Source: Planctomycetota bacterium
Lineage (GTDB): Bacteria; Planctomycetota; UBA1135; UBA2386
Assembly (NCBI GenBank): GCA_016872675.1
Contig: VGZG01000003.1
Span: 175-64,174, forward strand
Reading direction: 5' to 3'
Length of the DNA: 64,000 nt
Part shown: positions 1-64,000 of the stretch, in pieces
How the letters are laid out: the number at the start of each line of letters is the position of its first letter
Numbering within the stretch: position 1 is the stretch's first letter
Translations under genes and position numbers: made by a program
Notes under the pieces: generated by a model
Told to the model about the DNA's origin: nothing
Database searches by the model: none
Seen by the model: only the letters and a program-made list of their open reading frames with translations

Positions 1-3000
1 GGCAGGCCGTCACCGTCGCGTTCGGTTGCGGGTGCGGCGACGTGCCGGTGAACGGATCGCCACGGAAGGCCAGCGCCCGCCGCGCGGCGTGGATCTGCGG
101 CCACGTGCTCTCGATCTGCGGCGTGTACCCGATGTACCCCGACGTCGCGGTCACCTGCGGCCACGGCGGCGTGGTCGCCGACGGCTGCGAGTTGGGGCCG
201 AGCGGGCCGACGTCGACCTGTGCTGCGCCGATGCGATTGGTGAGCAGGAAGCGCACCTGCTCCCACGCCGATCGATTGGCCCGACAGATGTGGCGGCGCT
301 CGGCGATGACGTCGTAGCGCACCCACTCGGTGTCGACGGCGTTGCCGCCCTGAGGCAGCAACTGGCAGAACTGCGTCAGCTGCAATGTCTGCGGGTCCCA
401 CAACGCCTGCGTGTTGCTGACCGGCAGCGAGATCGGCACGACGAAGACGATCTCGGTCGGCAGGTCGTCGAGGATCTTGCCCGGCTCCTGCGGCAGGCCG
501 TAGTCCTCGTAGTTGACGACGAAGCGGCGCGGCTGGCCGTCGAACTGGTCAGTCGGGATCTGGCCATCCTGGCCGGGCAGCGCCTGCTGCTGCGCGCGCG
601 TCACGCCGGTCAACTGATTGCCCTGGCGGGCGGTGTACTTGACCACCTCGACGCCACCAAACGTCGCCGACGCCGACGTCGTGGCCAGCGACCGGTCCCA
701 GCGCTGCAGACCCTGCACCAGCAGCGCATAGCCGCCGGTCGTCGGGAAGGCGTTCAGGATCTGCTCGTTGGCCGCGCTCGGAGGATACGTTCGGCCCGTC
801 GGCACCGGGTCGGCCAGCAGGATGTTGCCGGTCCAAGTCTCGTCGAGGCCCGTGCCGATCGGGAACGACGGTCCCAGCGGGATGGTGATCGTGATCGGTC
901 GCGGATTGTCGATGTAGCAACGCGCCACCGCGAAGCCGCCGATCGAGCCTTCGAGCGTCGTCTTGCCGACCATCATCGGCGTGTCCTCGCTCAGCGGCAG
1001 CGACCAGCCGGCGAGTTCGACGAGCGAGCCGACCGGGTGCGCCGGGAAGACATCGAGGTTGACGTTCTGGAACTGCGAACTGTTGATGTCGACGGTCGGA
1101 TTGCCCTGCGCGTCGACCGGAATGTCCGGCCGCATCTCGCGGCCGCGCATGCGCGCTGCGCGCCCGCCCATCGAGTCGTTCCACTGGCAGCGGAACGTGC
1201 TGCCGCGCACGCTCGTGTACTCGAACAACTCGGTGCCGATGCGCAGCAGGCCGACTTGCGGGAAGCCGTCCGTGCTCTCGACCTGCAGATCGACGTAGCG
1301 GTCGTTGCTGGCGACGCCCGGCAGCGTCTGGTTGTTGGCCAGCTGCGGGTCGAACACCGGCAGCGCCGCGGTCAGATAGGTCTGGAACCGCGACCTGCCG
1401 CGCGGGAAGCCGTCGACGTGCAGCGCGAGATCGCCGGGACGGCCACCCGCCGCCTGGAACGACACGTGCACGGGCGTGTTCGCCGGCAGGCCGAGTTCGG
1501 CGAGCGGCAGGACCACCTGCGAGGCCGTGCGCGGCACACCGGCCGGCGACGCGCCCGGATTGGGGTCGAGGCCGGCTTCGTCGATCGACTCGAGCAGCAG
1601 GTTGCCGTCGCGCGCCTCCAGCGCGAGCCGGTTGCGCTGGTCGGTGCCATCGCCGTGCTCGAACAGCGTCACCGCGCCGAGCGCCTGCGGCTCGAACCAC
1701 GCGCTGAGCCCCAGCTTGCCGACGAAGCTGTCCTGTGTGCTGAACGGGAAGGCGATCTGGTCGTGGCGACCGGTGCCCTGCTGCGTCATCCGTTGCCGCT
1801 GCGGCTGGTTGCCGGGGCCCGCCGGCCCCTGCGGTTGCGACGGCCCCGTGTTGTTGAGCAGCAGCGCGCCCATCTTGCTGACGTCGTGGCCGCGCACGTC
1901 CGGCGCCGCCCAGAACGTCTCCTGCACGCGCAGGGTCGGCGAGACGCGCCAGTTGCCCGGCATCGCCGTGGCGGGCGCGGCCTGTACGCCCGCCGCGACG
2001 TCGTCGCGGGCTGGAAAGCGCAGTTGGCCGAAGCCGAGGTTGGGGAACGCCGCCGCCAGCAGGTGCGGCGCGGCGCGACTCGCCGGATCGGCCCCGGGCG
2101 CGTTCGTCGGTAGCGCGCCGAGGTTGACCGGGTTGGTCGTCCAGAACGGCGCGCGGCGATCGAGCAGGAACGCCTCCTCGAACTGCTCCTGCGTCGACCA
2201 TCGGCGTTCGACGGCGAAGCCCGGCACGGCGACAGCGACGCCCGAGCGTTCACTGCGCGCCGCCACGCCCGACGCCACGGCGCTGCGCGTGCGGCTGGCG
2301 GCGGCGCGGTAGGCCATCCAGGGCCCCGACTGGAAGCAGATCGGCGCCGTGCCCATCTCCAGCACCGTGTCGCGCCCGGTCTGCAGGTTGCGGTAGATGT
2401 TGATCAACAGCGACGATTCGTCCTGGCTGGTCGCCGCTTCGAGCCGCGGCCGCCAAAGGCGCTCGACGAAGTCCTGCCAACCGGTGAACGGGCCGGTGCC
2501 CGCCGTGTCGGTCGCGGTGCGCAGCAACACGAGGTCGTCGGCGAGCTGGCGCGCCTTGTCGCGCGCAAACACCGGCGGCGTCGTGCGGATCGCGCCCGAG
2601 GGGGACAGCCGCACCTGCGGCGGCTGGCGCAACTGCGCCATCAGCGCCGTCAGCGTCTCGGCGCTCGCCGTGTTGGCATTGACCGGCGGCGGCACCAGCG
2701 GCTCCACCACCGTGTCGACGGCAGGGAAGTCCTGCAGCACGCGGTGCAGCAGGTTGAGCAGGAACGTGCTCGGCAGCGCCACGGCCTGCTGGCCCGTCGC
2801 GCTCGCCGTACCGGCGACCAGGCCGTGCTCGACCACGCCGGTGCGCACGTTGCGCAGCCGCACCGTGCTGCCGGGTCCAAGGTGCAGCGCCGACTTGACG
2901 ATCAGCGTGCGCGACTCGCCGGCAACGAGGTCGCCGAACACGCGCTCGGGCCGGCCCCACTGCGCCGAGGTGACCGCCTGCGTGTCGAGCGCGAAACTGG

Positions 3001-3787
3001 CGCGCAGCAGGTCGAGCTCGGCCGGCGTGAACGCGCCGGCGCCACCGCGCTCGATCTCCAGCAGGTCGCCGACCGCCAGCCACGGCTTGCGCGTGCGACG
3101 GGTCGGGTCGGCCGTGTTCGGCCAGTTGCTCGCCAGCACGCAGCGCCAATCGAGCACCAGCGTCTGGGCCGGGATCGGCTCGCGGCCGTCGCCGAACTCC
3201 GGCGCATCGACGGCGCGCTGCAGTTGGCGCAGCGAGTTGCCGTCCTTGTCGCCGTAGCGGACCAGTTCGCCGCCGACGAAGACCATGCCGCTCGGCGGCA
3301 GGTTGGCGGCGTCGTCCACCGCGAGCACGTCGGCGTCGGGCAGCAGTTCCTCGCGCAGGCGCGTCGTCGAGCCGAGCACGTTGGCGAGCAGGAGCGGCGA
3401 AGCCCCGTCGAGCGCCGGGAAGCGCTGCAGGTCGACGACGCCGCCGCCGAACACGACCTTGCCGTCCTCGGCGAGCGGCGCGAACGCCTTGGGCAGCTCG
3501 ACGCGCGCCGGGAATTCGTCGAGGCCGTCGTAGAGCGGCGTCGGGTCGATCGCCGGATGCGACAGCGCGGCGTCGGCGAGCAGCAACTCGCGCACGCTGG
3601 CGGAACCCTGGGTCACCGCCGCTTCCTCGACGTCGCGCTGCGCCGCGTCCGCGCCGACCGACATCGAGACCGCGAACGGCAGCGCCAGCAGCATCAGCAG
3701 CGTCAAGGCGAACAGCACGGCGAGCAACGCCATGCCAGCGGCGCGATCCACCATGCCCGCGGCGCGACCAATCGACGAGCGCATCAT
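1..3787 (-). CDS. Giant GspK-like minor pseudopilin (T2SS protein-K-like N-terminus plus long C-terminal extension with a LamG-like region); 3' end outside window, at least 1262 codons
   Basis: Absent from the supplied ORF track. The minus frame with codon starts at coordinate mod 3 = 1 has no listed ORF anywhere in 1-3787. My hand translation from ATGATG at 3787 reads through to position 1 without a stop (MMRSSIGRAAGMVDRAAGMALLAVLFALTLLMLLALPF...). It has a hydrophobic pseudopilin-type N-terminal helix without Glu5, as in GspK. It has a helix-hairpin-helix-like 'VNANTASAETLTALMAQL' at about 2640-2683. A LamG-like stretch 'GKLGLSAWFEPQALGAVTLFEHGDG...DLALHVDGFPRG' lies at about 1290-1740. The gene starts 2 nt after the stop of the upstream pseudopilin gene. 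Confidence 0.7.
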   Translation of the reverse strand, partial: MMRSSIGRAAGMVDRAAGMALLAVLFALTLLMLLALPFAVSMSVGADAAQRDVEEAAVTQGSASVRELLLADAALSHPAIDPTPLYDGLDEFPARVELPKAFAPLAEDGKVVFGGGVVDLQRFPALDGASPLLLANVLGSTTRLREELLPDADVLAVDDAANLPPSGMVFVGGELVRYGDKDGNSLRQLQRAVDAPEFGDGREPIPAQTLVLDWRCVLASNWPNTADPTRRTRKPWLAVGDLLEIERGGAGAFTPAELDLLRASFALDTQAVTSAQWGRPERVFGDLVAGESRTLIVKSALHLGPGSTVRLRNVRTGVVEHGLVAGTASATGQQAVALPSTFLLNLLHRVLQDFPAVDTVVEPLVPPPVNANTASAETLTALMAQLRQPPQVRLSPSGAIRTTPPVFARDKARQLADDLVLLRTATDTAGTGPFTGWQDFVERLWRPRLEAATSQDESSLLINIYRNLQTGRDTVLEMGTAPICFQSGPWMAYRAAASRTRSAVASGVAARSERSGVAVAVPGFAVERRWSTQEQFEEAFLLDRRAPFWTTNPVNLGALPTNAPGADPASRAAPHLLAAAFPNLGFGQLRFPARDDVAAGVQAAPATAMPGNWRVSPTLRVQETFWAAPDVRGHDVSKMGALLLNNTGPSQPQGPAGPGNQPQRQRMTQQGTGRHDQIAFPFSTQDSFVGKLGLSAWFEPQALGAVTLFEHGDGTDQRNRLALEARDGNLLLESIDEAGLDPNPGASPAGVPRTASQVVLPLAELGLPANTPVHVSFQAAGGRPGDLALHVDGFPRGRSRFQTYLTAALPVFDPQLANNQTLPGVASNDRYVDLQVESTDGFPQVGLLRIGTELFEYTSVRGSTFRCQWNDSMGGRAARMRGREMRPDIPVDAQGNPTVDINSSQFQNVNLDVFPAHPVGSLVELAGWSLPLSEDTPMMVGKTTLEGSIGGFAVARCYIDNPRPITITIPLGPSFPIGTGLDETWTGNILLADPVPTGRTYPPSAANEQILNAFPTTGGYALLVQGLQRWDRSLATTSASATFGGVEVVKYTARQGNQLTGVTRAQQQALPGQDGQIPTDQFDGQPRRFVVNYEDYGLPQEPGKILDDLPTEIVFVVPISLPVSNTQALWDPQTLQLTQFCQLLPQGGNAVDTEWVRYDVIAERRHICRANRSAWEQVRFLLTNRIGAAQVDVGPLGPNSQPSATTPPWPQVTATSGYIGYTPQIESTWPQIHAARRALAFRGDPFTGTSPHPQPNATVTAC

Positions 3788-3789
3788 GC

Positions 3790-4713
3790 TCACCCCTCCC
3801 GCACGGTGAAGACCGCAGTCGGCGCATCGATCGCCTCGCCGCGCGCATCGAATGAGAAGCGCAGCGGCTTCGCCACCTCGCACTCGATCGGCAGTTGCTG
3901 CGGCGAACCGAACTGGTAGACGAACCAGCGCAACTCGTCGACGACGCCGGCGAAGGCCGCGTCGGCGGGTGCGAACTCGAACGTCGCCTCCGGCTCCTGC
4001 TGCGGCGTGCCCTCGGCGATCGCGTCGCCGACCTCGCGGCCGTCGACCGCGAGCCAGCAGCGGCGCGTGTCGCAACCGAGGTCGATCGTGCACCAGCGGC
4101 CGCGCGGCAGCGGCTGCGCGGCGGCGACGGCGACGAGCCGATTCTCGTTGGTCCCGAGCGACGCCATCCGCAGGCGCGCGCGCAGCTTGCCGTCGGAGTC
4201 GAGGGTCAACTCGATGCCCGGCGGCAGACGCAGCAGCGTCGCCGGACCTTCGGACTCGCGCAGCAGGTCGAAGCGGACGACGAAACCCTCGCGCAGATCG
4301 AGCAGCGCCTGCGGCGCCCTCCACCGGACCGCCGGGTCGCGGCCGCCCGGTGCGATCCGCAGCGCGTGGCCGAAGCGGCCGTCACGCGTCGCCTCGCCGC
4401 CGAGCGTCGGCCGCAGGCTGTCGTCCTCGAATGCCTGGTTGGCCTCGAACCGGAACGACACCACGGGCCGCAGCAACCGCGCCTGCACCGTCGCTGGCGC
4501 TTCTTCGCTGCCCGGGCGGACGAGCACCTCGGTCGGCACGCCTTCCGCGCGCGCCGACAGCTGCGCCGCCCGCAGTTCGCCGCCGAGCGCGGCGTTGGCC
4601 ACCACCCGTGGATCGGTCTTGCCGAGGAAGCCAACGGACAGGCCGGTGAGCACCGACAGGATGGCGATCACCACCAGCAGCTCGAACAGCGTGAATCCGG
4701 TGGCGGCGCGCAT
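3790..4713 (-). CDS. Pseudopilin with prepilin-type N-terminal methylation motif and LamG/concanavalin-like C-terminal domain
   Basis: The N-terminus 'MRAATGFTLFELLVVIAILSVLTGL' matches G-F-T-L-x-E plus a hydrophobic helix. The C-terminal 'GRFGHALRIAPGG...GFVVRFDLL...RWCTIDLGCD..CWLAVDGREVG' resembles Laminin_G_3-type domains. Amino-acid composition is non-shadow. Confidence 0.75.
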   Translation of the reverse strand: MRAATGFTLFELLVVIAILSVLTGLSVGFLGKTDPRVVANAALGGELRAAQLSARAEGVPTEVLVRPGSEEAPATVQARLLRPVVSFRFEANQAFEDDSLRPTLGGEATRDGRFGHALRIAPGGRDPAVRWRAPQALLDLREGFVVRFDLLRESEGPATLLRLPPGIELTLDSDGKLRARLRMASLGTNENRLVAVAAAQPLPRGRWCTIDLGCDTRRCWLAVDGREVGDAIAEGTPQQEPEATFEFAPADAAFAGVVDELRWFVYQFGSPQQLPIECEVAKPLRFSFDARGEAIDAPTAVFTVREG

Positions 4714-4723
4714 CGGGGCAGGC

Positions 4724-5359
4724 TCAGTTCGACGGCCAGACGATGTCGTCGTCGGTGTTGAAGCGCTGGTCCGGGCCAGCGCTCAGCAGTTGGAACTTGC
4801 CAGCGCCGTAGACGACGCCATCGGGGCGGCGGCGGGACTTCACCTGCGCCGTGTCGGTTTCCGCGTCCGGCTTGACCACCTGCGGGCGCTCGAGCCCGAA
4901 TTTGCCGAAGTACGCGATCGGCGTGCTCCAGTGGTCGGTGACCTCGAGCCGGTCGCGGCGCTTGAGCAGCGGCAACTCGACGCCATGGTCGTCGGCGTCG
5001 GTGTTGCTGTAACGATCGGCGAGGCTGGTCAGGTCGAGCCCGTCCTGCTGCGACTGGCTGAGGAAGCAGACCAGCGACTCGATGCCGGTGTTGACGCCGT
5101 TGTCGCCCTTCCACGTCGCCTTGGCAATGCCTTCCGGCGCCTTCAGGTCGTCCGGCGGGTAGATGCCGTGCTTGCGCTGGAAGCGCTGGATGCCGCCTTC
5201 GAGCATCTGCAGGTTGGTCTCGGTGGCGGTAGCGTTGGCGGCCTCGTTGGCGCCGAACACCTGCGGCAGCAGCACGGCGGCGAGCACGCCGAGGATCGAG
5301 ATGACGATCAGGAGTTCGATCAGCGTGAAACCGCGCGCGGCGGCGGATGGACGGGTCAT
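4724..5359 (-). CDS. gspG: Type II secretion major pseudopilin GspG-like
   Basis: 'RGFTLIELLIVISILGVLAAVLLPQ' is a prepilin motif with Glu5. The C-terminus 'DHWSTPIAYFG...FQLLSAGPDQRFNTDDDIVWP' matches the GspG pattern D-x-W-G-x-P-Y...S-x-G-x-D...DDI. I moved the start from 5395 to the ATG at 5359 (MTRPSAAARGFTL), which lies 1 nt after the upstream stop. Confidence 0.75.
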   Translation of the reverse strand: MTRPSAAARGFTLIELLIVISILGVLAAVLLPQVFGANEAANATATETNLQMLEGGIQRFQRKHGIYPPDDLKAPEGIAKATWKGDNGVNTGIESLVCFLSQSQQDGLDLTSLADRYSNTDADDHGVELPLLKRRDRLEVTDHWSTPIAYFGKFGLERPQVVKPDAETDTAQVKSRRRPDGVVYGAGKFQLLSAGPDQRFNTDDDIVWPSN

Positions 5360-5360
5360 G

Positions 5361-8066
5361 TCAGCGCTCCTTGCGGCGTTCGAGCCGCCAATCATCGAAG
5401 GCGATGTCGACGTCGTCGCCCTTGTCGCCGAGCGCGAAGAGCACCGTCTTCAACTCGGAGTTGGTGTTGCCCGTAAGGGCCTTCATGACGCGGCGGTGGA
5501 CCACCGCGCCGTTCCAGCTGACGACGAGCGCGAACTGACGCATCGCCGCATCGCCCTGCGGCACGAGCCGCAGCTCAAGGCTCACTGCGGCCCCCGGCTG
5601 GAAGCCGGGAACCGCTAGGTTGACCTGCTCCACCGCGACCTCGCCGTTCTCGCGGCCGTCCGCGATGCGCAAGAACGGCTTGCCCTCGCGCACGCCGACG
5701 CGCACCAGCACGTCCGTGCCCTGGTTGCCGCGCGGCACCTCGATGCCGATGCCGTAGAAACCGCGCGCCGCCGGCTGGGCGGCGCCGGCCTGCACGGTGG
5801 CCGACACGGCGAGGAAATTGCGGCCCTTCTTGATGGCGCCGACGCGTTCGGCCCAGATCTCGCCCTGGCCCGCGCGGCTGTACTTGCCGCGGAACACGAG
5901 TCGCCCGGCGACGATCTTGCCGCCGAGCGGGCCGTCGTCATCGACGGCCCAGACGCTGCCGACCTCAGGGCGGTCGAACGAGTCGCCAAGCGACTCCTTC
6001 TGCGCGTGGTCATCGATCGCGTCGAGCGTCACCGAAGCCCACTTGGACACTGGATCGTCCTTGCCGAGATCCTGGGTCAGCCGCTGCAGCGCCATGGCGG
6101 CGTCCTCGACCTGGCCGCGGCTGTAGTCGACGACTGCCAGCGCGCCCTTGCCGAACGCCTTGTTGCGCTCGTCGGCGGCGGCGTCACGGCCGGCGGCGAA
6201 GGCCACGGCAGCGGCGCGAGGCTCGGCCGCGGCGAAGGCGATCACGCCCTGCCACTCCAGCAGTTCCTGCGCCGCCACCGGCGCCAATTCGACGGCGCGA
6301 TCGGCATAGCGTTGCGCGGCGACAAGCGCCGCCGCCTGCTCTTCGCCGACGCTTTCGCGGGCGCGCGCGGCCTGCGCCGCAGACATTTCGGCGACGGCGT
6401 GCACGAAGTCGTCGCGCAGGCGCAGCGCGCCGGCGAGCGACTCGACCGCGGCGCCGAGTTGCCCCGACAGCCGCAGCGCGCGGCCACGCAGGTACATCGC
6501 GAATACGTCGGTCGGGTCCGCTTCGAGGGCGCGATCGAGCCAACCCAACGCAGTCTCGTACTGGCCGACGCGCAGGAACGCCCAGGCGAGACCCGTGGCG
6601 GCGCGGTGGCGCAGCAGCGGATCCTGGTCAAACACGCGCAGGAACAGGTCGTGCGCGTCCTGCAACTTGTCGAGCCACGCGAGACACGCCGCCTGCCCGA
6701 ACTGCGCCGACCCTAGGTCGCCGACGTTCGTGACGTTGCGGAACGCGGCCAACGCCGCGTTGGCGTCGCCGGCGGCGTAGGCGATGCAGCCTTCAAGGTA
6801 CTGCGTGCCGCCCTCGGTGCCCTGCGCCAGCGGCAGCGCAGCGCGGGCTCCGGCCACGTCGCCGGTGGCGAGACGGCACTGCACGACGATGCGGCCGACG
6901 CGGGCTTTGGCGACCGGATCCTGGACCGAGCCAATCGCTTGTTCGGCCCGGAGCGCCGCAGCCGCGGCTTCCCTGCTGCGGCCACGTTGCCGCAGGAACT
7001 CAGCGAGCGATGCATGCGGCCGCGCGTCGGTCGGCTGCAATTGCGTCGCCTGCCGCAGATCGGCTTCGGCGTCGCGCCACAGGCCGAGTCGCGCCTTGAC
7101 GGTGCCGAGGCCCTCGAAACGGAATGCGCCCTCGCTGCCGGAGGGCGGCAGCTTGTCGAGCATCGCGAGTTCGGCGGCAAGATCGCCTTGCACGCGCAGC
7201 ACACGCTGCATCAGCCGCAAACCATCGAGGTCGCCCTTCGACAGTTCGCGATACTGCTGGGCGTGGAAGTAGGCCTTCTCGTAGACCCAGCTGTGCTCGC
7301 GCGCGCGCTCGAGCAACCAATCGACGAGCGCACGGCGCTCGGGCAGGTGCGATGGCAAGTCCGGCACCTTGCGCTCACGCCGCGCAATCTCGTTGCGCAG
7401 CGTGTTGGCGAGCACGACGCGATCGATGCGCAACGGCTCGGCGCCGAGCGTGAGGACCTCGGCAAGCCGCTGTCGCGTCAAGTCGTACTTGCGCAGCTTG
7501 AGCGTGACGCCAGTGAAGTCCCTGCGCTCTTCGAGCGCGAACAGGTCGAGGCCGTCGGCTTCGAGGACGCCGAACTGCGGCGCCGCGAGGCCGCCGTAAT
7601 AGACGCGGTCGTAGGTCAGCGCGGCGCGTGCCTCCAACTCGGCGCGCGTCCCTGCCGCTTGGCCTTCGACAACTTCAGCCGCCCCGGACGAAGCCTCGCC
7701 AGCGGTGGCGATGGCGACGTCAACCAGCGCGCCGCCATCAGCGCGCAGCGCATACGACTGCCGCGGATCCGGGCCAGGATCGAGCGGCGGCGCCGCCAGC
7801 GACAATGGCGCGCGCGGCGGGAATTCGAGAGTGCGCGGCGGCAGCGGTTTCGTCTCGCTCGGCTCGGTGCAGAAGTCGCGGCGCGCGACAGCCGGCGCGT
7901 TCGCGCTCGCCAGCGCCGGCATCGCCACGGGCGCTGCCTCGTACTCAGCGGCTTTTGGCGCGAAGCGGCGGAAGACCGGCGGACCGCCGAGATGGCCCCG
8001 GGCGACCAGCGCCGTGACGACGAGAGTCAGACCCGCGAGAACCTGTTCCTTGCGCAACGCCATCAC
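5361..8066 (-). CDS. Membrane-anchored TPR-repeat protein with C-terminal LamG/concanavalin-like domain
   Basis: There is an N-terminal TM segment 'VLAGLTLVVTALVA'. The central region has many TPR-like Ala/Leu repeats. The C-terminus 'GKIVAGRLVFRGKYSRAGQGEIWAER...FLRIADGRENGE...LVVSWNGAVVHRRV...DIAFDDWRLE' looks like a LamG/jelly-roll domain. The start is GTG 8066 or ATG 8063, with GGAGG 7 nt upstream of 8063. It overlaps the stop of the PilO-like gene. Confidence 0.7.
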   Translation of the reverse strand: MMALRKEQVLAGLTLVVTALVARGHLGGPPVFRRFAPKAAEYEAAPVAMPALASANAPAVARRDFCTEPSETKPLPPRTLEFPPRAPLSLAAPPLDPGPDPRQSYALRADGGALVDVAIATAGEASSGAAEVVEGQAAGTRAELEARAALTYDRVYYGGLAAPQFGVLEADGLDLFALEERRDFTGVTLKLRKYDLTRQRLAEVLTLGAEPLRIDRVVLANTLRNEIARRERKVPDLPSHLPERRALVDWLLERAREHSWVYEKAYFHAQQYRELSKGDLDGLRLMQRVLRVQGDLAAELAMLDKLPPSGSEGAFRFEGLGTVKARLGLWRDAEADLRQATQLQPTDARPHASLAEFLRQRGRSREAAAAALRAEQAIGSVQDPVAKARVGRIVVQCRLATGDVAGARAALPLAQGTEGGTQYLEGCIAYAAGDANAALAAFRNVTNVGDLGSAQFGQAACLAWLDKLQDAHDLFLRVFDQDPLLRHRAATGLAWAFLRVGQYETALGWLDRALEADPTDVFAMYLRGRALRLSGQLGAAVESLAGALRLRDDFVHAVAEMSAAQAARARESVGEEQAAALVAAQRYADRAVELAPVAAQELLEWQGVIAFAAAEPRAAAVAFAAGRDAAADERNKAFGKGALAVVDYSRGQVEDAAMALQRLTQDLGKDDPVSKWASVTLDAIDDHAQKESLGDSFDRPEVGSVWAVDDDGPLGGKIVAGRLVFRGKYSRAGQGEIWAERVGAIKKGRNFLAVSATVQAGAAQPAARGFYGIGIEVPRGNQGTDVLVRVGVREGKPFLRIADGRENGEVAVEQVNLAVPGFQPGAAVSLELRLVPQGDAAMRQFALVVSWNGAVVHRRVMKALTGNTNSELKTVLFALGDKGDDVDIAFDDWRLERRKER

Positions 8067-8884
8067 ATCCCCTCCGTCGCGTCAGTCCTCGGTTTGAACG
8101 CGAGCCCGATTGCCGTGCCCTTGATCGCGCATGCCTCGCCTGGCCGCGCTGGCTTCAGCATCTGCCACGATTCCAGGACGATCTGACTATCCGGCTTCGC
8201 GCCACCAAGCGCCTCGAGGAAGGTCAGCGCGGTGCGTTCGTCGGACTGGAATTGGAACGACAACTGCTCCTGCGTGAAGAAGTCGCGCACATCGATTTCA
8301 CCCGGTCGCTGCGCGCGCATCGGTGCGCGCTGGCTGCGGCGCGCGTCGAGCTTGAGTGACACAATCGACCGCAGACCCACGGCCGTCTCGTCGGTCGCGC
8401 GCGTGGCGTCGTGCGCGCCGTAGAGCCGCGCCTGGACCGCGTCGATCAGGTCCAGTCCGAAGAGCGTCGCGCGGATCTCGTCAACGCCGGTCGGGACCTC
8501 CCAGGCGATGGCGCCGTCGGCGACCTGGACGTCGCGCTGGTTTGCGCTGGCGAGGATGCGCTGCTTGAGGTCACGACTCTGCTGGAAGAGGAAGTCGCCT
8601 GGACGAACGCCATCCGGCAATTGAAAGGTCGCGCTGGGCGCGTACTGCAGCGCCTTGACGAGCGCGGCGCGCGCCTTGGCGAGTTCCTCACCCTCGGCGC
8701 GGGCGGCGTCGAGCGCGGCCTGCGTGTAGACCGGGCCAGTCGGCGCGCCGAGGCTGCGCTCGGTCGGCACCTGCACGGCGTGCACCGAGTCGAAGATCGC
8801 GCTGACAAGGAACCAGCTGACAGCGCCGCAGCCGACGCCGAGCAGCCACTTCTTGTTCTCCTGAACGAACGCGCCAACGTCCAT
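8063..8884 (-). CDS. PilO/GspM-like bitopic assembly protein
   Basis: The track ORF 8063-9607 has an Arg-rich N-terminal half that overlaps pilM in another frame. The real start is the ATG at 8884 (MDVGAFVQENKKWLLGVGCGAVSWFLVSAIF), which overlaps the PilMN stop as TGATG. The product has a single N-terminal TM segment and a periplasmic domain. Its position directly after PilM-PilN is the basis for the PilO/GspM-like label. Confidence 0.5.
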   Translation of the reverse strand: MDVGAFVQENKKWLLGVGCGAVSWFLVSAIFDSVHAVQVPTERSLGAPTGPVYTQAALDAARAEGEELAKARAALVKALQYAPSATFQLPDGVRPGDFLFQQSRDLKQRILASANQRDVQVADGAIAWEVPTGVDEIRATLFGLDLIDAVQARLYGAHDATRATDETAVGLRSIVSLKLDARRSQRAPMRAQRPGEIDVRDFFTQEQLSFQFQSDERTALTFLEALGGAKPDSQIVLESWQMLKPARPGEACAIKGTAIGLAFKPRTDATEGM

Positions 8885-10503
8885 CACATAGCCTCCTTGG
8901 CGAGTTCGACCGTGATGCGAAACCGCTCCGACTTGTCCTGACTGGGGATTGGCACCATCAGCGCCTCGAGACCAACCATGTTTGGGTCCGCCTGCATCGC
9001 CTGCTTGAACTTGAGGATCGCGCCGCTGGTCTGCACGCCATCGACCTCCTTGCCCGCGCCCTCGACGACGACGGTCGGCTTCTTGCGCACGCCGCCGCCG
9101 CCGCCCGACGTGACCTCGACCTTCTCGATCCACAACTGCGGCGGCACGTGCGCGGCGATGGCGCGCTGCACCCGCAGCAGGCCATGGTGCGCGAGCGACA
9201 GGCCAGCGAGGTGGTCGACGAGCGCGCGATCGGACTTGTTGGCGTCGATCTGCGCCGCGGCGTCGTTCTGCGCCGTGGTCGCCGCGATGATCTCCCGGCG
9301 CATTTTCTGGCCGGCGACCTCCGCCACGGCCACCGCCTTGCCGCCGTGACTCCACTCCAATGCGAGCGCGCCGACTACGAGCGCGCCGGCGACGATGTTC
9401 CAGACGGTGCGCTGCTGGAAGCGCTGCGCCTTGCGCACGGCCTCCGGCAGGATCTCGAGCGCATACAAGGAGTCGTCGAGCCGCCCGACGGCGAGGCCAA
9501 GCGCGACCACCGCTTCGGCGCGATGGGCCTGCAGCATCTCGGCGTCCGCCGGCGGCAGCGCCGAAAGGTCGACGTTGGCGAACGGATCGAAGACCTCGAC
9601 CGGGCACCGCAGCGCTTCGCGCAGGAAACCGCGGACACCGCGCACGTTGGCGCCGCCGCCGCTGAGCAGCACACGGTCGACCTTGAGGTCGGCGAGCTTA
9701 GCCTGGCTCTTGCAGAACGAGATCGAGGATTGGATCGCCGAACTGATCGCGCCGGCGGCCGACGTCGCCGCGAGCGCCACCTTCTCCGCCGCACCGCCGC
9801 CGTGCCGACCGCGGTTCTGCGGGTCGATGTCGAGCAGCTCCTTCTTGAGCGCCTCCGCCTTGCGTTCCGACACGTTGAAGGCCGACGCGATCGCGTCGTC
9901 GAACACCTTGGCGCCGGCGCTGAGGTTGCGCGCGAACAGCAGGTCGGTGCCCTTGCAGATCGCGAGGTCGATCGTCTGGTGGCCGATGTGAGCGAGGACG
10001 ACGACGCTGTCAGCCTCGACCGGACCGCACTTGAGGTAGGCGTTGTAGAGCGCCGTGCAGTTGGGCACGAACGCGGCGACCGCGCCGCCGGCGTCCTTGA
10101 CCTGCTGCTGGAGCCGGTCGAGCGCCTCGTCCTTGGCGAGCGCCAGCAGGATGGTGTCCACGCCGGACTCGGCGTCCTGAGTCGGCAGCAGGTTGTAGTC
10201 GGCGGACAACGCGCCGCCGGACTGCTGTGCGAGGTCGGCGATCTCGAGTTCCATCAGGTTGCGCAACTGCCAGTCCGGCGTCGGCGGCACCTGGCTGTAG
10301 CGCAGCATCATGTCGCGACCGGAGACGCCGCAGACGACACCCGCGAGCGGCAGCCCAACATCGCGCAGGGGCGCCGGCTCGCCATCCTCGCCGCGAGGCA
10401 GCGCCGCGAACCGCAGGATCTTCACGCCGCGTTTGTCGACCGACGCCGCCAGCGCCTTCGCGCTGTGGCTGCCTAGGTCGCATGCGATCGCTTTCTTCGC
10501 CAT
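8884..10503 (-). CDS. pilM: PilM-PilN fusion (GspL-like): actin-like ATPase-fold PilM domain, TM segment, PilN-like periplasmic domain
   Basis: 'MAKKAIACDLGSHSAKAL' and 'VLLSGGGANVRGVRGFLREAL' are PilM/FtsA-like actin-fold motifs. A TM segment 'VWNIVAGALVVGALALEW' follows at about residue 365, then a coiled/periplasmic region. Confidence 0.75.
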   Translation of the reverse strand: MAKKAIACDLGSHSAKALAASVDKRGVKILRFAALPRGEDGEPAPLRDVGLPLAGVVCGVSGRDMMLRYSQVPPTPDWQLRNLMELEIADLAQQSGGALSADYNLLPTQDAESGVDTILLALAKDEALDRLQQQVKDAGGAVAAFVPNCTALYNAYLKCGPVEADSVVVLAHIGHQTIDLAICKGTDLLFARNLSAGAKVFDDAIASAFNVSERKAEALKKELLDIDPQNRGRHGGGAAEKVALAATSAAGAISSAIQSSISFCKSQAKLADLKVDRVLLSGGGANVRGVRGFLREALRCPVEVFDPFANVDLSALPPADAEMLQAHRAEAVVALGLAVGRLDDSLYALEILPEAVRKAQRFQQRTVWNIVAGALVVGALALEWSHGGKAVAVAEVAGQKMRREIIAATTAQNDAAAQIDANKSDRALVDHLAGLSLAHHGLLRVQRAIAAHVPPQLWIEKVEVTSGGGGGVRKKPTVVVEGAGKEVDGVQTSGAILKFKQAMQADPNMVGLEALMVPIPSQDKSERFRITVELAKEAM

Positions 10504-10525
10504 AGGTGTGGTCTCGCGCTCGCCG

Positions 10526-12472
10526 TCAGTTGCCGAGGTGCTTCTGAATATACTCGCGGACGATCTGGCTCAGGCCGTCCTGCTGGGCGTCAGCGAACGC
10601 CTGCGCCAGCGCTTGCAGCCGTTGCCGCTGTTGCGCGGCAGTCTGCGCGTCGAACTCGGCGAGCTTGGCGCGGGCCGCGTCGCGCAGCGCCGTCGCAGCC
10701 TTGGCGTCGCCGAGGTTGCGCTCGCCATAGAGCGCGACGACGTCGTCGACGCCGAACGCGACGCGCTCGAAGCCGCCGCGCGTCGAGAAGAACGTCGCTT
10801 CGTCGAAATCGCGCTGCAGGTCCCGCAGCGTCGTGGCCTGCGCCGCCATTGTCTCGGCCGCGAGCGCGAGCGCATGGCCGAGGGTCTCGGAGTCCATCGG
10901 CACGCGGCTCGCGACCTCGCGCAGCTTGTCGAGCGTCTCACCCGGCCGGCCCTCGTCGCGCGCGCGGCGCGCCTGCCGAACGAGTTCGGCGGCTTGCTGT
11001 CGCTCGCCCCGGAACAGCACGTCGACCTCGAACTCCGCGAGCCCGATCGCCGAGATCCGGTAGCGGCCACCGCCAAAGCGGCCAACGCAATCGACTTCGC
11101 CGGCAAAACGAACGAGCGCGCGCGTGAGGTCTTCGCCGAATAGCGTCGAAACGCAGCGGAACGACGACGACGAGGCGCGCGACGTGAAAACGCCGTCGCT
11201 CGCGCCGGTGATCAGCGCCCCGGCGGCGGCCGCCGGCATCACGAGCTGCAGGCCGGGGGCATTGGCGGCGACGAAGCGGAAGCCTCGTTCGCCGACGGTC
11301 ACGGATAACGACGCGCCGAGGTCGCTCAGCGTCAGCAGATCGGCGCGATGCAGGCCGGCGAGCTCCGTCGGCGCCGGGTCGGGCAGGATCGCGAGCAGGA
11401 CCGCCGGCGCGTCCTTGTCGACCGTGCGCAGCGCGAGCGCATCACCGGTGCCGAAGACGGTGTGGCTGCCGTCGGCGAGCTTGGCTTCGACCGGCGCCGC
11501 CGAACCCGCTTCGATGACGCTGCAGTCGTCGACGTAAACGACCGCATCGGCGTTCGGCAGCGTCGCGACGACCTCCAGCTGCAGGCGGTCGCAGCCGGCC
11601 GGCGCCGCCAGCACGAGCTCGAGTCGCGTCCAGCCATCGGCCGCCGCCAGCTTGGTGCCAGTGCGGAAAGCGAATGGCGCTTGCTCGTTCGCCGACGCAA
11701 ACACCGCGCGCAGCGCGACGGTCGCGCCGCCCTCGGCGCGGACATGCGCGGCGAGCGTATAGGTGCGCTGCGGGAACACCGTCGTTGCGTCCTGCGCGCG
11801 CATCACGGCGAAGTCAGCCACGTCGGCGTTCTCGCCACGGCGTGCTTCGAACGCGCCGCTGCCGGTGTGCGCCACGCCACACGGGTTGAAGCCCGCGCCT
11901 GCCGGCCGCAGCGACCAACCATCGGCGGCCTCGCAACCGCTGACGCCGGCGGCGAGTTTGTCCCCCGCGACGGCGAGAATCGGCCGCGGTCCGGCGCTAA
12001 CGCCGCCACCGCCACCGACCTGCTGTGTTCGCCCGAGCCATAGGTACCCACCGGCGCCAAGACCGGCGACGAGCGCGAGTCCCAGTATTGCGGTCGAGCG
12101 CGAGCCCTTGCCCAGCCGCGAACGGTCGAGCGTGCGCAGCGCCACGGCGCCGCCCTCGGCGACGCCGACGGCGCTGGCGCCCTCCTCGCGGAAGGCCACG
12201 CGCCAGCGTCCGAAGGTCACCACGTCGCCGGGCGTCAACAAGAGCTCGGTGACGCGCTTGCCGTCCAGCAACGTGCCGTTGGTCGAGCCGAGATCCCGCA
12301 GGATGCAGCGATCGCCTTCGAGGACGATCTCGGCGTGGCTACCGGAAGTTTTCTCGTCGGCGAGGACCAGATCGTTGCCCGGCTTACGGCCGATGCGCAG
12401 CGGACGATCCGGGATCGCAACGACTTCGCCGGCTCGATCCCCGTCGAGGATCTCGAGGACGTACTTGGCCAT
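10526..12472 (-). CDS. FHA-domain protein with TM segment and CBM4/9-like carbohydrate-binding-type domain
   Basis: FHA signature: 'LRIGRKPGNDLVLADEKTSGSHAEI...LRDLGSTNGTLLDGKRV'. TM segment: 'TAILGLALVAGLGAGGYLWL'. The stretch 'GWSLRP...TYTLAAHVRAEGGATVALRAVF...WTRLELVLAAPAGCDRLQLEVV...VYVDDCSVIE' resembles the CBM_4_9 pattern. I moved the start to the ATG at 12472 (MAKYVLEIL). Confidence 0.8.
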   Translation of the reverse strand: MAKYVLEILDGDRAGEVVAIPDRPLRIGRKPGNDLVLADEKTSGSHAEIVLEGDRCILRDLGSTNGTLLDGKRVTELLLTPGDVVTFGRWRVAFREEGASAVGVAEGGAVALRTLDRSRLGKGSRSTAILGLALVAGLGAGGYLWLGRTQQVGGGGGVSAGPRPILAVAGDKLAAGVSGCEAADGWSLRPAGAGFNPCGVAHTGSGAFEARRGENADVADFAVMRAQDATTVFPQRTYTLAAHVRAEGGATVALRAVFASANEQAPFAFRTGTKLAAADGWTRLELVLAAPAGCDRLQLEVVATLPNADAVVYVDDCSVIEAGSAAPVEAKLADGSHTVFGTGDALALRTVDKDAPAVLLAILPDPAPTELAGLHRADLLTLSDLGASLSVTVGERGFRFVAANAPGLQLVMPAAAAGALITGASDGVFTSRASSSSFRCVSTLFGEDLTRALVRFAGEVDCVGRFGGGRYRISAIGLAEFEVDVLFRGERQQAAELVRQARRARDEGRPGETLDKLREVASRVPMDSETLGHALALAAETMAAQATTLRDLQRDFDEATFFSTRGGFERVAFGVDDVVALYGERNLGDAKAATALRDAARAKLAEFDAQTAAQQRQRLQALAQAFADAQQDGLSQIVREYIQKHLGN

Positions 12473-12686
12473 CGGTTGTATGTGGGGTCGGGCGGCAGGC
12501 ATGCCGCAGCAAGCGAAGCGCGCCGGCGGAGCGGCCGACGCACCGGATGGGTCGGGGACGCGAGCCCGCTGCCGGCCTGACACAAACTAGCCCGCCGCCG
12601 ATGCGCCGCAACCAACCGTTGGCAAGACTTCTATGCCGACTCTAGGTCGCCGCGCGGTGCCGTCGGCGTTACAACCTGCCGACGGG
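12473..12686. promoter_or_regulatory. Divergent intergenic region between the FHA/pseudopilin operon and rsmE
   Basis: A 214-bp non-coding gap lies between divergently oriented genes, so the promoters for both must sit here. I could not assign confident -35/-10 boxes. Confidence 0.3.
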
Positions 12687-13367
12687 ATGGCCAACCGCTA
12701 CTTCGTCGAGGCGCTGCCGGCTGTTGGCCGCCACGAACTACCCGAGGACGTCGCCCACCACCTCGCCCGCGTGCTGCGCTGCCGACCGGGGGATCCGGTG
12801 CGGCTTGGCGATGGCGCGGGCGGCACGGCCGATGCCGTCGTGGCCACTGCCGACAAACGCGGCGTCGCGGTCGACGTGCAGGCCTGTCGCCGCGAACCGG
12901 CCCCGCCGGTCGCCCTGACGTTGGCCTTCGCGCTGCCGCGGCTACAGCGCACCGAGTGGCTGCTCGAGCACGGCACGGAACTAGGCGTGGCGGCCTTTCA
13001 ACCGATCTGGACCGCGCGAACGCGCCCGGGGAACGAACGTCCGGAGCGCTGGCAGCGCATCGTCAACGCCGCCGCCGGGCAGTGCGACCGCGCTTGGCTG
13101 CCGCTCGTGCAGCCGGCGTGCGAGCTCGCCGACTTGCTGGCGCGGACCGACAGCGGCACGCGGCTGCTGGCGAGTCCGGCCGGCGCGCCGAGCCGGCCGC
13201 TCGACGCCGGTCGCGCCACCCTGCTCGTCGGCCCCGAGGGCGGCTTCAGCGACGACGAACTCGCGGCCATCGCCGCGGCGGGCTACGCCGGCGTCCGGTT
13301 CGGCGGCCACATCCTGCGCACCGAGACCGCCGCGATGGTCGGCGCCGCGCTGCTGTTGGCGCGCTGA
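12687..13367 (+). CDS. rsmE: 16S rRNA (uracil1498-N3)-methyltransferase RsmE
   Basis: The N-terminus 'MANRYFVE' is typical of RsmE. The C-terminal SPOUT motif is 'LLVGPEGGFSDDE...GGHILRTETAAMVGAALL'. I moved the start from 12633 to 12687. Confidence 0.85.
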   Translation: MANRYFVEALPAVGRHELPEDVAHHLARVLRCRPGDPVRLGDGAGGTADAVVATADKRGVAVDVQACRREPAPPVALTLAFALPRLQRTEWLLEHGTELGVAAFQPIWTARTRPGNERPERWQRIVNAAAGQCDRAWLPLVQPACELADLLARTDSGTRLLASPAGAPSRPLDAGRATLLVGPEGGFSDDELAAIAAAGYAGVRFGGHILRTETAAMVGAALLLAR

Positions 13368-13374
13368 CGGATCC

Positions 13375-13415
13375 CCGCCAAACGAAAACGCCCCGCGGCC
13401 GACGGCCACGGGGCG
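13375..13415 (-). terminator. Rho-independent terminator downstream of the 744-aa secreted-protein gene
   Basis: The minus-strand RNA reads CGCCCCGUGGCC-GUC-GGCCGCGGGGCG, a 12-bp stem including one G-U pair with a 3-nt loop. It is followed by UUUUCGUUUGG. It lies 50 nt after the stop at 13465. Confidence 0.65.
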
Positions 13416-13464
13416 CGTTGCGCTGGACATCGCGCGACCACTCGGACTCCGGATGACCCCGGTC

Positions 13465-15699
13465 TCAGAGGATGCCGAGCAGCAGTTGCAGGGCGTTCGA
13501 CGTGATCGCGCCAAAGGCGTTGACACCCGTCTTCAGCACCGCCGATTGGTTCATGATCACCACGCCCGAAGCGCCAGCGACATTCGGCACCGGGAACGAC
13601 ACTGCCGTCGTGGCGCCGCCGATCACGAACGTGTTGAGCACGTCGAGGCCGGCGTACAACCGGCAGCCGGGCATGCCCAGTGTGCCGAGATCGACGCCGG
13701 GCGCCGGGTACTGGGTCAGCGATAGGATCGAGATGCCGAGCGCCGAACCCGCCGGGATGTTCTGCGTATTGAGGTTGATCGTCGTGCCCATGATCGGGCG
13801 CGCCGACGCCGTCAGCGCGAGGTTCGGCACCGTGCCGCTGCACAGGACAAGGCCGCCAGCAAGGTTCGCCGAGATGTCCCAACTACCCGGGTCGGTTGCG
13901 CCGTTGCCGCGCGTGAAGCCGGTCAGGTACTCGTTGCCCGCCGCCGTCACCGCGCCGTAGACGACGTTGACGTTGCCGTTCGGGAAGAACTGGAACTGGA
14001 ACGTCGCGCTGCCGCCGGTGCCGTAGTTGGGCACCGCAGTGAAGGTGATGCGCACGACGGTAGGGCTGCTGTCGAGCTTGATCTGGCCCGCGCCGGCGTC
14101 GAGGTCATGCCACGCCGCTGCCCACATCGGGGCGCCGGCCAAGAACGACGACGGCGCCGGCGTGTACGACGTGCTGTTGCCGCCCGCCTGGACGAAGCCG
14201 TTGGTGCAGACCCACAGCGTGTTCGTCGCGCCGCCCGGGTACGGCAGCGAGAACGGCAGGGTGACGTTGGCGCCCGCGTCATCGCCTGACACGATGGTGG
14301 GCGCCGAAGCCGCCGGCGCGACGAACGTCGCCGTGCCCTGGCTCACCGCGTAGTTCGAGCCGTTGAACGTCAACGCCCAGCGCCCACCGGCCAAGTCGAA
14401 CGAACTCGCCGTGGTGAAATACTCGTAGAACGACGCCTGGCAGTTGGTGCCGCCGCAACCGGTGCCGGTCGCGGTCACCTGCGCGAAGGTCGAACCGCTC
14501 GGCACCTTGGCGCCGACGCCGACGCTCAGCGCGCCCGGACCCAGCCGCGCCTCGTCGATCGTCACCATGCCCGAGCCCGGCGCGAAGTTGGCGTCGAAGC
14601 CGAAGTTGTAGATCGTGCCCCAGTTGAGCGGGTTGCTCGCCGGGGCGGTAAAGACGATCTCGTTGCCGACGCGGGCCGCAGTCCACTCGTTGAGCGCGTT
14701 GGTGTCGATGTCGCCGAAGCTGAAGTTACTGGCCACTGCGGCGGCGTCGATCGGCACACGCAGCGTCGCGCCGCCGCGGTTGTTGTCGACGTTGTGGATG
14801 GCGTACTCGTAGTGGTGGTTGCCGCCGCCGAGCGGGGTCACCACGCAGCCGACGAAGAAGCGGCCGTCATCGTTGCCGTTCTGGCCGGCATTGACCTCAG
14901 CGCCTGGCCAGCGCGTCAGCACCGAGCCGTGCGTCATCGCGTTGGCGTTGTTCGGGAACGACCAGTTGCCGCCGCCGTACGTCGGCGAGCAACCGCGCGA
15001 GGCGAGGTTGTCGCCGCGGTTGGCGCCCGACTCGCCCTGGTGGATGAGCTGGATCGCGTAGAAGTACTGCGCGCCGGCCGTCGTCAGGTCGATCTCGCGC
15101 ACGGTCATGCGGTTCTTCACCGCGTCGAAAGCGCCGATCTGCGTGCTCGACAGCGAGCGGATGCCGTCGATCGCCGCCGCGCCGGTCACGGTCGGATCGC
15201 CGTAGTCGAAGTAGCTGCCGACCGGGTTCCACGTGCCGAGCCACGGATCGATCTCCGCGGGCGGGCCGAGCCAGAAGCGGTCGGCGTTGTTGCCAGCGCC
15301 GTACGTGTCGGAGCAACCGACGCCCATGACGCTGCCGCCGGGCGTGTTGCAGCTGCCGCAGGCGCCCGAGTAGTTCGTCGAAGTGAAGGCGTGCTTGCAG
15401 AAGCTCCAGTTGTTGACCTGCTCGATCTTGCCGCCGCTGACGCGCACCAGCAGGAAGCCGAACTTCGGGTGGTTGCTCTGCATCGCCGCGGCCCACGGGA
15501 TGCCGACCGAGCCCGGGTTGCACATCTCATTGAGCATCGCCATGCCGATCTCGCCGTTCGGATGGGCCGCGCCGCGGCGCCCGTAGTACGTCAGCGAATC
15601 GATCAGCGACAACCGGCCGTCGAGGCCGGCGACCACGTTCGATTGCGCCGCCAGAGTCGTGACAAGGGCCGCGAACGACAACAACCTGTATTGGTGCAT
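13465..15699 (-). CDS. Secreted protein of unknown function (signal peptide; Gly/Asn/Ser/Thr-rich)
   Basis: 'MHQYRLLSFAALVTTLAAQS' is signal-peptide-like. The frame is long with non-shadow composition and its own terminator. I recognised no catalytic motif. Confidence 0.7.
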   Translation of the reverse strand: MHQYRLLSFAALVTTLAAQSNVVAGLDGRLSLIDSLTYYGRRGAAHPNGEIGMAMLNEMCNPGSVGIPWAAAMQSNHPKFGFLLVRVSGGKIEQVNNWSFCKHAFTSTNYSGACGSCNTPGGSVMGVGCSDTYGAGNNADRFWLGPPAEIDPWLGTWNPVGSYFDYGDPTVTGAAAIDGIRSLSSTQIGAFDAVKNRMTVREIDLTTAGAQYFYAIQLIHQGESGANRGDNLASRGCSPTYGGGNWSFPNNANAMTHGSVLTRWPGAEVNAGQNGNDDGRFFVGCVVTPLGGGNHHYEYAIHNVDNNRGGATLRVPIDAAAVASNFSFGDIDTNALNEWTAARVGNEIVFTAPASNPLNWGTIYNFGFDANFAPGSGMVTIDEARLGPGALSVGVGAKVPSGSTFAQVTATGTGCGGTNCQASFYEYFTTASSFDLAGGRWALTFNGSNYAVSQGTATFVAPAASAPTIVSGDDAGANVTLPFSLPYPGGATNTLWVCTNGFVQAGGNSTSYTPAPSSFLAGAPMWAAAWHDLDAGAGQIKLDSSPTVVRITFTAVPNYGTGGSATFQFQFFPNGNVNVVYGAVTAAGNEYLTGFTRGNGATDPGSWDISANLAGGLVLCSGTVPNLALTASARPIMGTTINLNTQNIPAGSALGISILSLTQYPAPGVDLGTLGMPGCRLYAGLDVLNTFVIGGATTAVSFPVPNVAGASGVVIMNQSAVLKTGVNAFGAITSNALQLLLGIL

Positions 15700-15835
15700 G
15701 GTGGGACGTAGAGATGGTGTTGATCTAGCGCCGACGCCGGCGCCAATGCGCTTGAGTGTAACCCAAACCCCGACGTGCGCCTAGGCCGACGCCGCCCTTG
15801 CATGGGCCGCCTCGAACGCCGACTGTGCACGCGCG

Positions 15836-17005
15836 ATGGCACGGCCCCAAGCCCCACGGCTCCCCGACCTGCGGCTGAAGATCCGCGTCCACGGCCGGCA
15901 TCCGTGGTTCTACCGCAAGATGATAGAGAAGCCGGAGCAGCCGCTGCCGGCGGGCACGCCGGCGGTGGTCAAGGACAAGGCCGGCAACCTGGTCGGCACC
16001 GGCTTCTACAACCCACGCGCCGAACTGGCGCTACGCATGTTCGCCGACGAGCCGGTGGCAGACGTTCGCAGCCACTTCCTCGGCGCCCTGCAGCAGGCCG
16101 TGGCTCTGCGCGAGGACGCGCTCGGGTTGCCGCGCCACACCGACGCCTACCGACTGGTGCACGCCGAGGGTGACGGTTTTCCCGGCCTCGTGCTCGACAA
16201 GCTCGGCGGCGCCATCGTGGCGCAGGTCGCCTCGCTCGGCATGCTGCAGCAGCTCGATGCCCTCGGCGAGTGGCTGCTGCGCAAGTACCCCGGCAGCAGG
16301 CTGGCGCTGCTGCAGGACAAGGACTGGAGCGAGCGCGAAGGCATGGAGAAGTTGCCGCGGCCGGCGGCGATCCACACCACCGTGCGCGAGCACGGCCTGA
16401 CCTACGCCGTGCAGGCCGGCGCTGGCCACAAAACCGGGTTCTTCGCCGACCAGCGCGACAACCGCTGGGCGGTGCGCAACCTCAGCCGCGGCCGTTCGGT
16501 GCTCGACCTGTGCTGCAACAGCGGCGGCTTCGCGCTCAACGCCGTCGTCGGCGGCGCGGCCAAGGTCGTCGCCGCCGACCTCGACGAGGCGATGGTCGCG
16601 CAGACGCAGCACAACGCCGCCGCCAACAAGCAGAAGCTGACCGCCGTGCACGGCGATGCCTTCGATCTATTGCGTGACGCGCAACAAGGCGCGCACGACC
16701 TGCTGATCCTCGACCCGCCGAAGTGGGTCCACCACCGCGACGAGCTCGAGGGCGGCCTCCAGCGTTACTTCGACCTCAACCGTCTCGGCTTCGAGAAGGT
16801 CGCGCGCGGCGGCATCGTGGTGACCTGCTCGTGCTCGGGCAGCGTGAGCGAGGAGCAGTTCCTGCGCATGCTGCGCGACGCCGCCGCGGCGGCCGGCCGC
16901 GACGCGCGCGTGCTGATGCTGCGCGGCGCTGGCGCCGACCACCCGATCGCGCTCGAGTGCATGGAAACGCGCTACCTCAAGGTGGCGTTCCTGCAGGTGC
17001 GCTGA
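15836..17005 (+). CDS. rlmI: Class I SAM-dependent 23S rRNA m5C methyltransferase, RlmI-like (PUA + MTase)
   Basis: The N-terminus 'LKIRVHGRHPWFYRKMI...VVKDKAGNLVGTGFYNP' is PUA-like. 'KTGFFADQRDNR', 'VLDLCCNSGGF' and 'ILDPPKW' match the RlmI/RlmK family blocks. Confidence 0.8.
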   Translation: MARPQAPRLPDLRLKIRVHGRHPWFYRKMIEKPEQPLPAGTPAVVKDKAGNLVGTGFYNPRAELALRMFADEPVADVRSHFLGALQQAVALREDALGLPRHTDAYRLVHAEGDGFPGLVLDKLGGAIVAQVASLGMLQQLDALGEWLLRKYPGSRLALLQDKDWSEREGMEKLPRPAAIHTTVREHGLTYAVQAGAGHKTGFFADQRDNRWAVRNLSRGRSVLDLCCNSGGFALNAVVGGAAKVVAADLDEAMVAQTQHNAAANKQKLTAVHGDAFDLLRDAQQGAHDLLILDPPKWVHHRDELEGGLQRYFDLNRLGFEKVARGGIVVTCSCSGSVSEEQFLRMLRDAAAAAGRDARVLMLRGAGADHPIALECMETRYLKVAFLQVR

Positions 17006-17016
17006 CGCGCGCGGCG

Positions 17017-17571
17017 ATGGCCGACCTCGACGCGCTTCTGCGTGACCGCCTCGCGCCGATCGGCGACTGGCAGGCGACGACGCTGCGGCGCGCGGCCGTG
17101 CTCGTCCCGCTGCTGGCGGTCGACGGCGTCGACGGCTTGCTGCTGGTCGTGCGGCCGGACGCCGCGCGCCAGCACGCCGGCCAGATCGCGTTCCCGGGCG
17201 GCATGCGCGATGCCGACGAGTCGATCGTCGCAACCGCGACGCGCGAATGCCGCGAAGAAACCGGCGTCGACCCCGCGACGCTGCTCGGCGCGCTGACGCC
17301 GCGCGTCAGTTCGAGCAACATCCTGGTGCACGCCGTCGTCGGCCGATTGACTGCCGGCGCAGCGCTGCGCCCCTGCCCACGCGAGGTCGTGCGCACGCTG
17401 TGGTTGCCGCTCGCCGAGGCCTTCGACGAGACGCGCTGGCACGAACTGCCACCGCCCGGCGGCGCCACCGGCGCGCAGCCGGCGACGAGTCCGCATTTCC
17501 GCCACGGTGCCGACCTGGTCTGGGGGCTGACCGGTCGGTTCCTGCGCGACCTGGCGGCGGCTCTGCGCTGA
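17017..17571 (+). CDS. NUDIX hydrolase, CoA pyrophosphatase (NudL-like)
   Basis: The Nudix box 'GGMRDADESIVATATRECREETGV' is preceded by the CoA-type motif 'LLLVVRPDAARQHAGQIAFPGG'. I set the start at ATG 17017; the track ORF 16723 start gives an Arg-rich extension overlapping rlmI. Confidence 0.75.
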   Translation: MADLDALLRDRLAPIGDWQATTLRRAAVLVPLLAVDGVDGLLLVVRPDAARQHAGQIAFPGGMRDADESIVATATRECREETGVDPATLLGALTPRVSSSNILVHAVVGRLTAGAALRPCPREVVRTLWLPLAEAFDETRWHELPPPGGATGAQPATSPHFRHGADLVWGLTGRFLRDLAAALR

Positions 17572-17587
17572 GCGGGCGTCGCCGCGC

Positions 17588-19996
17588 TCAGCCGCGCAGT
17601 TCCGCGCCGATCTGGCCGGCGCCATCGCGCACCTTGGCGAGATACTTGCCTTCGTCGTCGTCGGTCAGCGTGCGATCGTCGGCGCCGAGCGTGACCGTGA
17701 AGTTGAGGCTCTTCTTCCCCGGCGGCAGGCGGTCGCCGCGGTAGGCCTCGAACAGCTGCACGTCCTTGACCAGCCTGCGGCCCGTCGTGCGCAGGAACTC
17801 GGCGACCGTCGCGACCTGCACGCCCTCGTCGACCAGCAACGCGACATCGACCGGCAGCGTCGGGAAGGTCGGCAGCGCCGCGTAGCGCGCGATCTTGCGG
17901 CCGTTGACGAACAGCGCGCGGACGTCGAGGCAGGCGATCGCCGTTGCCGCCGGCAGGTCGAGAGCGCGCGCGACGCCTGGGTGCAGGCACGCGACGTAAC
18001 CGCACGGCGAGCCGTCGCGGTCGATCGCGACCGCGCGCGACGGATGCACCCACGGTTGGTCGCTGCCGTGCCAGACGCGCTGCATCACGCCCGGATAGCC
18101 GACGCGCTCGAGCAGCGAGCCGATCGCCTCCCGCAGCTCAAGGAACGGGTGCGCGCCGTCGCGCCGCGCGAACACGACCGCCAGCTCGCGCACCTCGTGC
18201 GGCAACTTGTGCTCGTCGCGCATCTCGGCGTGGTAGCCCTTGCCGTGTTCGCACAGGCGCGTCTCGGCGGCATGGCGGAGGTTGGCCGCAGCGCTGGCGA
18301 GCAGGCTCGGTAGCACATGGCGCCGGATGCGCGTCACGTCGGGCGCGACTGGGTTTGCGACCTGAACGTAGGCATGGCTGCCAGCGCCAACGGCCTGCAG
18401 CACCGCGTCCGGCGTGAAGCTGTAGTTGTAGACCTCGCTGCAGCCGGCCTCGAGGCAGGCAACCTCGACCAGCCGCCGAGCGAGGAACAGTTCCTCGTTG
18501 CGCGGCGGCGGCGCGCTGGTGCCGTGCAGCGGCCGCTCCGGGATGTTGTCGTAGCGGTACATGCGCCCGACCTCCTCGATGAGGTCGTCTTCGATGGCGA
18601 TGTCCCTGGTGGCGCGGAAGCTCGGCACCGCGCAGTCAAAACCGTCCTTCGTCGTGGTCACGTCGAACTGCAGCGAGCGCAGGATGGCTGCGACCTTGTC
18701 GTCGTCGAGCCGGACGCCGAGCTTGAGCAGCAGGCGCGCGCGCCGCAGCGTCACCGTCTTCGGCGCGTACTGGAAGCCGACTGGATCGACCAGCGGGCCG
18801 GCGGGTCGCGCCGTCGGGCACCAGCGCTGCAGTTCGGTCAGATACACGTGCACGGCGAGTTCGGCGTTGGCCGGGTCCTGGGCCTTCTCGAAGCGGGCGC
18901 TGGCATCGGTGCGCAGGCCAAGCCGCATGCTCGTGCGCCGGATCGTCGAGGCGTGGAAGTTCGCCGACTCCAGGAACAGCATCGTGGTGTCGTCGGCGAC
19001 CATCGTGCCAGCGCCACCCATGACGCCTGCTAGCGCCTCGGGCTTCTTGTCGGCGCAGACCAGCAGGTCCTGGTCGGTGAGCTTGCGCGCGACGCCATCC
19101 AGCGTCGTGATCGCCTCGCCGTTGCGCGCCCGGCGGATGCGCACCGGGCCATTGCCGACGCGGCGAGCGTCGAACGCATGCATCGGCTGGCCCAGGTCGA
19201 GCATGACGAAGTTGCTGACGTCGACCGGCAGCGAGATGGCCCGCTGGCCGACGGCCGCGAGCTGCCAGCGCAGCGCGTGCGGCGACGGGCCGCTGACCAC
19301 GCCGTCGACGACGAGGCCGCAGTAGCGCGGGCAGCCCTGCTTGTCATCGATCACGACGTCGACGTGGCGGCCGGACGCGGGCAGCGGCAGTGGCGCGCAC
19401 GCCGGTTTCAGTTCGCGGCCATAGATCGCCGCCAGTTCGCGCGCAAAGCCGTAGTGCCCCCACAGGTCGGGCCGGTGGTTGACCGACTTGTTGTCGATCT
19501 CGAACACCCAGTCCTGGACGTCGAAGCAATCGATGAAGAGCTCGCCGATCGGCGCGTCGGCCGGCAGGACCAGGATGCCGTCGTTCTCGTTCGACAGGCC
19601 GAGTTCGGCCTCCGAACAGATCATGCCCTGCGACTCGACGCCGCGGATCTTGCCAACCTTGATCTTGAGCGCGCCCTTGCCGCCGCTCGCCGGCAGCGTG
19701 TCGCCCGGCTTGATGACCACGACACGCTGGCCAGCCGCGACGTTGCTGGCGCCGCAGACGATCTGCATGACGCCGCCGCCCTTGCCGAGATCGACCTCGC
19801 AGACCGACAGCTTGTCGGCGTCGGGGTGCTTCTCACGCTTGCGCACGTGGCCGATCACCAGCTGCTCGAGGCCGTCGCCGAAGCGGATCAGCCCGTCGAT
19901 CTCCGCCGTGCTCATCGTCAGGTCGGCGAGGATGCGCTTGGGCTCGATGCCCGAGAGGTCGACGTGGCGCTGCAGCCAGCGCAGGGAGATCTTCAT
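17588..19996 (-). CDS. pheT: Phenylalanine--tRNA ligase beta subunit
   Basis: 802 aa. The N-terminus 'MKISLRWLQRHVDL' and the tRNA-binding, B3/4, B5 and FDX-ACB C-terminal layout are as in PheT. The start overlaps the pheS stop as ATGA, with GGAGGTG upstream. Confidence 0.95.
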   Translation of the reverse strand: MKISLRWLQRHVDLSGIEPKRILADLTMSTAEIDGLIRFGDGLEQLVIGHVRKREKHPDADKLSVCEVDLGKGGGVMQIVCGASNVAAGQRVVVIKPGDTLPASGGKGALKIKVGKIRGVESQGMICSEAELGLSNENDGILVLPADAPIGELFIDCFDVQDWVFEIDNKSVNHRPDLWGHYGFARELAAIYGRELKPACAPLPLPASGRHVDVVIDDKQGCPRYCGLVVDGVVSGPSPHALRWQLAAVGQRAISLPVDVSNFVMLDLGQPMHAFDARRVGNGPVRIRRARNGEAITTLDGVARKLTDQDLLVCADKKPEALAGVMGGAGTMVADDTTMLFLESANFHASTIRRTSMRLGLRTDASARFEKAQDPANAELAVHVYLTELQRWCPTARPAGPLVDPVGFQYAPKTVTLRRARLLLKLGVRLDDDKVAAILRSLQFDVTTTKDGFDCAVPSFRATRDIAIEDDLIEEVGRMYRYDNIPERPLHGTSAPPPRNEELFLARRLVEVACLEAGCSEVYNYSFTPDAVLQAVGAGSHAYVQVANPVAPDVTRIRRHVLPSLLASAAANLRHAAETRLCEHGKGYHAEMRDEHKLPHEVRELAVVFARRDGAHPFLELREAIGSLLERVGYPGVMQRVWHGSDQPWVHPSRAVAIDRDGSPCGYVACLHPGVARALDLPAATAIACLDVRALFVNGRKIARYAALPTFPTLPVDVALLVDEGVQVATVAEFLRTTGRRLVKDVQLFEAYRGDRLPPGKKSLNFTVTLGADDRTLTDDDEGKYLAKVRDGAGQIGAELRG

Positions 19997-21051
19997 CGGC
20001 TCACCTCCGGGAACTGTCCGAGGAAGCGCTGGTCGCCGCCCATGAACTGCCGGATGTCGTCGATGCCGTAGCGCAGCATGACGACCCGCTGTAGGCCCAT
20101 GCCGAAGGCGAAGCCGACGAATTCCTCGGGGTCAAGGCCGCCGGCGCGCAGCACGTTGGGATGCACCATGCCGCACGGCAGGATCTCGATCCAACCGGAC
20201 TGCTTGCACACCGCGCACCCTTGGCCCTTGCAGAACGGGCAGTTGACGTCGAGCTCGAAGCCAGGCTCGACGAACGGAAAGAACCCAGGCCGCAGCCGCA
20301 CCTGCACGTCGCGCTCGAGCACGACCCGCAGGCATGTCTTCATGGTGTGGATCAGGTTGGCGATGCTGATGCCGCTGTCGCCGTGCGCGCGATCCACCAC
20401 CAGTCCTTCCATTTGGTAGAACGTGTGTTCGTGCGTGCGGTCGACGGTCTCGCTGCGGAACACGCGGCCCGGCACGATGACCTTGAGCGGCGGCTGGAAG
20501 CCCTGCTTGACCGCGCGCTGCAGCGTGCGCACCTGCACCGGCGATGTGTGCGTGCGCAGCAGGTTCTTGTCGGTCAGCCAGAACGTGTCCTGGCTCTCGC
20601 GCGCCGGATGGTCGCCAGGGATGTTCAGCGCGTCGAAGTTGAAGAACTCCGACTCCACCTCGGGCCCGTCCTGCCACTGGAAGCCAAGGCTCGTGAACAG
20701 GTCGACCAACTCGTTCTGCACGATCGTGATCGGGTGCATCGTGCCGCGCGCCTTGCGCGCGCCAGGCTCGGTCGGGTCGAAGGCCGCGCCCTCGAACTCG
20801 CGCGCCATCGCGGCGGCCGCGAACTGCTCCTTGCGCGCAGCGACGGCGGCCTCGACCTCCTGCTTCATCGCGTTGGCGAGCTTGCCGAACGCCGGCCGCT
20901 CCTCCTTGGGCAGCGACGTCACCGAGCGCACGAACTCGGCGACCTCGCCCTTGCCGCCGAACAAGCGGCTCTCGGCCTCGGCGAGAGCGGCGAGGTCAGC
21001 GGCTGCGGCGACGGCGGCCAGCCAGCGATCCAGTTGGGCTTGTGGATGCAT
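19993..21051 (-). CDS. pheS: Phenylalanine--tRNA ligase alpha subunit
   Basis: Class II aaRS motifs are present: 'HPARESQDTFW', 'LRTHTSPVQVR', 'GRVFRSE' and 'GFAFGMGLQRVVMLRYGIDDIR'. Confidence 0.95.
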   Translation of the reverse strand: MHPQAQLDRWLAAVAAAADLAALAEAESRLFGGKGEVAEFVRSVTSLPKEERPAFGKLANAMKQEVEAAVAARKEQFAAAAMAREFEGAAFDPTEPGARKARGTMHPITIVQNELVDLFTSLGFQWQDGPEVESEFFNFDALNIPGDHPARESQDTFWLTDKNLLRTHTSPVQVRTLQRAVKQGFQPPLKVIVPGRVFRSETVDRTHEHTFYQMEGLVVDRAHGDSGISIANLIHTMKTCLRVVLERDVQVRLRPGFFPFVEPGFELDVNCPFCKGQGCAVCKQSGWIEILPCGMVHPNVLRAGGLDPEEFVGFAFGMGLQRVVMLRYGIDDIRQFMGGDQRFLGQFPEVSR

Positions 21052-21120
21052 GCGGGTAGGCGGCGCGGCTAGCCCGCCGCCGGGGTCGTGGGGATTGATG
21101 TTGTGGGCGCTGGTAAGCCG

Positions 21121-21157
21121 CCCCGAAAACGAAACGGCGCTGGTCAGTGCCAGCGCC
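21121..21157 (-). terminator. Intrinsic terminator / possible pheST attenuator between rplT and pheS
   Basis: The minus-strand RNA reads GGCGCUGG-CACUGA-CCAGCGCC (perfect 8-bp stem at 21136-21157), followed by GUUUCGUUUUCGGGG. It lies 49 nt after the rplT stop and about 70 nt before the pheS start. Confidence 0.6.
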
Positions 21158-21205
21158 GTGTCGCGAAGCGGAGGTGCCGGACGCCGAAGCGCCCGGGGCG
21201 CTGGC

Positions 21206-21562
21206 TCAGGCGAGGGCCTGCATGGCTTTGCCGCAAATTGCCTCGAATGTCGCCGGATCCTTGATCGCCAGTTCGCTCAGCTCCTTGCGGTTGAGCTTGA
21301 TACCGGCCTTCTGGACGCCGTGGATGAACGCCGAGTAGCGCAACCCGAAGCTCTTGACTGCCGCCGTGAGGCGCGTGATCCAGAGCGAACGGAAGAAGCG
21401 CTTCTTCTGCTGGCGGCCGGTGAAGGCGAACCGCTCAGCGCGGAGCACCGTGACGGTCGCCATCTTGAACAGGTTGCGGCGACCTTGACGGTAGCCCTTG
21501 GCCCGCTTGAGGAGACGATTGCGGCGCTGCCGCGTGGCAGGTCCGTTGGTTGCGCGACTCAT
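21206..21562 (-). CDS. rplT: 50S ribosomal protein L20
   Basis: 'MSRATNGPATRQRRNRLLKRAKGYRQGRRNLFK...' is a canonical L20 sequence. A GGGAGG lies inside the end of rpmI upstream of the ATG. Confidence 0.95.
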   Translation of the reverse strand: MSRATNGPATRQRRNRLLKRAKGYRQGRRNLFKMATVTVLRAERFAFTGRQQKKRFFRSLWITRLTAAVKSFGLRYSAFIHGVQKAGIKLNRKELSELAIKDPATFEAICGKAMQALA

Positions 21563-21568
21563 TGCTGG

Positions 21569-21766
21569 TTACCTCCCGCCCAAGAGTTCCGCCATGTTGA
21601 CGGCGATCTTGCCCTTGCAGAGGCCCTTCTGGCGCAGTTGGCGTTTCCGCTTGGCGGAGCGGCGCACCAACAGGTGCGAGGTGAACGCGTGGCGGAATTT
21701 GACCTTGCCGGTCTTGGTCAGCTTCATGCGCTTGACCACCGCCTTCTTGGTCTTCTGCTTCGTCAT
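21569..21766 (-). CDS. rpmI: 50S ribosomal protein L35
   Basis: 'MTKQKTKKAVVKRMKLTKTGKVKFRHAFTSHLL' is a canonical L35 sequence. I moved the start from 21832 to ATG 21766 (65 aa). Confidence 0.9.
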   Translation of the reverse strand: MTKQKTKKAVVKRMKLTKTGKVKFRHAFTSHLLVRRSAKRKRQLRQKGLCKGKIAVNMAELLGGR

Positions 21767-21951
21767 GGTCGGTCGGTCCGGTCGCCGTGGATTATGCCTC
21801 GGCGCCGGCTCACTCAGTCCTAGGAAGGGCAAGAAAGGTACCGACAGCCGCTACTGGCGCAAGTGCGGCCCGGGGAAAACTCTGGCGCTGGGGTGTGATC
21901 CCCCTGACAACCGCTGCCACCGGGACGATCGCGCCCGCGAAGACCACGCCG

Positions 21952-22755
21952 ATGGACGCCCTGCTGACCTGTCTGCACCTCGCCGCCTATCTCGCTACTG
22001 GGCTGGGGCTCGCTGTGCCGCGCTGGCGGCGCGTCGCGATCGTCGCCCTGGCGGTCGCCGCCACCGCCGGCCTCGCCACCAGCCTGGGCGCTGGCGAGCG
22101 CGTCCTGACCACGGTGCACACCTACGCCGGCTTCGAGGGCATGCAGCAGGAGGTCTCGATGGTGAGTTTCCCGACCGGCACGGTGACCGCTCCGGGCTGG
22201 CAGTGGGCGGTCTGCTTTGGCGTCTTCGCGCTCGCCTGGGCCGCTGCGCTCGGCCTGCTGCGCGATCGGCCGCTGCGGAACCCCTTGCTGGCGCCGCTGC
22301 TGTTCGCGTGGACGGCGACCGCGGCGTGGCTCGGCATGGAGGCCACCGCCGCGCCCGCGGCGGTCGTGCAACCGGTCGGCCTCGATCGCTTCCTGTGGCC
22401 GGCAGGGCTCGCCTGTTCACTGCTCGTCTGCCGCCGCGCCAAGAGCTTCGGCGCGCTGTTCCTGCAGGTGGGACTCGCGGTGTCGCTCGCGCGCCTGCCG
22501 GCGGCCTTGTTCAGCAAGTTCGCCAGCGACGGCAAGCTCGGCACCACGCTCGACGTCAGCAGCGTCCGCGACATCGTCAATCCGATGACGCAGATGCAGT
22601 TCGACCCGCGGCTGCAGCCTGGCTCATCGGAGCAGCAGTTCTGGCTGATCTGGCTCGAGCATGTGCTGTTCTTCCCGGCGGTGCACATGATGAGCCTGTT
22701 CGGCATCGCATTCGGCCTGTGGCTGTACTACCGACACGAAAACGACCCGGCATGA
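21952..22755 (+). CDS. Polytopic membrane protein of unknown function (first gene of putative sulfur-relay operon)
   Basis: There are several hydrophobic segments (LHLAAYLATGLGLAV, VAIVALAVAATAGLA, WAVCFGVFALAWAAALGLL, FWLIWLEHVLFFPAVHMMSLFGIAFGLWLY). I set the start at ATG 21952. The next gene follows after 7 nt. Confidence 0.6.
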   Translation: MDALLTCLHLAAYLATGLGLAVPRWRRVAIVALAVAATAGLATSLGAGERVLTTVHTYAGFEGMQQEVSMVSFPTGTVTAPGWQWAVCFGVFALAWAAALGLLRDRPLRNPLLAPLLFAWTATAAWLGMEATAAPAAVVQPVGLDRFLWPAGLACSLLVCRRAKSFGALFLQVGLAVSLARLPAALFSKFASDGKLGTTLDVSSVRDIVNPMTQMQFDPRLQPGSSEQQFWLIWLEHVLFFPAVHMMSLFGIAFGLWLYYRHENDPA

Positions 22756-22762
22756 GGCGCGC

Positions 22763-23392
22763 GTGACCGGCTTCGACGACATCGATGACGATGACCTGTC
22801 GCCGGCCGAACTGGCGAGCCGCACCGAGGCGCTGCGCGTGACGGTGGCCGCCATCGCCGCCTCGCCGTGCCGTCGCTGTGGCGGACCGCTGTGCGGCCAC
22901 GCCGCGCTGCTGGCGGTCCTGTTCGGTTGCAAGGACGCGCCGCGCTGCCCCGACTGCCTTGCCAGCGAACACCGCGAACCGAAGTCCGCGATGGTCGCGC
23001 GCGCCGGCGAGTGGATCCGGCGCAAGGACTGCTTCCGCCACGTCTGGCACGAGGCCAGCCTGCGCGAGCACGGCAACGCGGCCGCAGCGCCCTCGTGCCT
23101 CGGCGCACCGACGTTGGCGAGCCGACCATCCCCGACGCTGGCCGCGCCCACGGATGCGCCGCCGTTACCGCCCGCGCCGGTCGCCACCTACGACGCCGGC
23201 GACCTCGGCTGTGGCGACCTCGTGTTCGAACTGCGTGGCAAGCTGCGCGAGATCGGCGCGGGCGAAGTGCTGCGCGTGCTCGCGCGCGACCCGGCGGCGC
23301 CGGTCGACCTGCCGGCTTGGTGTGGACTCACCGGCCACACGCTGGTGCGCGCGGCCCATCCCGAGTACCACGTGCAGCGCAAGTCCACCTAG
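22763..23392 (+). CDS. Cys-rich N-terminal domain fused to TusA/SirA-like sulfur-carrier domain (C-G variant of the CPxP motif)
   Basis: The C-terminus 'YDAGDLGCGDLVFELRGKLREIGAGEVLRVLARDPAAPVDLPAWCGLTGHTLV' follows the TusA pattern D-x-x-G-L-x-C-x-x-P...G-E-x-L-x-V...D...G-H. The N-terminus carries CxxC (36/39), C44, C56 and CxxC (62/65). Confidence 0.7.
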   Translation: MTGFDDIDDDDLSPAELASRTEALRVTVAAIAASPCRRCGGPLCGHAALLAVLFGCKDAPRCPDCLASEHREPKSAMVARAGEWIRRKDCFRHVWHEASLREHGNAAAAPSCLGAPTLASRPSPTLAAPTDAPPLPPAPVATYDAGDLGCGDLVFELRGKLREIGAGEVLRVLARDPAAPVDLPAWCGLTGHTLVRAAHPEYHVQRKST

Positions 23393-23401
23393 AGCCCACC
23401 C

Positions 23402-23761
23402 ATGAAGAAGTTCTGCGTCACCCTCACGTCCGCCAAGAACGACCCCGACAAGGCCACCGTCGCCTTCGTCGTCGCCAACGCCGCCGCGGCGAGCGAGCAG
23501 GAGACGGTGATGTTCCTCAGCGTCGAGGCCGTGCGCCTGTGCCAGCAGGGCTACGCCGACGACGTCGCCGAGGAAGGCTTCGCGCCGCTGAAGGACCTGA
23601 TCGCCAACTTCGTCAAGGCCGGCGGCAAGGTCTGGGTCTGCTCGCCGTGCTTCAAGCGCCGCAAGCTCGACGAAGCGAAGCTGATCCCCGGCGCCACGAT
23701 CGTCGGCGGCGCCAAGCTGGTCGAGTTCCTGTCGCAGGGCGCGCCCTGCGTCAGCTACTGA
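23402..23761 (+). CDS. DsrE/DsrF-like family protein
   Basis: 119 aa. 'KATVAFVVANAAAASEQETVMFLSVEAV' and 'GGKVWVCSPCFKRRKL...GATIVGGAKLVEFL' match the DsrE-like fold pattern, including the conserved Cys region. Confidence 0.75.
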   Translation: MKKFCVTLTSAKNDPDKATVAFVVANAAAASEQETVMFLSVEAVRLCQQGYADDVAEEGFAPLKDLIANFVKAGGKVWVCSPCFKRRKLDEAKLIPGATIVGGAKLVEFLSQGAPCVSY

Positions 23762-23786
23762 GTCCCGTTGGCGACGCGGCGCGGCG

Positions 23787-24515
23787 ATGAACGACCCCAG
23801 CGTGTTCGACCGTGCCGACGCGACCTGCGACGGCGGTGACCTCGACTGCGGCAGCGGGCTGCTGCTGATCATCCGCAGCGCCTTCCAGCCGGTCCCCGCC
23901 GGCGGCACGCTGTTGGTCAAGAGCCGCGAGACGTCGGTGCGCGAGGACCTGCCGGCGTGGTGCCGACTCGTCGGCCACACCATCGAGGCGGAGCGCGACG
24001 CCGACAACGGCTACCGCCACTTCCTGCTGCGCAAGAAGGCCGACGACCAGGCGCTCGCCGCCGACCTGCAGAAGGCCCGCGCGCACGTCTGGCAGACGCG
24101 CGCGCGCTGGACCGGCGGCATGCAGGCCAAGGCGACGATGCGCAACCACGCCGTCGCCATCGGCCAGCCGGCCAGCTTCGACACCGAGGACGCCGCGCCG
24201 TCCGCCATCGAGCTGCTGCTCGCCGCGGTCGCTGGCGCGCTGACCACCGGCTACCAGTGGCGGCTGTCGCAGAAGGGCGTCGACGTGCACGACCTCGAAG
24301 TCGTCGCCAAGGCCCGCTCCGACGACCCGCTGGTCTTCCTCGGCGTCGCCGCCGACGGCCATCCCGGCCTCGCCGAAGTCGAGGTCGTCGCCTACGTCAG
24401 CGCCAGTGGCGACGCCGACCTTGCCGCCGAATGGCAGCAGACGGTCCGTCGCTGCCCCGTGACCCAATCCCTGCTCCGCTCCGCCCCGGTGCGCACGACG
24501 CTGCGCGCCCTCTGA
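23787..24515 (+). CDS. TusA-like domain fused to OsmC/Ohr-family domain
   Basis: The N-terminus 'CDGGDLDCGSGLLLIIRSAFQPVPAGGTLLVKSRETSVREDLPAWCRLVGHTI' is TusA-like. The C-terminal half 'PSAIELLLAAVAGALTTGY...EVVAYVSASGDADL...RCPVTQSL' is OsmC-like. Confidence 0.75.
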   Translation: MNDPSVFDRADATCDGGDLDCGSGLLLIIRSAFQPVPAGGTLLVKSRETSVREDLPAWCRLVGHTIEAERDADNGYRHFLLRKKADDQALAADLQKARAHVWQTRARWTGGMQAKATMRNHAVAIGQPASFDTEDAAPSAIELLLAAVAGALTTGYQWRLSQKGVDVHDLEVVAKARSDDPLVFLGVAADGHPGLAEVEVVAYVSASGDADLAAEWQQTVRRCPVTQSLLRSAPVRTTLRAL

Positions 24516-24519
24516 TCCG

Positions 24520-25665
24520 ATGCGCCACCGCCCGATCCCCCGCTTCCCCGTCAGCGTCGTCGGCAGTTGGCCGCGGCCGCGCTGGTTGCTCGAGGCCATG
24601 CGCAAGAAGGCCGCCGACCTGCCGGAGCTGCGCGACCAGGCGACGCTGCTGGCGATCAAGCAGCAGGAGGACGCCGGCGTCGACGTGCTGACCGACGGCG
24701 AGCAGCGCCGCGACAACTTCTACTCGTTCCTGACCGAGAAGCTCGACGGTGTTGCGCTGATGACGATGGCCGACCTGCTCGACTACGTCGAGGACAAGGC
24801 GGCGTTCGAGGGCCTGCTGCAGGCGCTCGACGTGCCCGCCTTCGCAATCAAGAACCCCACCATCACGGGCCGCCTCGTCCGCCGCGAGCCGCTCGCCGTG
24901 CGCGAGGCCGAGTTCCTCCGCCGGCACACCACCCGCGCCACCAAGGTGGCGCTGCCGGGCCCGTACCTGCTGTCGCGCTCGATGTGGGTGCAGAAGCTGT
25001 CGTCGCAGGCCTACCCGACGCGCGATCTCCTGTGCGACGACATCGTCGCCATCCTGCGGGCCGAGCTGCAGGAAGTCGCCGACCTCGGCGTCGAGATCGT
25101 GCAGTTCGACGAACCCGTGCTGACCGAACTGGTGTTCGCCGGCAAGGCGGCGACGCGCACGTTCATGTGCGCTGCGCTCGCCGCCGCCGCCGACCCGGCC
25201 GCCGAACTGGAACTCGCGGTCCAGCTGATGAACCGCGTCACCGACGGCATCAAGGGCGTGCGCACCGCGGTGCACGTCTGCCGCGGCAACTGGAGCCGCA
25301 ACGAGGACGTGCTGCTGGCCGGCGACTACGCGCCGCTGCTGCCGCACCTCGCGCGCATGCAGGTCGACCAGTTCGTGCTCGAGTACGCGACGCCGCGCGC
25401 CGGGCCCGAAGCTCTGCTGACGCAATTGCCAGCGCGCGCCAGCGTCGGCTTCGGCGCGGTCAACCCGCGCACCGAGCCCGTCGAGGATCCGGCGGCGATC
25501 GCCGCCCGCGTCGGCAAGCTGGCGGAGTTGCTCGGCCCGGAGCGCATCTGGCTCAACCCGGACTGCGGCTTCGGCACCTTCGCCGAGCGACCGGTGGCCA
25601 CCGGCGAGGTGGCCGAACGTAAGTGCGCGATCCTGGCCGCGGCGGCGCGAGCGCTGCGCCGCTGA
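24520..25665 (+). CDS. Cobalamin-independent methionine-synthase-like (MetE C-terminal domain family) Zn methyltransferase
   Basis: 'SVVGSWPRP', 'VLTDGEQRRDNFYSF', the Zn-ligand-like 'AVHVCRGNW' (H-x-C) and 'IWLNPDCGFGT' (Cys) are present. The length of 381 aa is typical of single-domain MetE-like proteins. The gene starts 4 nt after the TusA-OsmC gene. Confidence 0.8.
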   Translation: MRHRPIPRFPVSVVGSWPRPRWLLEAMRKKAADLPELRDQATLLAIKQQEDAGVDVLTDGEQRRDNFYSFLTEKLDGVALMTMADLLDYVEDKAAFEGLLQALDVPAFAIKNPTITGRLVRREPLAVREAEFLRRHTTRATKVALPGPYLLSRSMWVQKLSSQAYPTRDLLCDDIVAILRAELQEVADLGVEIVQFDEPVLTELVFAGKAATRTFMCAALAAAADPAAELELAVQLMNRVTDGIKGVRTAVHVCRGNWSRNEDVLLAGDYAPLLPHLARMQVDQFVLEYATPRAGPEALLTQLPARASVGFGAVNPRTEPVEDPAAIAARVGKLAELLGPERIWLNPDCGFGTFAERPVATGEVAERKCAILAAAARALRR

Positions 25666-25715
25666 CCGCGCCGGCAGCGACCGAATTAGCGCCACTGCCG
25701 ACGATCAGTCGACGA

Positions 25716-27542
25716 TCAGCCGGCCTTCTTGAGCACGGCGTCGGCAGGCTTGGCGGTGGCCTTCTTCGCCGCCGCGCCCTGCTCGAGTTCGTCGGCGAGC
25801 TTGCCAGCGCCGTACACCTTGCGCAGCGCCTCAACGATGATCGCCGGGTGCACGCTGACCGAGCGGGCGACCTCGTCGTCGAAGACGAAGTTGTTGCCCA
25901 GCGACTCGATGTTGCCGTCGAAGATCAGGCCGACCACGTTGAGGTCGCGGTCGATGACCGGCGAGCCGGAGTTGCCACCGATGATGTCGCACGTGGAAAC
26001 GAAGTTGAACGGCGTGCGCAGGTCCATGCGCGCCTCGGCGTCGAGCCACGGCTGCGGCAGGTTGAACGGATAGCGGCCGCCGAACTCGTGGTGGCGCGCA
26101 AACAGGCCGTACAGCGACGTCTGATGCGGCGCGACCGTGCCGTTCATCTCGTACCCCTTCACCACGCCGTCGCTGATGCGCAGCGACATCGTCGCATCCG
26201 GCGGGATCGACGCGCCATGGATCGCGAAGCACGCCTCGCCGATGCGCTTGTTCTGCGCCGCCTCGGCCTTGGCCAGCTCCTGCAGCGTCTTCATGTCCGG
26301 CTTCGCCTGCTGCATCGCCGCGACCTTCTCCGCCTGCAGCGCCGCGACCTTGTCCCAGGCGTCGCCGTACTTGGCGAGCAGGTCGGCGTTCTTGGCGACG
26401 AGGCCGCGCAGTTGCGCCTCGGCCTTCTGCTTGATCGCGATGATCCGCGGGTCGAGCAGGCCGTCACGGTAGCCCTCGACCGCCTTGCGCGTGTTCTCCA
26501 GCGAGAGGATCTGGGCCCGCAGTTCCTTTTCCTTCACGGGGCTGGCCTTGGCCTGCGCGTACAGGTCCTGCAGCTGCGCCTTGGTCTGCGCCAGGCGCGC
26601 CGGGAAGCTGTGGTCGCGCAGGAACTCGCACTGTGCCACCGTCTGCAGGCGGCCGGTGCGGCCCGGGTTGCCGGTCACGAACACGAGGTCGCCCTCGGGC
26701 GCGCCGGCGGTCTTCCAGGCAAAGTGGTTGGCGCCGCAGGCGACCGGTTTGTCGCCCTGCCACGCGCGCACGAACGTGAAGTCGAGACCCCAGCGCGGAA
26801 AGCAGAAGTTGTCCGGATCGCCGCCGAAGTGCGCGATCTGGCCGTGCGGCGCGCAGACGAGCCGCAGGTCGTCATAGACCCGGAAGCTGTAGAGCTGGTA
26901 GTTGCCGCCCTGGTAGAGCGCGATGACCTCGTGCTCGTGGCCTGGGTCCTGGTCCGCGGCCGACTTCTTGACCGCGTCGACACCCTGGGCGTTGACCGCA
27001 GCGGTGACGTCCTGCTGGCGCACCAGTTGGGTCATGCGGAAGCCGGGCAGCTTGACCTCGTTCTCCCACGCGCCGGCGTAGAAGCCGTCCTTCAACCAGT
27101 CAGCGGCGCCCTGCACCGCGGCGATGGCGTCGCGGGAGCAGTGGTGATTGGTCATCACCAAGCCGTGCGGGCTGACGAACGACGCCGAGCAGAAGTTGCG
27201 GATCGTGCCGTCTTCCATCTTGCGGCCAAAGCGCAGCGAGCTGAGGCGCGCCTGCTCGAGCCACGCCTCGGTCGGCTGCCAGTCGTAGGCTTGCTGGAAC
27301 CAACCGGCCGGAGCGGCTTCGAACGTCCACATACGTCCGAGGTCCTTGTTCGGCTGCTCGACCTTCGGCAGCGCTGGCCCCGCTGGCGGCGGCGGCTCGA
27401 AAGAAGCGCTCGCGGCGCGGTCAGGGGCGCCGCTGCAGGCGGCGAGGACAAGGGCGAGCCAGGGCGCGGCGGCGACGCGGCGCGCGACCCCGGAGACGGC
27501 GAGGTGGAGGCGATCGGGCTTCATGGTTCTGGGGCGAGGCAT
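25716..27542 (-). CDS. S46-family dipeptidyl-peptidase-like serine protease (lipoprotein)
   Basis: 'CSASFVSPHGLVMTNHHC' (catalytic His region) and 'GGNSGSPVIDRDLNVVGLIFDGN' (catalytic Ser) match S46 DPP7/DPP11-type peptidases. There is an N-terminal lipobox 'LVLAAC'. Confidence 0.8.
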   Translation of the reverse strand: MPRPRTMKPDRLHLAVSGVARRVAAAPWLALVLAACSGAPDRAASASFEPPPPAGPALPKVEQPNKDLGRMWTFEAAPAGWFQQAYDWQPTEAWLEQARLSSLRFGRKMEDGTIRNFCSASFVSPHGLVMTNHHCSRDAIAAVQGAADWLKDGFYAGAWENEVKLPGFRMTQLVRQQDVTAAVNAQGVDAVKKSAADQDPGHEHEVIALYQGGNYQLYSFRVYDDLRLVCAPHGQIAHFGGDPDNFCFPRWGLDFTFVRAWQGDKPVACGANHFAWKTAGAPEGDLVFVTGNPGRTGRLQTVAQCEFLRDHSFPARLAQTKAQLQDLYAQAKASPVKEKELRAQILSLENTRKAVEGYRDGLLDPRIIAIKQKAEAQLRGLVAKNADLLAKYGDAWDKVAALQAEKVAAMQQAKPDMKTLQELAKAEAAQNKRIGEACFAIHGASIPPDATMSLRISDGVVKGYEMNGTVAPHQTSLYGLFARHHEFGGRYPFNLPQPWLDAEARMDLRTPFNFVSTCDIIGGNSGSPVIDRDLNVVGLIFDGNIESLGNNFVFDDEVARSVSVHPAIIVEALRKVYGAGKLADELEQGAAAKKATAKPADAVLKKAG

Positions 27543-27739
27543 GCTACGTCGAAGAGCGCCAAGGCGCGCCCTCCATACCGGAGATCCTGCCCGCGCGGAT
27601 CCCCCGGCGCTCTTGCGCCCTGGCCCAGGGACGACTGCGCGAAGGCCGCTAGCGTGTGCCGCCGCCGCGCGCTACTGCAACCCCGCGCGCACGCACATCC
27701 GCAAGGAGAACCAGATCGTGTTCCCGCCGGCGCGCCGGA

Positions 27740-30700
27740 TCAGGCGCGCGCAGATCGCCGCCGCAGCGCGAGCCACTGCACGACCGGCGTCAGCAGCAGG
27801 CTGAGCACGAGGCACAGCGACTGGCCGCCGATGACGACGACGGCGATCGCCTTGCGCTCCTCGGCGCCCGGACCGGCGCCGACCGCCAACGGCAGCATGC
27901 CGGCGACGAACGCCAGCGTGGTCATCAGGATCGGCCGCAGCCGATCGCGGCTGCCCTGCACGACCGCGTCGTGCGCCGGCACGCCGGCGCGTAGCAGTTG
28001 GTTGGTGTGGTCGACCTGCAGGATGGCGTTCTTCTTGACCATCCCAAACAGCACGAGGATGCCGAGCGCCGAGTAGAGATTGAGCGTCTCGCCGGTCGCC
28101 CATAGCGACAGCAACGCAAATGGCGCGGCGACGGGGATCGCCAGCAGGATGATCAGCGGTTGCGTCAGACTCTCGAACTGCGCCGCCAGAATCATGTACA
28201 TGAAGACGAGCGCCAACAGGAACGCGCCGAGGAACTCGCCGCCGGCTTGCTCCAGTTCGCGCGCGCTGCCGGCGACGGCCGTCGAGTACTCGGCCGGCAG
28301 CCGCAGGTCGCCCGCCAGTCGGCGGAGGTCGGCGACGGCGTCGGCAAGCGCCGCGCCCGGCGCCGGGCTGCCGCGCAGGCTAGCCTGCCGCTGGCGGTCC
28401 ATGCGATCGATGCGGGACGACGTCGTCGCCGACTCGATGCGCACGAGGTTGTCGACACGCACGGTGCCGCCGTCGCCGCGGCCAACCAGCAGCTCGCCGA
28501 TGCGGTCGACGCGCTGCCGGTCCGCCTCGCGCAGGCGCAGGCGGACGTCGTACTCCTCGTCGAGCTTGGGGTCGCGGAAGCGCGACACCTCAGTCACGCC
28601 ACCGACCATCAACCGCAGCGCCGTGGCGATGTCCTGGGTCGAAACGCCGAGTTCGGCGGCGCGCGGTCGGTCGATCTGCACGCGCAACTCCGGTCGCCGC
28701 AGCCGCAGGGTCGTGTCGAGGTCGATCATCGAGCCGGACTTGTTGGCGGTCACGCGCAGGTCCTCGACCGCTGTCGCCAGCGTCGCCAGGTCGGGGCCGC
28801 GGATGGCGAAGTCGAGCGGGAACGGTCCGCCGCCAAGGTTGAAGCTGCGCTGGTTGCGCACCGAGACGCGCACATCGGTCAGCTTGCGCAGCCGCTGGCG
28901 GATCTCCGCCATGACCTCGCGCTGCGTGTAGTTGCCGCGGAACGCCGCCGCCGGATCGCCGACGAACGTGGCGCGAACCAGCCGATCGAGCGAGAAACGC
29001 CGGCGCTCGTGCGGCACGATGCGCACGAAGACGCTGCCGTTTGACAACCCGCCGAGGAAGCCGCCACCGACCTGGGTCAGTGCCGCTTCGACGGCCGGGA
29101 CCTGGGCCAGCTCAACCTCGACAGCGCGCATGACGCCGTCCATCGCCGCGAGGCTGGCATCGTCCGGGCCGTTGACGGCGATCTCGAACTCGCCTTCGTC
29201 GACGTCGCTCGGGATGAAGTCCTGCCGCACCGTGCCGGCGAGCAGCACAGTGCTGGCGACGACGAGCGCCGAGCCGAGCACGACGAGCCACGGCCGGCGC
29301 AGGCAGCCGCACAGCGCCGCGGCGTAGGCGCGCTCGGACCAGCCGCCGCCGTGGCTGGGTTTCGCGTCGGCCGGTCGCACCAGCCGCGCGCACATCGCCG
29401 GCGTCAGCGTGAACGACACCACCAGCGACAGCAGCACGGCGACCGCGGCGGTGATGCCAAACTGGAAGAGGAACCTGCCGGTGATGCTCGACAAGAACGA
29501 CACCGGCACGAAGATCACGACGAGGCTCAGCGTCGTCGCCAGCACCGCTAGCGCGATCTCGCCGACCGCCTCGCGCGCCGCCTGGAACGGCGGCAGGCCC
29601 TGCTCGTCGGCCCAGCGCTGCACGTTCTCCAGCACGACGATGGCGTCGTCGATGACGACGCCGACCATCAGCACCAGCGCCAGCATGGTCACGCCGTTGA
29701 GCGTGAACCCCAACGTCCACATGACGCCGAAGGTGGCCACGACCGACACTGGGATCGCGACGCCGGCGATCAGCGTGGCGCGCCAGCTGCGCAGGAACCA
29801 CAGCACCACCAGCGCCGCCAGCAGCGAGCCGACCACGAGATGGAATTCGATCTCGTGCAGGGCGGCGCGGATGTAGCGCGACTGGTCGCGGACGATCTCC
29901 AGACGCAGGTCCGGCGGCAGCTGCGCGCGCAGGGCTTCGATTGGACCGAGCAAGCCGTCGATGACGGCGACGGTGTTGGCGCCCGATTGCCGGCGCACCT
30001 CCATCACCACCGTCGGCACGCCGTCTAGGCGCGCCAGTGAGCGCGCCTCGGCGGTGCCGTCCTCGATGCGCGCGACGTCGCCGAGCTCGACCGGCACGCC
30101 GTTGCGACGGGCGATGGTCAGCGTGCGGAAGGCCGCCGGGTCGAGCACTCGGCCGAGCGTGCGCAGGGTGCGTTCGCGCTGGTCGTCGGTGACGTTGCCG
30201 CCGGGCACGTCGCTGTTCTGACGGCGGATCGCGTCGCTGACGGCATCGACCGGCAAGTCGTAGGCGGCGAGCCGATCGGCGTCGACCCAGACGTTGATCG
30301 TGCGCTCGATGTCGCCGACGAGCCGAACCTCGCCGACGCCGCGGCCGCGCTCGAGCACACGCTTGATGCGCTTGTCGGCGATCTCGGACAGTTCGCGCAT
30401 CGGCCGATCGCCGGCCAGCGCGAGGGTGAGCACCGGCGAGCTGTCGCTGTCGAACTTGCTGACCACCGGCGGTTCGCAGTCCTCCGGCAGGCGACGCATC
30501 GCCTGCGACACGCGGTCGCGCACGTCCTGCGCGGCGGCGTCGATGTCGCGGCCAAGGTCGAACGTCACCAGCACCAGCGACGTGCCGGCGCCCGATATCG
30601 AGCGCAGTTCGCGAATGCCCTCGACGGTGTTGACGATCTCCTCGATCGGGTACGTGACCGAGACCTCGACCTCCTCGGGCGCGCCGCCGGGCAGCTCGGT

Positions 30701-30847
30701 GCGCACGGTGACGGTCGGCAGGTCGTAGGCGGGGTAGCGGTCGACGGCGAGGAAACGGAAGCCGACGGCGCCGGCGACCACCATCGCCAGGATCAACATG
30801 GTCGCGAAAACCGGCCGGTGGATGCAGACGTCGGCGAGCTTGCGCAC
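27740..30847 (-). CDS. RND efflux transporter permease (AcrB/HAE-type), 1035 aa
   Basis: The gene starts at GTG 30847 ('(M)RKLADVCIHRPVFATMLILAMVVAGAVGF'), a typical RND N-terminus. It has the 12-TM two-large-loop layout. The track ORF to 31411 adds an Arg-rich 188-aa extension that overlaps the MFP gene. The start lies 2 nt after the MFP stop. Confidence 0.9.
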   Translation of the reverse strand: MRKLADVCIHRPVFATMLILAMVVAGAVGFRFLAVDRYPAYDLPTVTVRTELPGGAPEEVEVSVTYPIEEIVNTVEGIRELRSISGAGTSLVLVTFDLGRDIDAAAQDVRDRVSQAMRRLPEDCEPPVVSKFDSDSSPVLTLALAGDRPMRELSEIADKRIKRVLERGRGVGEVRLVGDIERTINVWVDADRLAAYDLPVDAVSDAIRRQNSDVPGGNVTDDQRERTLRTLGRVLDPAAFRTLTIARRNGVPVELGDVARIEDGTAEARSLARLDGVPTVVMEVRRQSGANTVAVIDGLLGPIEALRAQLPPDLRLEIVRDQSRYIRAALHEIEFHLVVGSLLAALVVLWFLRSWRATLIAGVAIPVSVVATFGVMWTLGFTLNGVTMLALVLMVGVVIDDAIVVLENVQRWADEQGLPPFQAAREAVGEIALAVLATTLSLVVIFVPVSFLSSITGRFLFQFGITAAVAVLLSLVVSFTLTPAMCARLVRPADAKPSHGGGWSERAYAAALCGCLRRPWLVVLGSALVVASTVLLAGTVRQDFIPSDVDEGEFEIAVNGPDDASLAAMDGVMRAVEVELAQVPAVEAALTQVGGGFLGGLSNGSVFVRIVPHERRRFSLDRLVRATFVGDPAAAFRGNYTQREVMAEIRQRLRKLTDVRVSVRNQRSFNLGGGPFPLDFAIRGPDLATLATAVEDLRVTANKSGSMIDLDTTLRLRRPELRVQIDRPRAAELGVSTQDIATALRLMVGGVTEVSRFRDPKLDEEYDVRLRLREADRQRVDRIGELLVGRGDGGTVRVDNLVRIESATTSSRIDRMDRQRQASLRGSPAPGAALADAVADLRRLAGDLRLPAEYSTAVAGSARELEQAGGEFLGAFLLALVFMYMILAAQFESLTQPLIILLAIPVAAPFALLSLWATGETLNLYSALGILVLFGMVKKNAILQVDHTNQLLRAGVPAHDAVVQGSRDRLRPILMTTLAFVAGMLPLAVGAGPGAEERKAIAVVVIGGQSLCLVLSLLLTPVVQWLALRRRSARA

Positions 30848-30849
30848 GG

Positions 30850-32055
30850 CTACTCCACGACCTGCACCGGCGTCTCGGGCGCGAGCCCGACCGCCACGGC
30901 GACGACTAGTTCGCCGACGGCGACACCGCGCACGATTTCGACCGCGTCGCCAACCGGCCGGCCGAGTTCGACCAGCACGCCCTTGGCGCGCGGCGTGCCA
31001 TCCGCAGCGCTGGCGACAGTGAACACGCGGTCGACGCCGGCAAAGGTCACCACCGCCGCGCGCGGCACGGTGACGACCGGCGCGGCCGCCGCGACGACGA
31101 TGCGCGCCCGGCAGAACGCGCCCGGCAGCAGCGCGCCGTCGGCGTTCTGCACCTCGGCCTCGACGAGGCGCGTGCGATCGCCCCGGTCGATCGCCGGACC
31201 GGTGCGCACCACCTTGCCGACGCGCTCGGCGACATCGGCGCCGTCGACCGTGAACTCGACGGCCTGGCCGGCGGCGACGCCGAAGGCGAGGCGATCGGGC
31301 ACGCGCAACCGCAGCCGCAGCGGCTCGATGCGCAGCAGCGTCACCACTGGCGCGCCGCCCTGCACCACCTGGCCGACGGCGACGTGACGCATGGCGACGC
31401 GGCCCTGCCACGGCGCCGTGATGATGGCGTCGCGCCGGCGCTTGTGCGCCTGTGCCAGTTCGATGCGGCGCAGCCTGGCGTCGGCGATCCAGGTGCGAAC
31501 GTCGTCGCGGGCGCGGCGCAGCCGGTTCTCGGCCACGGCCAGCGCCGCGGTCGCGACCTCTAGCTGCGCGGTCGCCTGCAGCGAGCCCTCGACCAACTTG
31601 ACCACGCGCTCACGGTTGAGCCGGGCCTCGACCAGCACGGCCTCGGCTTCGCGCACACTCGGCGCCTGCTCGACGTCGAACGCCGCCGGATCGGCGGCGG
31701 CGGCGAGTCCGAGCCGCGCGTCGGACGCGCCCACCGCCGCTTCGGCGCGCTCGATCGCGAGGTCGAACTCGCGCGGATCGAGCGTCGCGACCACATCGCC
31801 GGCGGCGACCACATCGCCGACGTCAACGCCGAGTGAGGCGATGCGGCCGCCGACCTCGAGGCCGAGCACCAATTCTTCCTGGGCGGCGAGCACGCCGCTG
31901 ACGGCGACCTTGATCGGCAACGCCGCGGCCGCGGCGGCGACGAGCCGCACCGCCTTGGGCGCGCGCGGCGCCGCGCCGACGCCAGAGGCCGCGGGCTTGG
32001 CGCACGCGGCGAGCGCGGCGACCAGCACGATGTGCGCGAGTCGACGAGACCTCAC
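30850..32055 (-). CDS. RND efflux periplasmic adaptor (MFP/HlyD family), lipoprotein
   Basis: The gene starts at GTG 32055 ('(M)RSRRLAHIVLVAALAACAKP', lipobox LAAC). It has a barrel-sandwich/coiled-coil pattern ('ITAPWQGRVAMRHVAVGQVV', 'RLRLRVPD'). The start overlaps the stop of ATP-grasp A as GTGA. Confidence 0.85.
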   Translation of the reverse strand: MRSRRLAHIVLVAALAACAKPAASGVGAAPRAPKAVRLVAAAAAALPIKVAVSGVLAAQEELVLGLEVGGRIASLGVDVGDVVAAGDVVATLDPREFDLAIERAEAAVGASDARLGLAAAADPAAFDVEQAPSVREAEAVLVEARLNRERVVKLVEGSLQATAQLEVATAALAVAENRLRRARDDVRTWIADARLRRIELAQAHKRRRDAIITAPWQGRVAMRHVAVGQVVQGGAPVVTLLRIEPLRLRLRVPDRLAFGVAAGQAVEFTVDGADVAERVGKVVRTGPAIDRGDRTRLVEAEVQNADGALLPGAFCRARIVVAAAAPVVTVPRAAVVTFAGVDRVFTVASAADGTPRAKGVLVELGRPVGDAVEIVRGVAVGELVVAVAVGLAPETPVQVVE

Positions 32056-33269
32056 CCGACCACCACCGTCAGGTCGTTGACGAAGCGCTCGGACATCTCC
32101 AGCGTCGGCGCGAAGTCCGGATGACGGACGATGACCCAGCCGTCGCCGACGACGACCTTGCGCCAGTCGCGCTTCGGCTCGCCGACCGGCGTCAACTCGA
32201 TGTTGGCGACGTGCGGGCCGTAGCGGCGCATCAGTTCGGCGAGGCCGCGGTGCTCCTTGACCGTGCCCTCGCCCTGCCCACGCTTGAAGATCATCGAGCA
32301 GTTGTACTTCTTGGTGACGTCCTGGCTCAACCGGCCAAAACACGCCGCCTCGGCCCAGCCGGCGAACAGGTCGACGTCGCACGAGTAGTTCATCGCGTGC
32401 ACGAGCCTTGCGCCGGCTGGCCGGCCGCCGATTTCGCCGAACACCGCCTCGCCCTTCGGCGTGCGGAACCACTCCATGTGCGTGAAACCGGTGCCAAAGC
32501 CGAGCGCCTGGATCACCGCGCGGCCGAGTTCGACGCCCGGCCGCGGCAGCTCCTGCGTCAGGTCGCGCAGCACGATGTTCTGCATCGAGACCCACGGACT
32601 CTGCGCCAGCACCATCGGCTTGGGTCGGTACCACGCGACGCTCTCGAACAGGATGCGGCCATCGACGCAGATCGTGTCGTAGGTCAGTTCCTCGCCTTCG
32701 ATGAACTCCTCCACCGACAGCACGTCGATGTGGCGCACTTTGTCCAGCGCCAACGCGAACTCGGCCTTGTCGTTGCAGCGGTATGTGTCCTTGCTGCCAG
32801 CGCCGTCGATCGGCTTGACGATGGCGGGGTAGCCGATGCGTTCGACGTGGGCCCACGCTTCCTTGGCGCTGTGCGCCTTGCCGTGTCGCGGCACGCGCAG
32901 ACCGGCCTTCTCGACCGCCTGCTTCATCGTCTCCTTGTCGCGGAAGACCTCGGTCTGGGCCTTGCTCATGCCGGGCAGGCCAAAGCGCTCGCGCAGCGAC
33001 GCCGCGAGATACATCAGCCGCTCCCACAGGCACTCGACGCGGTCGACCGAGCGGCCGCGCAGCCAGGCGTGGATCTCCTCGGCCGCCTTCACCTCGTCGC
33101 CAAACGTCGACACCTGCAGGTAGTCGGTCAGCGCCTCGCGCGCCTCGCGCGGCAGCGCGGCGGCGGGCTGATCGCCGACGCCGAGGACCTTGGCGCCGAC
33201 CTTGGCGAGGCCGCGGACGAACAGCGGCATCTCGGCGGGGAACCCGGGACTGAGGAAGACGACGTGCAT
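32052..33269 (-). CDS. ATP-grasp ligase paralog A (about 405 aa)
   Basis: 'MHVVFLSPGFP...', 'FRDKETMKQAV', 'GYPAIVKPIDGAGSKDT', 'VEEFIEGEELTYD', 'FTHMEWF' and 'GEIGGRPAG' form an ATP-grasp fold signature. The start is ATG 33269; the track start at 33374 is an over-extension. Confidence 0.8.
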   Translation of the reverse strand: MHVVFLSPGFPAEMPLFVRGLAKVGAKVLGVGDQPAAALPREAREALTDYLQVSTFGDEVKAAEEIHAWLRGRSVDRVECLWERLMYLAASLRERFGLPGMSKAQTEVFRDKETMKQAVEKAGLRVPRHGKAHSAKEAWAHVERIGYPAIVKPIDGAGSKDTYRCNDKAEFALALDKVRHIDVLSVEEFIEGEELTYDTICVDGRILFESVAWYRPKPMVLAQSPWVSMQNIVLRDLTQELPRPGVELGRAVIQALGFGTGFTHMEWFRTPKGEAVFGEIGGRPAGARLVHAMNYSCDVDLFAGWAEAACFGRLSQDVTKKYNCSMIFKRGQGEGTVKEHRGLAELMRRYGPHVANIELTPVGEPKRDWRKVVVGDGWVIVRHPDFAPTLEMSERFVNDLTVVVG

Positions 33270-33288
33270 GGCGTGGGTCGGTCTCTGT

Positions 33289-34515
33289 TCAGGCGGTCTC
33301 GACGCGGACGGTGCGAACGATGTGCTGGACCGCGCGTTCGACGACGGCGGTGTCCGGGTGGCGGCACAGCACATAGCCGTCGCCCTCGTAGGTGGCGGCC
33401 TTCGGCTTGCCGACCTGCGGCGCCTTGACCTCGACGACGATGTCGCCGAGGTCGGCCCGCACGGCGTCCAGGCCGTGCACGGCGCGGATCGCGGCGTCAG
33501 CGCCGCCGCCCTGCCCGCGCAGGTACGCGGCGCCGGCGGCGAACCGCCGCGGCGGCGGCGTGAAGGTCTCGAACACCATCAGTTCGGCGAAGGCGCGGTA
33601 CATGTCGACGTCGGTGACAAGGCTCATCAGCGACATGAACTGCGCGCCCGGCGGCCGCGCGGCGACCTCGCCGATGGCGATGCTGCCGTCGGCGCGGCGG
33701 AACCACTCCATGTGCGACATGCCGTTCCACATGCCGAGCATGCTGAGCGCACGCGGGCCGACGCGATGGATGTCGGCGAACTCCGGCCCCGACAGGTCCC
33801 GCGGCAACACGACGGTCCACTGGATCCACGGGTTCTCCATCACCTGCAGCGGCGTCGGGTGATAGCAACAGACGTTGTGGAAGATGTGCAGGCCGTGCAG
33901 CGTCACCGAGTCGAATGAGAACTCGCGGCCGGTGACGAACTCCTCGAGCAGCACGCCGCGGCCCGGCGCCGGCCGCATGGCGCCGACGAACTCGGCGAGC
34001 GCCGCGTGGTCGGCGAGCCGGGACGTCGCCTTGGCCCCGGCCCCCGCCGGCGGCTTGCCGACCACCGGGAAGCCAACCTCGCGCACGAAGCCCTCCGCCT
34101 CGCCCAGCGACGCGCATAGACGGTGGCGCGCGCACGGCACGTTGTCGGCGGCGAACAGGTCCTTCATGCGGCCCTTGTCGCGGAAGTTGCGCGCCGTCTG
34201 CGCGTCCATGCCGCGGATGCGCAAGCGTTCGCGCACCGCCGCCAGCGACTCCTGCAGCGGCTCCAGGATGCCGACAAGCCGCGCGACCGGGCCCAGGCGC
34301 GCGCCGAGGCGCTCGACCACAGCCGCCAGCAGTTCAGGCTTGAGCGCGTCGACAACCCGCTCGTAGCCGATCGCCACTTCCCGCAGATCGGCCGGGAAGC
34401 GCTCGATCGGATCCTGCGACACGAGGCTCAGCCGCACCCCCGGCAGCGCCGCCGCGGCGCGCGCGAAGCGCAGCGAGTTCTCCATGGCGAACGGGATCAC
34501 GAAGCAGACGTGCAT
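33289..34515 (-). CDS. ATP-grasp ligase paralog B (about 408 aa)
   Basis: 'MHVCFVIPFA...', 'FRDKGRMKDLF', 'GFPVVGKPPAGAGAKAT', 'LEEFVTGREFSFD', 'MSHMEWF' and 'GEVAARPPG' are present. The start is ATG 34515; the track start at 34743 is Arg-rich. Confidence 0.8.
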   Translation of the reverse strand: MHVCFVIPFAMENSLRFARAAAALPGVRLSLVSQDPIERFPADLREVAIGYERVVDALKPELLAAVVERLGARLGPVARLVGILEPLQESLAAVRERLRIRGMDAQTARNFRDKGRMKDLFAADNVPCARHRLCASLGEAEGFVREVGFPVVGKPPAGAGAKATSRLADHAALAEFVGAMRPAPGRGVLLEEFVTGREFSFDSVTLHGLHIFHNVCCYHPTPLQVMENPWIQWTVVLPRDLSGPEFADIHRVGPRALSMLGMWNGMSHMEWFRRADGSIAIGEVAARPPGAQFMSLMSLVTDVDMYRAFAELMVFETFTPPPRRFAAGAAYLRGQGGGADAAIRAVHGLDAVRADLGDIVVEVKAPQVGKPKAATYEGDGYVLCRHPDTAVVERAVQHIVRTVRVETA

Positions 34516-34636
34516 GCGGCATGTCACGGTAGCCAGCAACTGCTGCGCCTGCCACGCCGAGCCGTCGCCCTGGGCCACAGGCCACCGGCGCGTGTTTGCC
34601 GTGGCACCTGGCGACGGAGCGTGCCAACATCCGCGC
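34516..34636. promoter_or_regulatory. Divergent control region between the ATP-grasp B/A-MFP-RND operon and the glgA/ATP-grasp C operon
   Basis: A 121-bp gap lies between the two divergent start codons. It contains an imperfect inverted repeat AGGCCACCGGC...GCCGTGGCACCT. The promoters are inferred from gene geometry only. Confidence 0.3.
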
Positions 34637-36112
34637 ATGCGTCCGCTGCGCCTCGCCCTCTGCGCATCCGAAGTCGCGCCGTTCGCCAAGACCGGCGGCC
34701 TCGCTGACGTGCTGCTCGGCCTCGGCCGCTGGCTCGGCCGCAAGGCCCCAGCCGGCCCCGGCCACGACGTCCGGATCTTCCTGCCTTACTACAAGAAGAT
34801 CGCCGCGTCGGGCCTGGCGACCACGCCGCTCGCCGGCGCGCAGGACATCGAGGTGCGCTTCCCGGCGCGCACGATCCGCTTCTCGATCCGCACCGCGCCG
34901 CTGCCCCAGAGCGACGTGCTGGCGCACTTCGTCGACTGCAAGGAGCTTTACGACCGCGACGCCATCTACACCGAGGACGGCGACGAGCCGCTGCGCTTTG
35001 GCCTGCTGTCGCGCGCCGTGCTGGAGACCTGCCAGCGGCTGGAATGGGCGCCGGACGTCGTGCACTGCAACGACTGGCACACCGGCCTGCTGCCGCTGTA
35101 TCTGCGCACGGTCTACGCCTGGGACCGGCTGTTCGCCGCGACCAAGACGGCGCTCACTATCCACAACATCGGCTACCAGGGGCGATTCGACGCCGCCCAA
35201 CTCGACGTGCTCGGGCTCGGCGACCAGCGCGCGCACGTGCACCACGGCGACCTGCGCGACGGCAAGGTCTCGTTCCTCAAGACTGGCGTGCTGCACGCCG
35301 GTCGGCTGACGACGGTGTCGAAGACGTACGCCCGCGAGATCCAGACCGCCGAGTTCGGCATGGGCCTGGAAGAACTAATGCGGCAGCGCGCCAACGACCT
35401 CGTCGGCATCGTCAACGGCGTCGACTACGGCGAGTGGAATCCGGCCGACGACCCGCGCATCCCGCACCACTTCCACGCCGGCGACCTCGCCGGCAAGGCC
35501 AAGATGAAGGCCGCGATGCTGCAGCGCTTCCAGCTGCCGCACGACCCGCGCGCGCCGGTGTTCGGCGTCGTCTCGCGCCTGACCGCGCAGAAGGGCTTCG
35601 AGCTGTTCGCCGACTCGATCCCGGTGTTCCTGCAGCGCGAGGACATGCGCCTGTGCGTGCTCGGCTCGGGCGACGACAAGCACGAGAGCTACTTCCAGTG
35701 GCTGCGCGACACCTGGCCGCGCAAGGTCTCGGTCTATCGCGGCTTCCAGGAAGACCTCGCGCATTGGATCGAGGCCGGCAGCGACGTCTTCTTGATGCCG
35801 AGCCGCTTCGAGCCGTGCGGCCTCAACCAGATGTACAGCCTGCGCTACGGCACACCGCCGATCGTCCGTCGCACCGGCGGTCTCGCCGACACCGTTGCGC
35901 CGTGGAACCCCGACACCCGGACGGGCACGGGCTTCCTGTTCGACGAGTACAGCAGCCAGGCGCTGGCAGGGACCATCGACTGGGCGCTGCGCAACTGGCG
36001 CGACCAGAAGGGCTGGCAGCAGCTGATGAAGAACGGCATGCAGCAGGACTTCTCGTGGGACAAGCAAGGCCCCGAGTACGTCGCCCTCTACCGCGCCCTG
36101 ACGGGCCTTTGA
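34637..36112 (+). CDS. glgA: Glycogen (starch) synthase, GT5
   Basis: 'EVAPFAKTGGLADV', 'NDWHTGLLPLY', 'GIVNGVDYGEWNPADD', 'SRLTAQKGFEL' and 'PSRFEPCGLNQMYSLRYGTPPIVRRTGGLADTV' are canonical GlgA blocks. The start is ATG 34637. Confidence 0.9.
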   Translation: MRPLRLALCASEVAPFAKTGGLADVLLGLGRWLGRKAPAGPGHDVRIFLPYYKKIAASGLATTPLAGAQDIEVRFPARTIRFSIRTAPLPQSDVLAHFVDCKELYDRDAIYTEDGDEPLRFGLLSRAVLETCQRLEWAPDVVHCNDWHTGLLPLYLRTVYAWDRLFAATKTALTIHNIGYQGRFDAAQLDVLGLGDQRAHVHHGDLRDGKVSFLKTGVLHAGRLTTVSKTYAREIQTAEFGMGLEELMRQRANDLVGIVNGVDYGEWNPADDPRIPHHFHAGDLAGKAKMKAAMLQRFQLPHDPRAPVFGVVSRLTAQKGFELFADSIPVFLQREDMRLCVLGSGDDKHESYFQWLRDTWPRKVSVYRGFQEDLAHWIEAGSDVFLMPSRFEPCGLNQMYSLRYGTPPIVRRTGGLADTVAPWNPDTRTGTGFLFDEYSSQALAGTIDWALRNWRDQKGWQQLMKNGMQQDFSWDKQGPEYVALYRALTGL

Positions 36113-36146
36113 CCCTGATCGGCCTCCGCCACCACGACGCCTCGCC

Positions 36147-37367
36147 ATGCATGTCGCCTTCATCGAGCCCTGCTTCCCGAAGAACCAACGTGAGTTCCTG
36201 CGCGGCCTGCTGAGCACCGGCGCGCGCGTCTCCGCGATCAGCGAACGCCCGCCGGAGGCGCTGCCGTCGGAGCTGCGCGACGACCTGTTCCAGTACGAGC
36301 GGGTGAGGTCGGTCGTCGACGAGCACGCGCTCGCCGAGGCGTGCAAGCGCCTGAGCCAGCGCGCCCGCGTCGATCGGCTCGAGGCGACCGTCGAGGCGCA
36401 CGTGATGGCCGCCGCGAACGTGCGCGAGAAGCTCTCGATCCACGGCACCACGTCGAAGACGGCGTGGCTGTGCCGCGACAAGCCGGCGATGAAGGAAGCG
36501 GTGCGCGCCGCGGGGCTCGGCTGCGCCGCCAGCGCCCGCGTTGCCTCGGTCGCCGACGCCGAGGCCTTCGCCAAGGCCAACGGCTACCCGCTGATTCTCA
36601 AGCCGATCGACGGCGCCGGCGCTTCAGGCGCGACCAAGTGCGTCGCCGACGCCGAACTGAGGTCGGCGTGCGAGGCGCTGCGCGTCGGCAGCGGCCGCGA
36701 GGTCGCGATCGAGGAATTCCTCGAGGGCCACGAGGGCTTCTACGACACGCTGTCGGTGAACGGCACGGTCGTGCTCGACTTCGTCAGCCACTACTACCCC
36801 AACGTGCTCGAGGCGATGCGGACGCGCTGGATCAGCCCGCAGATCGTCGTCAGCAACCGCATCGATCAGGACAGCTACAAGGAGCTGCGCGCCTTCGGCC
36901 AGAAGGTCGTCTCGGCGCTCGGCATCTGGACCTCGCCGACCCACATGGAGTGGTTCTTCGGCCAGAAGGGCCTGAAGTTCTCCGAGATCGGCTGCCGGCC
37001 GCCGGGCGTCGGCGTCTGGGACCTCTATTGCGCCGCCAACGAGTTCGACCTCTACGCCGCGTGGGCGCACGCGATCGTGCACGAGCAGGTGCCGTTCCGG
37101 CCGAGCCGCAAGTACGCCGCCGGCATGATCGCGCTGCGCCCGGACCAGGACGGCACGATCGCCGGGTACGAGGGCTGGGAGCGTTTCCAGCAGCAGCACG
37201 GCCAGTGGATCCTCGACAGCCATCTGCCGCCCGCCGGCACGCCGACCCAGGGCGTCGAGGCCGGCTACATGGCCAACGCCTACGTGCGTATGCGCCACCC
37301 CGACTTCGACCAGCTGCGCGCGATGCTGAACGCCTGCGGCGAGCAGGTGAAGGTGAAGGCCCGATGA
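36147..37367 (+). CDS. ATP-grasp ligase paralog C (406 aa)
   Basis: 'MHVAFIEPCFP...', 'CRDKPAMKEAV', 'GYPLILKPIDGAGASGA', 'IEEFLEGHEGFYD', 'PTHMEWFF' and 'SEIGCRPPG' are present. The gene starts 34 nt after the glgA stop. Confidence 0.8.
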   Translation: MHVAFIEPCFPKNQREFLRGLLSTGARVSAISERPPEALPSELRDDLFQYERVRSVVDEHALAEACKRLSQRARVDRLEATVEAHVMAAANVREKLSIHGTTSKTAWLCRDKPAMKEAVRAAGLGCAASARVASVADAEAFAKANGYPLILKPIDGAGASGATKCVADAELRSACEALRVGSGREVAIEEFLEGHEGFYDTLSVNGTVVLDFVSHYYPNVLEAMRTRWISPQIVVSNRIDQDSYKELRAFGQKVVSALGIWTSPTHMEWFFGQKGLKFSEIGCRPPGVGVWDLYCAANEFDLYAAWAHAIVHEQVPFRPSRKYAAGMIALRPDQDGTIAGYEGWERFQQQHGQWILDSHLPPAGTPTQGVEAGYMANAYVRMRHPDFDQLRAMLNACGEQVKVKAR

Positions 37368-37468
37368 TCCCCCGCTGCGCCCGCTCGTTCCTCAGCACAG
37401 CTTGCCTCGTCGCGCTCGGCGGCGACGCCGACGGCTACTGATCGCCGCGGCCGGCGCGCCGCAGGCTC

Positions 37469-38200
37469 CTACGCGTCGGCCAGCCGGTAGCGCTGCACGC
37501 GCACGCCGAGCGCGCGCATGGCCGCCGCGCCGACGAACTCGGGCCCAGGCGAGACGTCGAGCATCGACCACTTCGCGGCGTCTTCCTTGCCGTCGCGGAT
37601 GGCGACCAAGCGCGGCTCATCGCACAAACTGACGTCGAACACATCGAGCGGCATCGACAGACCTTCGCCGAGCGCCTTGATGTAAGCCTCCTTGCGGGTC
37701 CAGCAGCGGTAGAACGCCAACTCGCGCGCTTCGCCCTGCAGCGCGTCGAGGGCCGCGAACTCAGACGGCGAGAAGTGCTTGCGGGCGATCTCCGTCAGGC
37801 TGTCGAGGCGACGCACCTTCTCGACGTCGAGGCCGACTTCGGTCTTCGACACGCCAATCAGCGCAAGCTTGCCGCTGTGCGAGAGGTTGAAGTGCGGGCC
37901 GGGCGCGGCGAGGAACGGCTTGCCGCGCGGGCCAGCGGCGAACTCGACGTCAGCCGGGCCACAACCGAGGTAACCGGCGAGGATCAGGCGCAGCGCGCCG
38001 TGGCCAATCTGGAAACGGCGGCGATGGTCGGCGAAGTGAAAGCGGCTGAGCCGCTGGTTCTCTGCCTTCGAGAGGTTCGCGCCGAGCCGCTCCGCATCAC
38101 CGGTCAACGGCACCGCCCAGACGTGCAACTCGCCGTCGACGAGCGTCGGACTGCCAGCGCGGGTGACCGCGAAGGTGTCGTGCAGCGCAAGCTCTTCCAT
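37469..38200 (-). CDS. Sfp-type 4'-phosphopantetheinyl transferase
   Basis: 'GPRGKPFL...HFNLSHSGKLALIGVS..EVGLDVEKV' and 'FYRCWTRKEAYIKALGEGL' are the PPTase motifs (G-x-P, F-N-x-S-H-S, G-x-D, W-x-x-K-E-A-x-x-K). Confidence 0.8.
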   Translation of the reverse strand: MEELALHDTFAVTRAGSPTLVDGELHVWAVPLTGDAERLGANLSKAENQRLSRFHFADHRRRFQIGHGALRLILAGYLGCGPADVEFAAGPRGKPFLAAPGPHFNLSHSGKLALIGVSKTEVGLDVEKVRRLDSLTEIARKHFSPSEFAALDALQGEARELAFYRCWTRKEAYIKALGEGLSMPLDVFDVSLCDEPRLVAIRDGKEDAAKWSMLDVSPGPEFVGAAAMRALGVRVQRYRLADA

Positions 38201-38248
38201 GGGGCCAGCGCAGATTACCGACTCGCGGCCGTTCGGGAAGTCGGCCGA

Positions 38249-41104
38249 TCAGCGAATGTCGCGGCGGAACGGCGCCGCCGGCAGGCCGTGCGACGACGAC
38301 AGCGACCACGCCGGCACGGCCGCCCAGGCGTAGCGGACCTTGCGCGGCTCTGGCACGCCAGCAGCGACCAGTTCGACCGCGCCATCGACCAGACGCGCGC
38401 CTGCTGACCGGAACTCGCCGTCGGCGCCGGCGAGTTCGAAACCAACACCGGCGCCGGCGAGCGCCAGTTTCTCCGCGCCTTTGAAATGCAGCGTCACGCG
38501 TTCGCCGGCGCGCACGGCATCGACGCACACCGGGCCTTCGCACGGCACGTCCTCGCCATACGTGCGCGCCCGCGCCAGCAGCGCCAGCCGCTCCCCGACC
38601 GGGCGCTTGGCGCGCGGATGGATGTCCTTTGGATCGCCGACGTCGAGGGTCGTGACCATGCCGGTGCCCGGCAGCGCCAGCGCCGCGGCCTGCGCCTCGC
38701 GCAGCTCCGCCGTCTGGCCGGAGTCGCGCTCGTAGCCATACGGCGCGATCTGCACGAAGTGGAAGGCCAGCGACTCGCCGAAGCCATCGCGCCAGTCGCG
38801 CACCAGGGCGGGGAACAGGCGGGCGTATTGCGCGGCGCGCCCGCGGTTGCTCTCGCCCTGGTACCAGATCGCGCCGGCGAACGGGAACGGCTGCAGCGGC
38901 GCGATCATGCCGTTCCACAGCACGCTGGCGCGATTCGGGCCGCCGTCGCGCGGCCACGGCGGCAGCTGTCCAAGCGCCGCGAGCGTGCGCCGTTGCCAGC
39001 CGTCGACGAGCGGGGCCGACGCGTCGGGCGCGTCGCGGCGACGCAGACACAACGCCGCCGGCGCGCCGCCAAATCCGCCTTCGCCGCTGGTGTCGACGAC
39101 GCGGATGCGCAACTCGTGCGGTCCGACGGTCGCGAGCCGCGCCGGCACGATGTAGTCGCGCGGCGTATTCCACGCACCGTCGCGGTCCATGCCGCCGATG
39201 CGCTCGCCGTCCCACGTGGCGACGTCCATATCGTCGATCGGGCCGAGTTCGAGCGCGAGCTCCGTGCCCGACCACGCCGCCGGCACGTTGACCGTGACGC
39301 GATACTCGGCAGCGCCGTCGAAGTCGCCGAGTCCGCTCCGCGACCAGACGTCCGGCATCGCGCACGCGACGAACACGCCGGACTCGGCCGACCCGACCGC
39401 GCGCCAGAATGCGCGCCGCTGCGCCGCCGGATCGGCACCGGTGTCGCGCAGTTGCGCCAGTTGGCCGGCGAACTCCGGGAAACCACTCAGGCCAGCGGCG
39501 CTGGTCCACGCCTCGGCGACGGTGCCACCCCACGCACTGACGACGAGACCGAACGGACGCCCGCGCGCCTGCTGCAGCGCGCGCGCGAAGTGGAAGCCGA
39601 CTGCCGAGAAGTCCTTGGCCACCGCCGGCGCACAGACCTGCCAGCTGCCGTCGCAGTCGGCCTGCGGCGTGTTGCTCGCGCGGCGCGCCACCGTGAACAC
39701 ACGCAAGGTCGGCAGGTCGGCGGCAGCGATCGCTGCCTCGTGGCCATCGATGCCTTCGCTCCAGCCTGCCTTGCCGAGCTGCATCTCCATGTTGCTCTGG
39801 CCGGACGCCAACCAGACGTCGCCGGCGAGCACGTCGCGCACGTCGATGCGCTGGCCGGCGCAAGCGACGGCGAAGTCATGCGCCCCGCCCGGCGCGGTCG
39901 GCGTCGCCAGATCGACCGCGAAGCGTCCGTCGGCGCCGCACAGGCCACGGCCGGAAGCGCCCCACGACGCGGTGACGTCGACGATGGCGTAGGCCGTCGC
40001 CGTGCCGCGCACCGCCACGACGCCGCCGACCGGCATGACCATGTGGTCGCTGAACAAGCGCGCGAGCGCGAGCGGCTGGCGCGGCCAACCAGTGCGGCGC
40101 GCGACGCGGCCGGCGTCGCCCGCTGCCCACACGCTGCCGTCGCGGCCGACCGCGCAGGCATGGAATCCGATCGGCGTCACCGACGCGCCTTCGCCGCGCC
40201 ACTGCGTCGTGCCGTGCGAGCCCACCGCGAGCGCCGTCCCGTCGTCGAGCCACGCGACCGCCGACCGGAAGCCGCTGAACCCTTCGACCGCCGTCCACGT
40301 GCGGCCGCCGTCCGTCGTCTGCGCCGCGCCGCCGACCGTCGGATCGGCGTAGTCCCCGCCGACGACGAGGCCCCGTTCGCCGCGGAACGCAAGGCCGAAG
40401 GCGCCGCGCGACGCAGAGCCCGCCGGCAGCGGCAGATCCTGCGTCGTCCAACCGGCCGCGTCGCCGCGCAGCAGCCGCGCGCGCGCGCCGCCGCCGGTAG
40501 CGATCCAGAAGATCTCGCGCCCCACCTCGCCAGTCACGGCGACGCAGGCGCCGCTCGCGGCGAATGCGGCTTCGCCCGGCAGCGGTGCGGGCAGCTGGTT
40601 CGCCGGCGCCGCGTGCCACGTCGCCCCGCCGTCGCGCGACGTCCAGACGCCGAAGGCGCCGTCGATCGGATCGCCAAACAGCACGCCGACGTCGCCCTGG
40701 AACGCCATCGCGTCGAAGAACGCGCCCGGTCGATCGTCGGCGAGCACGGTCCGCCACGAGACCCCGCCGTCGTCGGTGCGCAGCACGCGCGCCGGCGTGC
40801 CGGCGACCATCGCCAGCGCCCGCTGCGCGTCCCAGGCTTCGACATCGCGGAAGTCCCACGCCGAAGCGTCAGCGGGCGCGACGTTGCTCCAGTCCGAGCC
40901 GCCGTCGGTCGTGCGCCAGATCGCGCCCTTGCTGCCGCTCACCCATGCCACCGATGCATCGACGACCGCGAGACCGCGCAAGCTGGACGTCCCGGTCGAT
41001 GTCACGCGCCACGAGACGGCGCCTTCGCCTTCGCCGCTCGGCGCGACGCAGGAAGTGAGCACGAAGAGAGCGAGACAAAAGCGCGACAAGACGAGGCAGG
41101 GCAT
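38249..41104 (-). CDS. Lipoprotein: BNR/Asp-box beta-propeller fused to sialate O-acetylesterase (SASA/SGNH-like) domain
   Basis: Lipobox 'FVLTSC'. Four Asp-box-like motifs are present (TTDGGSDWS, TDDGGVSWR, SRDGGATWH, TTDGGRTWT). The C-terminal part has 'GDVWLASGQSNME', 'SAWGGTVAEAW' and 'GAIWYQGESN', typical of sialate O-acetylesterases. Confidence 0.75.
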   Translation of the reverse strand: MPCLVLSRFCLALFVLTSCVAPSGEGEGAVSWRVTSTGTSSLRGLAVVDASVAWVSGSKGAIWRTTDGGSDWSNVAPADASAWDFRDVEAWDAQRALAMVAGTPARVLRTDDGGVSWRTVLADDRPGAFFDAMAFQGDVGVLFGDPIDGAFGVWTSRDGGATWHAAPANQLPAPLPGEAAFAASGACVAVTGEVGREIFWIATGGGARARLLRGDAAGWTTQDLPLPAGSASRGAFGLAFRGERGLVVGGDYADPTVGGAAQTTDGGRTWTAVEGFSGFRSAVAWLDDGTALAVGSHGTTQWRGEGASVTPIGFHACAVGRDGSVWAAGDAGRVARRTGWPRQPLALARLFSDHMVMPVGGVVAVRGTATAYAIVDVTASWGASGRGLCGADGRFAVDLATPTAPGGAHDFAVACAGQRIDVRDVLAGDVWLASGQSNMEMQLGKAGWSEGIDGHEAAIAAADLPTLRVFTVARRASNTPQADCDGSWQVCAPAVAKDFSAVGFHFARALQQARGRPFGLVVSAWGGTVAEAWTSAAGLSGFPEFAGQLAQLRDTGADPAAQRRAFWRAVGSAESGVFVACAMPDVWSRSGLGDFDGAAEYRVTVNVPAAWSGTELALELGPIDDMDVATWDGERIGGMDRDGAWNTPRDYIVPARLATVGPHELRIRVVDTSGEGGFGGAPAALCLRRRDAPDASAPLVDGWQRRTLAALGQLPPWPRDGGPNRASVLWNGMIAPLQPFPFAGAIWYQGESNRGRAAQYARLFPALVRDWRDGFGESLAFHFVQIAPYGYERDSGQTAELREAQAAALALPGTGMVTTLDVGDPKDIHPRAKRPVGERLALLARARTYGEDVPCEGPVCVDAVRAGERVTLHFKGAEKLALAGAGVGFELAGADGEFRSAGARLVDGAVELVAAGVPEPRKVRYAWAAVPAWSLSSSHGLPAAPFRRDIR

Positions 41105-41163
41105 GGCAGCGGCAGTCAGTATGGTGACACTGCGGCCGCACAGCCACGGTCGCGCACGCGCGC

Positions 41164-44013
41164 ATGCGTCCCAACCTCGTCGCCGCTGCCCTCCTCGCCA
41201 CCACGCCGCTGTGCGCGCAGGGCGAGCGCGATCCCGATTGGGCCTTCCGGCCCTGGCGAACCGCGACCCCGCCGACGGTGGCCGACGCCGCCTGGAACGC
41301 GCACCCTATCGACCGCTTCGTGCGCGCCCGTCTCGCCGCTGCCGGCCTGGCGCCAGTCGCCGTCGCCGACAAGCACACGCTCATCCGCCGCGCCACCTTC
41401 GCCTTGACCGGACTGCCGCCGACGCCGGCCGAGGTTGACGCCTTCCTCGCCGACGACACGGCCGACTCGTTCGTGCGCGTCGTCGACCGCCTGCTCGCAT
41501 CGCCGCACTACGGCGAACACCAGGCGCGCGCGTGGCTCGACCTCGCGCGCTACAGCGACAGCAACGGGCTTGACGAGAACCTCGCGTTCGCCAACGCGTG
41601 GCGTTACCGCGATTGGGTCGTGCAGGCGCACAACCAGGACCTGCCGTACGACCGCTTCGTCGCCATGCAGATCGCCGGCGACCTGCTCGCCGACGACCCG
41701 GCCGTGGGCGTCGACGGCTATGTGGCCACCGGGTTCCTGGCGCTCGGGCCGCGCATGCTCGCCGAGCAGGACAAGGAGAAGCTCGTGCTCGACACCGTCG
41801 ACGAGCAGGTCGACCTCGTCGGCCGCACGGTGCTCGGCTTGACCATCGGCTGCGCCCGCTGCCACGACCACAAGTTCGATCCGATCCCGACCGCCGACTA
41901 CTACGCGCTCGCCGGCGTGTTCCGCAGCAGCAAGAGCTTCCACAACCTCGACCACGTCTCGCGCTGGTTCGACCGCGAAGCCGCCAGCGACGCCGCCGTC
42001 GCCGCTCGCAAACAGGCCGAAGGCCGGCGCGACGACGCCGAGAAGGCGTACGCAACCGCCGCCGCGGCCGCCGCGGCCGAACTGCGGGCGCGCATCGTCG
42101 GCGACGCCGGCCGCTACCTGCTCGCGGGCCATGAACTGCTGCGCCGTTCGCTGTTCGTGCAGGCCGAGGACGCGACCGCAACCAGCCTCGGCGCCGACGA
42201 CCGCCTCTACGGTGACGCCACCACGAAGATTCTGCACACGCAGCAAGGCGGCGACCAGTTCGCCGCGTGGCAAGTGACCGCGACGACCGCCGGCCGCTTC
42301 CAACTCGCGGTGCGCTACGCGGCACAGGAGTCGCGACCGATGCGCGCGCGGCTCGACGACGTCGTGGTCGCCGAGTCGGCGCTGGCGGCGACGACTGGCG
42401 GCTGGCGCGCCGAGCACCAGCAGTGGCACGCGGTGGCCACGGTCGATCTAGCGGCGGGCGCACACACGCTGCGGTTGGAGGCGTTGGGCGCGAACGTGCC
42501 CCACCTCGACGCTGTGCTCCTGACCCCCGTCGACCAAGCGCACGCGTCCGACCTGATGGCGCCGGTCGTGCGGCAAGCGGCCACGGCGTTCGCCACCGCC
42601 ACGGACAACGCCGTGCTGCGCTTCTGGCGCGAACTGTGCAACGGCGACGACGCCGGCTTCGCCGCGCGCGCCGGCGCGGCGCAGGGCAAGGGCGGACTCG
42701 CCGCGATCCTGCTCGGCGGGGAGCCGCCGGCGACGCCGCGCGAGTTGGCCACGCGCGCGCAGGTCTTCTTCGCCGCCGCCGACGCGGCCGCAACGGCGGC
42801 CCAGCGCGCGAAGAAGAAGGACGACAAGAGCCCGCTCCGCCTCGACGAACCGCTGCTCGAAGACGCCCACCGTCTCCTGCGCGATGCCGGCGGCCTGCTG
42901 GCCGTGCCCGAGCCCGAACTGCGGCCGTTCCACGCGCCAGCGACGGCGCTGCGGCTACAGGAACTCGCCGACATCCGCGACGGCGCCGTGCAAGCCGTGC
43001 CCGCGCGCGCGCCAACGGTGATCTGCGTCGTCGACGACAAGCCGGTCGACCTGCCGGTGCACCTGCGCGGCAGCCACCTGACGCTCGCCGCCGAGAAGAC
43101 GCCGCGCGGCGTGCTGTCCGCGCTCGCCGCCTTCGTGCCGCCGCCAACGATGCCCGCCGAGCGCAGCGGTCGGGCCGAGTTCGCGGCGTGGCTGTTCCGA
43201 TCCGAGCAGGCGCTGACTGCTCGCGTGCTCGCCAACCGCGTCTGGCAGCGCGCCTTCGGCCAGGGCCTCAGCCGTTCGCCGTCGAACTTCGGGCGCCGCG
43301 GCGACCAACCGCACGATCTCGACCTGCTCGACTGGCTGGCCGCCGACCTGCGCGCGTCCGGCTGGTCGCAGAAGGCGCTGTGGCGGCGCATCCTGCTGTC
43401 GCGCACATGGCAACTGGGCAGCAACGCGCCGATCGCGCTGCGTGACCAGGATCCCGACAACCGGCTGCTGGGACGCCAGAACCGCGTGCGGCTCTCGGCC
43501 GAAGGCGTGCGCGACGCGCTGTTCGCCGTCGCCGGCACCCTCGACCGCACGTTCGGCGGCTCACTGCTCGGCGCAGGCGATCGCGACTACGTCACCAACG
43601 ACCAGAGCAACGACCGCGCTCGCTACGATGCGCCGCGCCGCGCGCTCTACCTGCCGATCGTCCGCAACGCGATGTATGACCTGTTCACCGCATTCGACTA
43701 CGCCGACCCGAGCGTTCACATCGAACAGCGCCCGCAAACCGCGGTGGCGACGCAGGCGCTGATCCTGCTCAACGCGCCGCTGGTGGCGCAGCAGGCCAAG
43801 GCCTTGGTGGCGCGCCGTCCGACGAGCGTCGCCGACAACGCCGCGATCGCGTGGCTGTGGCGCGAAGCCCTCTGCCGCTCGCCGTCGCCCGCCGAATCGG
43901 CCGCTGCCCGTGCATGGCTGGCCGACGTCCGCAAGGACGGCGACGAAGCCGCGGCGTGGGCCGGCCTCGCGCAGGCGTTGTTCGCCAGCAACGAGTTCGT
44001 CTACGTGGACTGA
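41164..44013 (+). CDS. DUF1549/DUF1553 (PSCyt2/PSD1-type) protein with central CBM-like insert
   Basis: There is a signal peptide. 'HPIDRFV...LIRRATFALTGLPPTPAEVDAFL...SPHYGE..ARAWLDLARYSDSNG' is DUF1549-like. 'CARCHDHKFDPIPTADYYALAGVF' is present, and the C-terminus is DUF1553-like. The middle 'FVQAEDATA...RFQLAVRYAA...AHTLRLEALG' looks like a CBM6/35-type module. Confidence 0.85.
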   Translation: MRPNLVAAALLATTPLCAQGERDPDWAFRPWRTATPPTVADAAWNAHPIDRFVRARLAAAGLAPVAVADKHTLIRRATFALTGLPPTPAEVDAFLADDTADSFVRVVDRLLASPHYGEHQARAWLDLARYSDSNGLDENLAFANAWRYRDWVVQAHNQDLPYDRFVAMQIAGDLLADDPAVGVDGYVATGFLALGPRMLAEQDKEKLVLDTVDEQVDLVGRTVLGLTIGCARCHDHKFDPIPTADYYALAGVFRSSKSFHNLDHVSRWFDREAASDAAVAARKQAEGRRDDAEKAYATAAAAAAAELRARIVGDAGRYLLAGHELLRRSLFVQAEDATATSLGADDRLYGDATTKILHTQQGGDQFAAWQVTATTAGRFQLAVRYAAQESRPMRARLDDVVVAESALAATTGGWRAEHQQWHAVATVDLAAGAHTLRLEALGANVPHLDAVLLTPVDQAHASDLMAPVVRQAATAFATATDNAVLRFWRELCNGDDAGFAARAGAAQGKGGLAAILLGGEPPATPRELATRAQVFFAAADAAATAAQRAKKKDDKSPLRLDEPLLEDAHRLLRDAGGLLAVPEPELRPFHAPATALRLQELADIRDGAVQAVPARAPTVICVVDDKPVDLPVHLRGSHLTLAAEKTPRGVLSALAAFVPPPTMPAERSGRAEFAAWLFRSEQALTARVLANRVWQRAFGQGLSRSPSNFGRRGDQPHDLDLLDWLAADLRASGWSQKALWRRILLSRTWQLGSNAPIALRDQDPDNRLLGRQNRVRLSAEGVRDALFAVAGTLDRTFGGSLLGAGDRDYVTNDQSNDRARYDAPRRALYLPIVRNAMYDLFTAFDYADPSVHIEQRPQTAVATQALILLNAPLVAQQAKALVARRPTSVADNAAIAWLWREALCRSPSPAESAAARAWLADVRKDGDEAAAWAGLAQALFASNEFVYVD

Positions 44014-44016
44014 GCC

Positions 44017-45432
44017 ATGACCGACCACCGCGAACCTGCGCCCGTCGATCCGTCGCGCCGCCGCCTGCTGCAGCAGTCGGCCTGCGGCTTCGGCAGCCTC
44101 GCGCTCGGCAACCTGCTGGCGGGCGGGCGCCCCGCTCCGCTCGCCGGCGACGACCTCAAGCCGCGGTTGCCGCACTTCGCGCCGCGCGCCAAGCGCGTCG
44201 TATTCCTGTTCATGCACGGCGGCCCGTCGCAGGTCGACACCTTCGACTACAAGCCGATGCTGCAGCGCGACCACGGCAAGCCGTTGCCGTTCCCCAAGCC
44301 GCGGGTGACCTTCGCCGAGACCGGCAACTTGATGCGCTCGCCGTACGGCTTCCGCCAGTACGGCGAGAGTGGCCAATGGGTCAGCGAGATCTTCCCGCAC
44401 GTCGCGCGCGTCGTCGACAAGCTGTGCTTCTTGAAGGGTCTGCACGGCAGCAACGACGCCCACGGCGGCGCGCTGCTCAAGATCCACACCGGCAGCGACA
44501 CGTTCGTGCGGCCGTCGATCGGCAGCTGGGCGCTGTACGGGCTCGGCAGCGAGAACCAGAACCTGCCCGGCTTCGTGACCATTTGTCCGACGCTCGGCCA
44601 CGGCGGCGTCAACAATTGGAGCAGCGCCTTCCTGCCAGCGGTCTACCAAGGCACGCCGCTCGGCAACGCCAGCGTGCCGAGTACGCAGGCGGCGGTCCGC
44701 CATCTGCACGGCGAGATGCCTGCCCCCCGCCAGCAGCGCATGCTCGAGCTGCTGCGCGATCTCAACGAGGACCACGCGGCAGCGCGCGCCGGCGACTCCC
44801 TGCTCGACGCGCGCATCCAGAGCTTCGAACTCGCCTTCCGCATGCAGATGGAGGCGCCGGGCGTGCTCGACGTCACCAGCGAGACTGCGGCCACCAAGCG
44901 CCAGTACGGCCTCGACGACCAGCGCACTGAGAACTTCGGCCGCCAGTGCCTCATGGCGCGCCGCCTGCTGGAGGCCGGCGTGCGCTTCGTCCAGGTCACC
45001 CACAGCTACAAGTGGGACCAGCACGGCAACCTCGAGCCTGACCACCGGCGCAACGCCGCCGAGGTCGACCAGCCGATCGCGGCGCTGATCACCGACCTGG
45101 AGCAGCGCGGCATGCTCGAGGACACGCTGGTCTGGTGGGGCGGCGAATTCGGCCGCACGCCGACCAGCGAAGGCGGCACCGGCCGCGACCACAACCCGCA
45201 CGCGTTCACGCACTTCCTCGCCGGCGGCGGCGTGCGCCAGGGCTACAGCTACGGCTCAACCGACGACTACGGCTACTACGCGCAAACCGACCGCATGCAC
45301 GTGCACGACCTGCACGCCACGCTGCTGCATCTGTTGGGCCTCGACCACGAACGGCTGACCTTCCGTCACGCCGGACGCGACTTCCGTCTGACCGACGTCG
45401 AAGGCAAGGTCGCGCGCGCGATCCTCGCCTGA
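44017..45432 (+). CDS. DUF1501 sulfatase-fold protein with Tat signal
   Basis: Tat motif 'PSRRRLLQQSACGFGSLALG'. 'FLFMHGGPSQVDTFDYKP' and 'WGGEFGRTP...GRDHNPH' are typical DUF1501 blocks. The gene starts 3 nt after the DUF1553 gene. Confidence 0.85.
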   Translation: MTDHREPAPVDPSRRRLLQQSACGFGSLALGNLLAGGRPAPLAGDDLKPRLPHFAPRAKRVVFLFMHGGPSQVDTFDYKPMLQRDHGKPLPFPKPRVTFAETGNLMRSPYGFRQYGESGQWVSEIFPHVARVVDKLCFLKGLHGSNDAHGGALLKIHTGSDTFVRPSIGSWALYGLGSENQNLPGFVTICPTLGHGGVNNWSSAFLPAVYQGTPLGNASVPSTQAAVRHLHGEMPAPRQQRMLELLRDLNEDHAAARAGDSLLDARIQSFELAFRMQMEAPGVLDVTSETAATKRQYGLDDQRTENFGRQCLMARRLLEAGVRFVQVTHSYKWDQHGNLEPDHRRNAAEVDQPIAALITDLEQRGMLEDTLVWWGGEFGRTPTSEGGTGRDHNPHAFTHFLAGGGVRQGYSYGSTDDYGYYAQTDRMHVHDLHATLLHLLGLDHERLTFRHAGRDFRLTDVEGKVARAILA

Positions 45433-45456
45433 AGCCCCTGGGGCGCGGCGCGGAAC

Positions 45457-48243
45457 TCAGCGGCCCCGACGGCCTTCGGGCGGCAAGACTTCGCCGCGCT
45501 CGGGCACGCGAGCCAGCATGGCGCGCAGACGTTCCACGAACACCGGGTCGCCGGTGCGCTCAACCATCGCGCGCAGTTGGTCGCGCAGAGTGCCATCGGT
45601 GGAGCCGGCGCGCATGGCCAGCAGTTCGCTCAGGCGTGGCAGGTTGGATCGGTCGGCGACGAACTGCTGCATGCGATCGAGCGCTGCTGCGACTTCGGCG
45701 TTGGCCTCGTCGCGCTGGCCCTGCGCCTCCAGCGCCGCCACGAGCGCGCGGCGGGACTGCAGCGAATGCTGCACCAGCATCCGGTCGAGCGGCGCGCCGG
45801 CGACGGTCAACACGCCCTCTATGCGCACTGCCTCCCGCAGCGCCGCCTCAGCCTCCTGCAGCCGCGCGACGCGCGCCGCCGCCAACTCGCTGGTCCGGTC
45901 GGCGGCGAGCAGCGCCCGCCCCAGCACCAAGCTCGACTGCGCCTGCAGGCGTTGGTACTCGCGAAACGACGGCTGCGAGGAGACCAATCGCGCGGCGTGG
46001 TCCGCGGCTTCCTTGCACGCAGCGGCGTCGAGTTGCGCCGGTTCGCGCGGACCGCGTGGCCCATCCTCTGGCCGCATCGGCTCGAGCAGCGCGCGGCACA
46101 ATTCGAAGCGATCGTCGTCGCGCTCCGGTTGACGGGCGACGACGTCGCGCAGGATGGCGATCGCCGCTTGCTGGGTCTTCTCGCGTTCGCCTTCGCCGCG
46201 GCCGGGATCCGGCCGCCGGAGCGATCGGTTCGCCAGCAGCAGGCAGCGGGCCTTGAGCGACTTCGCGTCGTCGGACGCCGGATCCTCGGCCAGCACGCTC
46301 TCGACCAGGGCCATGGCCTTGCCGGCATGCTCGCGCAGCGACGCCGCCCGTTCGCGTTCGCGATCACGCTCGAACTCGCCGACGCGGTCGGGACGACCTC
46401 CAGGTCCGGCTGGCGGTCGGCGACCGAACGGCAGCTCGTTGGCGAGCAGGTAGTGCACCTCGGCTTGCGCGAGGCGGATCGCGCGGCTGCCGTCCGACGC
46501 CAGGGCTGCGAGCAGCGCCAGGGACTCGACCAGCGCCGCGCGGCCGGCGTCCGGCTGGCCGCGGCGGCGGGCTAGTTGCGCCGCCTCGACCAACACCGCG
46601 GCGCGCTCGCGGCGCACGTCGCGGTCGGCAATCGACGCCAGGTGGTCGAGCGCCTGCTGGTATGCCTTGCCGGCGGCCTCGAGGTTGGCCGGCGCGCCAA
46701 TGCGGGCGTGGATCGCGCCGACGCGCCAGCACGCCCGCGCGGTCTCAAAGCGCAGCGCCGCGTTGCCTGTGTTCTGCGCGGCGAACCGGTCGTAGAAGGC
46801 CAGCATCTCCTGCAGCAGAGCGAGGTCCTTGGGATCGACGACAGCCCGCACGACGACGGTCGCCTCGCCGGTCTCCTCGTCTTCGTCGACGGCGACCAGC
46901 GGCGCTGGGCCGACCAGCGCATCGAACACGCGGCCGAAGGCGTCCAGCGTGATGTCGAGGTTCTGCTCGGCGCGGCGCGATTCCTGCGCCGCCAACAGCG
47001 CCGACTTCTCGGCCCGGCCGAGCGCCTCGCTGGCGACGCCGTACGAGACCCAGCCCATCGCGCCGGCGCTGACCACCGCGAGCATGGTCGCAACCGCGAG
47101 CGCCGCCAGCGCGCGGTTGCGGCGCCCCCAACGCCACAGCAGCGCCACCGAAGAAAGCCGACGCGCGGCCACCGGCTGGTCATCGAGGAAGGCGCGCAGG
47201 TCGCGCGCCAGCGCGCTGCAGTCGGCGTAGCGATCCTGCGGGTCGAGGGCGCAGGCCTTCTCGATCACGACCACCAAGTCCGCGGGTAGCTCGGGACACG
47301 CCTTGCGCAGCGGCTCGCGCCGATGTTGGCGAATACGCTCCATCAGTTCGCTGCGCGAGCCCGCCGCGAACGCTGGCTTCAGCGTCAGCAGCTCGTACAG
47401 CGTCACGCCGAGCGCATAAACCTCGCTGTGCACGTCGTATTGGCCGTGGAACTGCTCGGGCGCCATGTACTGCAGCGTTCCAAGGATGTCGCCGGAGTGG
47501 GTCAGGCCCTCGGCCTCGAGCGCCTTGGCGAGCCCGAAGTCGGTGACCCACAGATGGTCGCCGCCCTGCAGCAACAGGTTGCCGGGCTTGATGTCGCGGT
47601 GCAGCGTGCCGAAGCCGTGCGCGTGGTGCAGCGCACTAGCCGCCTGTGCGCCGAGGCGCGCGACAAAGCGCGCGCGCGTTCGCCACGCGCCGGGGCCCTG
47701 CGGCTGCTCCGCGCACTGCGCTTCGCGCCAGCAATCCAGGCCCTCGCCCTCGATAAACTGCATCGCGTACCAGTGGTACCCGTCGCTCTCGCCGCTGCCG
47801 AAGACCGGCACGATGTTGCTGTGGTGCAACTGGGCGGCGATCTGCGCCTCGCGGCGGAAGCGCTCGAGCTGGTTGCCCGACAGCAGCGACGCCTGCGGCA
47901 GCACCTTCAGCGCCACCTTGCGGCCAAGCGACTCCTGCACGGCCTCGAACACGACGCCCATGCCACCGCGGCCGACCTCGCGAACGATTCGGAATTCGCC
48001 GAGGCGGTCGAGCTTGGGCAGCGCCGCGCGGCGGCCGCCACTGCCGCTGGCAACGCGCTCGCGCTTGTGGCCTTCGAGCGCCAGGATCGCCGGCAACAGT
48101 TCGAGCAGCGCCGCCGCATGCTGCGGGTGCTCGCCGGCGAACTGCTCCGGCGACAGACGCGGCTCGTTACGCCGACGCGCCAGGAAGCGCTCGACCAGCA
48201 GGTCGATCGGCTCGCGCGCCTGCGTGTCGCCCTCGCCAGTCAT
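45457..48243 (-). CDS. Ser/Thr protein kinase with TM segment and long helical-repeat (TPR-like) C-terminal domain
   Basis: 'VGRGGMGVVFEA...KVALKVL', 'HRDIKPGNLLL', 'DFGLAKA' and 'GTLQYMAPE' are Hanks kinase motifs. TM segment 'ALAALAVATMLAVVSAGAMGWV'. The start overlaps the sigma-factor stop as ATGA. Confidence 0.85.
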   Translation of the reverse strand: MTGEGDTQAREPIDLLVERFLARRRNEPRLSPEQFAGEHPQHAAALLELLPAILALEGHKRERVASGSGGRRAALPKLDRLGEFRIVREVGRGGMGVVFEAVQESLGRKVALKVLPQASLLSGNQLERFRREAQIAAQLHHSNIVPVFGSGESDGYHWYAMQFIEGEGLDCWREAQCAEQPQGPGAWRTRARFVARLGAQAASALHHAHGFGTLHRDIKPGNLLLQGGDHLWVTDFGLAKALEAEGLTHSGDILGTLQYMAPEQFHGQYDVHSEVYALGVTLYELLTLKPAFAAGSRSELMERIRQHRREPLRKACPELPADLVVVIEKACALDPQDRYADCSALARDLRAFLDDQPVAARRLSSVALLWRWGRRNRALAALAVATMLAVVSAGAMGWVSYGVASEALGRAEKSALLAAQESRRAEQNLDITLDAFGRVFDALVGPAPLVAVDEDEETGEATVVVRAVVDPKDLALLQEMLAFYDRFAAQNTGNAALRFETARACWRVGAIHARIGAPANLEAAGKAYQQALDHLASIADRDVRRERAAVLVEAAQLARRRGQPDAGRAALVESLALLAALASDGSRAIRLAQAEVHYLLANELPFGRRPPAGPGGRPDRVGEFERDRERERAASLREHAGKAMALVESVLAEDPASDDAKSLKARCLLLANRSLRRPDPGRGEGEREKTQQAAIAILRDVVARQPERDDDRFELCRALLEPMRPEDGPRGPREPAQLDAAACKEAADHAARLVSSQPSFREYQRLQAQSSLVLGRALLAADRTSELAAARVARLQEAEAALREAVRIEGVLTVAGAPLDRMLVQHSLQSRRALVAALEAQGQRDEANAEVAAALDRMQQFVADRSNLPRLSELLAMRAGSTDGTLRDQLRAMVERTGDPVFVERLRAMLARVPERGEVLPPEGRRGR

Positions 48244-48836
48244 TGCGGGCCGAGGTCGGCTAGAAAACCCTTGAGGCGGGTCAGCGCGCGGACGTAGCGG
48301 TTGCTCGCCGCGTTCTCCTGGATACCCAGCACGTCGGCGGCCTCCTTGTTGGACAGCTCCTCGAAGTGGCGAAGCAACAGCACTTCGCGGTCGATCTCAT
48401 CCATGCTCGCCAGGGCCGACTCGACCTTGGCGCGCAACTCCTCGCGCATCACCGCGCCGCTCGGCGAGGTGATCTGCGCGACGAAGAAGCTCGAGATCGC
48501 ATTGCTCGCGGGCGCCGAAACCTCGCGGCCAGCGCTTCGCATCTTGGCGCCGAGGTGCTTGCGGTGCAGGTCGATCATCGTCTGGTGCGTCATCAGGCGA
48601 ACCCAGACCAAGAACGGCTTCTGGTCGTCGCGGAACGCCAGCACGCGCTTCTTGGCCTCGAGGAACGTCTCCTGCACGACGTCATCAGCGTCGATACGGC
48701 CGACAAGGCGTGGGTCGAGGCGGAACTGAACCATGCGGAACAACCGCTCCCGATGGCGCTCGAATAGTTGCGCCATCGCCGCGTCGTCGCCAGCACGCAA
48801 CGCGGCCTCAAGCTGCTCGTCGGTCCGTTCCATCAT
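48240..48836 (-). CDS. ECF-type RNA polymerase sigma-70 factor
   Basis: The start is ATGATG at 48836 (MMERTDEQLEAAL). Region 2 is 'DADDVVQETFLEA'. Region 4 is 'LLLRHFEELSNKEAADVLGIQENAASNRYVRALTRLK'. The track start at 49109 adds an Arg-rich extension overlapping aroDE. Confidence 0.85.
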   Translation of the reverse strand: MMERTDEQLEAALRAGDDAAMAQLFERHRERLFRMVQFRLDPRLVGRIDADDVVQETFLEAKKRVLAFRDDQKPFLVWVRLMTHQTMIDLHRKHLGAKMRSAGREVSAPASNAISSFFVAQITSPSGAVMREELRAKVESALASMDEIDREVLLLRHFEELSNKEAADVLGIQENAASNRYVRALTRLKGFLADLGPQ

Positions 48837-48886
48837 GCGGAGGATAACCGATCGTCGCGCCGATCCGGCGCCAGCACACCGCGATG

Positions 48887-50386
48887 TTAGCCGCCCGCGA
48901 GCGCTGGCGCGCCAGCGAGGAAGCCGGCGAGGCGCTCGGGCGGCAGGCCCTTGCCGGTCAACAGCCGCGCCTGCGCGGCCGCCTGCGCCAGAAACATCGC
49001 CAGACCTTCGACGGTCCCGGCGCCGCAGGCGGCGGCGTCGCGCAGGAAGCGCGTGCGCCGTGGCTGGTAGACCATGTCGAACACCACGCAGCCGGCCGGC
49101 GGCTTCCAACCCGGCACGAGACGTTCGTCGCCGTCGTGACCAAGGCTGCCGACCGGCGTCGCCTGGACCACCACGGCCGGCTGTAGATCGTCGAGCACCG
49201 ACTCGGACAGGCTGCCGACCTGGATGCCGCGCGGCGTCGCGAACGCGCGCGCCGCCTCCAGCGTGCGCGCCAGCATGGTGACGCGGAAGCCAAGACGGCG
49301 CAGCGCGACCGCGCCGGCGCGGGCGGCGCCGCCGGATCCGAGCACCACGGCCGGTCGCTGGTCGCCGGCGGTCACGCCGACGGACGCGAGCGCGCCGAGC
49401 ACGCCGGCGACATCGGTGTTGCCGCCGGTCAACTGCCCCTTGGCGTCGAAGAGGACGGTGTTGACCGCTTCGGCCTCGCGCGCGTCGACGTCGAGTTGCT
49501 TGCAGCGCGCCGCGACATGGCCCTTGTGCGGCGCCGTGACCGACAAGCCGCGCAGACCGCAGCGCTGCAGCATGGACATGACCGCGTCAGGCTGCGAAGT
49601 CTCGAATGGCAAATAGACGGCGTCGGCGCCGCACTGGCGGAACACGCGGTTGTGCAGCCAGGGTCCGAGCGAAGCCAGCGCCGGATTGCCGAGCAACCCG
49701 AAGACGTGCGTGTCCGGGTTGAGCTCGTGCACGCGATAGAGGCCGTGCAGCAACGCAACCGGCAATTGGCCTGGCGCCGTGCCGTCCTCGGATTCGTCGA
49801 GGCGTCCGTACACGAGCGGGGCGCCCTGCACAGCCGACAGGATGCGCGTCGGCCACGCCGTGCGTCCCATCGCGAACGCGACCGTCGGCTGCGCCTGCTG
49901 GTCGGTCTGCTGCAGCAGTTCGATGATCGGCGCGGCATCGGCGAGGTCATGCGCCGTGACCACGATCTTGGCGATCTGACCCGGATGCGCGTGCAGCTTG
50001 TCGCGGATCTCGGCCAGTTCCTTCGGCACGCCGGTGAAGCTGTGGAATGAGCGGATGCGCAGCCGCAAGCGCGTCTTGCCGGCCGGCGGGCTCCACGCCT
50101 CCCAAGCCTCCAGGTCGAGGCCATGCGCGCCGGCCTCGAGGGCGGCGGCGAGCAGTTCCCGCCGCTCCGCCAGCGTGCCGCGAAACTGGCCGCCGTCCTC
50201 CGGCGTCCGGCACGCCACGATCGCCGGGAGGCGCAACGACGAGAACAGCGGCGCGAGGTCCTGACCACGGTGCCAGCGATCGAGCCGCAGCTCGATCCAA
50301 TCGGCGCCGGCCATCGCTGCCTTGGCCCCGGCGCGCGCGACCTGCTCGCGTGATTCGGCGAAGACGCTGGCAACGATCTGGGCCAT
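48887..50386 (-). CDS. aroDE: Bifunctional 3-dehydroquinate dehydratase (type I) / shikimate dehydrogenase
   Basis: The N-terminal half 'ADWIELRLD...IVACRTPEDGGQF...KIVVTAHD' is AroD-like. The C-terminal half 'FGLLGNPALASLGPWLHN', 'LSVTAPHK', 'NTVLF..GQLTGGNTD', 'VVLGSGGAARA' and 'DMVYQP' is AroE-like. The start is ATG 50386. Confidence 0.85.
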   Translation of the reverse strand: MAQIVASVFAESREQVARAGAKAAMAGADWIELRLDRWHRGQDLAPLFSSLRLPAIVACRTPEDGGQFRGTLAERRELLAAALEAGAHGLDLEAWEAWSPPAGKTRLRLRIRSFHSFTGVPKELAEIRDKLHAHPGQIAKIVVTAHDLADAAPIIELLQQTDQQAQPTVAFAMGRTAWPTRILSAVQGAPLVYGRLDESEDGTAPGQLPVALLHGLYRVHELNPDTHVFGLLGNPALASLGPWLHNRVFRQCGADAVYLPFETSQPDAVMSMLQRCGLRGLSVTAPHKGHVAARCKQLDVDAREAEAVNTVLFDAKGQLTGGNTDVAGVLGALASVGVTAGDQRPAVVLGSGGAARAGAVALRRLGFRVTMLARTLEAARAFATPRGIQVGSLSESVLDDLQPAVVVQATPVGSLGHDGDERLVPGWKPPAGCVVFDMVYQPRRTRFLRDAAACGAGTVEGLAMFLAQAAAQARLLTGKGLPPERLAGFLAGAPALAGG

Positions 50387-50424
50387 GAGCGTGGTAGCGT
50401 CGCCGCCGGACGACGTCGTGGCAA

Positions 50425-51294
50425 CTACGCGTCGAGCGCGGCCGCCACTGCGTCGGCGCGCATCGGCGACAGGCCAGCGGCGCGCGCGAGCCGTAGCGCG
50501 GCGTGCGCCGTGGCGAGGTAGGCCGGCACGGCCGCTGGCGCGTGTGCGCGCAGTTCGCACAGATGCGCCGCCACCGTCGCCGTGTCGCCCCGGCGCACGG
50601 CCCCGGTAAGGCCGTCGACGGACCCGCGGTCGCCACACGCCTGCAACGCGCCGCGCATCAGCGCTTCGACCAATCGCGCAGCGTCAGCGCCGCGGACGAC
50701 GCCGGACGCCGCACACGCCGCCGCCGCCTCGGCGAACAGGCCGGTCAGGCCATTGGCCGCCAGCGCGCAGGCCGCGTGATAGAGCGCGCGGTTGCCGCCA
50801 TGGCCGTCGAACGGCACGAGTCCAAGCCGGCGACACAGCGCGCGCAGCAGCCGCTGCGCCCGCGGGTCGCCGACGAGCACGCCGGGCGCGCCGCGCAGCG
50901 GTTCGACGCCAGGGCTATGAGCCGGCACCGGCGTCGTCGGGTGCACGATGCCGCGGCGGATGCCGGCGAGGCCGTCGAAGACCTCGAGCCCGTGCCGGCC
51001 GCTGGTGTGCAGCCACAGGCTGCACGGCCGCGGTGGCGCGGCGGCGGCCGCGGCGGCGATCGCGCCGGCAAGGTCGTCGTCGCCGACTGCGAACACCACC
51101 GCCTGCGCATGGACGTGGTCTGCGGCAGCCAACACGCGACCGCAGCCGGCGGCTGCCACGGCCGCAGCCGCGCGCGCCGGGTCGCGTCCGACGAAGCCGA
51201 GAACGTCGCAGCGGGCCCTCGCCAGCGCGCGGGCGAAGGCGACGCCAATGCGGCCCGGGCCGAAGATCACGATGCGCAGCGCCACGCGACGCAT
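50425..51294 (-). CDS. Rossmann-fold protein, DUF2520-type putative oxidoreductase
   Basis: 'RIVIFGPGRIGVAFARAL' is a dinucleotide-binding motif. The Ala-rich C-terminal domain ends 'GAVRRGDTATVAAHL', as in DUF2520 proteins. The start is ATG 51294. Confidence 0.55.
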   Translation of the reverse strand: MRRVALRIVIFGPGRIGVAFARALARARCDVLGFVGRDPARAAAAVAAAGCGRVLAAADHVHAQAVVFAVGDDDLAGAIAAAAAAAPPRPCSLWLHTSGRHGLEVFDGLAGIRRGIVHPTTPVPAHSPGVEPLRGAPGVLVGDPRAQRLLRALCRRLGLVPFDGHGGNRALYHAACALAANGLTGLFAEAAAACAASGVVRGADAARLVEALMRGALQACGDRGSVDGLTGAVRRGDTATVAAHLCELRAHAPAAVPAYLATAHAALRLARAAGLSPMRADAVAAALDA

Positions 51295-51319
51295 CCTAGC
51301 CAGACCCGGCCCGCCGCGG

Positions 51320-51892
51320 CTACGCCTCGGTGCCGGCTTCGCCCTGGCCAACCTGCTCGCGTCGGCGCCGTTCGCGCTCCTCCTGGCGGTGCGCTAACTC
51401 GTCGAGGTACTCGGCATCGACGGACTCGGACAGCACGTCGAGGTCGTCGAAGTCCTTGGGCCGGTAGTCAGCGCCGGTCGATTGCTGCGTTTCAATCTCA
51501 TCGAAGTACGCCCGTACGACCGCCTTGTGCAGCTCGATGCGCGTCGTGCTGTTGATCGGATGCGCGAGGTCGGCGTGCAGCCGCGAGCGACCGCGCCCGT
51601 CGCGCGGCGCGCGGTCGGGATCGAGCTTGCTGCCGCACTGGTTGCAGAAGTGCGCGCGCACATGGTTCTTGTGCTGGCAGCGCTGACAGTGGTCCGACAG
51701 CTTGCGGCTCGGCATCGCCACGAACGGGCCCTTGGTGCCGTCGATGATCTTGAGGTCGCGCACCACGAAGGCGTCAGCGATGGTCACGCTCGCGTAGGCG
51801 CGCAGCTTGTTGCGCGGGTCGCTGGTGAGCTTGATGCGCACCTCGGTGATCGCAAACCGCAAGGGACTGCCGTCACTGCGTTCGGAATGCAT
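51320..51892 (-). CDS. spoVG: SpoVG-family protein with internal C4 zinc-ribbon insertion and charged C-terminal tail
   Basis: 'ITEVRIKL...KLRAYASVTIADAFVVRDLKIIDGTKGPFVAMPSRK' ... 'DLAHPINSTTRIELHKAVVRAY' is collinear with SpoVG. The insertion 'SDHCQRCQHKNHVRAHFCNQCGSKLDPDRAPRDGRGRSRLH' lies between these blocks. There is a strong SD: GGAGGTGGC-ATG at 51892. Confidence 0.8.
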   Translation of the reverse strand: MHSERSDGSPLRFAITEVRIKLTSDPRNKLRAYASVTIADAFVVRDLKIIDGTKGPFVAMPSRKLSDHCQRCQHKNHVRAHFCNQCGSKLDPDRAPRDGRGRSRLHADLAHPINSTTRIELHKAVVRAYFDEIETQQSTGADYRPKDFDDLDVLSESVDAEYLDELAHRQEERERRRREQVGQGEAGTEA

Positions 51893-51938
51893 GCCACCTC
51901 CCAGATTGACCGTCCGCCGCTCGCCCGCGCGCCGAACG

Positions 51939-52877
51939 TCAGATCGCCGTCGGCGCGTCGACTCCGGCCGCCGCGCTGCGCGTGACCAGGATGCGCACGC
52001 CGTCGGCGGCGAGCGGCTCCAGGTCCTGCGCGCATCGCTGCGCGTCCGACGCGACGGCAAACGGCACGAACAAGGTTGAGCCGCTGCCCGTCATCGACAC
52101 CTCCTGCCCCGCCAGCTCCGCCACGCGCTGCCGCAGCGGTGCGAGCGCGGGTTGCACCCGCTCCGCCGCCGCCCGCAGATCGTTGCGGAAGCCCCGCTGC
52201 AGGAGAGCCTCCGGCTCGTCGACCGCCGGATTCTGCTCGACCGTATCATCCGGCGCGCGCTCCTGCCACAGTGCGGCGAACGTTTTGTAGACGGCGACGG
52301 TCGGGCAACCGAACGGCGGACACACGAGCACGAAGTGCCGTGCCGCGACCTGCGCCGGCGACAACTCGTCGCCGACGCCGCGCCCCCATTGGCTGCCGCC
52401 GCGCAGAAAGAACGCGCAATCGGCGCCGAGCGACGCGGCAAGCGCCTGCAACTCGGCAGCAGCCAGCGGCGCGCCGAGCAACGCGTTGCCCAGCCGCAGC
52501 GCCGCGGCGGCGTCGCTGCTGCCGCCGCCAAGACCGCCACCGTGCGGGATGCGCTTGTGCAACTGCGCCCGGAAGCCGCCGCGATAGCCGACCCGCTCGG
52601 CCAGCGCGTGCAGCGCCTGTTCGACCAGGTTGCCGGGGCCCGGCGGCACCGCCAACACCGGCGCATCGGCGGTGATCGCCATGGCGATGCCTTGGTCGGC
52701 GAGCGCAACCGCGACGTCGTCGTGCAGTTCGAGCGCGTGGAACAGCGTCGTCAGCAGGTGGTAACCGTCGGCGCGTCGGCCGACGACGCGCAGCCACAGG
52801 TTGAGTTTCGCCCGCGCCGGCAGGCGCAACGCCGCGCCGCCGCTCACGCCTCGTCCGCGCATGCCACTGCCGCTCAT
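51939..52877 (-). CDS. ispE: 4-diphosphocytidyl-2-C-methyl-D-erythritol kinase
   Basis: 'PARAKLNLWLRVVGRRADGYHLLTTLF' and the GHMP motif 'KRIPHGGGLGGGSSDAAAAL' are present. The ATG at 52877 overlaps the folK-panC stop as ATGA. An alternative GTG at 52847 lies in a duplicated junction. Confidence 0.85.
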   Translation of the reverse strand: MSGSGMRGRGVSGGAALRLPARAKLNLWLRVVGRRADGYHLLTTLFHALELHDDVAVALADQGIAMAITADAPVLAVPPGPGNLVEQALHALAERVGYRGGFRAQLHKRIPHGGGLGGGSSDAAAALRLGNALLGAPLAAAELQALAASLGADCAFFLRGGSQWGRGVGDELSPAQVAARHFVLVCPPFGCPTVAVYKTFAALWQERAPDDTVEQNPAVDEPEALLQRGFRNDLRAAAERVQPALAPLRQRVAELAGQEVSMTGSGSTLFVPFAVASDAQRCAQDLEPLAADGVRILVTRSAAAGVDAPTAI

Positions 52878-52890
52878 GCCTCGTCCGCGC
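52839..52890. repeat. 22-nt imperfect direct repeat with 30-nt period at the panC-stop / ispE-start junction
   Basis: On the plus strand, gccgctcaCgcctcgtccgcgc (52839-52860) and gccgctcaTgcctcgtccgcgc (52869-52890) match at 21 of 22 positions. On the coding strand the units read GCGCGGACGAGGC[A/G]TGAGCGGC. Confidence 0.8.
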
Positions 52891-54196
52891 CGTCGAGCGA
52901 GAGATTGTCGAGCAGGCGCACGGGCCGGACACCGTCGATGAAGCGAGCAGCGACGAGCATGCGGCCGCTGGCGATCGGCCCCGGCGGCAGTTCCGCCAGG
53001 TCTTCCTCGCTGCGGAGCTCGAGGTAGTCGAGCCCCGCGCGCGGCTCGTTGGCGATGATCGTGCGCGCGCGCTGCAGCAAGCGATCGCGGTCGCGCTCGC
53101 CGCGGCGGAACGCCTCGCGGGCGCTGCGCAGCGCCCGCGCCAGCACCGTGCTGGCTGCGCGGTCGGCGGCGCCGAGGTAGGCGTTGCGGCTCGACATCGC
53201 AAGACCATCAGGCTCGCGCACGGTCGCGCACGGCACGATGCGGATCGGGAAGCCGAGATCGCGCGTCATGCGGCGGATGACGGCGAGTTGCTGTGCGTCC
53301 TTCTCGCCGAAGTAGCCGCGCGTCGGCTGCGCGATGGCGAACAGCCGCGCCACAACCGTCGCCACGCCAGCGAAGTGGCCGGGGCGCACGGCGCCTTCCA
53401 GGCCCTCCGCCGCGGCGCCGACGGCTACGTGGCTGCAGAAGGCCGGCTCGTACATCTGTGCGACCGACGGCGCGAAGACCGCGTCGACCCCGGCTTGCCG
53501 GCAGACAGCGAGGTCACCGGCGAGGTCGCGCGGATAGGCGGTGAAGTCCTCCTTCGGCCCGAACTGCAACGGGTTGACGAAGATCGTCGCGATCACGCGG
53601 TCGCACTCGGCGCGGGCGATCTCCATCAGCCGGCGATGGCCGGCGTGAAGGCTGCCCATCGTCGGCACGATGCCGATCACGCAGCCGCCGGTTCGCCACT
53701 GTAGTGAGCGCGCCGACATCGCCTCGGGCGCCTCGATGACCTCGGGACCGGACCAGCGGCGCTTGGCGGCGACGTCGACGCCGAGCTCCACCAGCGGTTG
53801 GCGCACGAAGTCGCGCTCGTGCCAGCGCAGGTGCGGGATGACGAGATCGCGCGTGTCGACGACGTCGTCGCCGAAGAAGACGATGTCGATGTCGAGCGGA
53901 CGCGGATGGTTGCGAGGCGCCGGCAGCTGGCGGCCGGCCTCGGCCTCGATCTGCTTGCAGCACGCAAACAGTGCGTGCGGCGGCAGCGAACAGGCGAGCT
54001 CGACGACGGCGTTGCGATACGGACCCTGGGCCGGACCGTCGCCGACGAACGCCGTCTCGCGCACCGACGACACCCGCCGGACCTGGACGCCAGGCACCTG
54101 CGCCAAGCGGTCGACCGCGCGCTGGAGATGGGCGTCGCGGTCGCCTTCGTTGCTGCCGAGCGCGACGTGGACGATCTGCGGGCGTTGGTGGTTCAC
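52874..54196 (-). CDS. folK-panC: Fusion of HPPK (FolK) and pantoate--beta-alanine ligase (PanC)
   Basis: The N-terminus 'VALGSNEGDR...SSVRETAFVG...RNAVVEL...PRPLDIDIVFFG...IPHLRWHERDFV' is HPPK. The C-terminus 'IVPTMGSLHAGHRRLM...IFVNPLQFGPKEDFTAYPR...GVDAVFAP' is PanC. Confidence 0.85.
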   Translation of the reverse strand: MNHQRPQIVHVALGSNEGDRDAHLQRAVDRLAQVPGVQVRRVSSVRETAFVGDGPAQGPYRNAVVELACSLPPHALFACCKQIEAEAGRQLPAPRNHPRPLDIDIVFFGDDVVDTRDLVIPHLRWHERDFVRQPLVELGVDVAAKRRWSGPEVIEAPEAMSARSLQWRTGGCVIGIVPTMGSLHAGHRRLMEIARAECDRVIATIFVNPLQFGPKEDFTAYPRDLAGDLAVCRQAGVDAVFAPSVAQMYEPAFCSHVAVGAAAEGLEGAVRPGHFAGVATVVARLFAIAQPTRGYFGEKDAQQLAVIRRMTRDLGFPIRIVPCATVREPDGLAMSSRNAYLGAADRAASTVLARALRSAREAFRRGERDRDRLLQRARTIIANEPRAGLDYLELRSEEDLAELPPGPIASGRMLVAARFIDGVRPVRLLDNLSLDGADEA

Positions 54197-54215
54197 AGGC
54201 GGAGCTTCGGGACGT

Positions 54216-55154
54216 TCAGTTGCGCGGCGGATCGGAGCGCAGCGGGTCGGCGTCGATATCGTCCTCGTCGTCGTCGCGGCGGCGCGCGATCACGCGGAAC
54301 AGCCACACCAGGGGGCCCGTCGCCAGGTAGGCGATCGTCGTCACCGCCAGCGCCAACTGCCATTCAATGGCCGCGACGATCACGACGGCGACGGCGACGG
54401 CGACGACCGGCAGGCTGTTGCGGCCCTTCACCAACCAGTGCATCGCGTGCGGATATGGCAGGCGGCTCACCATCAATAGGCCGAGCAGCATCAGCACGCC
54501 GGGCATCGCGACGACGATGAGGTCGAAGTGGCGCGGGCCGAGCAGCCAGTGCGCCAGCTTTGCCTCGGCATCGTTGCGGGTGCAGAACAGGCCGACCAGC
54601 GCGACGGCGACCGCCGCGGCGGCCGGCGACGGCAGCCCCTTGAACTGCGTGTGGTCGCCATCGTTGGCGCCGGTCTCGACGTTGAAGCGCGCGAGGCGCA
54701 GCGCCGCGCCGACAACGTAGAACGCGGCGGCGGCGAAGAACAGCCGCGGATGCAGCGGCAGCAGGCTGTTGGCATCGGTCTGGGCGTGCCAGTCGACCAA
54801 CACCTTGCAGAGGAACGCCGGCGCGAGGCCGAACGTCACCATGTCGGCCATGCTGTCGAGTTGCGCGCCGAACGGCGTCGTCTGCCCGGTCATGCGCGCG
54901 ACCCGGCCGTCGAGCGCGTCGAAGACCATCGCCACGAACACGAGCGCGACCGCGGCGGTGAAGAAGTCCACAACCGACGCGAACTGGGCGCCGGGTTGAG
55001 CCTGCCGCAGCGCGTCGGCGACCTTGGCGATGGCCAGGAAGCCGCAGACGAGGTTGCCGAGCGTGATCATGCTCGGCAGCACCGGCACCTCCTTGAGGCG
55101 GCGCAGACGGCTGCGACGGCGCGTTGACAGGTCCTCGATTCGTGGGGCAGTCAT
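54216..55154 (-). CDS. pssA: CDP-diacylglycerol--serine O-phosphatidyltransferase (CDP-alcohol phosphatidyltransferase family)
   Basis: 'DALDGRVARMTGQTTPFGAQLDSMADMV' is the D-G-x2-A-R-x8-G-x3-D-x3-D motif. The protein has multiple TM segments. The start is ATG 55154; the track start at 55532 is Arg-rich. Confidence 0.85.
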   Translation of the reverse strand: MTAPRIEDLSTRRRSRLRRLKEVPVLPSMITLGNLVCGFLAIAKVADALRQAQPGAQFASVVDFFTAAVALVFVAMVFDALDGRVARMTGQTTPFGAQLDSMADMVTFGLAPAFLCKVLVDWHAQTDANSLLPLHPRLFFAAAAFYVVGAALRLARFNVETGANDGDHTQFKGLPSPAAAAVAVALVGLFCTRNDAEAKLAHWLLGPRHFDLIVVAMPGVLMLLGLLMVSRLPYPHAMHWLVKGRNSLPVVAVAVAVVIVAAIEWQLALAVTTIAYLATGPLVWLFRVIARRRDDDEDDIDADPLRSDPPRN

Positions 55155-55204
55155 GCGGCACGGGATGGTAGAGCCCCCCGCCGCGCCCCTGCTAGCATCG
55201 CGGC

Positions 55205-55939
55205 GTGAACTTCCTGCTGCTCGAGACGCACGAACTGGACGCCGCTGGCCGCTGCCGCCTCGTCGGCCGCCGCGCCGAGCACGTGCGCACGGTGCTGCGT
55301 GCGCAGCAGGGCGACACGCTCCGTGCCGCCGTGGTCGACGGCGGCGTGGGCGTCGCGCGGGTCGAGCGCATCGACGCCGAAGCCGTCGACGTGCGCTGCG
55401 AACTCGCCGCTGACGGCGAGCCGGTGCCCGCCGACACGTTGCTGCTGGCCGTGCCGAGGCCGAAGGTGCTGCTGCGCATACTGGCGCACGCCGCCGCGCT
55501 GGGCTTCGGGCGCGTCGTGCTCTTCCGTTCATGGCGAGTCGAAAAGAGCCACCTTGGGAGCGAGGCCATGCGACCGTCGCAGCAGCGCGCGGCGCTGCTC
55601 GCCGGCATGGAGCAGACCGGTCGCACGCGCCTGCCGTCCGTCGTGTTCCAGCCGTTGTTCAAGCCGATGGCCGAAGACTGGCTGCCGGCCGCCGATCTGC
55701 CGGCCGCGCGCTTCGTCGCGCACCCGCCGGCGACGACGCCCACGTCTGCGCTCGACCTCGCTGGCGTCGGCGGCATGGCGCTCGCGCTCGGCCCCGACGG
55801 CGGCTTCCTGCCCTACGAGGTCGACAAGCTGGCGGCTGCCGGGTTCCTTCCCGTCACATGCGGCGCGCGGCCGCTCCGCACCGAAACCGCGCTCGCCGTG
55901 CTCAAGGGCCAGCTCGACGTGTTGCGCGCGCGAGGTTGA
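55205..55939 (+). CDS. Second RsmE-family (SPOUT) RNA methyltransferase paralog
   Basis: 'LLLAVPRPKVLLRIL...GFGRVVLF' and the C-terminal 'LALGPDGGFLPYEV...GARPLRTETALAVLKGQL' are collinear with RsmE. The protein is clearly diverged from the copy at 12687-13367. Confidence 0.75.
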   Translation: MNFLLLETHELDAAGRCRLVGRRAEHVRTVLRAQQGDTLRAAVVDGGVGVARVERIDAEAVDVRCELAADGEPVPADTLLLAVPRPKVLLRILAHAAALGFGRVVLFRSWRVEKSHLGSEAMRPSQQRAALLAGMEQTGRTRLPSVVFQPLFKPMAEDWLPAADLPAARFVAHPPATTPTSALDLAGVGGMALALGPDGGFLPYEVDKLAAAGFLPVTCGARPLRTETALAVLKGQLDVLRARG

Positions 55940-55978
55940 CGGTTCGCGCGCATTCGGAGTCGCGCCCGCTGGCGGCCA

Positions 55979-57487
55979 TCAGATGCGCTTTTCGTAGATC
56001 GGGCCCTTCTCGAAGTACTCGTTCTCCGAGCCGACCGTGTCCATGTCGTACTTGCGGCCCTCGAGGATCATCCGGCTGGCGATGATGCCCATCTCCAGGC
56101 TGTGATCCTGGTTGGTGTAGCGGAAGCGACCGGGCCGGCCGACGTAGACGAGGTTCTCGAGCCGCTCGAGCCAGCCTTGGATCGTGGCGAGGCGCGCCTT
56201 GTACTCGTTGTCGTAAACAGGGTAGACGTGCGGCCGCTTCCACAGGTAGGCCTGCCGGACCTCCTTGCGGCTGAAGAACCCCCACTTCTCGAAGTACGGC
56301 ATGACGAGATCGAGCACCTGCTCCTTCGTCATCGCCCAGATCGCGTCGCCTTCGAAGGCGAAGAACTCGATGAAGAACGATGTCTTGCCCGGCGGGCACA
56401 TGTCCGGGCTGAAGTTCTTCATCTCGCTCGTGCGGCCGAACGGGATGTCCTTGCTCGGGAAGTAGATCCAGTTGTCGTCGGTGACCTTGTCCTTGTCGAG
56501 CGTGAGGAACAGGTACACCTGCGCGCGCCACTTCAGCTGGCTCGCGGCCGACGTCACTTCGGGCGGTGGCGGCGGATCGAGCAACGTGAGGAAGTGCGTC
56601 AGTGGCACCGACTCGACGACGTGCTCGGGCTGCACGGTGACGACGCCCTCGGGCGACTTCAGGTCGACGGACGTGATGCGCTTGCCATCGTGCCGAACCT
56701 TGACCGGCTCGGTGCGCACGCGGATCTCGGTGCCCTTCTTCTGCAGGTGACGGCCGATCTCCTCGTAGATCGTGCCGGTGCCGAACTGCGGGTAGTAGAA
56801 CTCGTCGACCAACGACTTCGGGCCCTTCTTGCCGCGCAGACCAAGCGCGTTCTTGAAGACGCTCCAGAGGTTGAGCCCGTGGATGCGCTGCTTCGCCCAG
56901 TCCGGGTGGATGTCGCGCACCGGGATGCCCCAGATCTTCTCGGTGTAGTTGATCATCGAGAACTCGGCGAGCGCGCGGCCGAAGTTCGCGACGACGTAGT
57001 CCTCGAAGGTGCGCAGCGGCTTCTGCAACAACCCGTAGCGCAGGCGCGCCAACACGTAGTCGACGCCGATGCGGCAGCTGCGCCAGAAACCGAGGTTGCG
57101 GACGACCTGCTGGAAGTTGACGGGGTAGTTGTAGTACTTGCCCTCGATGAACTGCCGGGTGAGACGCGGCACCTTGCGCCACTCCTCGTGCAGCAGGTCC
57201 TCGATGAAATCGTAGAGGTACTTGTTCTTCGAGAAGAAGCGGTGCGGGCCGATGTCGGTCAGGAACTCCAGCTCGCCTTCGCGGACTGTTAGCGTCTTGG
57301 CGAGGCCGCCGACCTGCTCGTCACGCTCGATGACGAGCGCCTTGCGACCTTTCTTCGACAGCTCCATCGCGCAGGCGAGGCCTGCCGGGCCGGCGCCGAG
57401 CACGAGCACGCCAGGCGTCGACACCGCGGAACCGGCGGAACCGGTGGGCTGCGCAGCGGCCTTGGGGTCTTCAGCGGGCGACGGCAT
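55979..57487 (-). CDS. FAD-dependent oxidoreductase (amine-oxidase / UDP-galactopyranose-mutase-like fold)
   Basis: 'VLVLGAGPAGLACAMELSKKGRKALVIERDEQVGG' is a GxGxxG-E dinucleotide motif. The conserved C-terminus is 'VGRPGRFRYTNQDHS'. The protein is Lys/Tyr/Phe-rich, and the gene has visibly lower G+C than its neighbours. Confidence 0.75.
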   Translation of the reverse strand: MPSPAEDPKAAAQPTGSAGSAVSTPGVLVLGAGPAGLACAMELSKKGRKALVIERDEQVGGLAKTLTVREGELEFLTDIGPHRFFSKNKYLYDFIEDLLHEEWRKVPRLTRQFIEGKYYNYPVNFQQVVRNLGFWRSCRIGVDYVLARLRYGLLQKPLRTFEDYVVANFGRALAEFSMINYTEKIWGIPVRDIHPDWAKQRIHGLNLWSVFKNALGLRGKKGPKSLVDEFYYPQFGTGTIYEEIGRHLQKKGTEIRVRTEPVKVRHDGKRITSVDLKSPEGVVTVQPEHVVESVPLTHFLTLLDPPPPPEVTSAASQLKWRAQVYLFLTLDKDKVTDDNWIYFPSKDIPFGRTSEMKNFSPDMCPPGKTSFFIEFFAFEGDAIWAMTKEQVLDLVMPYFEKWGFFSRKEVRQAYLWKRPHVYPVYDNEYKARLATIQGWLERLENLVYVGRPGRFRYTNQDHSLEMGIIASRMILEGRKYDMDTVGSENEYFEKGPIYEKRI

Positions 57488-57584
57488 GTGGCGTGGCGGA
57501 CCGTAAGCAGCCTAGCTCATCGTCCGCCAGTGTGCGGAGTTGGAGACCGTGACGAGGTTCCGCGCCGATCCGATGGCACCGGCG

Positions 57585-59435
57585 TCACGCGGACGGCTTG
57601 TGGGCCCATTCTTCGAGGCTGTAGCGGACGTTCTGCGGGATCGGCGCCTTCGCGCGGTCGGCGATCTCCTGCAGGATCTGGGCGCCCGTCAGCCCGTCGG
57701 CCAACCCAGCGCGCACGGAGGCCTCGTCGATGCGGAACTGGTGCACGTGGTCGCTCTTGGTGCGGTGCGCGAATCGATCGAACAAGTGCACGACATCGTG
57801 CACGTCGTCGCCTGGGAAAACCAGCACCTCGAAGTCCGGCAACACGATCACCATGCTGCGCGCGCCGCCGGCCTTGGCCGCCGGATCGGCGTCGAGCAGC
57901 TCGGCGCCAAGGCGCGAGAGCCGCACCGCCGTGACGCGGCCCTGGTGCATGCCGAGGTCGACGACGCCGAGCGGGAACAGGCGCTTCTTGACCCACACGA
58001 GCAGGTTCCACGCCATCTGCTGCAACGACTCGCCAGGCGTGTAGCCACCGCCCTGGAAGCGGGCGGCGAAGAACTCTTCGGTTGGCGCCGCCTCGAGTTG
58101 CGCGAGATAGGCGTTGCGGGCCAGGAAGGGCAGGATCGAGACGTCTTGCCACTGCATGGGCTCGGCGCGGCGCAGCAGGCGCAGGAAAACGCGTCGCAGC
58201 CGGGCATGGTGGTACGCCTCGCCCGGCAGCGTGCGATCCTCGACGAAGTGCGCGACCAGCGTCTTCAGTTGCTCGCCCAACGGCGCGCGCTCGAACTCGC
58301 CTCCGGCCGGCGTCGGCCGCAGCGCCCGCTCGCCGCGACGGTCGACGAGACGCCGCTGCAGGCAGAAACGGAAGATCGTCTCCAGCAACGGTTCGGCGCC
58401 GAGGAAGCCCCCGGGCACTGGCAGCAGCGTTCCGGCGATGCGCTTCTGCGAGGCTTTGAACAAGTCGCCCTCGGCAGTGAACAGCACCTTGCTCTGCTGC
58501 AGTTCACGCAGGAAGCGGCCGACGTTGGTGACGAAGTCGCCGCGACAGGACAAATCCTCGGTGACCACGGGCACATGCTCTTCGCCGCGCTTCTTCAGCG
58601 CGTGCAACGCGACCTCGTGGAACACGACCACCGCGTGTTCGACCGGTTGGATGCCGATGCGGGCGAGGTCGAGGTCGGCGACCGCGCCGAGCATCGCCTC
58701 GGAGAGGCACTTGCCGACCAGCGCGCGATCGGGCGGCTGCTCGAACTCGACCTCGCGCAAGACCTCGTCCCAGCCGGCGATGCCGCCGTGCTTGAAGAGC
58801 ACATCGTCGACGATCGCAGCGACCGGACGCGGCAGCTTTGCCAGTCGCTGCGCGATCGAGCTCTCCATCGCGTAGAGCTTGTAGATCTTGCGCGCGTGGT
58901 CGGCGGCCTTGTCGTCGTCCTTGCCGACCGGCTTGCCGGTGGCCGCCCGCTCGCGAAAGTAGCGCGCGTCGAGGAAGCCCTGCAGCGTGAGCGCGTCCTG
59001 CAGCAGCCGCTGCCGGCGCTCTCGCGCCCGCAGCACGCACTCGACCAGCTCGCTCGGCACCGCCCAGCTCGGCGAGTCGAACGTCGCCCAGCGCTTGTCC
59101 TTGACGTGCCAGACGAACGCCTCGCGATGCAGAGTCGCAAGGGCCGCCTCCAACTCGAAGCGGCTCTTGAAGTGCTTGCCGCACTCACTCACCAGCGCCT
59201 GCACCGGCCGCACCGCGCCGCCGGGCGCGAAGAACGGCTCGAGCAGGTCCTGCAGTTTCTTAGGCAGCGCGGAAATGCGCGCTTGCGCCCTGGCCTCGTC
59301 CTCCATCGCCTGGGCGGCCGCCACCAGCGACGGCTTGGCGTCGCCGGCCAGCAAGCCACACCAGCGGAACACACACTCGCGCAGCGCCGAGTCGCCAGCC
59401 CCTTGCAGCAGCATGCGCAGGCTGAGGCGGGTCAT
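57585..59435 (-). CDS. XPB-associated protein (helicase-associated, Helicase_C_3-like C-terminal module)
   Basis: 616 aa with non-shadow composition. The ATG at 59435 overlaps the XPB stop as ATGA. The C-terminal approx. 90 aa 'VIVLPDFEVLVFPG...FDRFAHRTKSDHVHQFRI...GLTGAQILQEIADRAKAPIPQNVRYSLEEW' is collinear with the XPB N-terminal domain. Confidence 0.65.
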   Translation of the reverse strand: MTRLSLRMLLQGAGDSALRECVFRWCGLLAGDAKPSLVAAAQAMEDEARAQARISALPKKLQDLLEPFFAPGGAVRPVQALVSECGKHFKSRFELEAALATLHREAFVWHVKDKRWATFDSPSWAVPSELVECVLRARERRQRLLQDALTLQGFLDARYFRERAATGKPVGKDDDKAADHARKIYKLYAMESSIAQRLAKLPRPVAAIVDDVLFKHGGIAGWDEVLREVEFEQPPDRALVGKCLSEAMLGAVADLDLARIGIQPVEHAVVVFHEVALHALKKRGEEHVPVVTEDLSCRGDFVTNVGRFLRELQQSKVLFTAEGDLFKASQKRIAGTLLPVPGGFLGAEPLLETIFRFCLQRRLVDRRGERALRPTPAGGEFERAPLGEQLKTLVAHFVEDRTLPGEAYHHARLRRVFLRLLRRAEPMQWQDVSILPFLARNAYLAQLEAAPTEEFFAARFQGGGYTPGESLQQMAWNLLVWVKKRLFPLGVVDLGMHQGRVTAVRLSRLGAELLDADPAAKAGGARSMVIVLPDFEVLVFPGDDVHDVVHLFDRFAHRTKSDHVHQFRIDEASVRAGLADGLTGAQILQEIADRAKAPIPQNVRYSLEEWAHKPSA

Positions 59436-61141
59436 GCGCGACTCTCCGCGCCGGCCGCGGCGGCGTCGGCGGCGAGCAGGTCATCGGCCTGCACGATCTC
59501 GTAGGCGTAGCCCTGTTCGGTCAGGAACAGCTGGCGCTTCCGCGCGAACTCCTGCTCGCGCGTGTCGGCGCTCACAACCGTGTAGAAGCTCGCCGGCCCG
59601 CCGTCAGCCTTCGGCCGCAGCACGCGGCCGAGGCGCTGCGCCTCCTCCTGGCGGCTGCCAAACGTGCCGCTGACTTCGATCGCGACGTTGGCGTCGGGAA
59701 GGTCGATCGCAAAGTTGCCGACCTTGCTGACCATCAGTCGCTTGATCTGGCCGGCGCGGAAGTCCGCGTAGAGCCGGTCACGCTCGGCGTTGGGCGTCTG
59801 GCCGGTGATCAGCGGCAGCGCGAAGACAGTGGCCAGCCGCTGCAACTGCTCGAGGTACTGGCCGATCACCAGGACGCGGTCGGCGGCGTGCCGGCGCAGC
59901 AGCGCGCCGAGGACGTCCTCCTTGCGTTCGTTGTCGGCGGCGATACGGATCTGGCTGCGCGCGCCCGCGGCGTTGTAGCGCGCCGCACGGGCCGCGCCGA
60001 GCGGGGTGCGCACCTCTTGGCAGAGCGCGACGGCGAGGAATCCCTGCCGCTCGAGCAGCTTCCATGGCAACTCGTAACGCTTGGGACCGATCAGCGAGAA
60101 CACCTCGTCGGCGCGGCCGTCCTCGCGCACCAACGTCGCCGTCAGGCCCAGGCGCCGGCGCGCCTGGATGCCTGCCGTCGCCCGGAAGACCGGCGCCGGC
60201 AGCAGGTGGACCTCGTCGTATACGATCAGCCCGAAGCCGCCCTGATCGAACAGGTCGAGGTGCGTAAAGGCGTCGAGCTTGGCCTTGCGATGCGTCAGGA
60301 TCTGGTAGGTCGCGACGGTCACCGGCCGCACCTGCTTGTGTTCGCCGGTGTACTCGCCGACCTGGTCGGGCGTGAGCGTGGTCTTCTCGAGGAGCTCGCG
60401 CACCCATTGGCGCACCGCGACCGTGTTGGTCGTCAGCACCAGCGTATTGGTCTGCAGCAAACCCATCGCCGCGATGCCGACGACCGTCTTGCCGGCGCCG
60501 CACGGCAACACGACCACGCCGCAACCGCCGCGGTCGCTGCCGCCGGCGTGGAAGGCCGACGCCGCCGCCTGCTGGTACTCGCGCAGCCGGAAGCCCGGTC
60601 CTCCGGCCGGCGCCTCACGCAGCGCGAACGGCAGCGTCTCGCCCTGCCGGTAGCCGGCGCGGTCGTCGACCGGATAACCGAGCTTGACGAGCGCCTGCTT
60701 GACCTCGCCACGCGCCTCGGCGGCGAGCGACACGCCGCCATCATCGTCGACCTCGACGAGCTTCTCCACGGTCGGCTGCTCGACGAGCTCTTGCAACGTC
60801 GCCGGCTCGTCGCAGCGCAGCGCCAGCCGGCCGTTGGAGCCAGGCGCCAGGCGCAACAGCCCGTAGCGGCGGAACCACTCGCGCACCTGCGACAGCACCG
60901 TCGGCACGATCGGAAAGCGCGACGCGCGCACGAGCCAATCGCAAATGTCGTCAGCGCGTTCGCCAAGCGCAGCGGCGTTCCAGCAGCTGACTGGCGTGAT
61001 CTTGTAGAAGTGCACGTACTCCGGCGACTTCTCCAGCTCGGCGAAACGCGCCAACCGATCGCGCGCCGCTTCGTACTCGGGATGCGTCGTCTCGAGCAAC
61101 ACGGTGCGGTCCGTCTGCACGATCAAAGGCGGTTCGTTCAT
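59432..61141 (-). CDS. xpb: XPB/ERCC3-type SF2 DNA helicase
   Basis: The start is ATG 61141 (MNEPPLIVQTDRTVLLE). Motifs present: Walker A 'LPCGAGKTVVG', 'VYDEVHLL', the XPB-specific RED motif in 'GLTATLVREDG', and motif VI 'GSRQEEAQRLGRVLR'. The start overlaps the uvrA stop as ATGA. Confidence 0.85.
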   Translation of the reverse strand: MNEPPLIVQTDRTVLLETTHPEYEAARDRLARFAELEKSPEYVHFYKITPVSCWNAAALGERADDICDWLVRASRFPIVPTVLSQVREWFRRYGLLRLAPGSNGRLALRCDEPATLQELVEQPTVEKLVEVDDDGGVSLAAEARGEVKQALVKLGYPVDDRAGYRQGETLPFALREAPAGGPGFRLREYQQAAASAFHAGGSDRGGCGVVVLPCGAGKTVVGIAAMGLLQTNTLVLTTNTVAVRQWVRELLEKTTLTPDQVGEYTGEHKQVRPVTVATYQILTHRKAKLDAFTHLDLFDQGGFGLIVYDEVHLLPAPVFRATAGIQARRRLGLTATLVREDGRADEVFSLIGPKRYELPWKLLERQGFLAVALCQEVRTPLGAARAARYNAAGARSQIRIAADNERKEDVLGALLRRHAADRVLVIGQYLEQLQRLATVFALPLITGQTPNAERDRLYADFRAGQIKRLMVSKVGNFAIDLPDANVAIEVSGTFGSRQEEAQRLGRVLRPKADGGPASFYTVVSADTREQEFARKRQLFLTEQGYAYEIVQADDLLAADAAAAGAESRA

Positions 61142-64000
61142 GCTACGCCCTCGTCCTTGGCCGTCGCCTTGCCGGCGGCCTTCGGGCGCCCCCTGCTCCT
61201 GACGCGCCGACGGGTCGTCGCCGCCGCGGCGGCCGAAGCGCGCGAGCCGAGCCGCTCGCGCAGGAACCGGCCGGTGTGGCTCGCGGCGCACGCCGCGGCA
61301 GCCTCTGGCGTGCCTACGACGACGATACGCCCGCCGCCCGCCCCGGCTTCCGGTCCCATCTCGATGACGTGGTCGGCGGCGGCGATGACGTCGAGGTGGT
61401 GCTCGATCACCACCACCGAATCGCCACGCGCGAGCAGGCGGTCGAGCACCGCCAGCAACTTGCGCACGTCGTCGGCGTGCAGGCCCGTGGTCGGTTCGTC
61501 GAGCACGTAAACCGTGTGCTCGCGCGGCCGGCGCGCCAGCTCGGCGACCAGCTTGATGCGCTGCGCCTCGCCGCCCGAGAACGTGTTGGCTGGCTGACCG
61601 AGCGTCAGGTAGCCGAGGCCGACATCGGCCAGCAGCTGCAGCGGTCGCACGATGTGCTTGTGGTTGCCGAAGAACGCCAGCGCCTCATCGACGTCCATGC
61701 CGAGGACCTGGCTGATGTCCTTGCCGCGGTACTGCGCCGACAGGGTCTCGGCGTTGTAGCGGCGGCCGCGACACTGTTCGCACGTCACCCATACGTCGGC
61801 GAGGAAGTGCATCTCGACCAGGATCTGGCCCTTGCCCTCGCACTGGCCACAGCGGCCGTCGCTGACGTGGAACGAGAAGCGACCGGGCCCGAAGCCCTTC
61901 TGCTTGGCGAGCGGTGTCGCCGCGAAAAGCTCGCGGATCGCAGTGAACGCGCCGGTGTACGTCGCCGGGTTGCTCGACGGCGAGCTGCCGATCGGGCTCT
62001 GGTCGACGACAACGAGCGCGTGCGGCCTCGCCTCGCCGTCGGCCCAGTCGATCGTGACGCGGCCGTCGCGCAGGCCAGGCACCAGCGCGTCCATCACCAG
62101 CGACGATTTGCCGGAGCCGGATACGCCGGTGACCGCGGTGAAGCAGCCGAGCGGCACGTCGACGTCGACGCCGCGCAGGTTGTGCACGGTGACGCCGCGC
62201 AGCGCCGCGTTGCCCTTCGGCACGCGCCGCTGCTCGCGGATCGTCGGCGCCAGCTCGCCGCGCAGCCAACGTCCGGTCACGGTGTCGGTGGCGGCGACCG
62301 CTGCCGGCGCGCCGTGCGCGACGACGCGGCCGCCGCGCACGCCCGCGCCGGGCCCCATGTCGACGACGCAGTCGGCGGCGCGCACCATGACCTCGTCGTG
62401 CTCGACCGCGAGCACGGTGTTGCCGAGGTCGCGCAGATCGAGCAACGTGCGCAACAAGCGCTCGGTGTCGCGTGGATGCAGGCCCACCGTCGGCTCGTCG
62501 AGCACGTACAGCACGCCGACCAGCCGGTTGCCGAGCTGGGTGGCGAGGCGGATGCGCTGCGCTTCGCCGCCCGACAGCGTCGACGCCGAGCGGTCGAGCG
62601 TCAGGTAGCCGAGTCCCGTGTCGCGCAGGAACGTCAGGCGGTTGTGCAGCTCCTTGAGCACGTCCTGGGCGATGCGCTTCTCGTTCGCGTTCAGCTTCCA
62701 CGCCGCGAGCCGCGCCAGCGCCATGTCGACGGTGTCAGCGAGGACCTCCGGCAGGCGCGCGCCGCCGACGCGCACCGCGCGCGGGCCCGGCAGCAACCTT
62801 TCGCCGGCGCATTCGGGGCACGGCTGGCTCCGCATCACCGCGCCAAAGCGCGGATCGCCGGCATCGTCGCCTTCCTTGCCGAGGAACCACTCCTCGACCT
62901 GGCGCGCGAGCCCCTTCCACGCCACCTGCATGCGCCACTCGCGGCGGCTGCCGCCGCCGTCCTTCTTGAACACCACCTCGAAGCGCTCGTCGCCGGCGCC
63001 GCGCAGCAGCAGCTTGCGCACGTCGGGGGACAGCTTGCGCCACGGCTTGCTCAGGTCGAAGCCGCGCCGCGCGGCCAATGCCTGCGCCACCTCGGCGAAG
63101 TACCCGTCGCGCCCGACCAGGAAGCTGAACGCCGCGCCAGGGTGCTGGATGGCGCCACCGAAGGCCGGCTTGTCCGGATGGTTGACGAGCAGTTCCTCAG
63201 CGCACACCACGACGTTGCCAAGGCCAAGGCAACTCGGGCAGGCGCCGCTGTGGTGGTTGAACGAGAACCAGCGCGGATGCACCTCGCGCGGGGCCTCGTA
63301 GCCGCACAGGTGGCAGCCAGCCTCGGCGCGGAACCAATGCCGCGCCCCCTTGTCGTCGCCGTCGGCGAGTTGCACCACCGCGGCGGCAGCGCCGCCGTGC
63401 GCCCCGGCGGCCGCCTGCGCCTGCTCGATCGCGTCGGCGAGGCGCGCGCGATCGCCGACCGTCGCACGATCGAGCACGAGAAAGAGTTCGCTCGGCGCGA
63501 CCTTGCCCCACGGCTCGTCGATGCGGCGCTCGACGCCGTCGATTAGCGCGCGCACGTGGCCGGCCGCCTGCCACTCACGGCGCAGCGCCTCGAGCCAGCC
63601 CGCCGCGGCGTCCGGCGGGACCGCGATCGGCGCCAGCACGAACACGCGCCGGCCCGGCCAGTCGCCGACGCAACGCGCCGCGGCCTTGCTCGGCGACCAC
63701 GCCGCGAGTTCCTGGCCGTGCGTCGGACAGTGCGCGCGGCCGATGCGCGCGTACAGCAGGCGCAGGTAGTCGTGGATCTCGGTCGTAGTCGCCACCGTCG
63801 ACCGCGGGCTGCGCGCGGTGCGCTTCTGATCGATCGCGATCGCCGGGCCGAGGCCGTCGATGCGGTCGCACGGCGCCCGGTCCATGCGGCCGAGGAAGCG
63901 GCGCGCGTACGTCGACATGCTCTCGAGGAAGCGGCGCTGCCCTTCCTGGAAGATCGTGTCAAAGGCGAGGCTCGACTTGCCGGATCCCGACGGGCCGGTG
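61138..64000 (-). CDS. uvrA: Excinuclease ABC subunit A (UvrA), 5' end outside window; basic C-terminal tail
   Basis: The reading frame continues upstream of the track's Met to the window edge (...TGPSGSGKSSLAFDTIFQEGQRRFLESMSTYARRFL). Motifs present: 'AIAIDQK', two 'LSGGEAQRI' signatures, the second Walker A 'GVSGSGKSSL', and zinc modules 'CPECAGERL' and 'CGQCEGKG...CEQCRGRRY'. Confidence 0.9.
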   Translation of the reverse strand, partial: TGPSGSGKSSLAFDTIFQEGQRRFLESMSTYARRFLGRMDRAPCDRIDGLGPAIAIDQKRTARSPRSTVATTTEIHDYLRLLYARIGRAHCPTHGQELAAWSPSKAAARCVGDWPGRRVFVLAPIAVPPDAAAGWLEALRREWQAAGHVRALIDGVERRIDEPWGKVAPSELFLVLDRATVGDRARLADAIEQAQAAAGAHGGAAAAVVQLADGDDKGARHWFRAEAGCHLCGYEAPREVHPRWFSFNHHSGACPSCLGLGNVVVCAEELLVNHPDKPAFGGAIQHPGAAFSFLVGRDGYFAEVAQALAARRGFDLSKPWRKLSPDVRKLLLRGAGDERFEVVFKKDGGGSRREWRMQVAWKGLARQVEEWFLGKEGDDAGDPRFGAVMRSQPCPECAGERLLPGPRAVRVGGARLPEVLADTVDMALARLAAWKLNANEKRIAQDVLKELHNRLTFLRDTGLGYLTLDRSASTLSGGEAQRIRLATQLGNRLVGVLYVLDEPTVGLHPRDTERLLRTLLDLRDLGNTVLAVEHDEVMVRAADCVVDMGPGAGVRGGRVVAHGAPAAVAATDTVTGRWLRGELAPTIREQRRVPKGNAALRGVTVHNLRGVDVDVPLGCFTAVTGVSGSGKSSLVMDALVPGLRDGRVTIDWADGEARPHALVVVDQSPIGSSPSSNPATYTGAFTAIRELFAATPLAKQKGFGPGRFSFHVSDGRCGQCEGKGQILVEMHFLADVWVTCEQCRGRRYNAETLSAQYRGKDISQVLGMDVDEALAFFGNHKHIVRPLQLLADVGLGYLTLGQPANTFSGGEAQRIKLVAELARRPREHTVYVLDEPTTGLHADDVRKLLAVLDRLLARGDSVVVIEHHLDVIAAADHVIEMGPEAGAGGGRIVVVGTPEAAAACAASHTGRFLRERLGSRASAAAAATTRRRVRSRGRPKAAGKATAKDEGVA

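Follow-up and report, generated by a model that had tools for sequence, protein, structure and literature searches.

What joins three ATP-grasp ligases, a glycogen synthase and an RND efflux pump in a single planctomycete locus? The locus lies in a window of 64,000 nucleotides from contig VGZG01000003.1 (assembly GCA_016872675.1), the rest of which holds otherwise housekeeping genes. The minus strand carries an operon that begins with ligase B (33289-34515, 408 aa), followed after 19 nt by its paralog A (32052-33269, 405 aa; NCBI MBM3972703.1), the periplasmic adaptor (MFP) of an RND pump (30850-32055, 401 aa) and an HAE1-type RND inner-membrane permease (27740-30847, 1035 aa). On the plus strand, glgA encodes an ADP-glucose-type glycogen synthase (34637-36112, 491 aa), and 34 nt further on begins the third ligase, C, an L-amino-acid-ligase-like ATP-grasp protein (36147-37367, 406 aa; NCBI MBM3972705.1). 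The 121-bp region between the divergent genes B and glgA (34516-34636), presumed to contain both promoters, yielded neither a sigma-70-like match nor an Rfam family. The TGA stop of A overlaps the GTG start of the MFP gene as GTGA, and the MFP stop TAG stands 2 nt from the RND start GTG: TAGCCGTG. This gene order, its junctions and the spacing around glgA had been described in the initial annotation, and the sequence agrees with it throughout.

Public gene calls place several starts elsewhere, giving an MFP of 392 aa and a ligase B of 429 aa (JGI) and a GlgA of 542 aa (NCBI). The starts chosen in the initial annotation appear better supported, since the MHV N-terminus aligns across A, B, C and their orthologs, the 401-aa MFP opens with a complete lipoprotein signal (MRSRRLAHIVLVAALAAC, lipobox LAAC), and the A/MFP junction recurs in relatives as an overlapping or abutting one, in the differing forms ATGA, GTGA and TGATG.

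The paralogy of the three ligases is far beyond chance. Full-length pairwise BLASTP gives 32% identity between A and B (E = 1e-50), 34% between A and C (E = 3e-69) and 32% between B and C (E = 5e-61), and the three-way alignment retains 76 invariant columns. All three begin with MHV.F, as first noted; the other shared blocks proposed then are present, but VDRLE is exact only in C, A reads RPAG for RPPG, and D.D.Y.AWA holds loosely. All 127 A, B and C sequences keep the ATP-binding lysine, the EEF hinge, HMEW and the E..R Mg/catalytic motifs without change. The sequences fall into three separate and ancient groups of orthologs, A, B and C, each monophyletic (31 sequences in A, 27 in B), with distances of 0.72-0.74 between groups and 0.35-0.46 within them.

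Superfamily membership follows from Pfam matches to ATP-grasp, ATP-grasp_3 and ATP-grasp_4 at or above the gathering score, from the motifs and from the fold; the Pfam matches of C are to generic ATP-grasp families only. The closest PDB sequences found by phmmer are RizA (4wd3), BL00235 (3vot) and BacD (E = 1e-9 to 2.5e-14), and the AlphaFold model of C (pLDDT 87) retrieves RizA, BL00235 and YwfE as its best folds in Foldseek (TM 0.65-0.70). The nearest relatives in both sequence and structure are thus demonstrated L-amino-acid ligases (LALs) of the same three-domain architecture. With RizA, BL00235, YwfE/BacD and DdaF the three proteins share a length of about 400-470 aa, the three-domain ATP-grasp fold and the K-P / EEF / H.E / E..R motif set, including a RizA-like E-I-x-x-R variant. 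Identity in structural alignment, however, is only 14-18%, and the LAL equivalog models for BacD (NF053745) and DdaF (NF041595) reach only 20-36 bits where their cutoffs are 840-850. Known LALs belong to antibiotic clusters of Firmicutes and Proteobacteria, whereas A, B and C occur at glycogen loci and comprise three ancient paralog groups. None of the three reaches the cutoff of a curated family model, every NCBIfam match falling far short; a match to ATPgrasp_ST (E = 0.009, well under cutoff) occurs for A only. The three paralogs therefore lie outside characterised families, whereas a place inside one with an unrelated role would have counted against the initial annotation. By sequence and structural model, A, B and C are cytoplasmic, catalytically intact ATP-grasp enzymes with an LAL fold.

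Three named identities were also examined. PurT is excluded (TIGR01142, 17-26 bits; cutoff 502), as is PurK (TIGR01161, 20-26 bits; cutoff 318); cyanophycin synthetase is excluded by a single ATP-grasp unit of 405-408 aa and 25-37 bits against a TIGR02068 cutoff of 850. Public records misannotate the ligase family as PurT, PurK or CPSase, and JGI names its orthologs GAR transformylase or NCAIR synthetase.

The glycogen synthase is canonical: it combines a GT5 starch-synthase domain (Glyco_transf_5, E = 4e-68) with a GT1 domain (Glycos_transf_1), carries the KTGGL motif as AKTGGLADV and passes TIGR02095 with 512 bits (cutoff 328). Its association with the ligases extends well beyond this genome. 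We surveyed 80 species genomes from about 10 phyla, all homologs found being from uncultured MAGs, and recovered C orthologs at 58-82% identity; C is the most conserved and most widespread of the trio. In 40 of 76 loci, spread over about 10 phyla, C is the next gene after glgA on the same strand, at a spacing of -1 to 160 nt, and in 59 of 76 the two lie within 10 kb. Of 58 loci, 27 have A as well as B. The number of ligases varies: most Myxococcota carry C alone, Steroidobacteraceae carry A and C, many lineages have all three, and many outside the planctomycete pump clade add a fourth ATP-grasp protein. Also outside that clade, glgB and glgC adjoin the cluster in several phyla. The three ligase groups travel together and with glycogen-synthesis genes. 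This link is real and apparently undescribed, our literature search having found no paper that connects ATP-grasp with glgA, and the A, B and C enzymes appear unstudied so far. The initial annotation knew of no described system of this architecture and named conservation of the neighbourhood as a check; in the survey the ligase-glgA part of it reaches far past close relatives.

Hydrolases and further ligases accompany the cluster elsewhere. Among loci L030-L086, 39 encode an S51-like hydrolase, 37 a Fes-like esterase, 8 a GCS2-CBS ligase and 5 an AstE-like protein, and clusters outside the planctomycete pump clade carry two Fes-like esterases. The large esterase, EstL, matches the 'isoamylase protein' 6ne9, the feruloyl esterases 6rzn and 8bbp, and Fes. 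Support for S51 membership is weak (Pfam E = 3e-4, under the gathering score; PDB profile search not significant). An ATP-grasp enzyme beside an S51-like hydrolase in a storage-polymer setting recalls the cyanophycin synthetase/cyanophycinase pair of enzymes, and the ligases match the CphA G-domain weakly. They differ in lacking the Mur-ligase-like M domain and the N domain and in measuring 405 aa against about 870-900 aa, and the S51-like protein is highly divergent and absent from this window.

The pump has a narrower distribution. The MFP passes TIGR01730 (149 bits; cutoff 95) and matches HlyD_3 and HlyD_D23; the full-length ACR_tran permease (859 bits), its adjacent lipoprotein adaptor and their tight coupling resemble HAE1 systems such as AcrAB and MdtABC. 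Unlike these, the pump misses every equivalog cutoff, Pfam matched no outer-membrane factor (OEP/TolC family) in those ORFs of the window on which it was run, and the pair would be translationally coupled to two biosynthetic ligases, an arrangement atypical of drug pumps. The operon itself contains neither an inner-membrane exporter nor an outer-membrane factor; in the related locus L088 an OEP gene lies 5 kb downstream. The MFP-RND pair is confined to one Planctomycetota clade, where 11 lineages keep B-A-MFP-RND with tight or overlapping junctions and 6 sister lineages lack the pump, and it is missing from all 57 loci outside that clade. Of 5 places examined, 4 have an RND homolog of 65-74% identity after B-A-MFP; others, at 63% identity, are located elsewhere. 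In one MAG the B-A-MFP-RND operon (L088) and glgA-C (L022) lie on different contigs, with the operon intact. The pump is outside the conserved core and is a stable addition specific to one Planctomycetota clade; the synteny with the RND genes seen at the outset is conserved in 11 lineages of that clade and not outside it. In the 6 pumpless sisters, an S46 peptidase gene is directly 3' of A. In the window an S46 gene lies downstream of the RND gene on its strand (25716-27542, minus strand; DPP7/DPP11-type dipeptidyl peptidase, Peptidase_S46 E = 4e-139), a neighbour which is conserved but of uncertain membership in the system.

What might the ligases make? Our leading interpretation, which we hold tentatively, is that they make a small peptide-like compound, that its production is tied to that of glycogen and that the RND pump expels it in the Planctomycetota clade. 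A, B and C would catalyse between one and three ATP-dependent ligations in succession; in each, an acyl-phosphate would form and then be attacked by an amine or hydroxyl. C and GlgA would be produced from one transcript. In the Planctomycetota clade B and A would be co-translated with the lipoprotein adaptor and the HAE1-type permease, an arrangement suggesting that this clade sends the product, or something derived from it, out across the envelope. In other phyla the S51-like hydrolase, Fes-like esterases, GCS2-CBS ligase and AstE/AspA-like deacylase would recycle the compound. We counted in favour the LAL-type fold and sequence, the invariant motifs, the monophyletic groups, the glgA linkage, the variable ligase number, the neighbours suited to peptide and ester turnover, the overlapping A/MFP junctions and the separability of B-A-MFP-RND from glgA-C. 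Weighing against it are the tight coupling of glgA and C, which a direct action on GlgA or the glucan would explain no less well than co-regulation, the weak S51 assignment, the origin of all homologs in uncultured MAGs, and the pump: 6 sister lineages do without it, its operon offers no inner-membrane exporter or outer-membrane factor, and its substrate side is wrong. HAE1-type RND pumps draw substrate from the periplasm or outer leaflet, and we know of no RND pump that takes hydrophilic cytoplasmic solutes; with cytoplasmic ligases, export of their product would need an extra step. The dedicated ligase pathway with pump export first envisaged is thus partly supported: the link between ligases and glycogen has survived, but the pump lies outside the core, and a pump of its type would not be expected to take in substrate from the cytoplasm.

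A broader and more doubtful proposal is a phylum-spanning, unrecognised branch of storage metabolism, in which the ligases acylate or aminoacylate alpha-glucan or build a peptide-like reserve or protectant, and one planctomycete clade switched from internal turnover by the S51-like hydrolase and Fes-like esterases to dedicated RND secretion. A glucan-linked product we treat as a possibility only. Its explicit form, in which the ligases activate a carboxylate (an amino acid or oxidised sugar) and join it by ester or amide to the GlgA alpha-glucan, from which the Fes/CE1-like esterases of other phyla remove it, seems unlikely. Adjacency or overlap of glgA and C across phyla, with glgB and glgC alongside, would suit it, as would the N-terminal CBM48-type domain of the esterases 6ne9, 6rzn and 8bbp matched by EstL, although the N-terminal domain of the esterase itself matches only Enterochelin_N, weakly (E = 0.007). 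ATP-grasp enzymes that act on sugar carboxylates or form esters are known (capsule amidoligases, TupA-type enzymes, VanA, graspetide ligases) and offer precedents for sugar-acid amidation and ester formation, but none matches A, B or C significantly. The closest fold is instead that of ligases of free amino acids, Pfam detects no carbohydrate-binding domain in A, B or C, and several lineages keep the trio together without glgA (L055, L073, L074, L080, L085).

Protein modification by one or more of the paralogs, in the manner of RimK or tubulin-tyrosine ligase, with amino acids added to GlgA, for example, and glycogen synthesis tuned in consequence, is improbable. Translationally coupled or abutting glgA and C genes and weak RimK and LysX family matches (E = 1e-8 to 1e-9, far under cutoffs) point towards it, but the nearest relatives are LALs, not RimK, GlgA does not obviously end in an acidic tail, and the esterases and pump are left unexplained. 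We give just as little credence to the absence of any shared pathway, whereby unrelated PurT/PurK-like housekeeping ligases would owe their linkage to glgA and a multidrug pump to inherited gene order. The JGI ortholog names, the generic HAE1 type of the pump and the housekeeping genes filling the window all suit it; the purT and purK scores contradict it, the ligase-glgA linkage occurs in about 10 phyla in which the flanking genes differ, overlapping junctions are kept while their sequence changes, and B-A-MFP-RND moves as a unit. A graspetide-type RiPP system, with ATP-grasp enzymes cyclising a ribosomal precursor peptide for export by the pump, would account for several ATP-grasp paralogs and an exporter in one cluster but is very improbable, since gaps of 19 nt, 34 nt and 121 bp and one overlap leave no room for a precursor gene, none was found adjacent to the ligases, no microviridin/graspetide family matches in Pfam or NCBIfam, and the fold is nearest LALs.

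To our knowledge, bacterial glycogen metabolism is taken to be complete with GlgC, GlgA, GlgB, GlgP, GlgX and the GlgE route. A ligase that consumes ATP, is co-translated with GlgA and retains 58-64% identity from phylum to phylum would mean either that glycogen synthesis has an unrecognised partner or modifier or that a new metabolite pathway is co-regulated with it. The enzyme family is compact and strongly conserved. The clade-specific joining of ligases to an RND pump provides a natural handle for a product search in culture supernatants. Around the glycogen synthase gene the trio occurs in at least nine further phyla, and the planctomycete group is alone in combining two of its ligases with an efflux pump in a single operon.

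The window has a G+C content of ~70% and comes from an uncultured Planctomycetota MAG; its genes were picked by codon-position G+C first and by family searches second. On the minus strand, ATP-grasp ligase B (33289-34515, 408 aa) is followed by its paralog A (32052-33269, 405 aa), the periplasmic adaptor MFP (30850-32055, 401 aa) and the RND permease (27740-30847, 1035 aa). On the plus strand, glgA (34637-36112, 491 aa) precedes the third paralog, ligase C (36147-37367, 406 aa), and a divergent intergenic stretch of 121 bp separates B from glgA. B and A are spaced by 19 nt and glgA and C by 34 nt; the stop of A and the start of MFP share a GTGA overlap, and MFP ends 2 nt before RND begins. Gene picking, family searches and reading of the sequence bear out all coordinates and junctions of the initial annotation. 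Public annotations disagree on three start codons: glgA has 542 aa in NCBI (adding 34484-34636) versus 491 aa, B has 429 aa in JGI (adding 34516-34578) versus 408 aa, and MFP has 392 aa in JGI (differing over 32029-32055) versus 401 aa. The starts used here are favoured by the MHV N-terminus common to the paralogs, by the complete lipoprotein signal of the 401-aa MFP, and by the recurrence of the overlapping A/MFP junction in relatives. The locus proteins are MBM3972701 to MBM3972705 in NCBI; A is MBM3972703 and glgA MBM3972704, with no accession number between them for B. An identical locus is present in JGI and ENA metagenome assemblies. An Rfam search of window positions 25-40 kb returned no match, a promoter scan found no promoter-like site, and the predicted terminator-like sites are all intragenic and do not exceed the frequency seen after shuffling the sequence.

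The three ligases align end to end with 32-34% identity (E values from 1e-50 to 3e-69), which confirms the paralogy originally proposed from shared motifs. Pfam recognizes generic ATP-grasp domains only, and none of the NCBIfam models passes for A, B or C. A PurT or PurK identity is rejected (purT scores 17-26 bits versus a cutoff of 502), and the ortholog names in JGI (GAR transformylase, NCAIR synthetase, CPSase) are unsupported by family models. By sequence, the closest solved structures are L-amino-acid ligases (LALs): RizA (4wd3), BL00235 (3vot) and BacD. These enzymes are also the best superpositions of the AlphaFold model of C (pLDDT 87), with TM scores of 0.65-0.70 at 14-18% identity, followed by PurK, PurT and biotin carboxylases. 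Profile and structure comparisons together leave LALs as the nearest relatives and no curated family as a match. A plasmid collection yielded distant LAL-like matches only (≤32% identity) and no orthologs. A, B and C are new, uncharacterised members of the known ATP-grasp superfamily. Their neighbour glgA is canonical (TIGR02095, 512 bits versus a cutoff of 328; KTGGL motif present), and MFP and RND are an ordinary HAE1-type pair.

Scanning one genome per GTDB species with C revealed at least 577 stretches encoding a C relative, the best 80 of which were examined with 10-kb flanks. Among these 80, orthologs of C with 58-64% identity occur in eight further named groups: Myxococcota, Acidobacteriota, Gemmatimonadota, Gammaproteobacteria (Steroidobacteraceae), Krumholzibacteria, Eisenbacteria, Chloroflexota and Actinomycetota. 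Neighbours were counted by tblastn with the window proteins. In 40 of the 76 loci with room, glgA lies directly upstream of C on the same strand, with gaps of -1 to 160 nt, and it is found within 10 kb of C in 59/76. Both A and B are present in 27 of the 58 loci with at least 5.5 kb upstream, and a single one of them in 7/58. These counts demonstrate a conserved ligase module at the glycogen locus, and the ligase-glgA neighbourhood noted in the initial annotation is kept well beyond close relatives. The number of ligases depends on the lineage: Myxococcota carry C alone in most cases, Steroidobacteraceae combine A with C, and the set of A, B and C is found in many phyla. Several lineages have B-A divergent from C with no glgA in between. 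Neighbour-joining analysis of 127 sequences recovers A, B and C as separate monophyletic groups, so the triplication is ancient rather than a local duplication. The catalytic positions of ATP-grasp enzymes are invariant in all three groups, from which all three ligases are probably active enzymes.

Other genes recur next to the module outside the clade, that is, the Planctomycetota group around the source genome. The filtered ORFs of the 80 loci were clustered and submitted to family searches; the following counts refer to loci L030-L086 of the survey. The most frequent neighbour is an S51-like hydrolase (39 loci), in which the W-S-x-G serine is invariant and a His is conserved. Its family evidence is weak: a profile search against the PDB gave only non-significant matches, to GATase1 and peptidase E, and we treat the S51 assignment accordingly. 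Next in frequency come EstL, a large esterase akin to enterochelin esterase and CBM48-bearing CE1 esterases (37 loci), a very divergent fourth ATP-grasp protein (28 loci), a smaller PF00756 esterase (23 loci), a GCS2-CBS carboxylate-amine ligase (8 loci), glgB and glgC (7 loci each) and an AstE/AspA-like deacylase (5 loci). None of these neighbours is present in the window or within 10 kb of C in close planctomycete relatives. The S51/GATase1-like hydrolase and the Fes/CE1-like esterase adjoin C in other phyla (for example, L056:8971-9960 and L065:2033-3394). The fourth ATP-grasp protein (for example, L060:5041-6417 and L067:13409-14650) has ~430 aa and a mean column identity of 52% across phyla; it has no significant match in Pfam or NCBIfam, and its sole, weak matches are to D-Ala-D-Ala ligases.

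The pump has a narrower distribution. MFP and RND are found near C in only 6/80 loci of the C-centred survey, all of them from close Planctomycetota. Searching from the pump side, RND homologs of 74%, 72%, 67% and 65% identity all follow B-A-MFP; one homolog of 66% and those of 63% identity lie in unrelated contexts. Within the clade, the pump is present in 11 lineages, the window counted, and absent from six sister lineages, where an S46 peptidase immediately follows A in its place. It occurs in no surveyed locus outside the clade. The ligase-exporter neighbourhood noted in the initial annotation therefore stands for those 11 lineages and fails for the six sisters and for all surveyed loci beyond the clade: the operon fusion of two ligases to an RND pump is clade-specific but stable. 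Around the four homologs that follow B-A-MFP, A and MFP either overlap by 4 nt or are separated by a short gap, and 1-3 nt lie between MFP and RND. The overlap takes the forms GTGA, ATGA and TGATG, and this variety argues for maintenance of the coupling over mere inheritance. In the MAG GCA_016713175.1, B-A-MFP-RND (locus L088) and glgA-C (L022) lie on separate contigs, so the four genes remain a unit even apart from the glycogen pair. L088 also has an OEP (TolC-like) gene, which lies downstream of RND at a distance of 5 kb. In one relative (L026:2449-5867), A and MFP are separated by a 3.4-kb insert that contains a repeat-rich ORF of opposite orientation and interrupts a junction conserved elsewhere.

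The ligases may build a small peptide-like compound through one to three ligation steps, and its synthesis would be coordinated with that of glycogen. In other phyla the products of the neighbouring hydrolase and esterase genes would turn the compound over, and in the Planctomycetota clade it would be exported. The export step sits uneasily with the absence of signal peptides from A, B and C, since RND pumps load from the periplasmic side. The main rival, a plausible one, is that the ligases decorate the glucan directly, which fits the close coupling of glgA with C and the kinship of EstL with CBM48-type esterases; their LAL fold and the persistence of the trio without glgA in some lineages argue against decoration. 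Cyanophycin synthetase as the identity of the ligases is rejected, since they are 405-408 aa long with a single ATP-grasp unit and score 25-37 bits versus a cutoff of 850; a graspetide RiPP system as the reading of the cluster is rejected too, since the intergenic gaps are too small for a precursor gene and no graspetide family matched. We found no paper joining ATP-grasp enzymes with glgA or glycogen synthase in a searchable literature that is incomplete, and among the matches listed, those for ATP-grasp or L-amino acid ligase together with glycogen were irrelevant. The glgA association and the three-paralog architecture are thus without a description that we could find, which given this coverage is not proof of novelty. 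All retrieved homologs come from uncultured genomes, which may account for the family being overlooked.

Beyond C the window encodes an Sfp-type phosphopantetheinyl transferase (37469-38200, minus strand) and then a 951-aa BNR/SASA-type carbohydrate esterase (38249-41104, minus strand), an order kept in most close planctomycete relatives and not in other phyla. Next, at 41164-45432, a gene for a PSCyt2/PSD1 protein (DUF1549/DUF1553) bearing a weak CBM35-like insert precedes a DUF1501 gene, a pair typical of planctomycetes. Long ORFs of coding-like composition (550, 532, 744 and 422 aa; 549-3848, 13465-15699 and 21498-22766) have no Pfam match. A sulfur-relay-like group at 22763-25665 combines a TusA-domain protein with a DsrE-like one and a TusA-OsmC fusion; a MetE-like (Meth_synt_2) gene comes after these. 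Domain arrangements in the window include a double zinc-ribbon insert that splits the domain of a SpoVG homolog (51323-52090), and HPPK (folate) and pantoate-beta-alanine ligase (PanC) domains in one ORF (52877-54289). Two neighbouring Helicase_C_3 genes (57588-61684), the second encoding an XPB/ERCC3-type helicase, are followed by a UvrA-like gene (61141-63999).

Follow-up and report, generated by a model that had tools for sequence, protein, structure and literature searches.

Organization of the operon at the window end

The right end of the window (the whole 64-kb stretch of DNA analyzed here) carries three minus-strand genes, a partial uvrA, an xpb helicase gene and a gene for an XPB partner protein, transcribed in the order uvrA, xpb, partner. 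The region makes up the distal two-thirds of a Planctomycetota operon of three genes that is conserved and translationally coupled, and whose promoter and first UvrA copy are located past the window end. The features of the region, all on the minus strand, are as follows.

61138–64000, minus strand: 3′ half of uvrA, encoding the second (C-terminal) UvrA copy without its first 32 codons; frame open to the window end
63316–63711, minus strand: diverged segment of the second UvrA copy, placed where a UvrB/Mfd-binding domain would be and lacking the LAPVVRxRKGE motif
61141–61245, minus strand: Arg/Lys-rich 35-aa C-terminal tail of UvrA
61148–61152, minus strand: GAGGG Shine-Dalgarno-like motif inside the uvrA coding sequence, 6 nt ahead of the XPB ATG
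61138–61141, minus strand: ATGA in which the uvrA stop and xpb start codons overlap
59432–61141, minus strand: predicted XPB helicase/translocase, 569 aa, starting at the ATG within the ATGA at 61138–61141
60758–61126, minus strand: XPB N-terminal domain, aa 6–128 (Pfam PF13625, 105 bits)
60485–60499, minus strand: XPB motif I, GAGKT
60206–60217, minus strand: XPB DEVH motif
60119–60127, minus strand: R-E-D residues of the XPB RED motif (TATLVREDG, aa 334–342)
59442–59447, minus strand: GGAGAG Shine-Dalgarno-like motif ahead of the partner start
59432–59435, minus strand: ATGA overlap of the xpb stop and partner start codons
57585–59435, minus strand: p52/Tfb2-like partner, 616 aa, predicted to consist of a series of winged-helix domains and then a clutch domain
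57600–57851, minus strand: C-terminal clutch domain of the partner, aa 529–612 (Pfam PF13625, 48.4 bits, profile positions 1–83 of 125)

Both ATGA overlaps named in the preliminary description of this DNA, as well as the arrangement of three consecutive minus-strand genes, are present. The 4-bp overlap is kept in ~37 of 44 informative species-level genomes at the uvrA/xpb junction and in 46 of 48 at the xpb/partner junction, and the overlaps are thus conserved beyond chance. The GAGGG motif within uvrA corresponds to a Glu-Gly pair that is conserved near the terminus of the orthologous UvrA tails. A single promoter-like site is located 5′ of uvrA, no internal terminator-like sites are seen between the three genes, and the GC content matches the remainder of the window. 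Genes for p8, p34, p44, p62, and XPD are absent from the operon. Searches with approximate E. coli query sequences find no uvrB, uvrC, or second uvrA in the 64-kb window; with the same queries, a UvrC-like gene near XPB in an unrelated locus (L093) is the sole match among the loci fetched.

A tandem UvrA, an XPB helicase and a p52/Tfb2-like protein

The uvrA reading frame has no start within the window and continues past position 64000. A JGI metagenome contig (L001) differing from the window by 2 mismatches in 6416 nt provides the basis for the full-length gene (L001 coordinates 2473–8298), which encodes a 1941-aa tandem UvrA-UvrA protein with two whole copies, and the open reading frame is unbroken in 30 full-length loci. 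The product is a single-chain covalent pseudo-dimer. The part of UvrA in the window scores 992.8 with TIGR00630 (cut-off 729.8) and 1012 with NF001503, under the 1147 cut-off, while the full 1941-aa protein passes both equivalog cut-offs (NF001503, 2327.9; TIGR00630, 2260.7), each in two stretches. The second copy retains all ATPase and zinc motifs. It contains two Walker A motifs (GPSGSGKS and GVSGSGKS), two signatures (LSGGE and FSGGE), two YVLDEP sequences, VEHD and IEHH motifs, and CxxC pairs, with two Walker B motifs in all. The initial assignment as a UvrA of full architecture thus stands for the two ABC modules and the Cys pairs within the window, and fails in that the gene is half of a tandem gene, has no start there, and has an unrecognizable UvrB-binding segment.

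That segment sets the two copies apart. It is domain-sized (132 aa) and still occupies the UvrB-binding position of the second copy, but has zero matches to solved structures at E≤10, whereas the equivalent first-copy segment matches them with E values of 1e-23 to 3e-15 (including 4dfc_B and 3fpn_A). The Pfam UvrA_inter profile (PF17760) scores 19.7 on the second copy, under the 23.3 cut-off, and the segment is the least conserved domain of this copy across species. The first copy is canonical, with an intact UvrB/Mfd-binding domain. Class I structures are much better matches than class II ones for either copy: for the first and second copies the values are 1025 and 848 bits with M. tuberculosis UvrA (3zqj), 616 and 575 bits with D. 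radiodurans UvrA2 (2vf7), and 476 and 485 bits with 7sh1. Membership of the class II UvrAs (UvrA2/DrrC/Ecm16 type), which are devoid of the UvrB-binding domain and of the first zinc module, is accordingly rejected, and the question of class, raised earlier, is answered as class I by structure scores and family cut-offs, save that the second copy lacks a recognizable UvrB-binding domain. The basic tail of ~35 aa noted previously is found at the end of the chain, and a tail of this kind, variable in sequence, is present in most UvrA orthologues.

Across lineages, first copies are 54–76% identical to one another and second copies 47–71%, with 42–48% identity between first and second copies. First copies group together, as do second copies, so the fusion is old. 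The asymmetry of the two copies is conserved.

The identification of the second gene product as an SF2 helicase with the XPB-specific RED motif is upheld by the XPB equivalog NF045503 (807.6 against a cut-off of 610; residues 5–550 on profile positions 1–548) and by the motif itself. The Pfam domains are Helicase_C_3, ResIII, and ERCC3_RAD25_C (PF16203, aa 363–553), and the motif QEEAQRLGR is also present. The nearest solved relatives are the yeast and human XPBs (291 bits for yeast versus 154 bits for archaeal XPB), and by these scores the protein is of the eukaryotic type, closer to eukaryotic than to archaeal XPB. All orthologues have the N-terminus MNxxPLIVQ. A longer XPB, starting at a GTG in a 619-aa open reading frame that reaches 61291, was rejected because its reading frame differs from that of the UvrA tail with which it overlaps, and because every orthologue begins at the ATG.

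The third gene encodes the 616-aa partner, as first described. An AlphaFold2 model built on a 58-sequence alignment has a pLDDT of 88.6 and a pTM of 0.75 (an earlier 26-sequence alignment gave a pLDDT of 59 with an unusable middle part). In a Foldseek search of this model against the PDB, ranks 1–20 are all p52/Tfb2 (E 5e-8 to 8e-4, probability 0.99–1.00) over about 430–460 alignment columns. TM-scores are low (0.15–0.31) because the domain arrangement differs, and the p52 match stands on the 3Di/sequence alignment. The sole Pfam match of the partner is Helicase_C_3 (PF13625), in the clutch domain. With a diverse partner-family profile (A2), the N-terminal domain of human XPB is matched at an E value of 2.4e-5 and the clutch of p52/Tfb2 at about 0.01, whereas a shallow profile (A1) has no match among solved structures. 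The modeled clutch superposes on the XPB/Ssl2 N-terminal domain with an rmsd of 1.6–1.9 Å over about 90 residues. Pfam Tfb2 (PF03849) has no match to the partner at E≤0.01, and a distant family member (P0249) scores 19.2 bits, under the 34.5 cut-off. No C-terminal dimerization domain of the p8/Tfb5-binding type is detected, and the chain stops within the clutch, at position 83 of the 125-position profile.

The model thus identifies the partner as a structural homologue of TFIIH p52/Tfb2, previously unrecognized in bacteria, and profile and model comparisons alike indicate homology between its clutch and the XPB N-terminal domain, a relationship shared by the clutch of p52. The analogy with the archaeal XPB partner Bax1 drawn in the preliminary description has to be given up: neither Pfam nor NCBIfam assigns the partner to a nuclease or Bax1 family, its predicted fold is p52/Tfb2-like, and the XPB beside it is of the eukaryotic type.

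Conservation and distribution of the gene order

The order tandem-UvrA, XPB, partner is present in all 44 informative GTDB species-level Planctomycetota loci, is kept also in L059–L061, and is held in lineages whose partner is only 23–51% identical. In the deepest of these (L065 and L067) the partner is 23–27% identical and the flanking genes are unrelated, and in L065 the trio is bounded by opposite-strand genes. The close-clade flanks (an inositol phosphatase gene and thiE/thiL/tsaE) are themselves loosely conserved, so part of the gene-order conservation there may be simple inheritance. The order is nonetheless conserved both in the species-level set and in the deep lineages, and a fortuitous linkage, allowed for at the outset should related genomes lack it, is contradicted by the 44 loci together with L065 and L067. 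The partner adjoins XPB at every locus of the partner family examined.

A second group of loci has a related arrangement. In four metagenomic loci (L076, L078, L092, and L138) a UvrA paralog of ~1300 aa is encoded directly ahead of XPB and the partner. These paralogs score under the UvrA family cut-off, have no match to Pfam UvrA_inter (UvrB-binding) or UvrA_DNA-bind, and contain a degenerate UvrA unit in their C-terminal ~550 aa (hhalign 97%, E 4.7e-11); they are clearly specialized tandem paralogs in the same position. One partner cluster among the four loci bears an NCBI name from a Myxococcota MAG.

The uvrA–XPB linkage is not general, and most bacterial XPB loci have no uvrA neighbor: among 80 XPB loci sampled from metagenomes, only 5 have a UvrA-family gene directly upstream of XPB, and in other Planctomycetota the XPB-partner pair is located behind gyrB-gyrA (L062 and L063) or stands alone (L068). 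The earlier proposal of a hybrid module, or of a UvrA dedicated to XPB, gains from the conserved coupled unit and from the specialized paralog in the second locus group, and is tempered by the facts that uvrA is half of a tandem gene and that the linkage is restricted.

Relationship to known systems and a proposed role

Several known systems share parts of this operon. As in UvrABC nucleotide excision repair (NER), each UvrA copy combines a pair of ABC ATPase modules with an insertion (DNA-binding) domain and a C-terminal zinc module, class I UvrAs are the closest solved relatives of both, and the UvrB/Mfd-binding domain of the first copy is canonical. However, the UvrA of that system is a homodimer of ~940-aa subunits, whereas here two units form one 1941-aa chain, the UvrB-binding segment of the second unit is unrecognizable, a basic tail is located at the chain end, and the gene is not stand-alone but translationally coupled to the XPB and p52-like genes. 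The XPB-p52(-p8) submodule of TFIIH is similar in having an XPB with an N-terminal domain and a partner, here one with p52/Tfb2 as its best structural matches, whose clutch is predicted to be homologous to that domain; recruitment of XPB by p52 through homologous domains paired with just this pseudo-symmetry was shown by Greber et al. 2019 (PMC6422496). It differs in that the planctomycete partner has no Pfam Tfb2 match and no p8-binding domain, the other TFIIH subunit genes are absent from the operon, and the damage sensor upstream is UvrA rather than XPC. Archaeal XPB-Bax1 likewise has an XPB gene adjoining a dedicated partner gene, presumably forming a two-protein unit, but here the partner lacks a nuclease/Bax1 signature and has a p52-like fold, and archaeal XPBs score much lower.

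Among bacterial proteins, M. tuberculosis XPB (Rv0861c), a characterized 3′–5′ helicase and ATPase (PMC3353954), has the same domain set as the XPB described here, and differs in that the planctomycete gene is operonic with a p52-like partner and UvrA. Homologues of p52 and p44 were stated to be unfound in bacteria, and bacterial XPB was thought probably to work without a TFIIH-like complex (PMC3353954). The chlamydial double-length UvrA (NF001885, a 1809-position model) is also about twice the normal UvrA length. Its source lineage belongs to the same PVC superphylum, and we know of no XPB linkage in Chlamydiae. The tandem UvrA scores 1267.8 with NF001885 against a cut-off of 3054 and is therefore outside the chlamydial family. 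In the literature searched, no description was found of a uvrA-XPB-partner operon or of a bacterial p52 homologue, in agreement with the initial statement that uvrA-XPB coupling is uncharacterized.

The operon suggests an uncharacterized hybrid DNA-repair machine, and the comparisons of sequence provide good support for a predicted functional module of UvrA, XPB, and p52-like protein. The best explanation, to which we give slightly better than even probability, is that the tandem UvrA, the eukaryote-type XPB, and the p52-like partner act as a lesion-finding, DNA-opening unit. The tandem UvrA would locate helix-distorting lesions and deliver the XPB/p52-like translocase there, plausibly via the remodeled domain of its second copy; XPB would next open or remodel the DNA at the lesion, and the canonical first copy may have retained UvrB loading, with verification and incision to follow. 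The partner clutch would pair with the XPB N-terminal domain (aa 6–128, its predicted docking site) in a TFIIH-like manner, holding and stimulating XPB; from the adjacency of the two genes in family loci and the homologous domain pair, we infer by analogy with TFIIH that the partner forms a complex with XPB and raises its ATPase activity. Translation by way of the ATGA overlaps and the internal Shine-Dalgarno motifs would yield the three proteins in roughly equal amounts.

A possible but distinctly less probable explanation is that the genes form a co-expressed repair cluster with no joint machine, in which a housekeeping tandem UvrA acts with UvrB and UvrC encoded elsewhere and XPB with its p52-like partner is a separate translocase (e.g. 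in strand annealing, recombination, or transcription-linked remodeling) that shares the promoter. This is consistent with a fully canonical first copy with its UvrB/Mfd-binding domain intact, with the whole UvrA passing both equivalog cut-offs, with housekeeping neighbors, and with XPB-partner pairs lacking uvrA in other lineages, but it leaves unaccounted for the persistence of the 4-bp overlaps at 23–27% partner identity amid unrelated flanks, the specific loss of a recognizable UvrB-binding segment from the second copy in every lineage, and the non-housekeeping UvrA paralog in the same position at four other loci. Such paralogs, without Pfam UvrA_inter or UvrA_DNA-bind matches, are in turn what might be expected if lesions or roadblocks were cleared without excision, with UvrA sensing distorted or drug-bound DNA and the XPB/p52-like double-strand translocase stripping away bound drugs, proteins, or stalled complexes with no need of UvrB or UvrC. 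There is precedent in Ecm16, a class IIa UvrA that confers drug resistance without UvrB, UvrC, or UvrD (PMC9328131), and the joining of XPB-partner to the DNA-topology genes gyrB-gyrA in another planctomycete lineage points the same way; yet both copies are class I-like (1025 and 848 bits versus 616 and 575 for D. radiodurans UvrA2), the first retains its UvrB-binding domain, and the surrounding genes offer neither a biosynthetic cluster nor a resistance context, which makes this role improbable.

In PADLOC, UvrA matches mad3/mad8 models and XPB matches PbeA models, which would suggest a module for anti-phage defense, or a mobile element, in which a helicase is combined with a UvrA-like ATPase. 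However, these matches reflect similarity common to ABC ATPases and SF2 helicases at large, and PADLOC has no match to the partner; with a close-clade setting of conserved housekeeping genes rather than a variable island, GC content in line with the window, and a stable chromosomal presence across the clade, such a module is extremely improbable. The lesion-finding, DNA-opening unit can also be extended to a bacterial 'proto-TFIIH-like' machine, in which an asymmetric UvrA takes the role of XPC and docks XPB/p52-like protein via the remodeled domain of its second copy, at the site otherwise used by UvrB, with eukaryotic XPB-p52 directly related to it by ancestry. We regard this extension as speculative and rather unlikely.

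The function of bacterial XPB was still termed elusive in a 2026 review (PMC13024598). At these loci XPB comes with its own p52-like partner and is tied, in a conserved operon, to a bacterial damage sensor, so the function of bacterial XPB is now directly testable. The module could reveal by what route a double-strand translocase reaches lesions when there is no XPC, and a naturally asymmetric covalent UvrA dimer could help to tell apart what each protomer does, which structural work on UvrA is currently asking. A eukaryote-closer XPB with a p52-like protein also bears on the origin of the TFIIH XPB-p52 submodule; if the proto-TFIIH-like extension were true, part of TFIIH would be of bacterial origin and the planctomycete operon would represent a third NER architecture.

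Organization of the operon and its XPB helicase

The window has a G+C content of ~71%, and its right end carries three minus-strand genes in the order uvrA-XPB-partner, with an ATGA overlap at both the uvrA/xpb and the xpb/partner junctions. This is the layout proposed in the preliminary description, and the 616-aa third gene, the XPB RED motif and the Arg/Lys-rich UvrA tail of ~35 aa that it listed are likewise found.

Features of the operon in the window
57585-59435, minus: partner, open reading frame of 616 aa
59442-59447, minus: Shine-Dalgarno-like GGAGAG before the partner gene, spacer 6 nt
59432-61141, minus: XPB, open reading frame of 569 aa
61148-61152, minus: Shine-Dalgarno-like GAGGG before xpb, spacer 6 nt
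61141-61245, minus: basic tail of UvrA, 35 aa
From 61138, minus: UvrA reading frame, still open where the window ends

A protein at NCBI identical to the 616-aa partner carries the name of a Planctomycetes MAG. The XPB reading frame with a GTG start reaching 61291 in a mechanical ORF list is a spurious extension, since the ATG is the start in each of nine orthologues from distant lineages. Two plus-strand ORFs antisense to the partner and uvrA (57540-59504, 654 aa; 61276-63546, 756 aa) are rejected as shadow ORFs typical of 70% G+C DNA. A FAD-dependent amine-oxidase-like gene (55979-57487, minus strand; 502 aa) follows the partner after a gap of 97 nt.

XPB scores 807.6 bits against the NCBIfam XPB equivalog model (cut-off 610) and contains the motifs GAGKT, DEVH, TATLVREDG and QEEAQRLGR. 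It matches yeast and human XPB at 291 and 268 bits respectively, N-terminal domain included, and archaeal XPB at 154 bits, which by these scores places it nearer to the eukaryotic proteins. The function of bacterial XPB is described as elusive in a 2026 review (PMC13024598). Balasingham et al. state that homologues of p52 and p44 had yet to be identified in bacteria, and that XPB there probably works outside any TFIIH-like complex (PMC3353954).

The partner protein

The only Pfam match in the partner is a C-terminal Helicase_C_3 domain, which is also present at the XPB N-terminus. A profile of 44 diverse members of the partner family finds the N-terminal domain of human XPB (E 2.4e-5) and gives a weak match to the Tfb2 (yeast) and p52 (human) clutch region (E ~0.01). 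A shallow alignment gave a poor AlphaFold model, but one built on 58 sequences with identities down to 35% is confident (pLDDT 88.6, pTM 0.75). In Foldseek, p52/Tfb2 chains of independent TFIIH structures fill the first 20 places among the PDB matches of this confident model (E 5e-8 to 8e-4, mostly ~430-460 aligned columns), and XPB/Ssl2 N-terminal domains appear from rank 22, superposing at 1.6-1.9 Å over ~90 residues. Whole-chain TM-scores against p52/Tfb2 are low (0.15-0.31), which we read as winged-helix domains placed differently relative to each other.

By its profile, its Foldseek matches and its clutch homology, the partner is thus a p52/Tfb2-like protein. The partner resembles eukaryotic p52/Tfb2 in fold and clutch but is missing the p8-binding C-terminal domain, and it falls below the Pfam Tfb2 threshold, so it is best described as a predicted structural homologue rather than a Tfb2 family member. 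It is not a Bax1-like nuclease, given the p52/Tfb2 fold match and Helicase_C_3 as the sole Pfam domain, and the comparison with archaeal XPB-Bax1 pairs made earlier is abandoned. Some proteins (P0264, P0319, and P0320 at L064:149-1789) combine Helicase_C_3 with a WYL domain, which suggests that the family has ligand-sensing or regulatory relatives.

The tandem UvrA

Exact-protein look-up of the partner led to a 62-kb JGI contig (L001) with 2 mismatches to the window in the 6416 positions of 57585-64000. There uvrA is 5826 nt long and encodes 1941 aa comprising two complete UvrA units with a linker of ~25 residues between them. The window boundary falls 95 nt into the second unit, so only this copy was visible at first; its identification as UvrA stands, but the supposed full-architecture protein is only the second half of a tandem gene. 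A divergently oriented gene of 116 aa without a Pfam match lies upstream of uvrA (L001:1906-2256, minus strand), is kept in many loci of the clade (46-80% identity) and adjoins the one site (L001:2368-2395) that resembles a promoter.

The two copies are 48% identical, and both score best to class I structures, as shown by M. tuberculosis UvrA (1025 bits for the first, 848 for the second) compared with the class II D. radiodurans UvrA2 (616 and 575 bits). At full length the protein exceeds both of the NCBI UvrA equivalog cut-offs, each in two stretches, and fails the 1809-position chlamydial double-UvrA model (1267.8 vs a cut-off of 3054).

In the first copy, the UvrB/Mfd-binding domain has matches among solved UvrAs (E 1e-23 to 3e-15), including the interaction domains solved in isolation from E. 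coli and Geobacillus, and carries the motif LAPVVRxRKGE found in these structures. The equivalent 132-aa segment of the second copy (63316-63711) has no PDB match at E≤10 and is sub-threshold for Pfam UvrA_inter, and the motif is absent from it in every lineage examined. Compared across species, the domain at this position is the least conserved of the second copy (mean column conservation 0.67 vs 0.82 in the first). Judged by sequence, the two copies are not equivalent.

Conservation of the linkage and a proposed function

Scanning one genome per GTDB species yielded 52 loci in Planctomycetota MAGs or in unclassified or doubtfully binned MAGs (partner identity 58-94%). Wherever the contig continues upstream of XPB (44 loci, the other eight being cut by contig ends), a UvrA gene runs up to XPB, and the tandem ORF is unbroken in 30 full-length loci. 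The 4-bp overlap is present at uvrA/xpb in ~37 of 44 loci and at xpb/partner in 46 of 48. A single in-frame stop inside the first UvrA copy of a 6.6-Mb MAG (L030:1696-8322) and a frameshift splitting the partner in another (L054:10001-12024) could reflect either faulty assembly or genuine decay. The flanks, too, show loose conservation in this clade: an inositol phosphatase gene lies upstream, and thiE/thiL/tsaE lie downstream. Most members have the FAD-oxidase gene after the partner; it is absent from L044, L045, L048, L050, L051 and L058-L061, and looks like a later insertion because in several of these loci thiE is nearer to the partner or immediately follows it.

The operon-like coupling extends to deep lineages. 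L059-L061 (partner identity 37-51%) keep the trio with thiE-type flanks, and L065 (27%) and L067 (23%) keep a tandem UvrA of 1934 or 1935 aa, XPB and the partner amid unrelated flanks, the L065 trio being bounded on both sides by opposite-strand genes. First copies group with first and second with second across these lineages, so the fusion and its asymmetry predate their divergence.

The linkage does not hold everywhere, however. In another Planctomycetota lineage (L062:786-12052, L063:760-12061) the string dnaN-dciA-gyrB-(apbA)-gyrA ends in the XPB/p52-like pair, with the XPB start overlapping the gyrA end, an arrangement in which the pair is linked with genes of replication and topology and not with uvrA. 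The pair stands alone in L068, and L069 has a 915-aa partner-like gene upstream of XPB. Among 80 metagenomic XPB loci (XPB identity 51-75%, G+C 0.35-0.74), only five have a UvrA-family gene directly upstream of XPB; one (L072) is of the tandem type and four encode ~1300-aa paralogs.

UvrA paralogs of ~1300 aa directly upstream of XPB/p52-like genes
L076:5685-9995
L078:1523-5569
L092:4232-8245
L138:4672-8556

These paralogs are 35-55% identical to each other, span G+C contents of 0.48 to 0.74, score 234-353 bits (well below the UvrA cut-off of 729.8) and have no Pfam match to the UvrB-binding and insertion domains. Each contains one active-looking UvrA-like unit and, in the C-terminal ~550 aa, a degenerate UvrA unit (hhalign probability 97%, E 4.7e-11) whose motifs are dead: Walker A is missing, and the signature and Walker B are altered. 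In every case of coupling to XPB/p52-like genes, the UvrA-family gene is thus a tandem unit with a remodelled or degenerate second copy. The partner cluster nearest L138 takes its NCBI name from a Myxococcota MAG. In some XPB loci of other bacteria (L082, L103, L122, L128 and L140), XPB is followed by two consecutive Helicase_C_3 genes of 750-850 aa instead of one p52-like gene.

In TFIIH, XPB is recruited when its N-terminal domain and the p52 clutch form a pseudo-symmetric dimer (Greber et al. 2019; PMC6422496). By analogy, the partner clutch would bind the XPB N-terminal domain and stimulate XPB. The covalent UvrA pseudo-dimer would sense lesions and recruit the XPB/p52-like translocase there, for which the remodelled domain of its second copy is a plausible docking site. 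Its first copy could still load one UvrB, and the basic tail, whose last residues are constrained by the xpb Shine-Dalgarno motif, may contribute non-specific DNA affinity. We give this whole scheme slightly better than an even chance.

The main rival is that a housekeeping UvrA is simply co-expressed with an independent XPB/p52-like enzyme, which we consider possible though rather doubtful. No other uvrA, uvrB or uvrC is present in the window or the loci examined, save a UvrC-like gene (L093:18821-20086, minus strand) ~7 kb downstream of XPB. It is oriented opposite to XPB, and its unrelated metagenome contig is GC-rich and has no uvrA adjoining XPB. A clearing role without excision, as for class II UvrAs (PMC9328131), the class to which both copies score lower, seems improbable, and we regard an origin in defence or in mobile elements as unlikely.

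In the non-subscription literature searched, no paper was found on an XPB-UvrA operon, on XPB in Planctomycetota or describing a bacterial p52 homologue. Every component belongs to a known family; what is new is their combination and the asymmetric single-chain UvrA.
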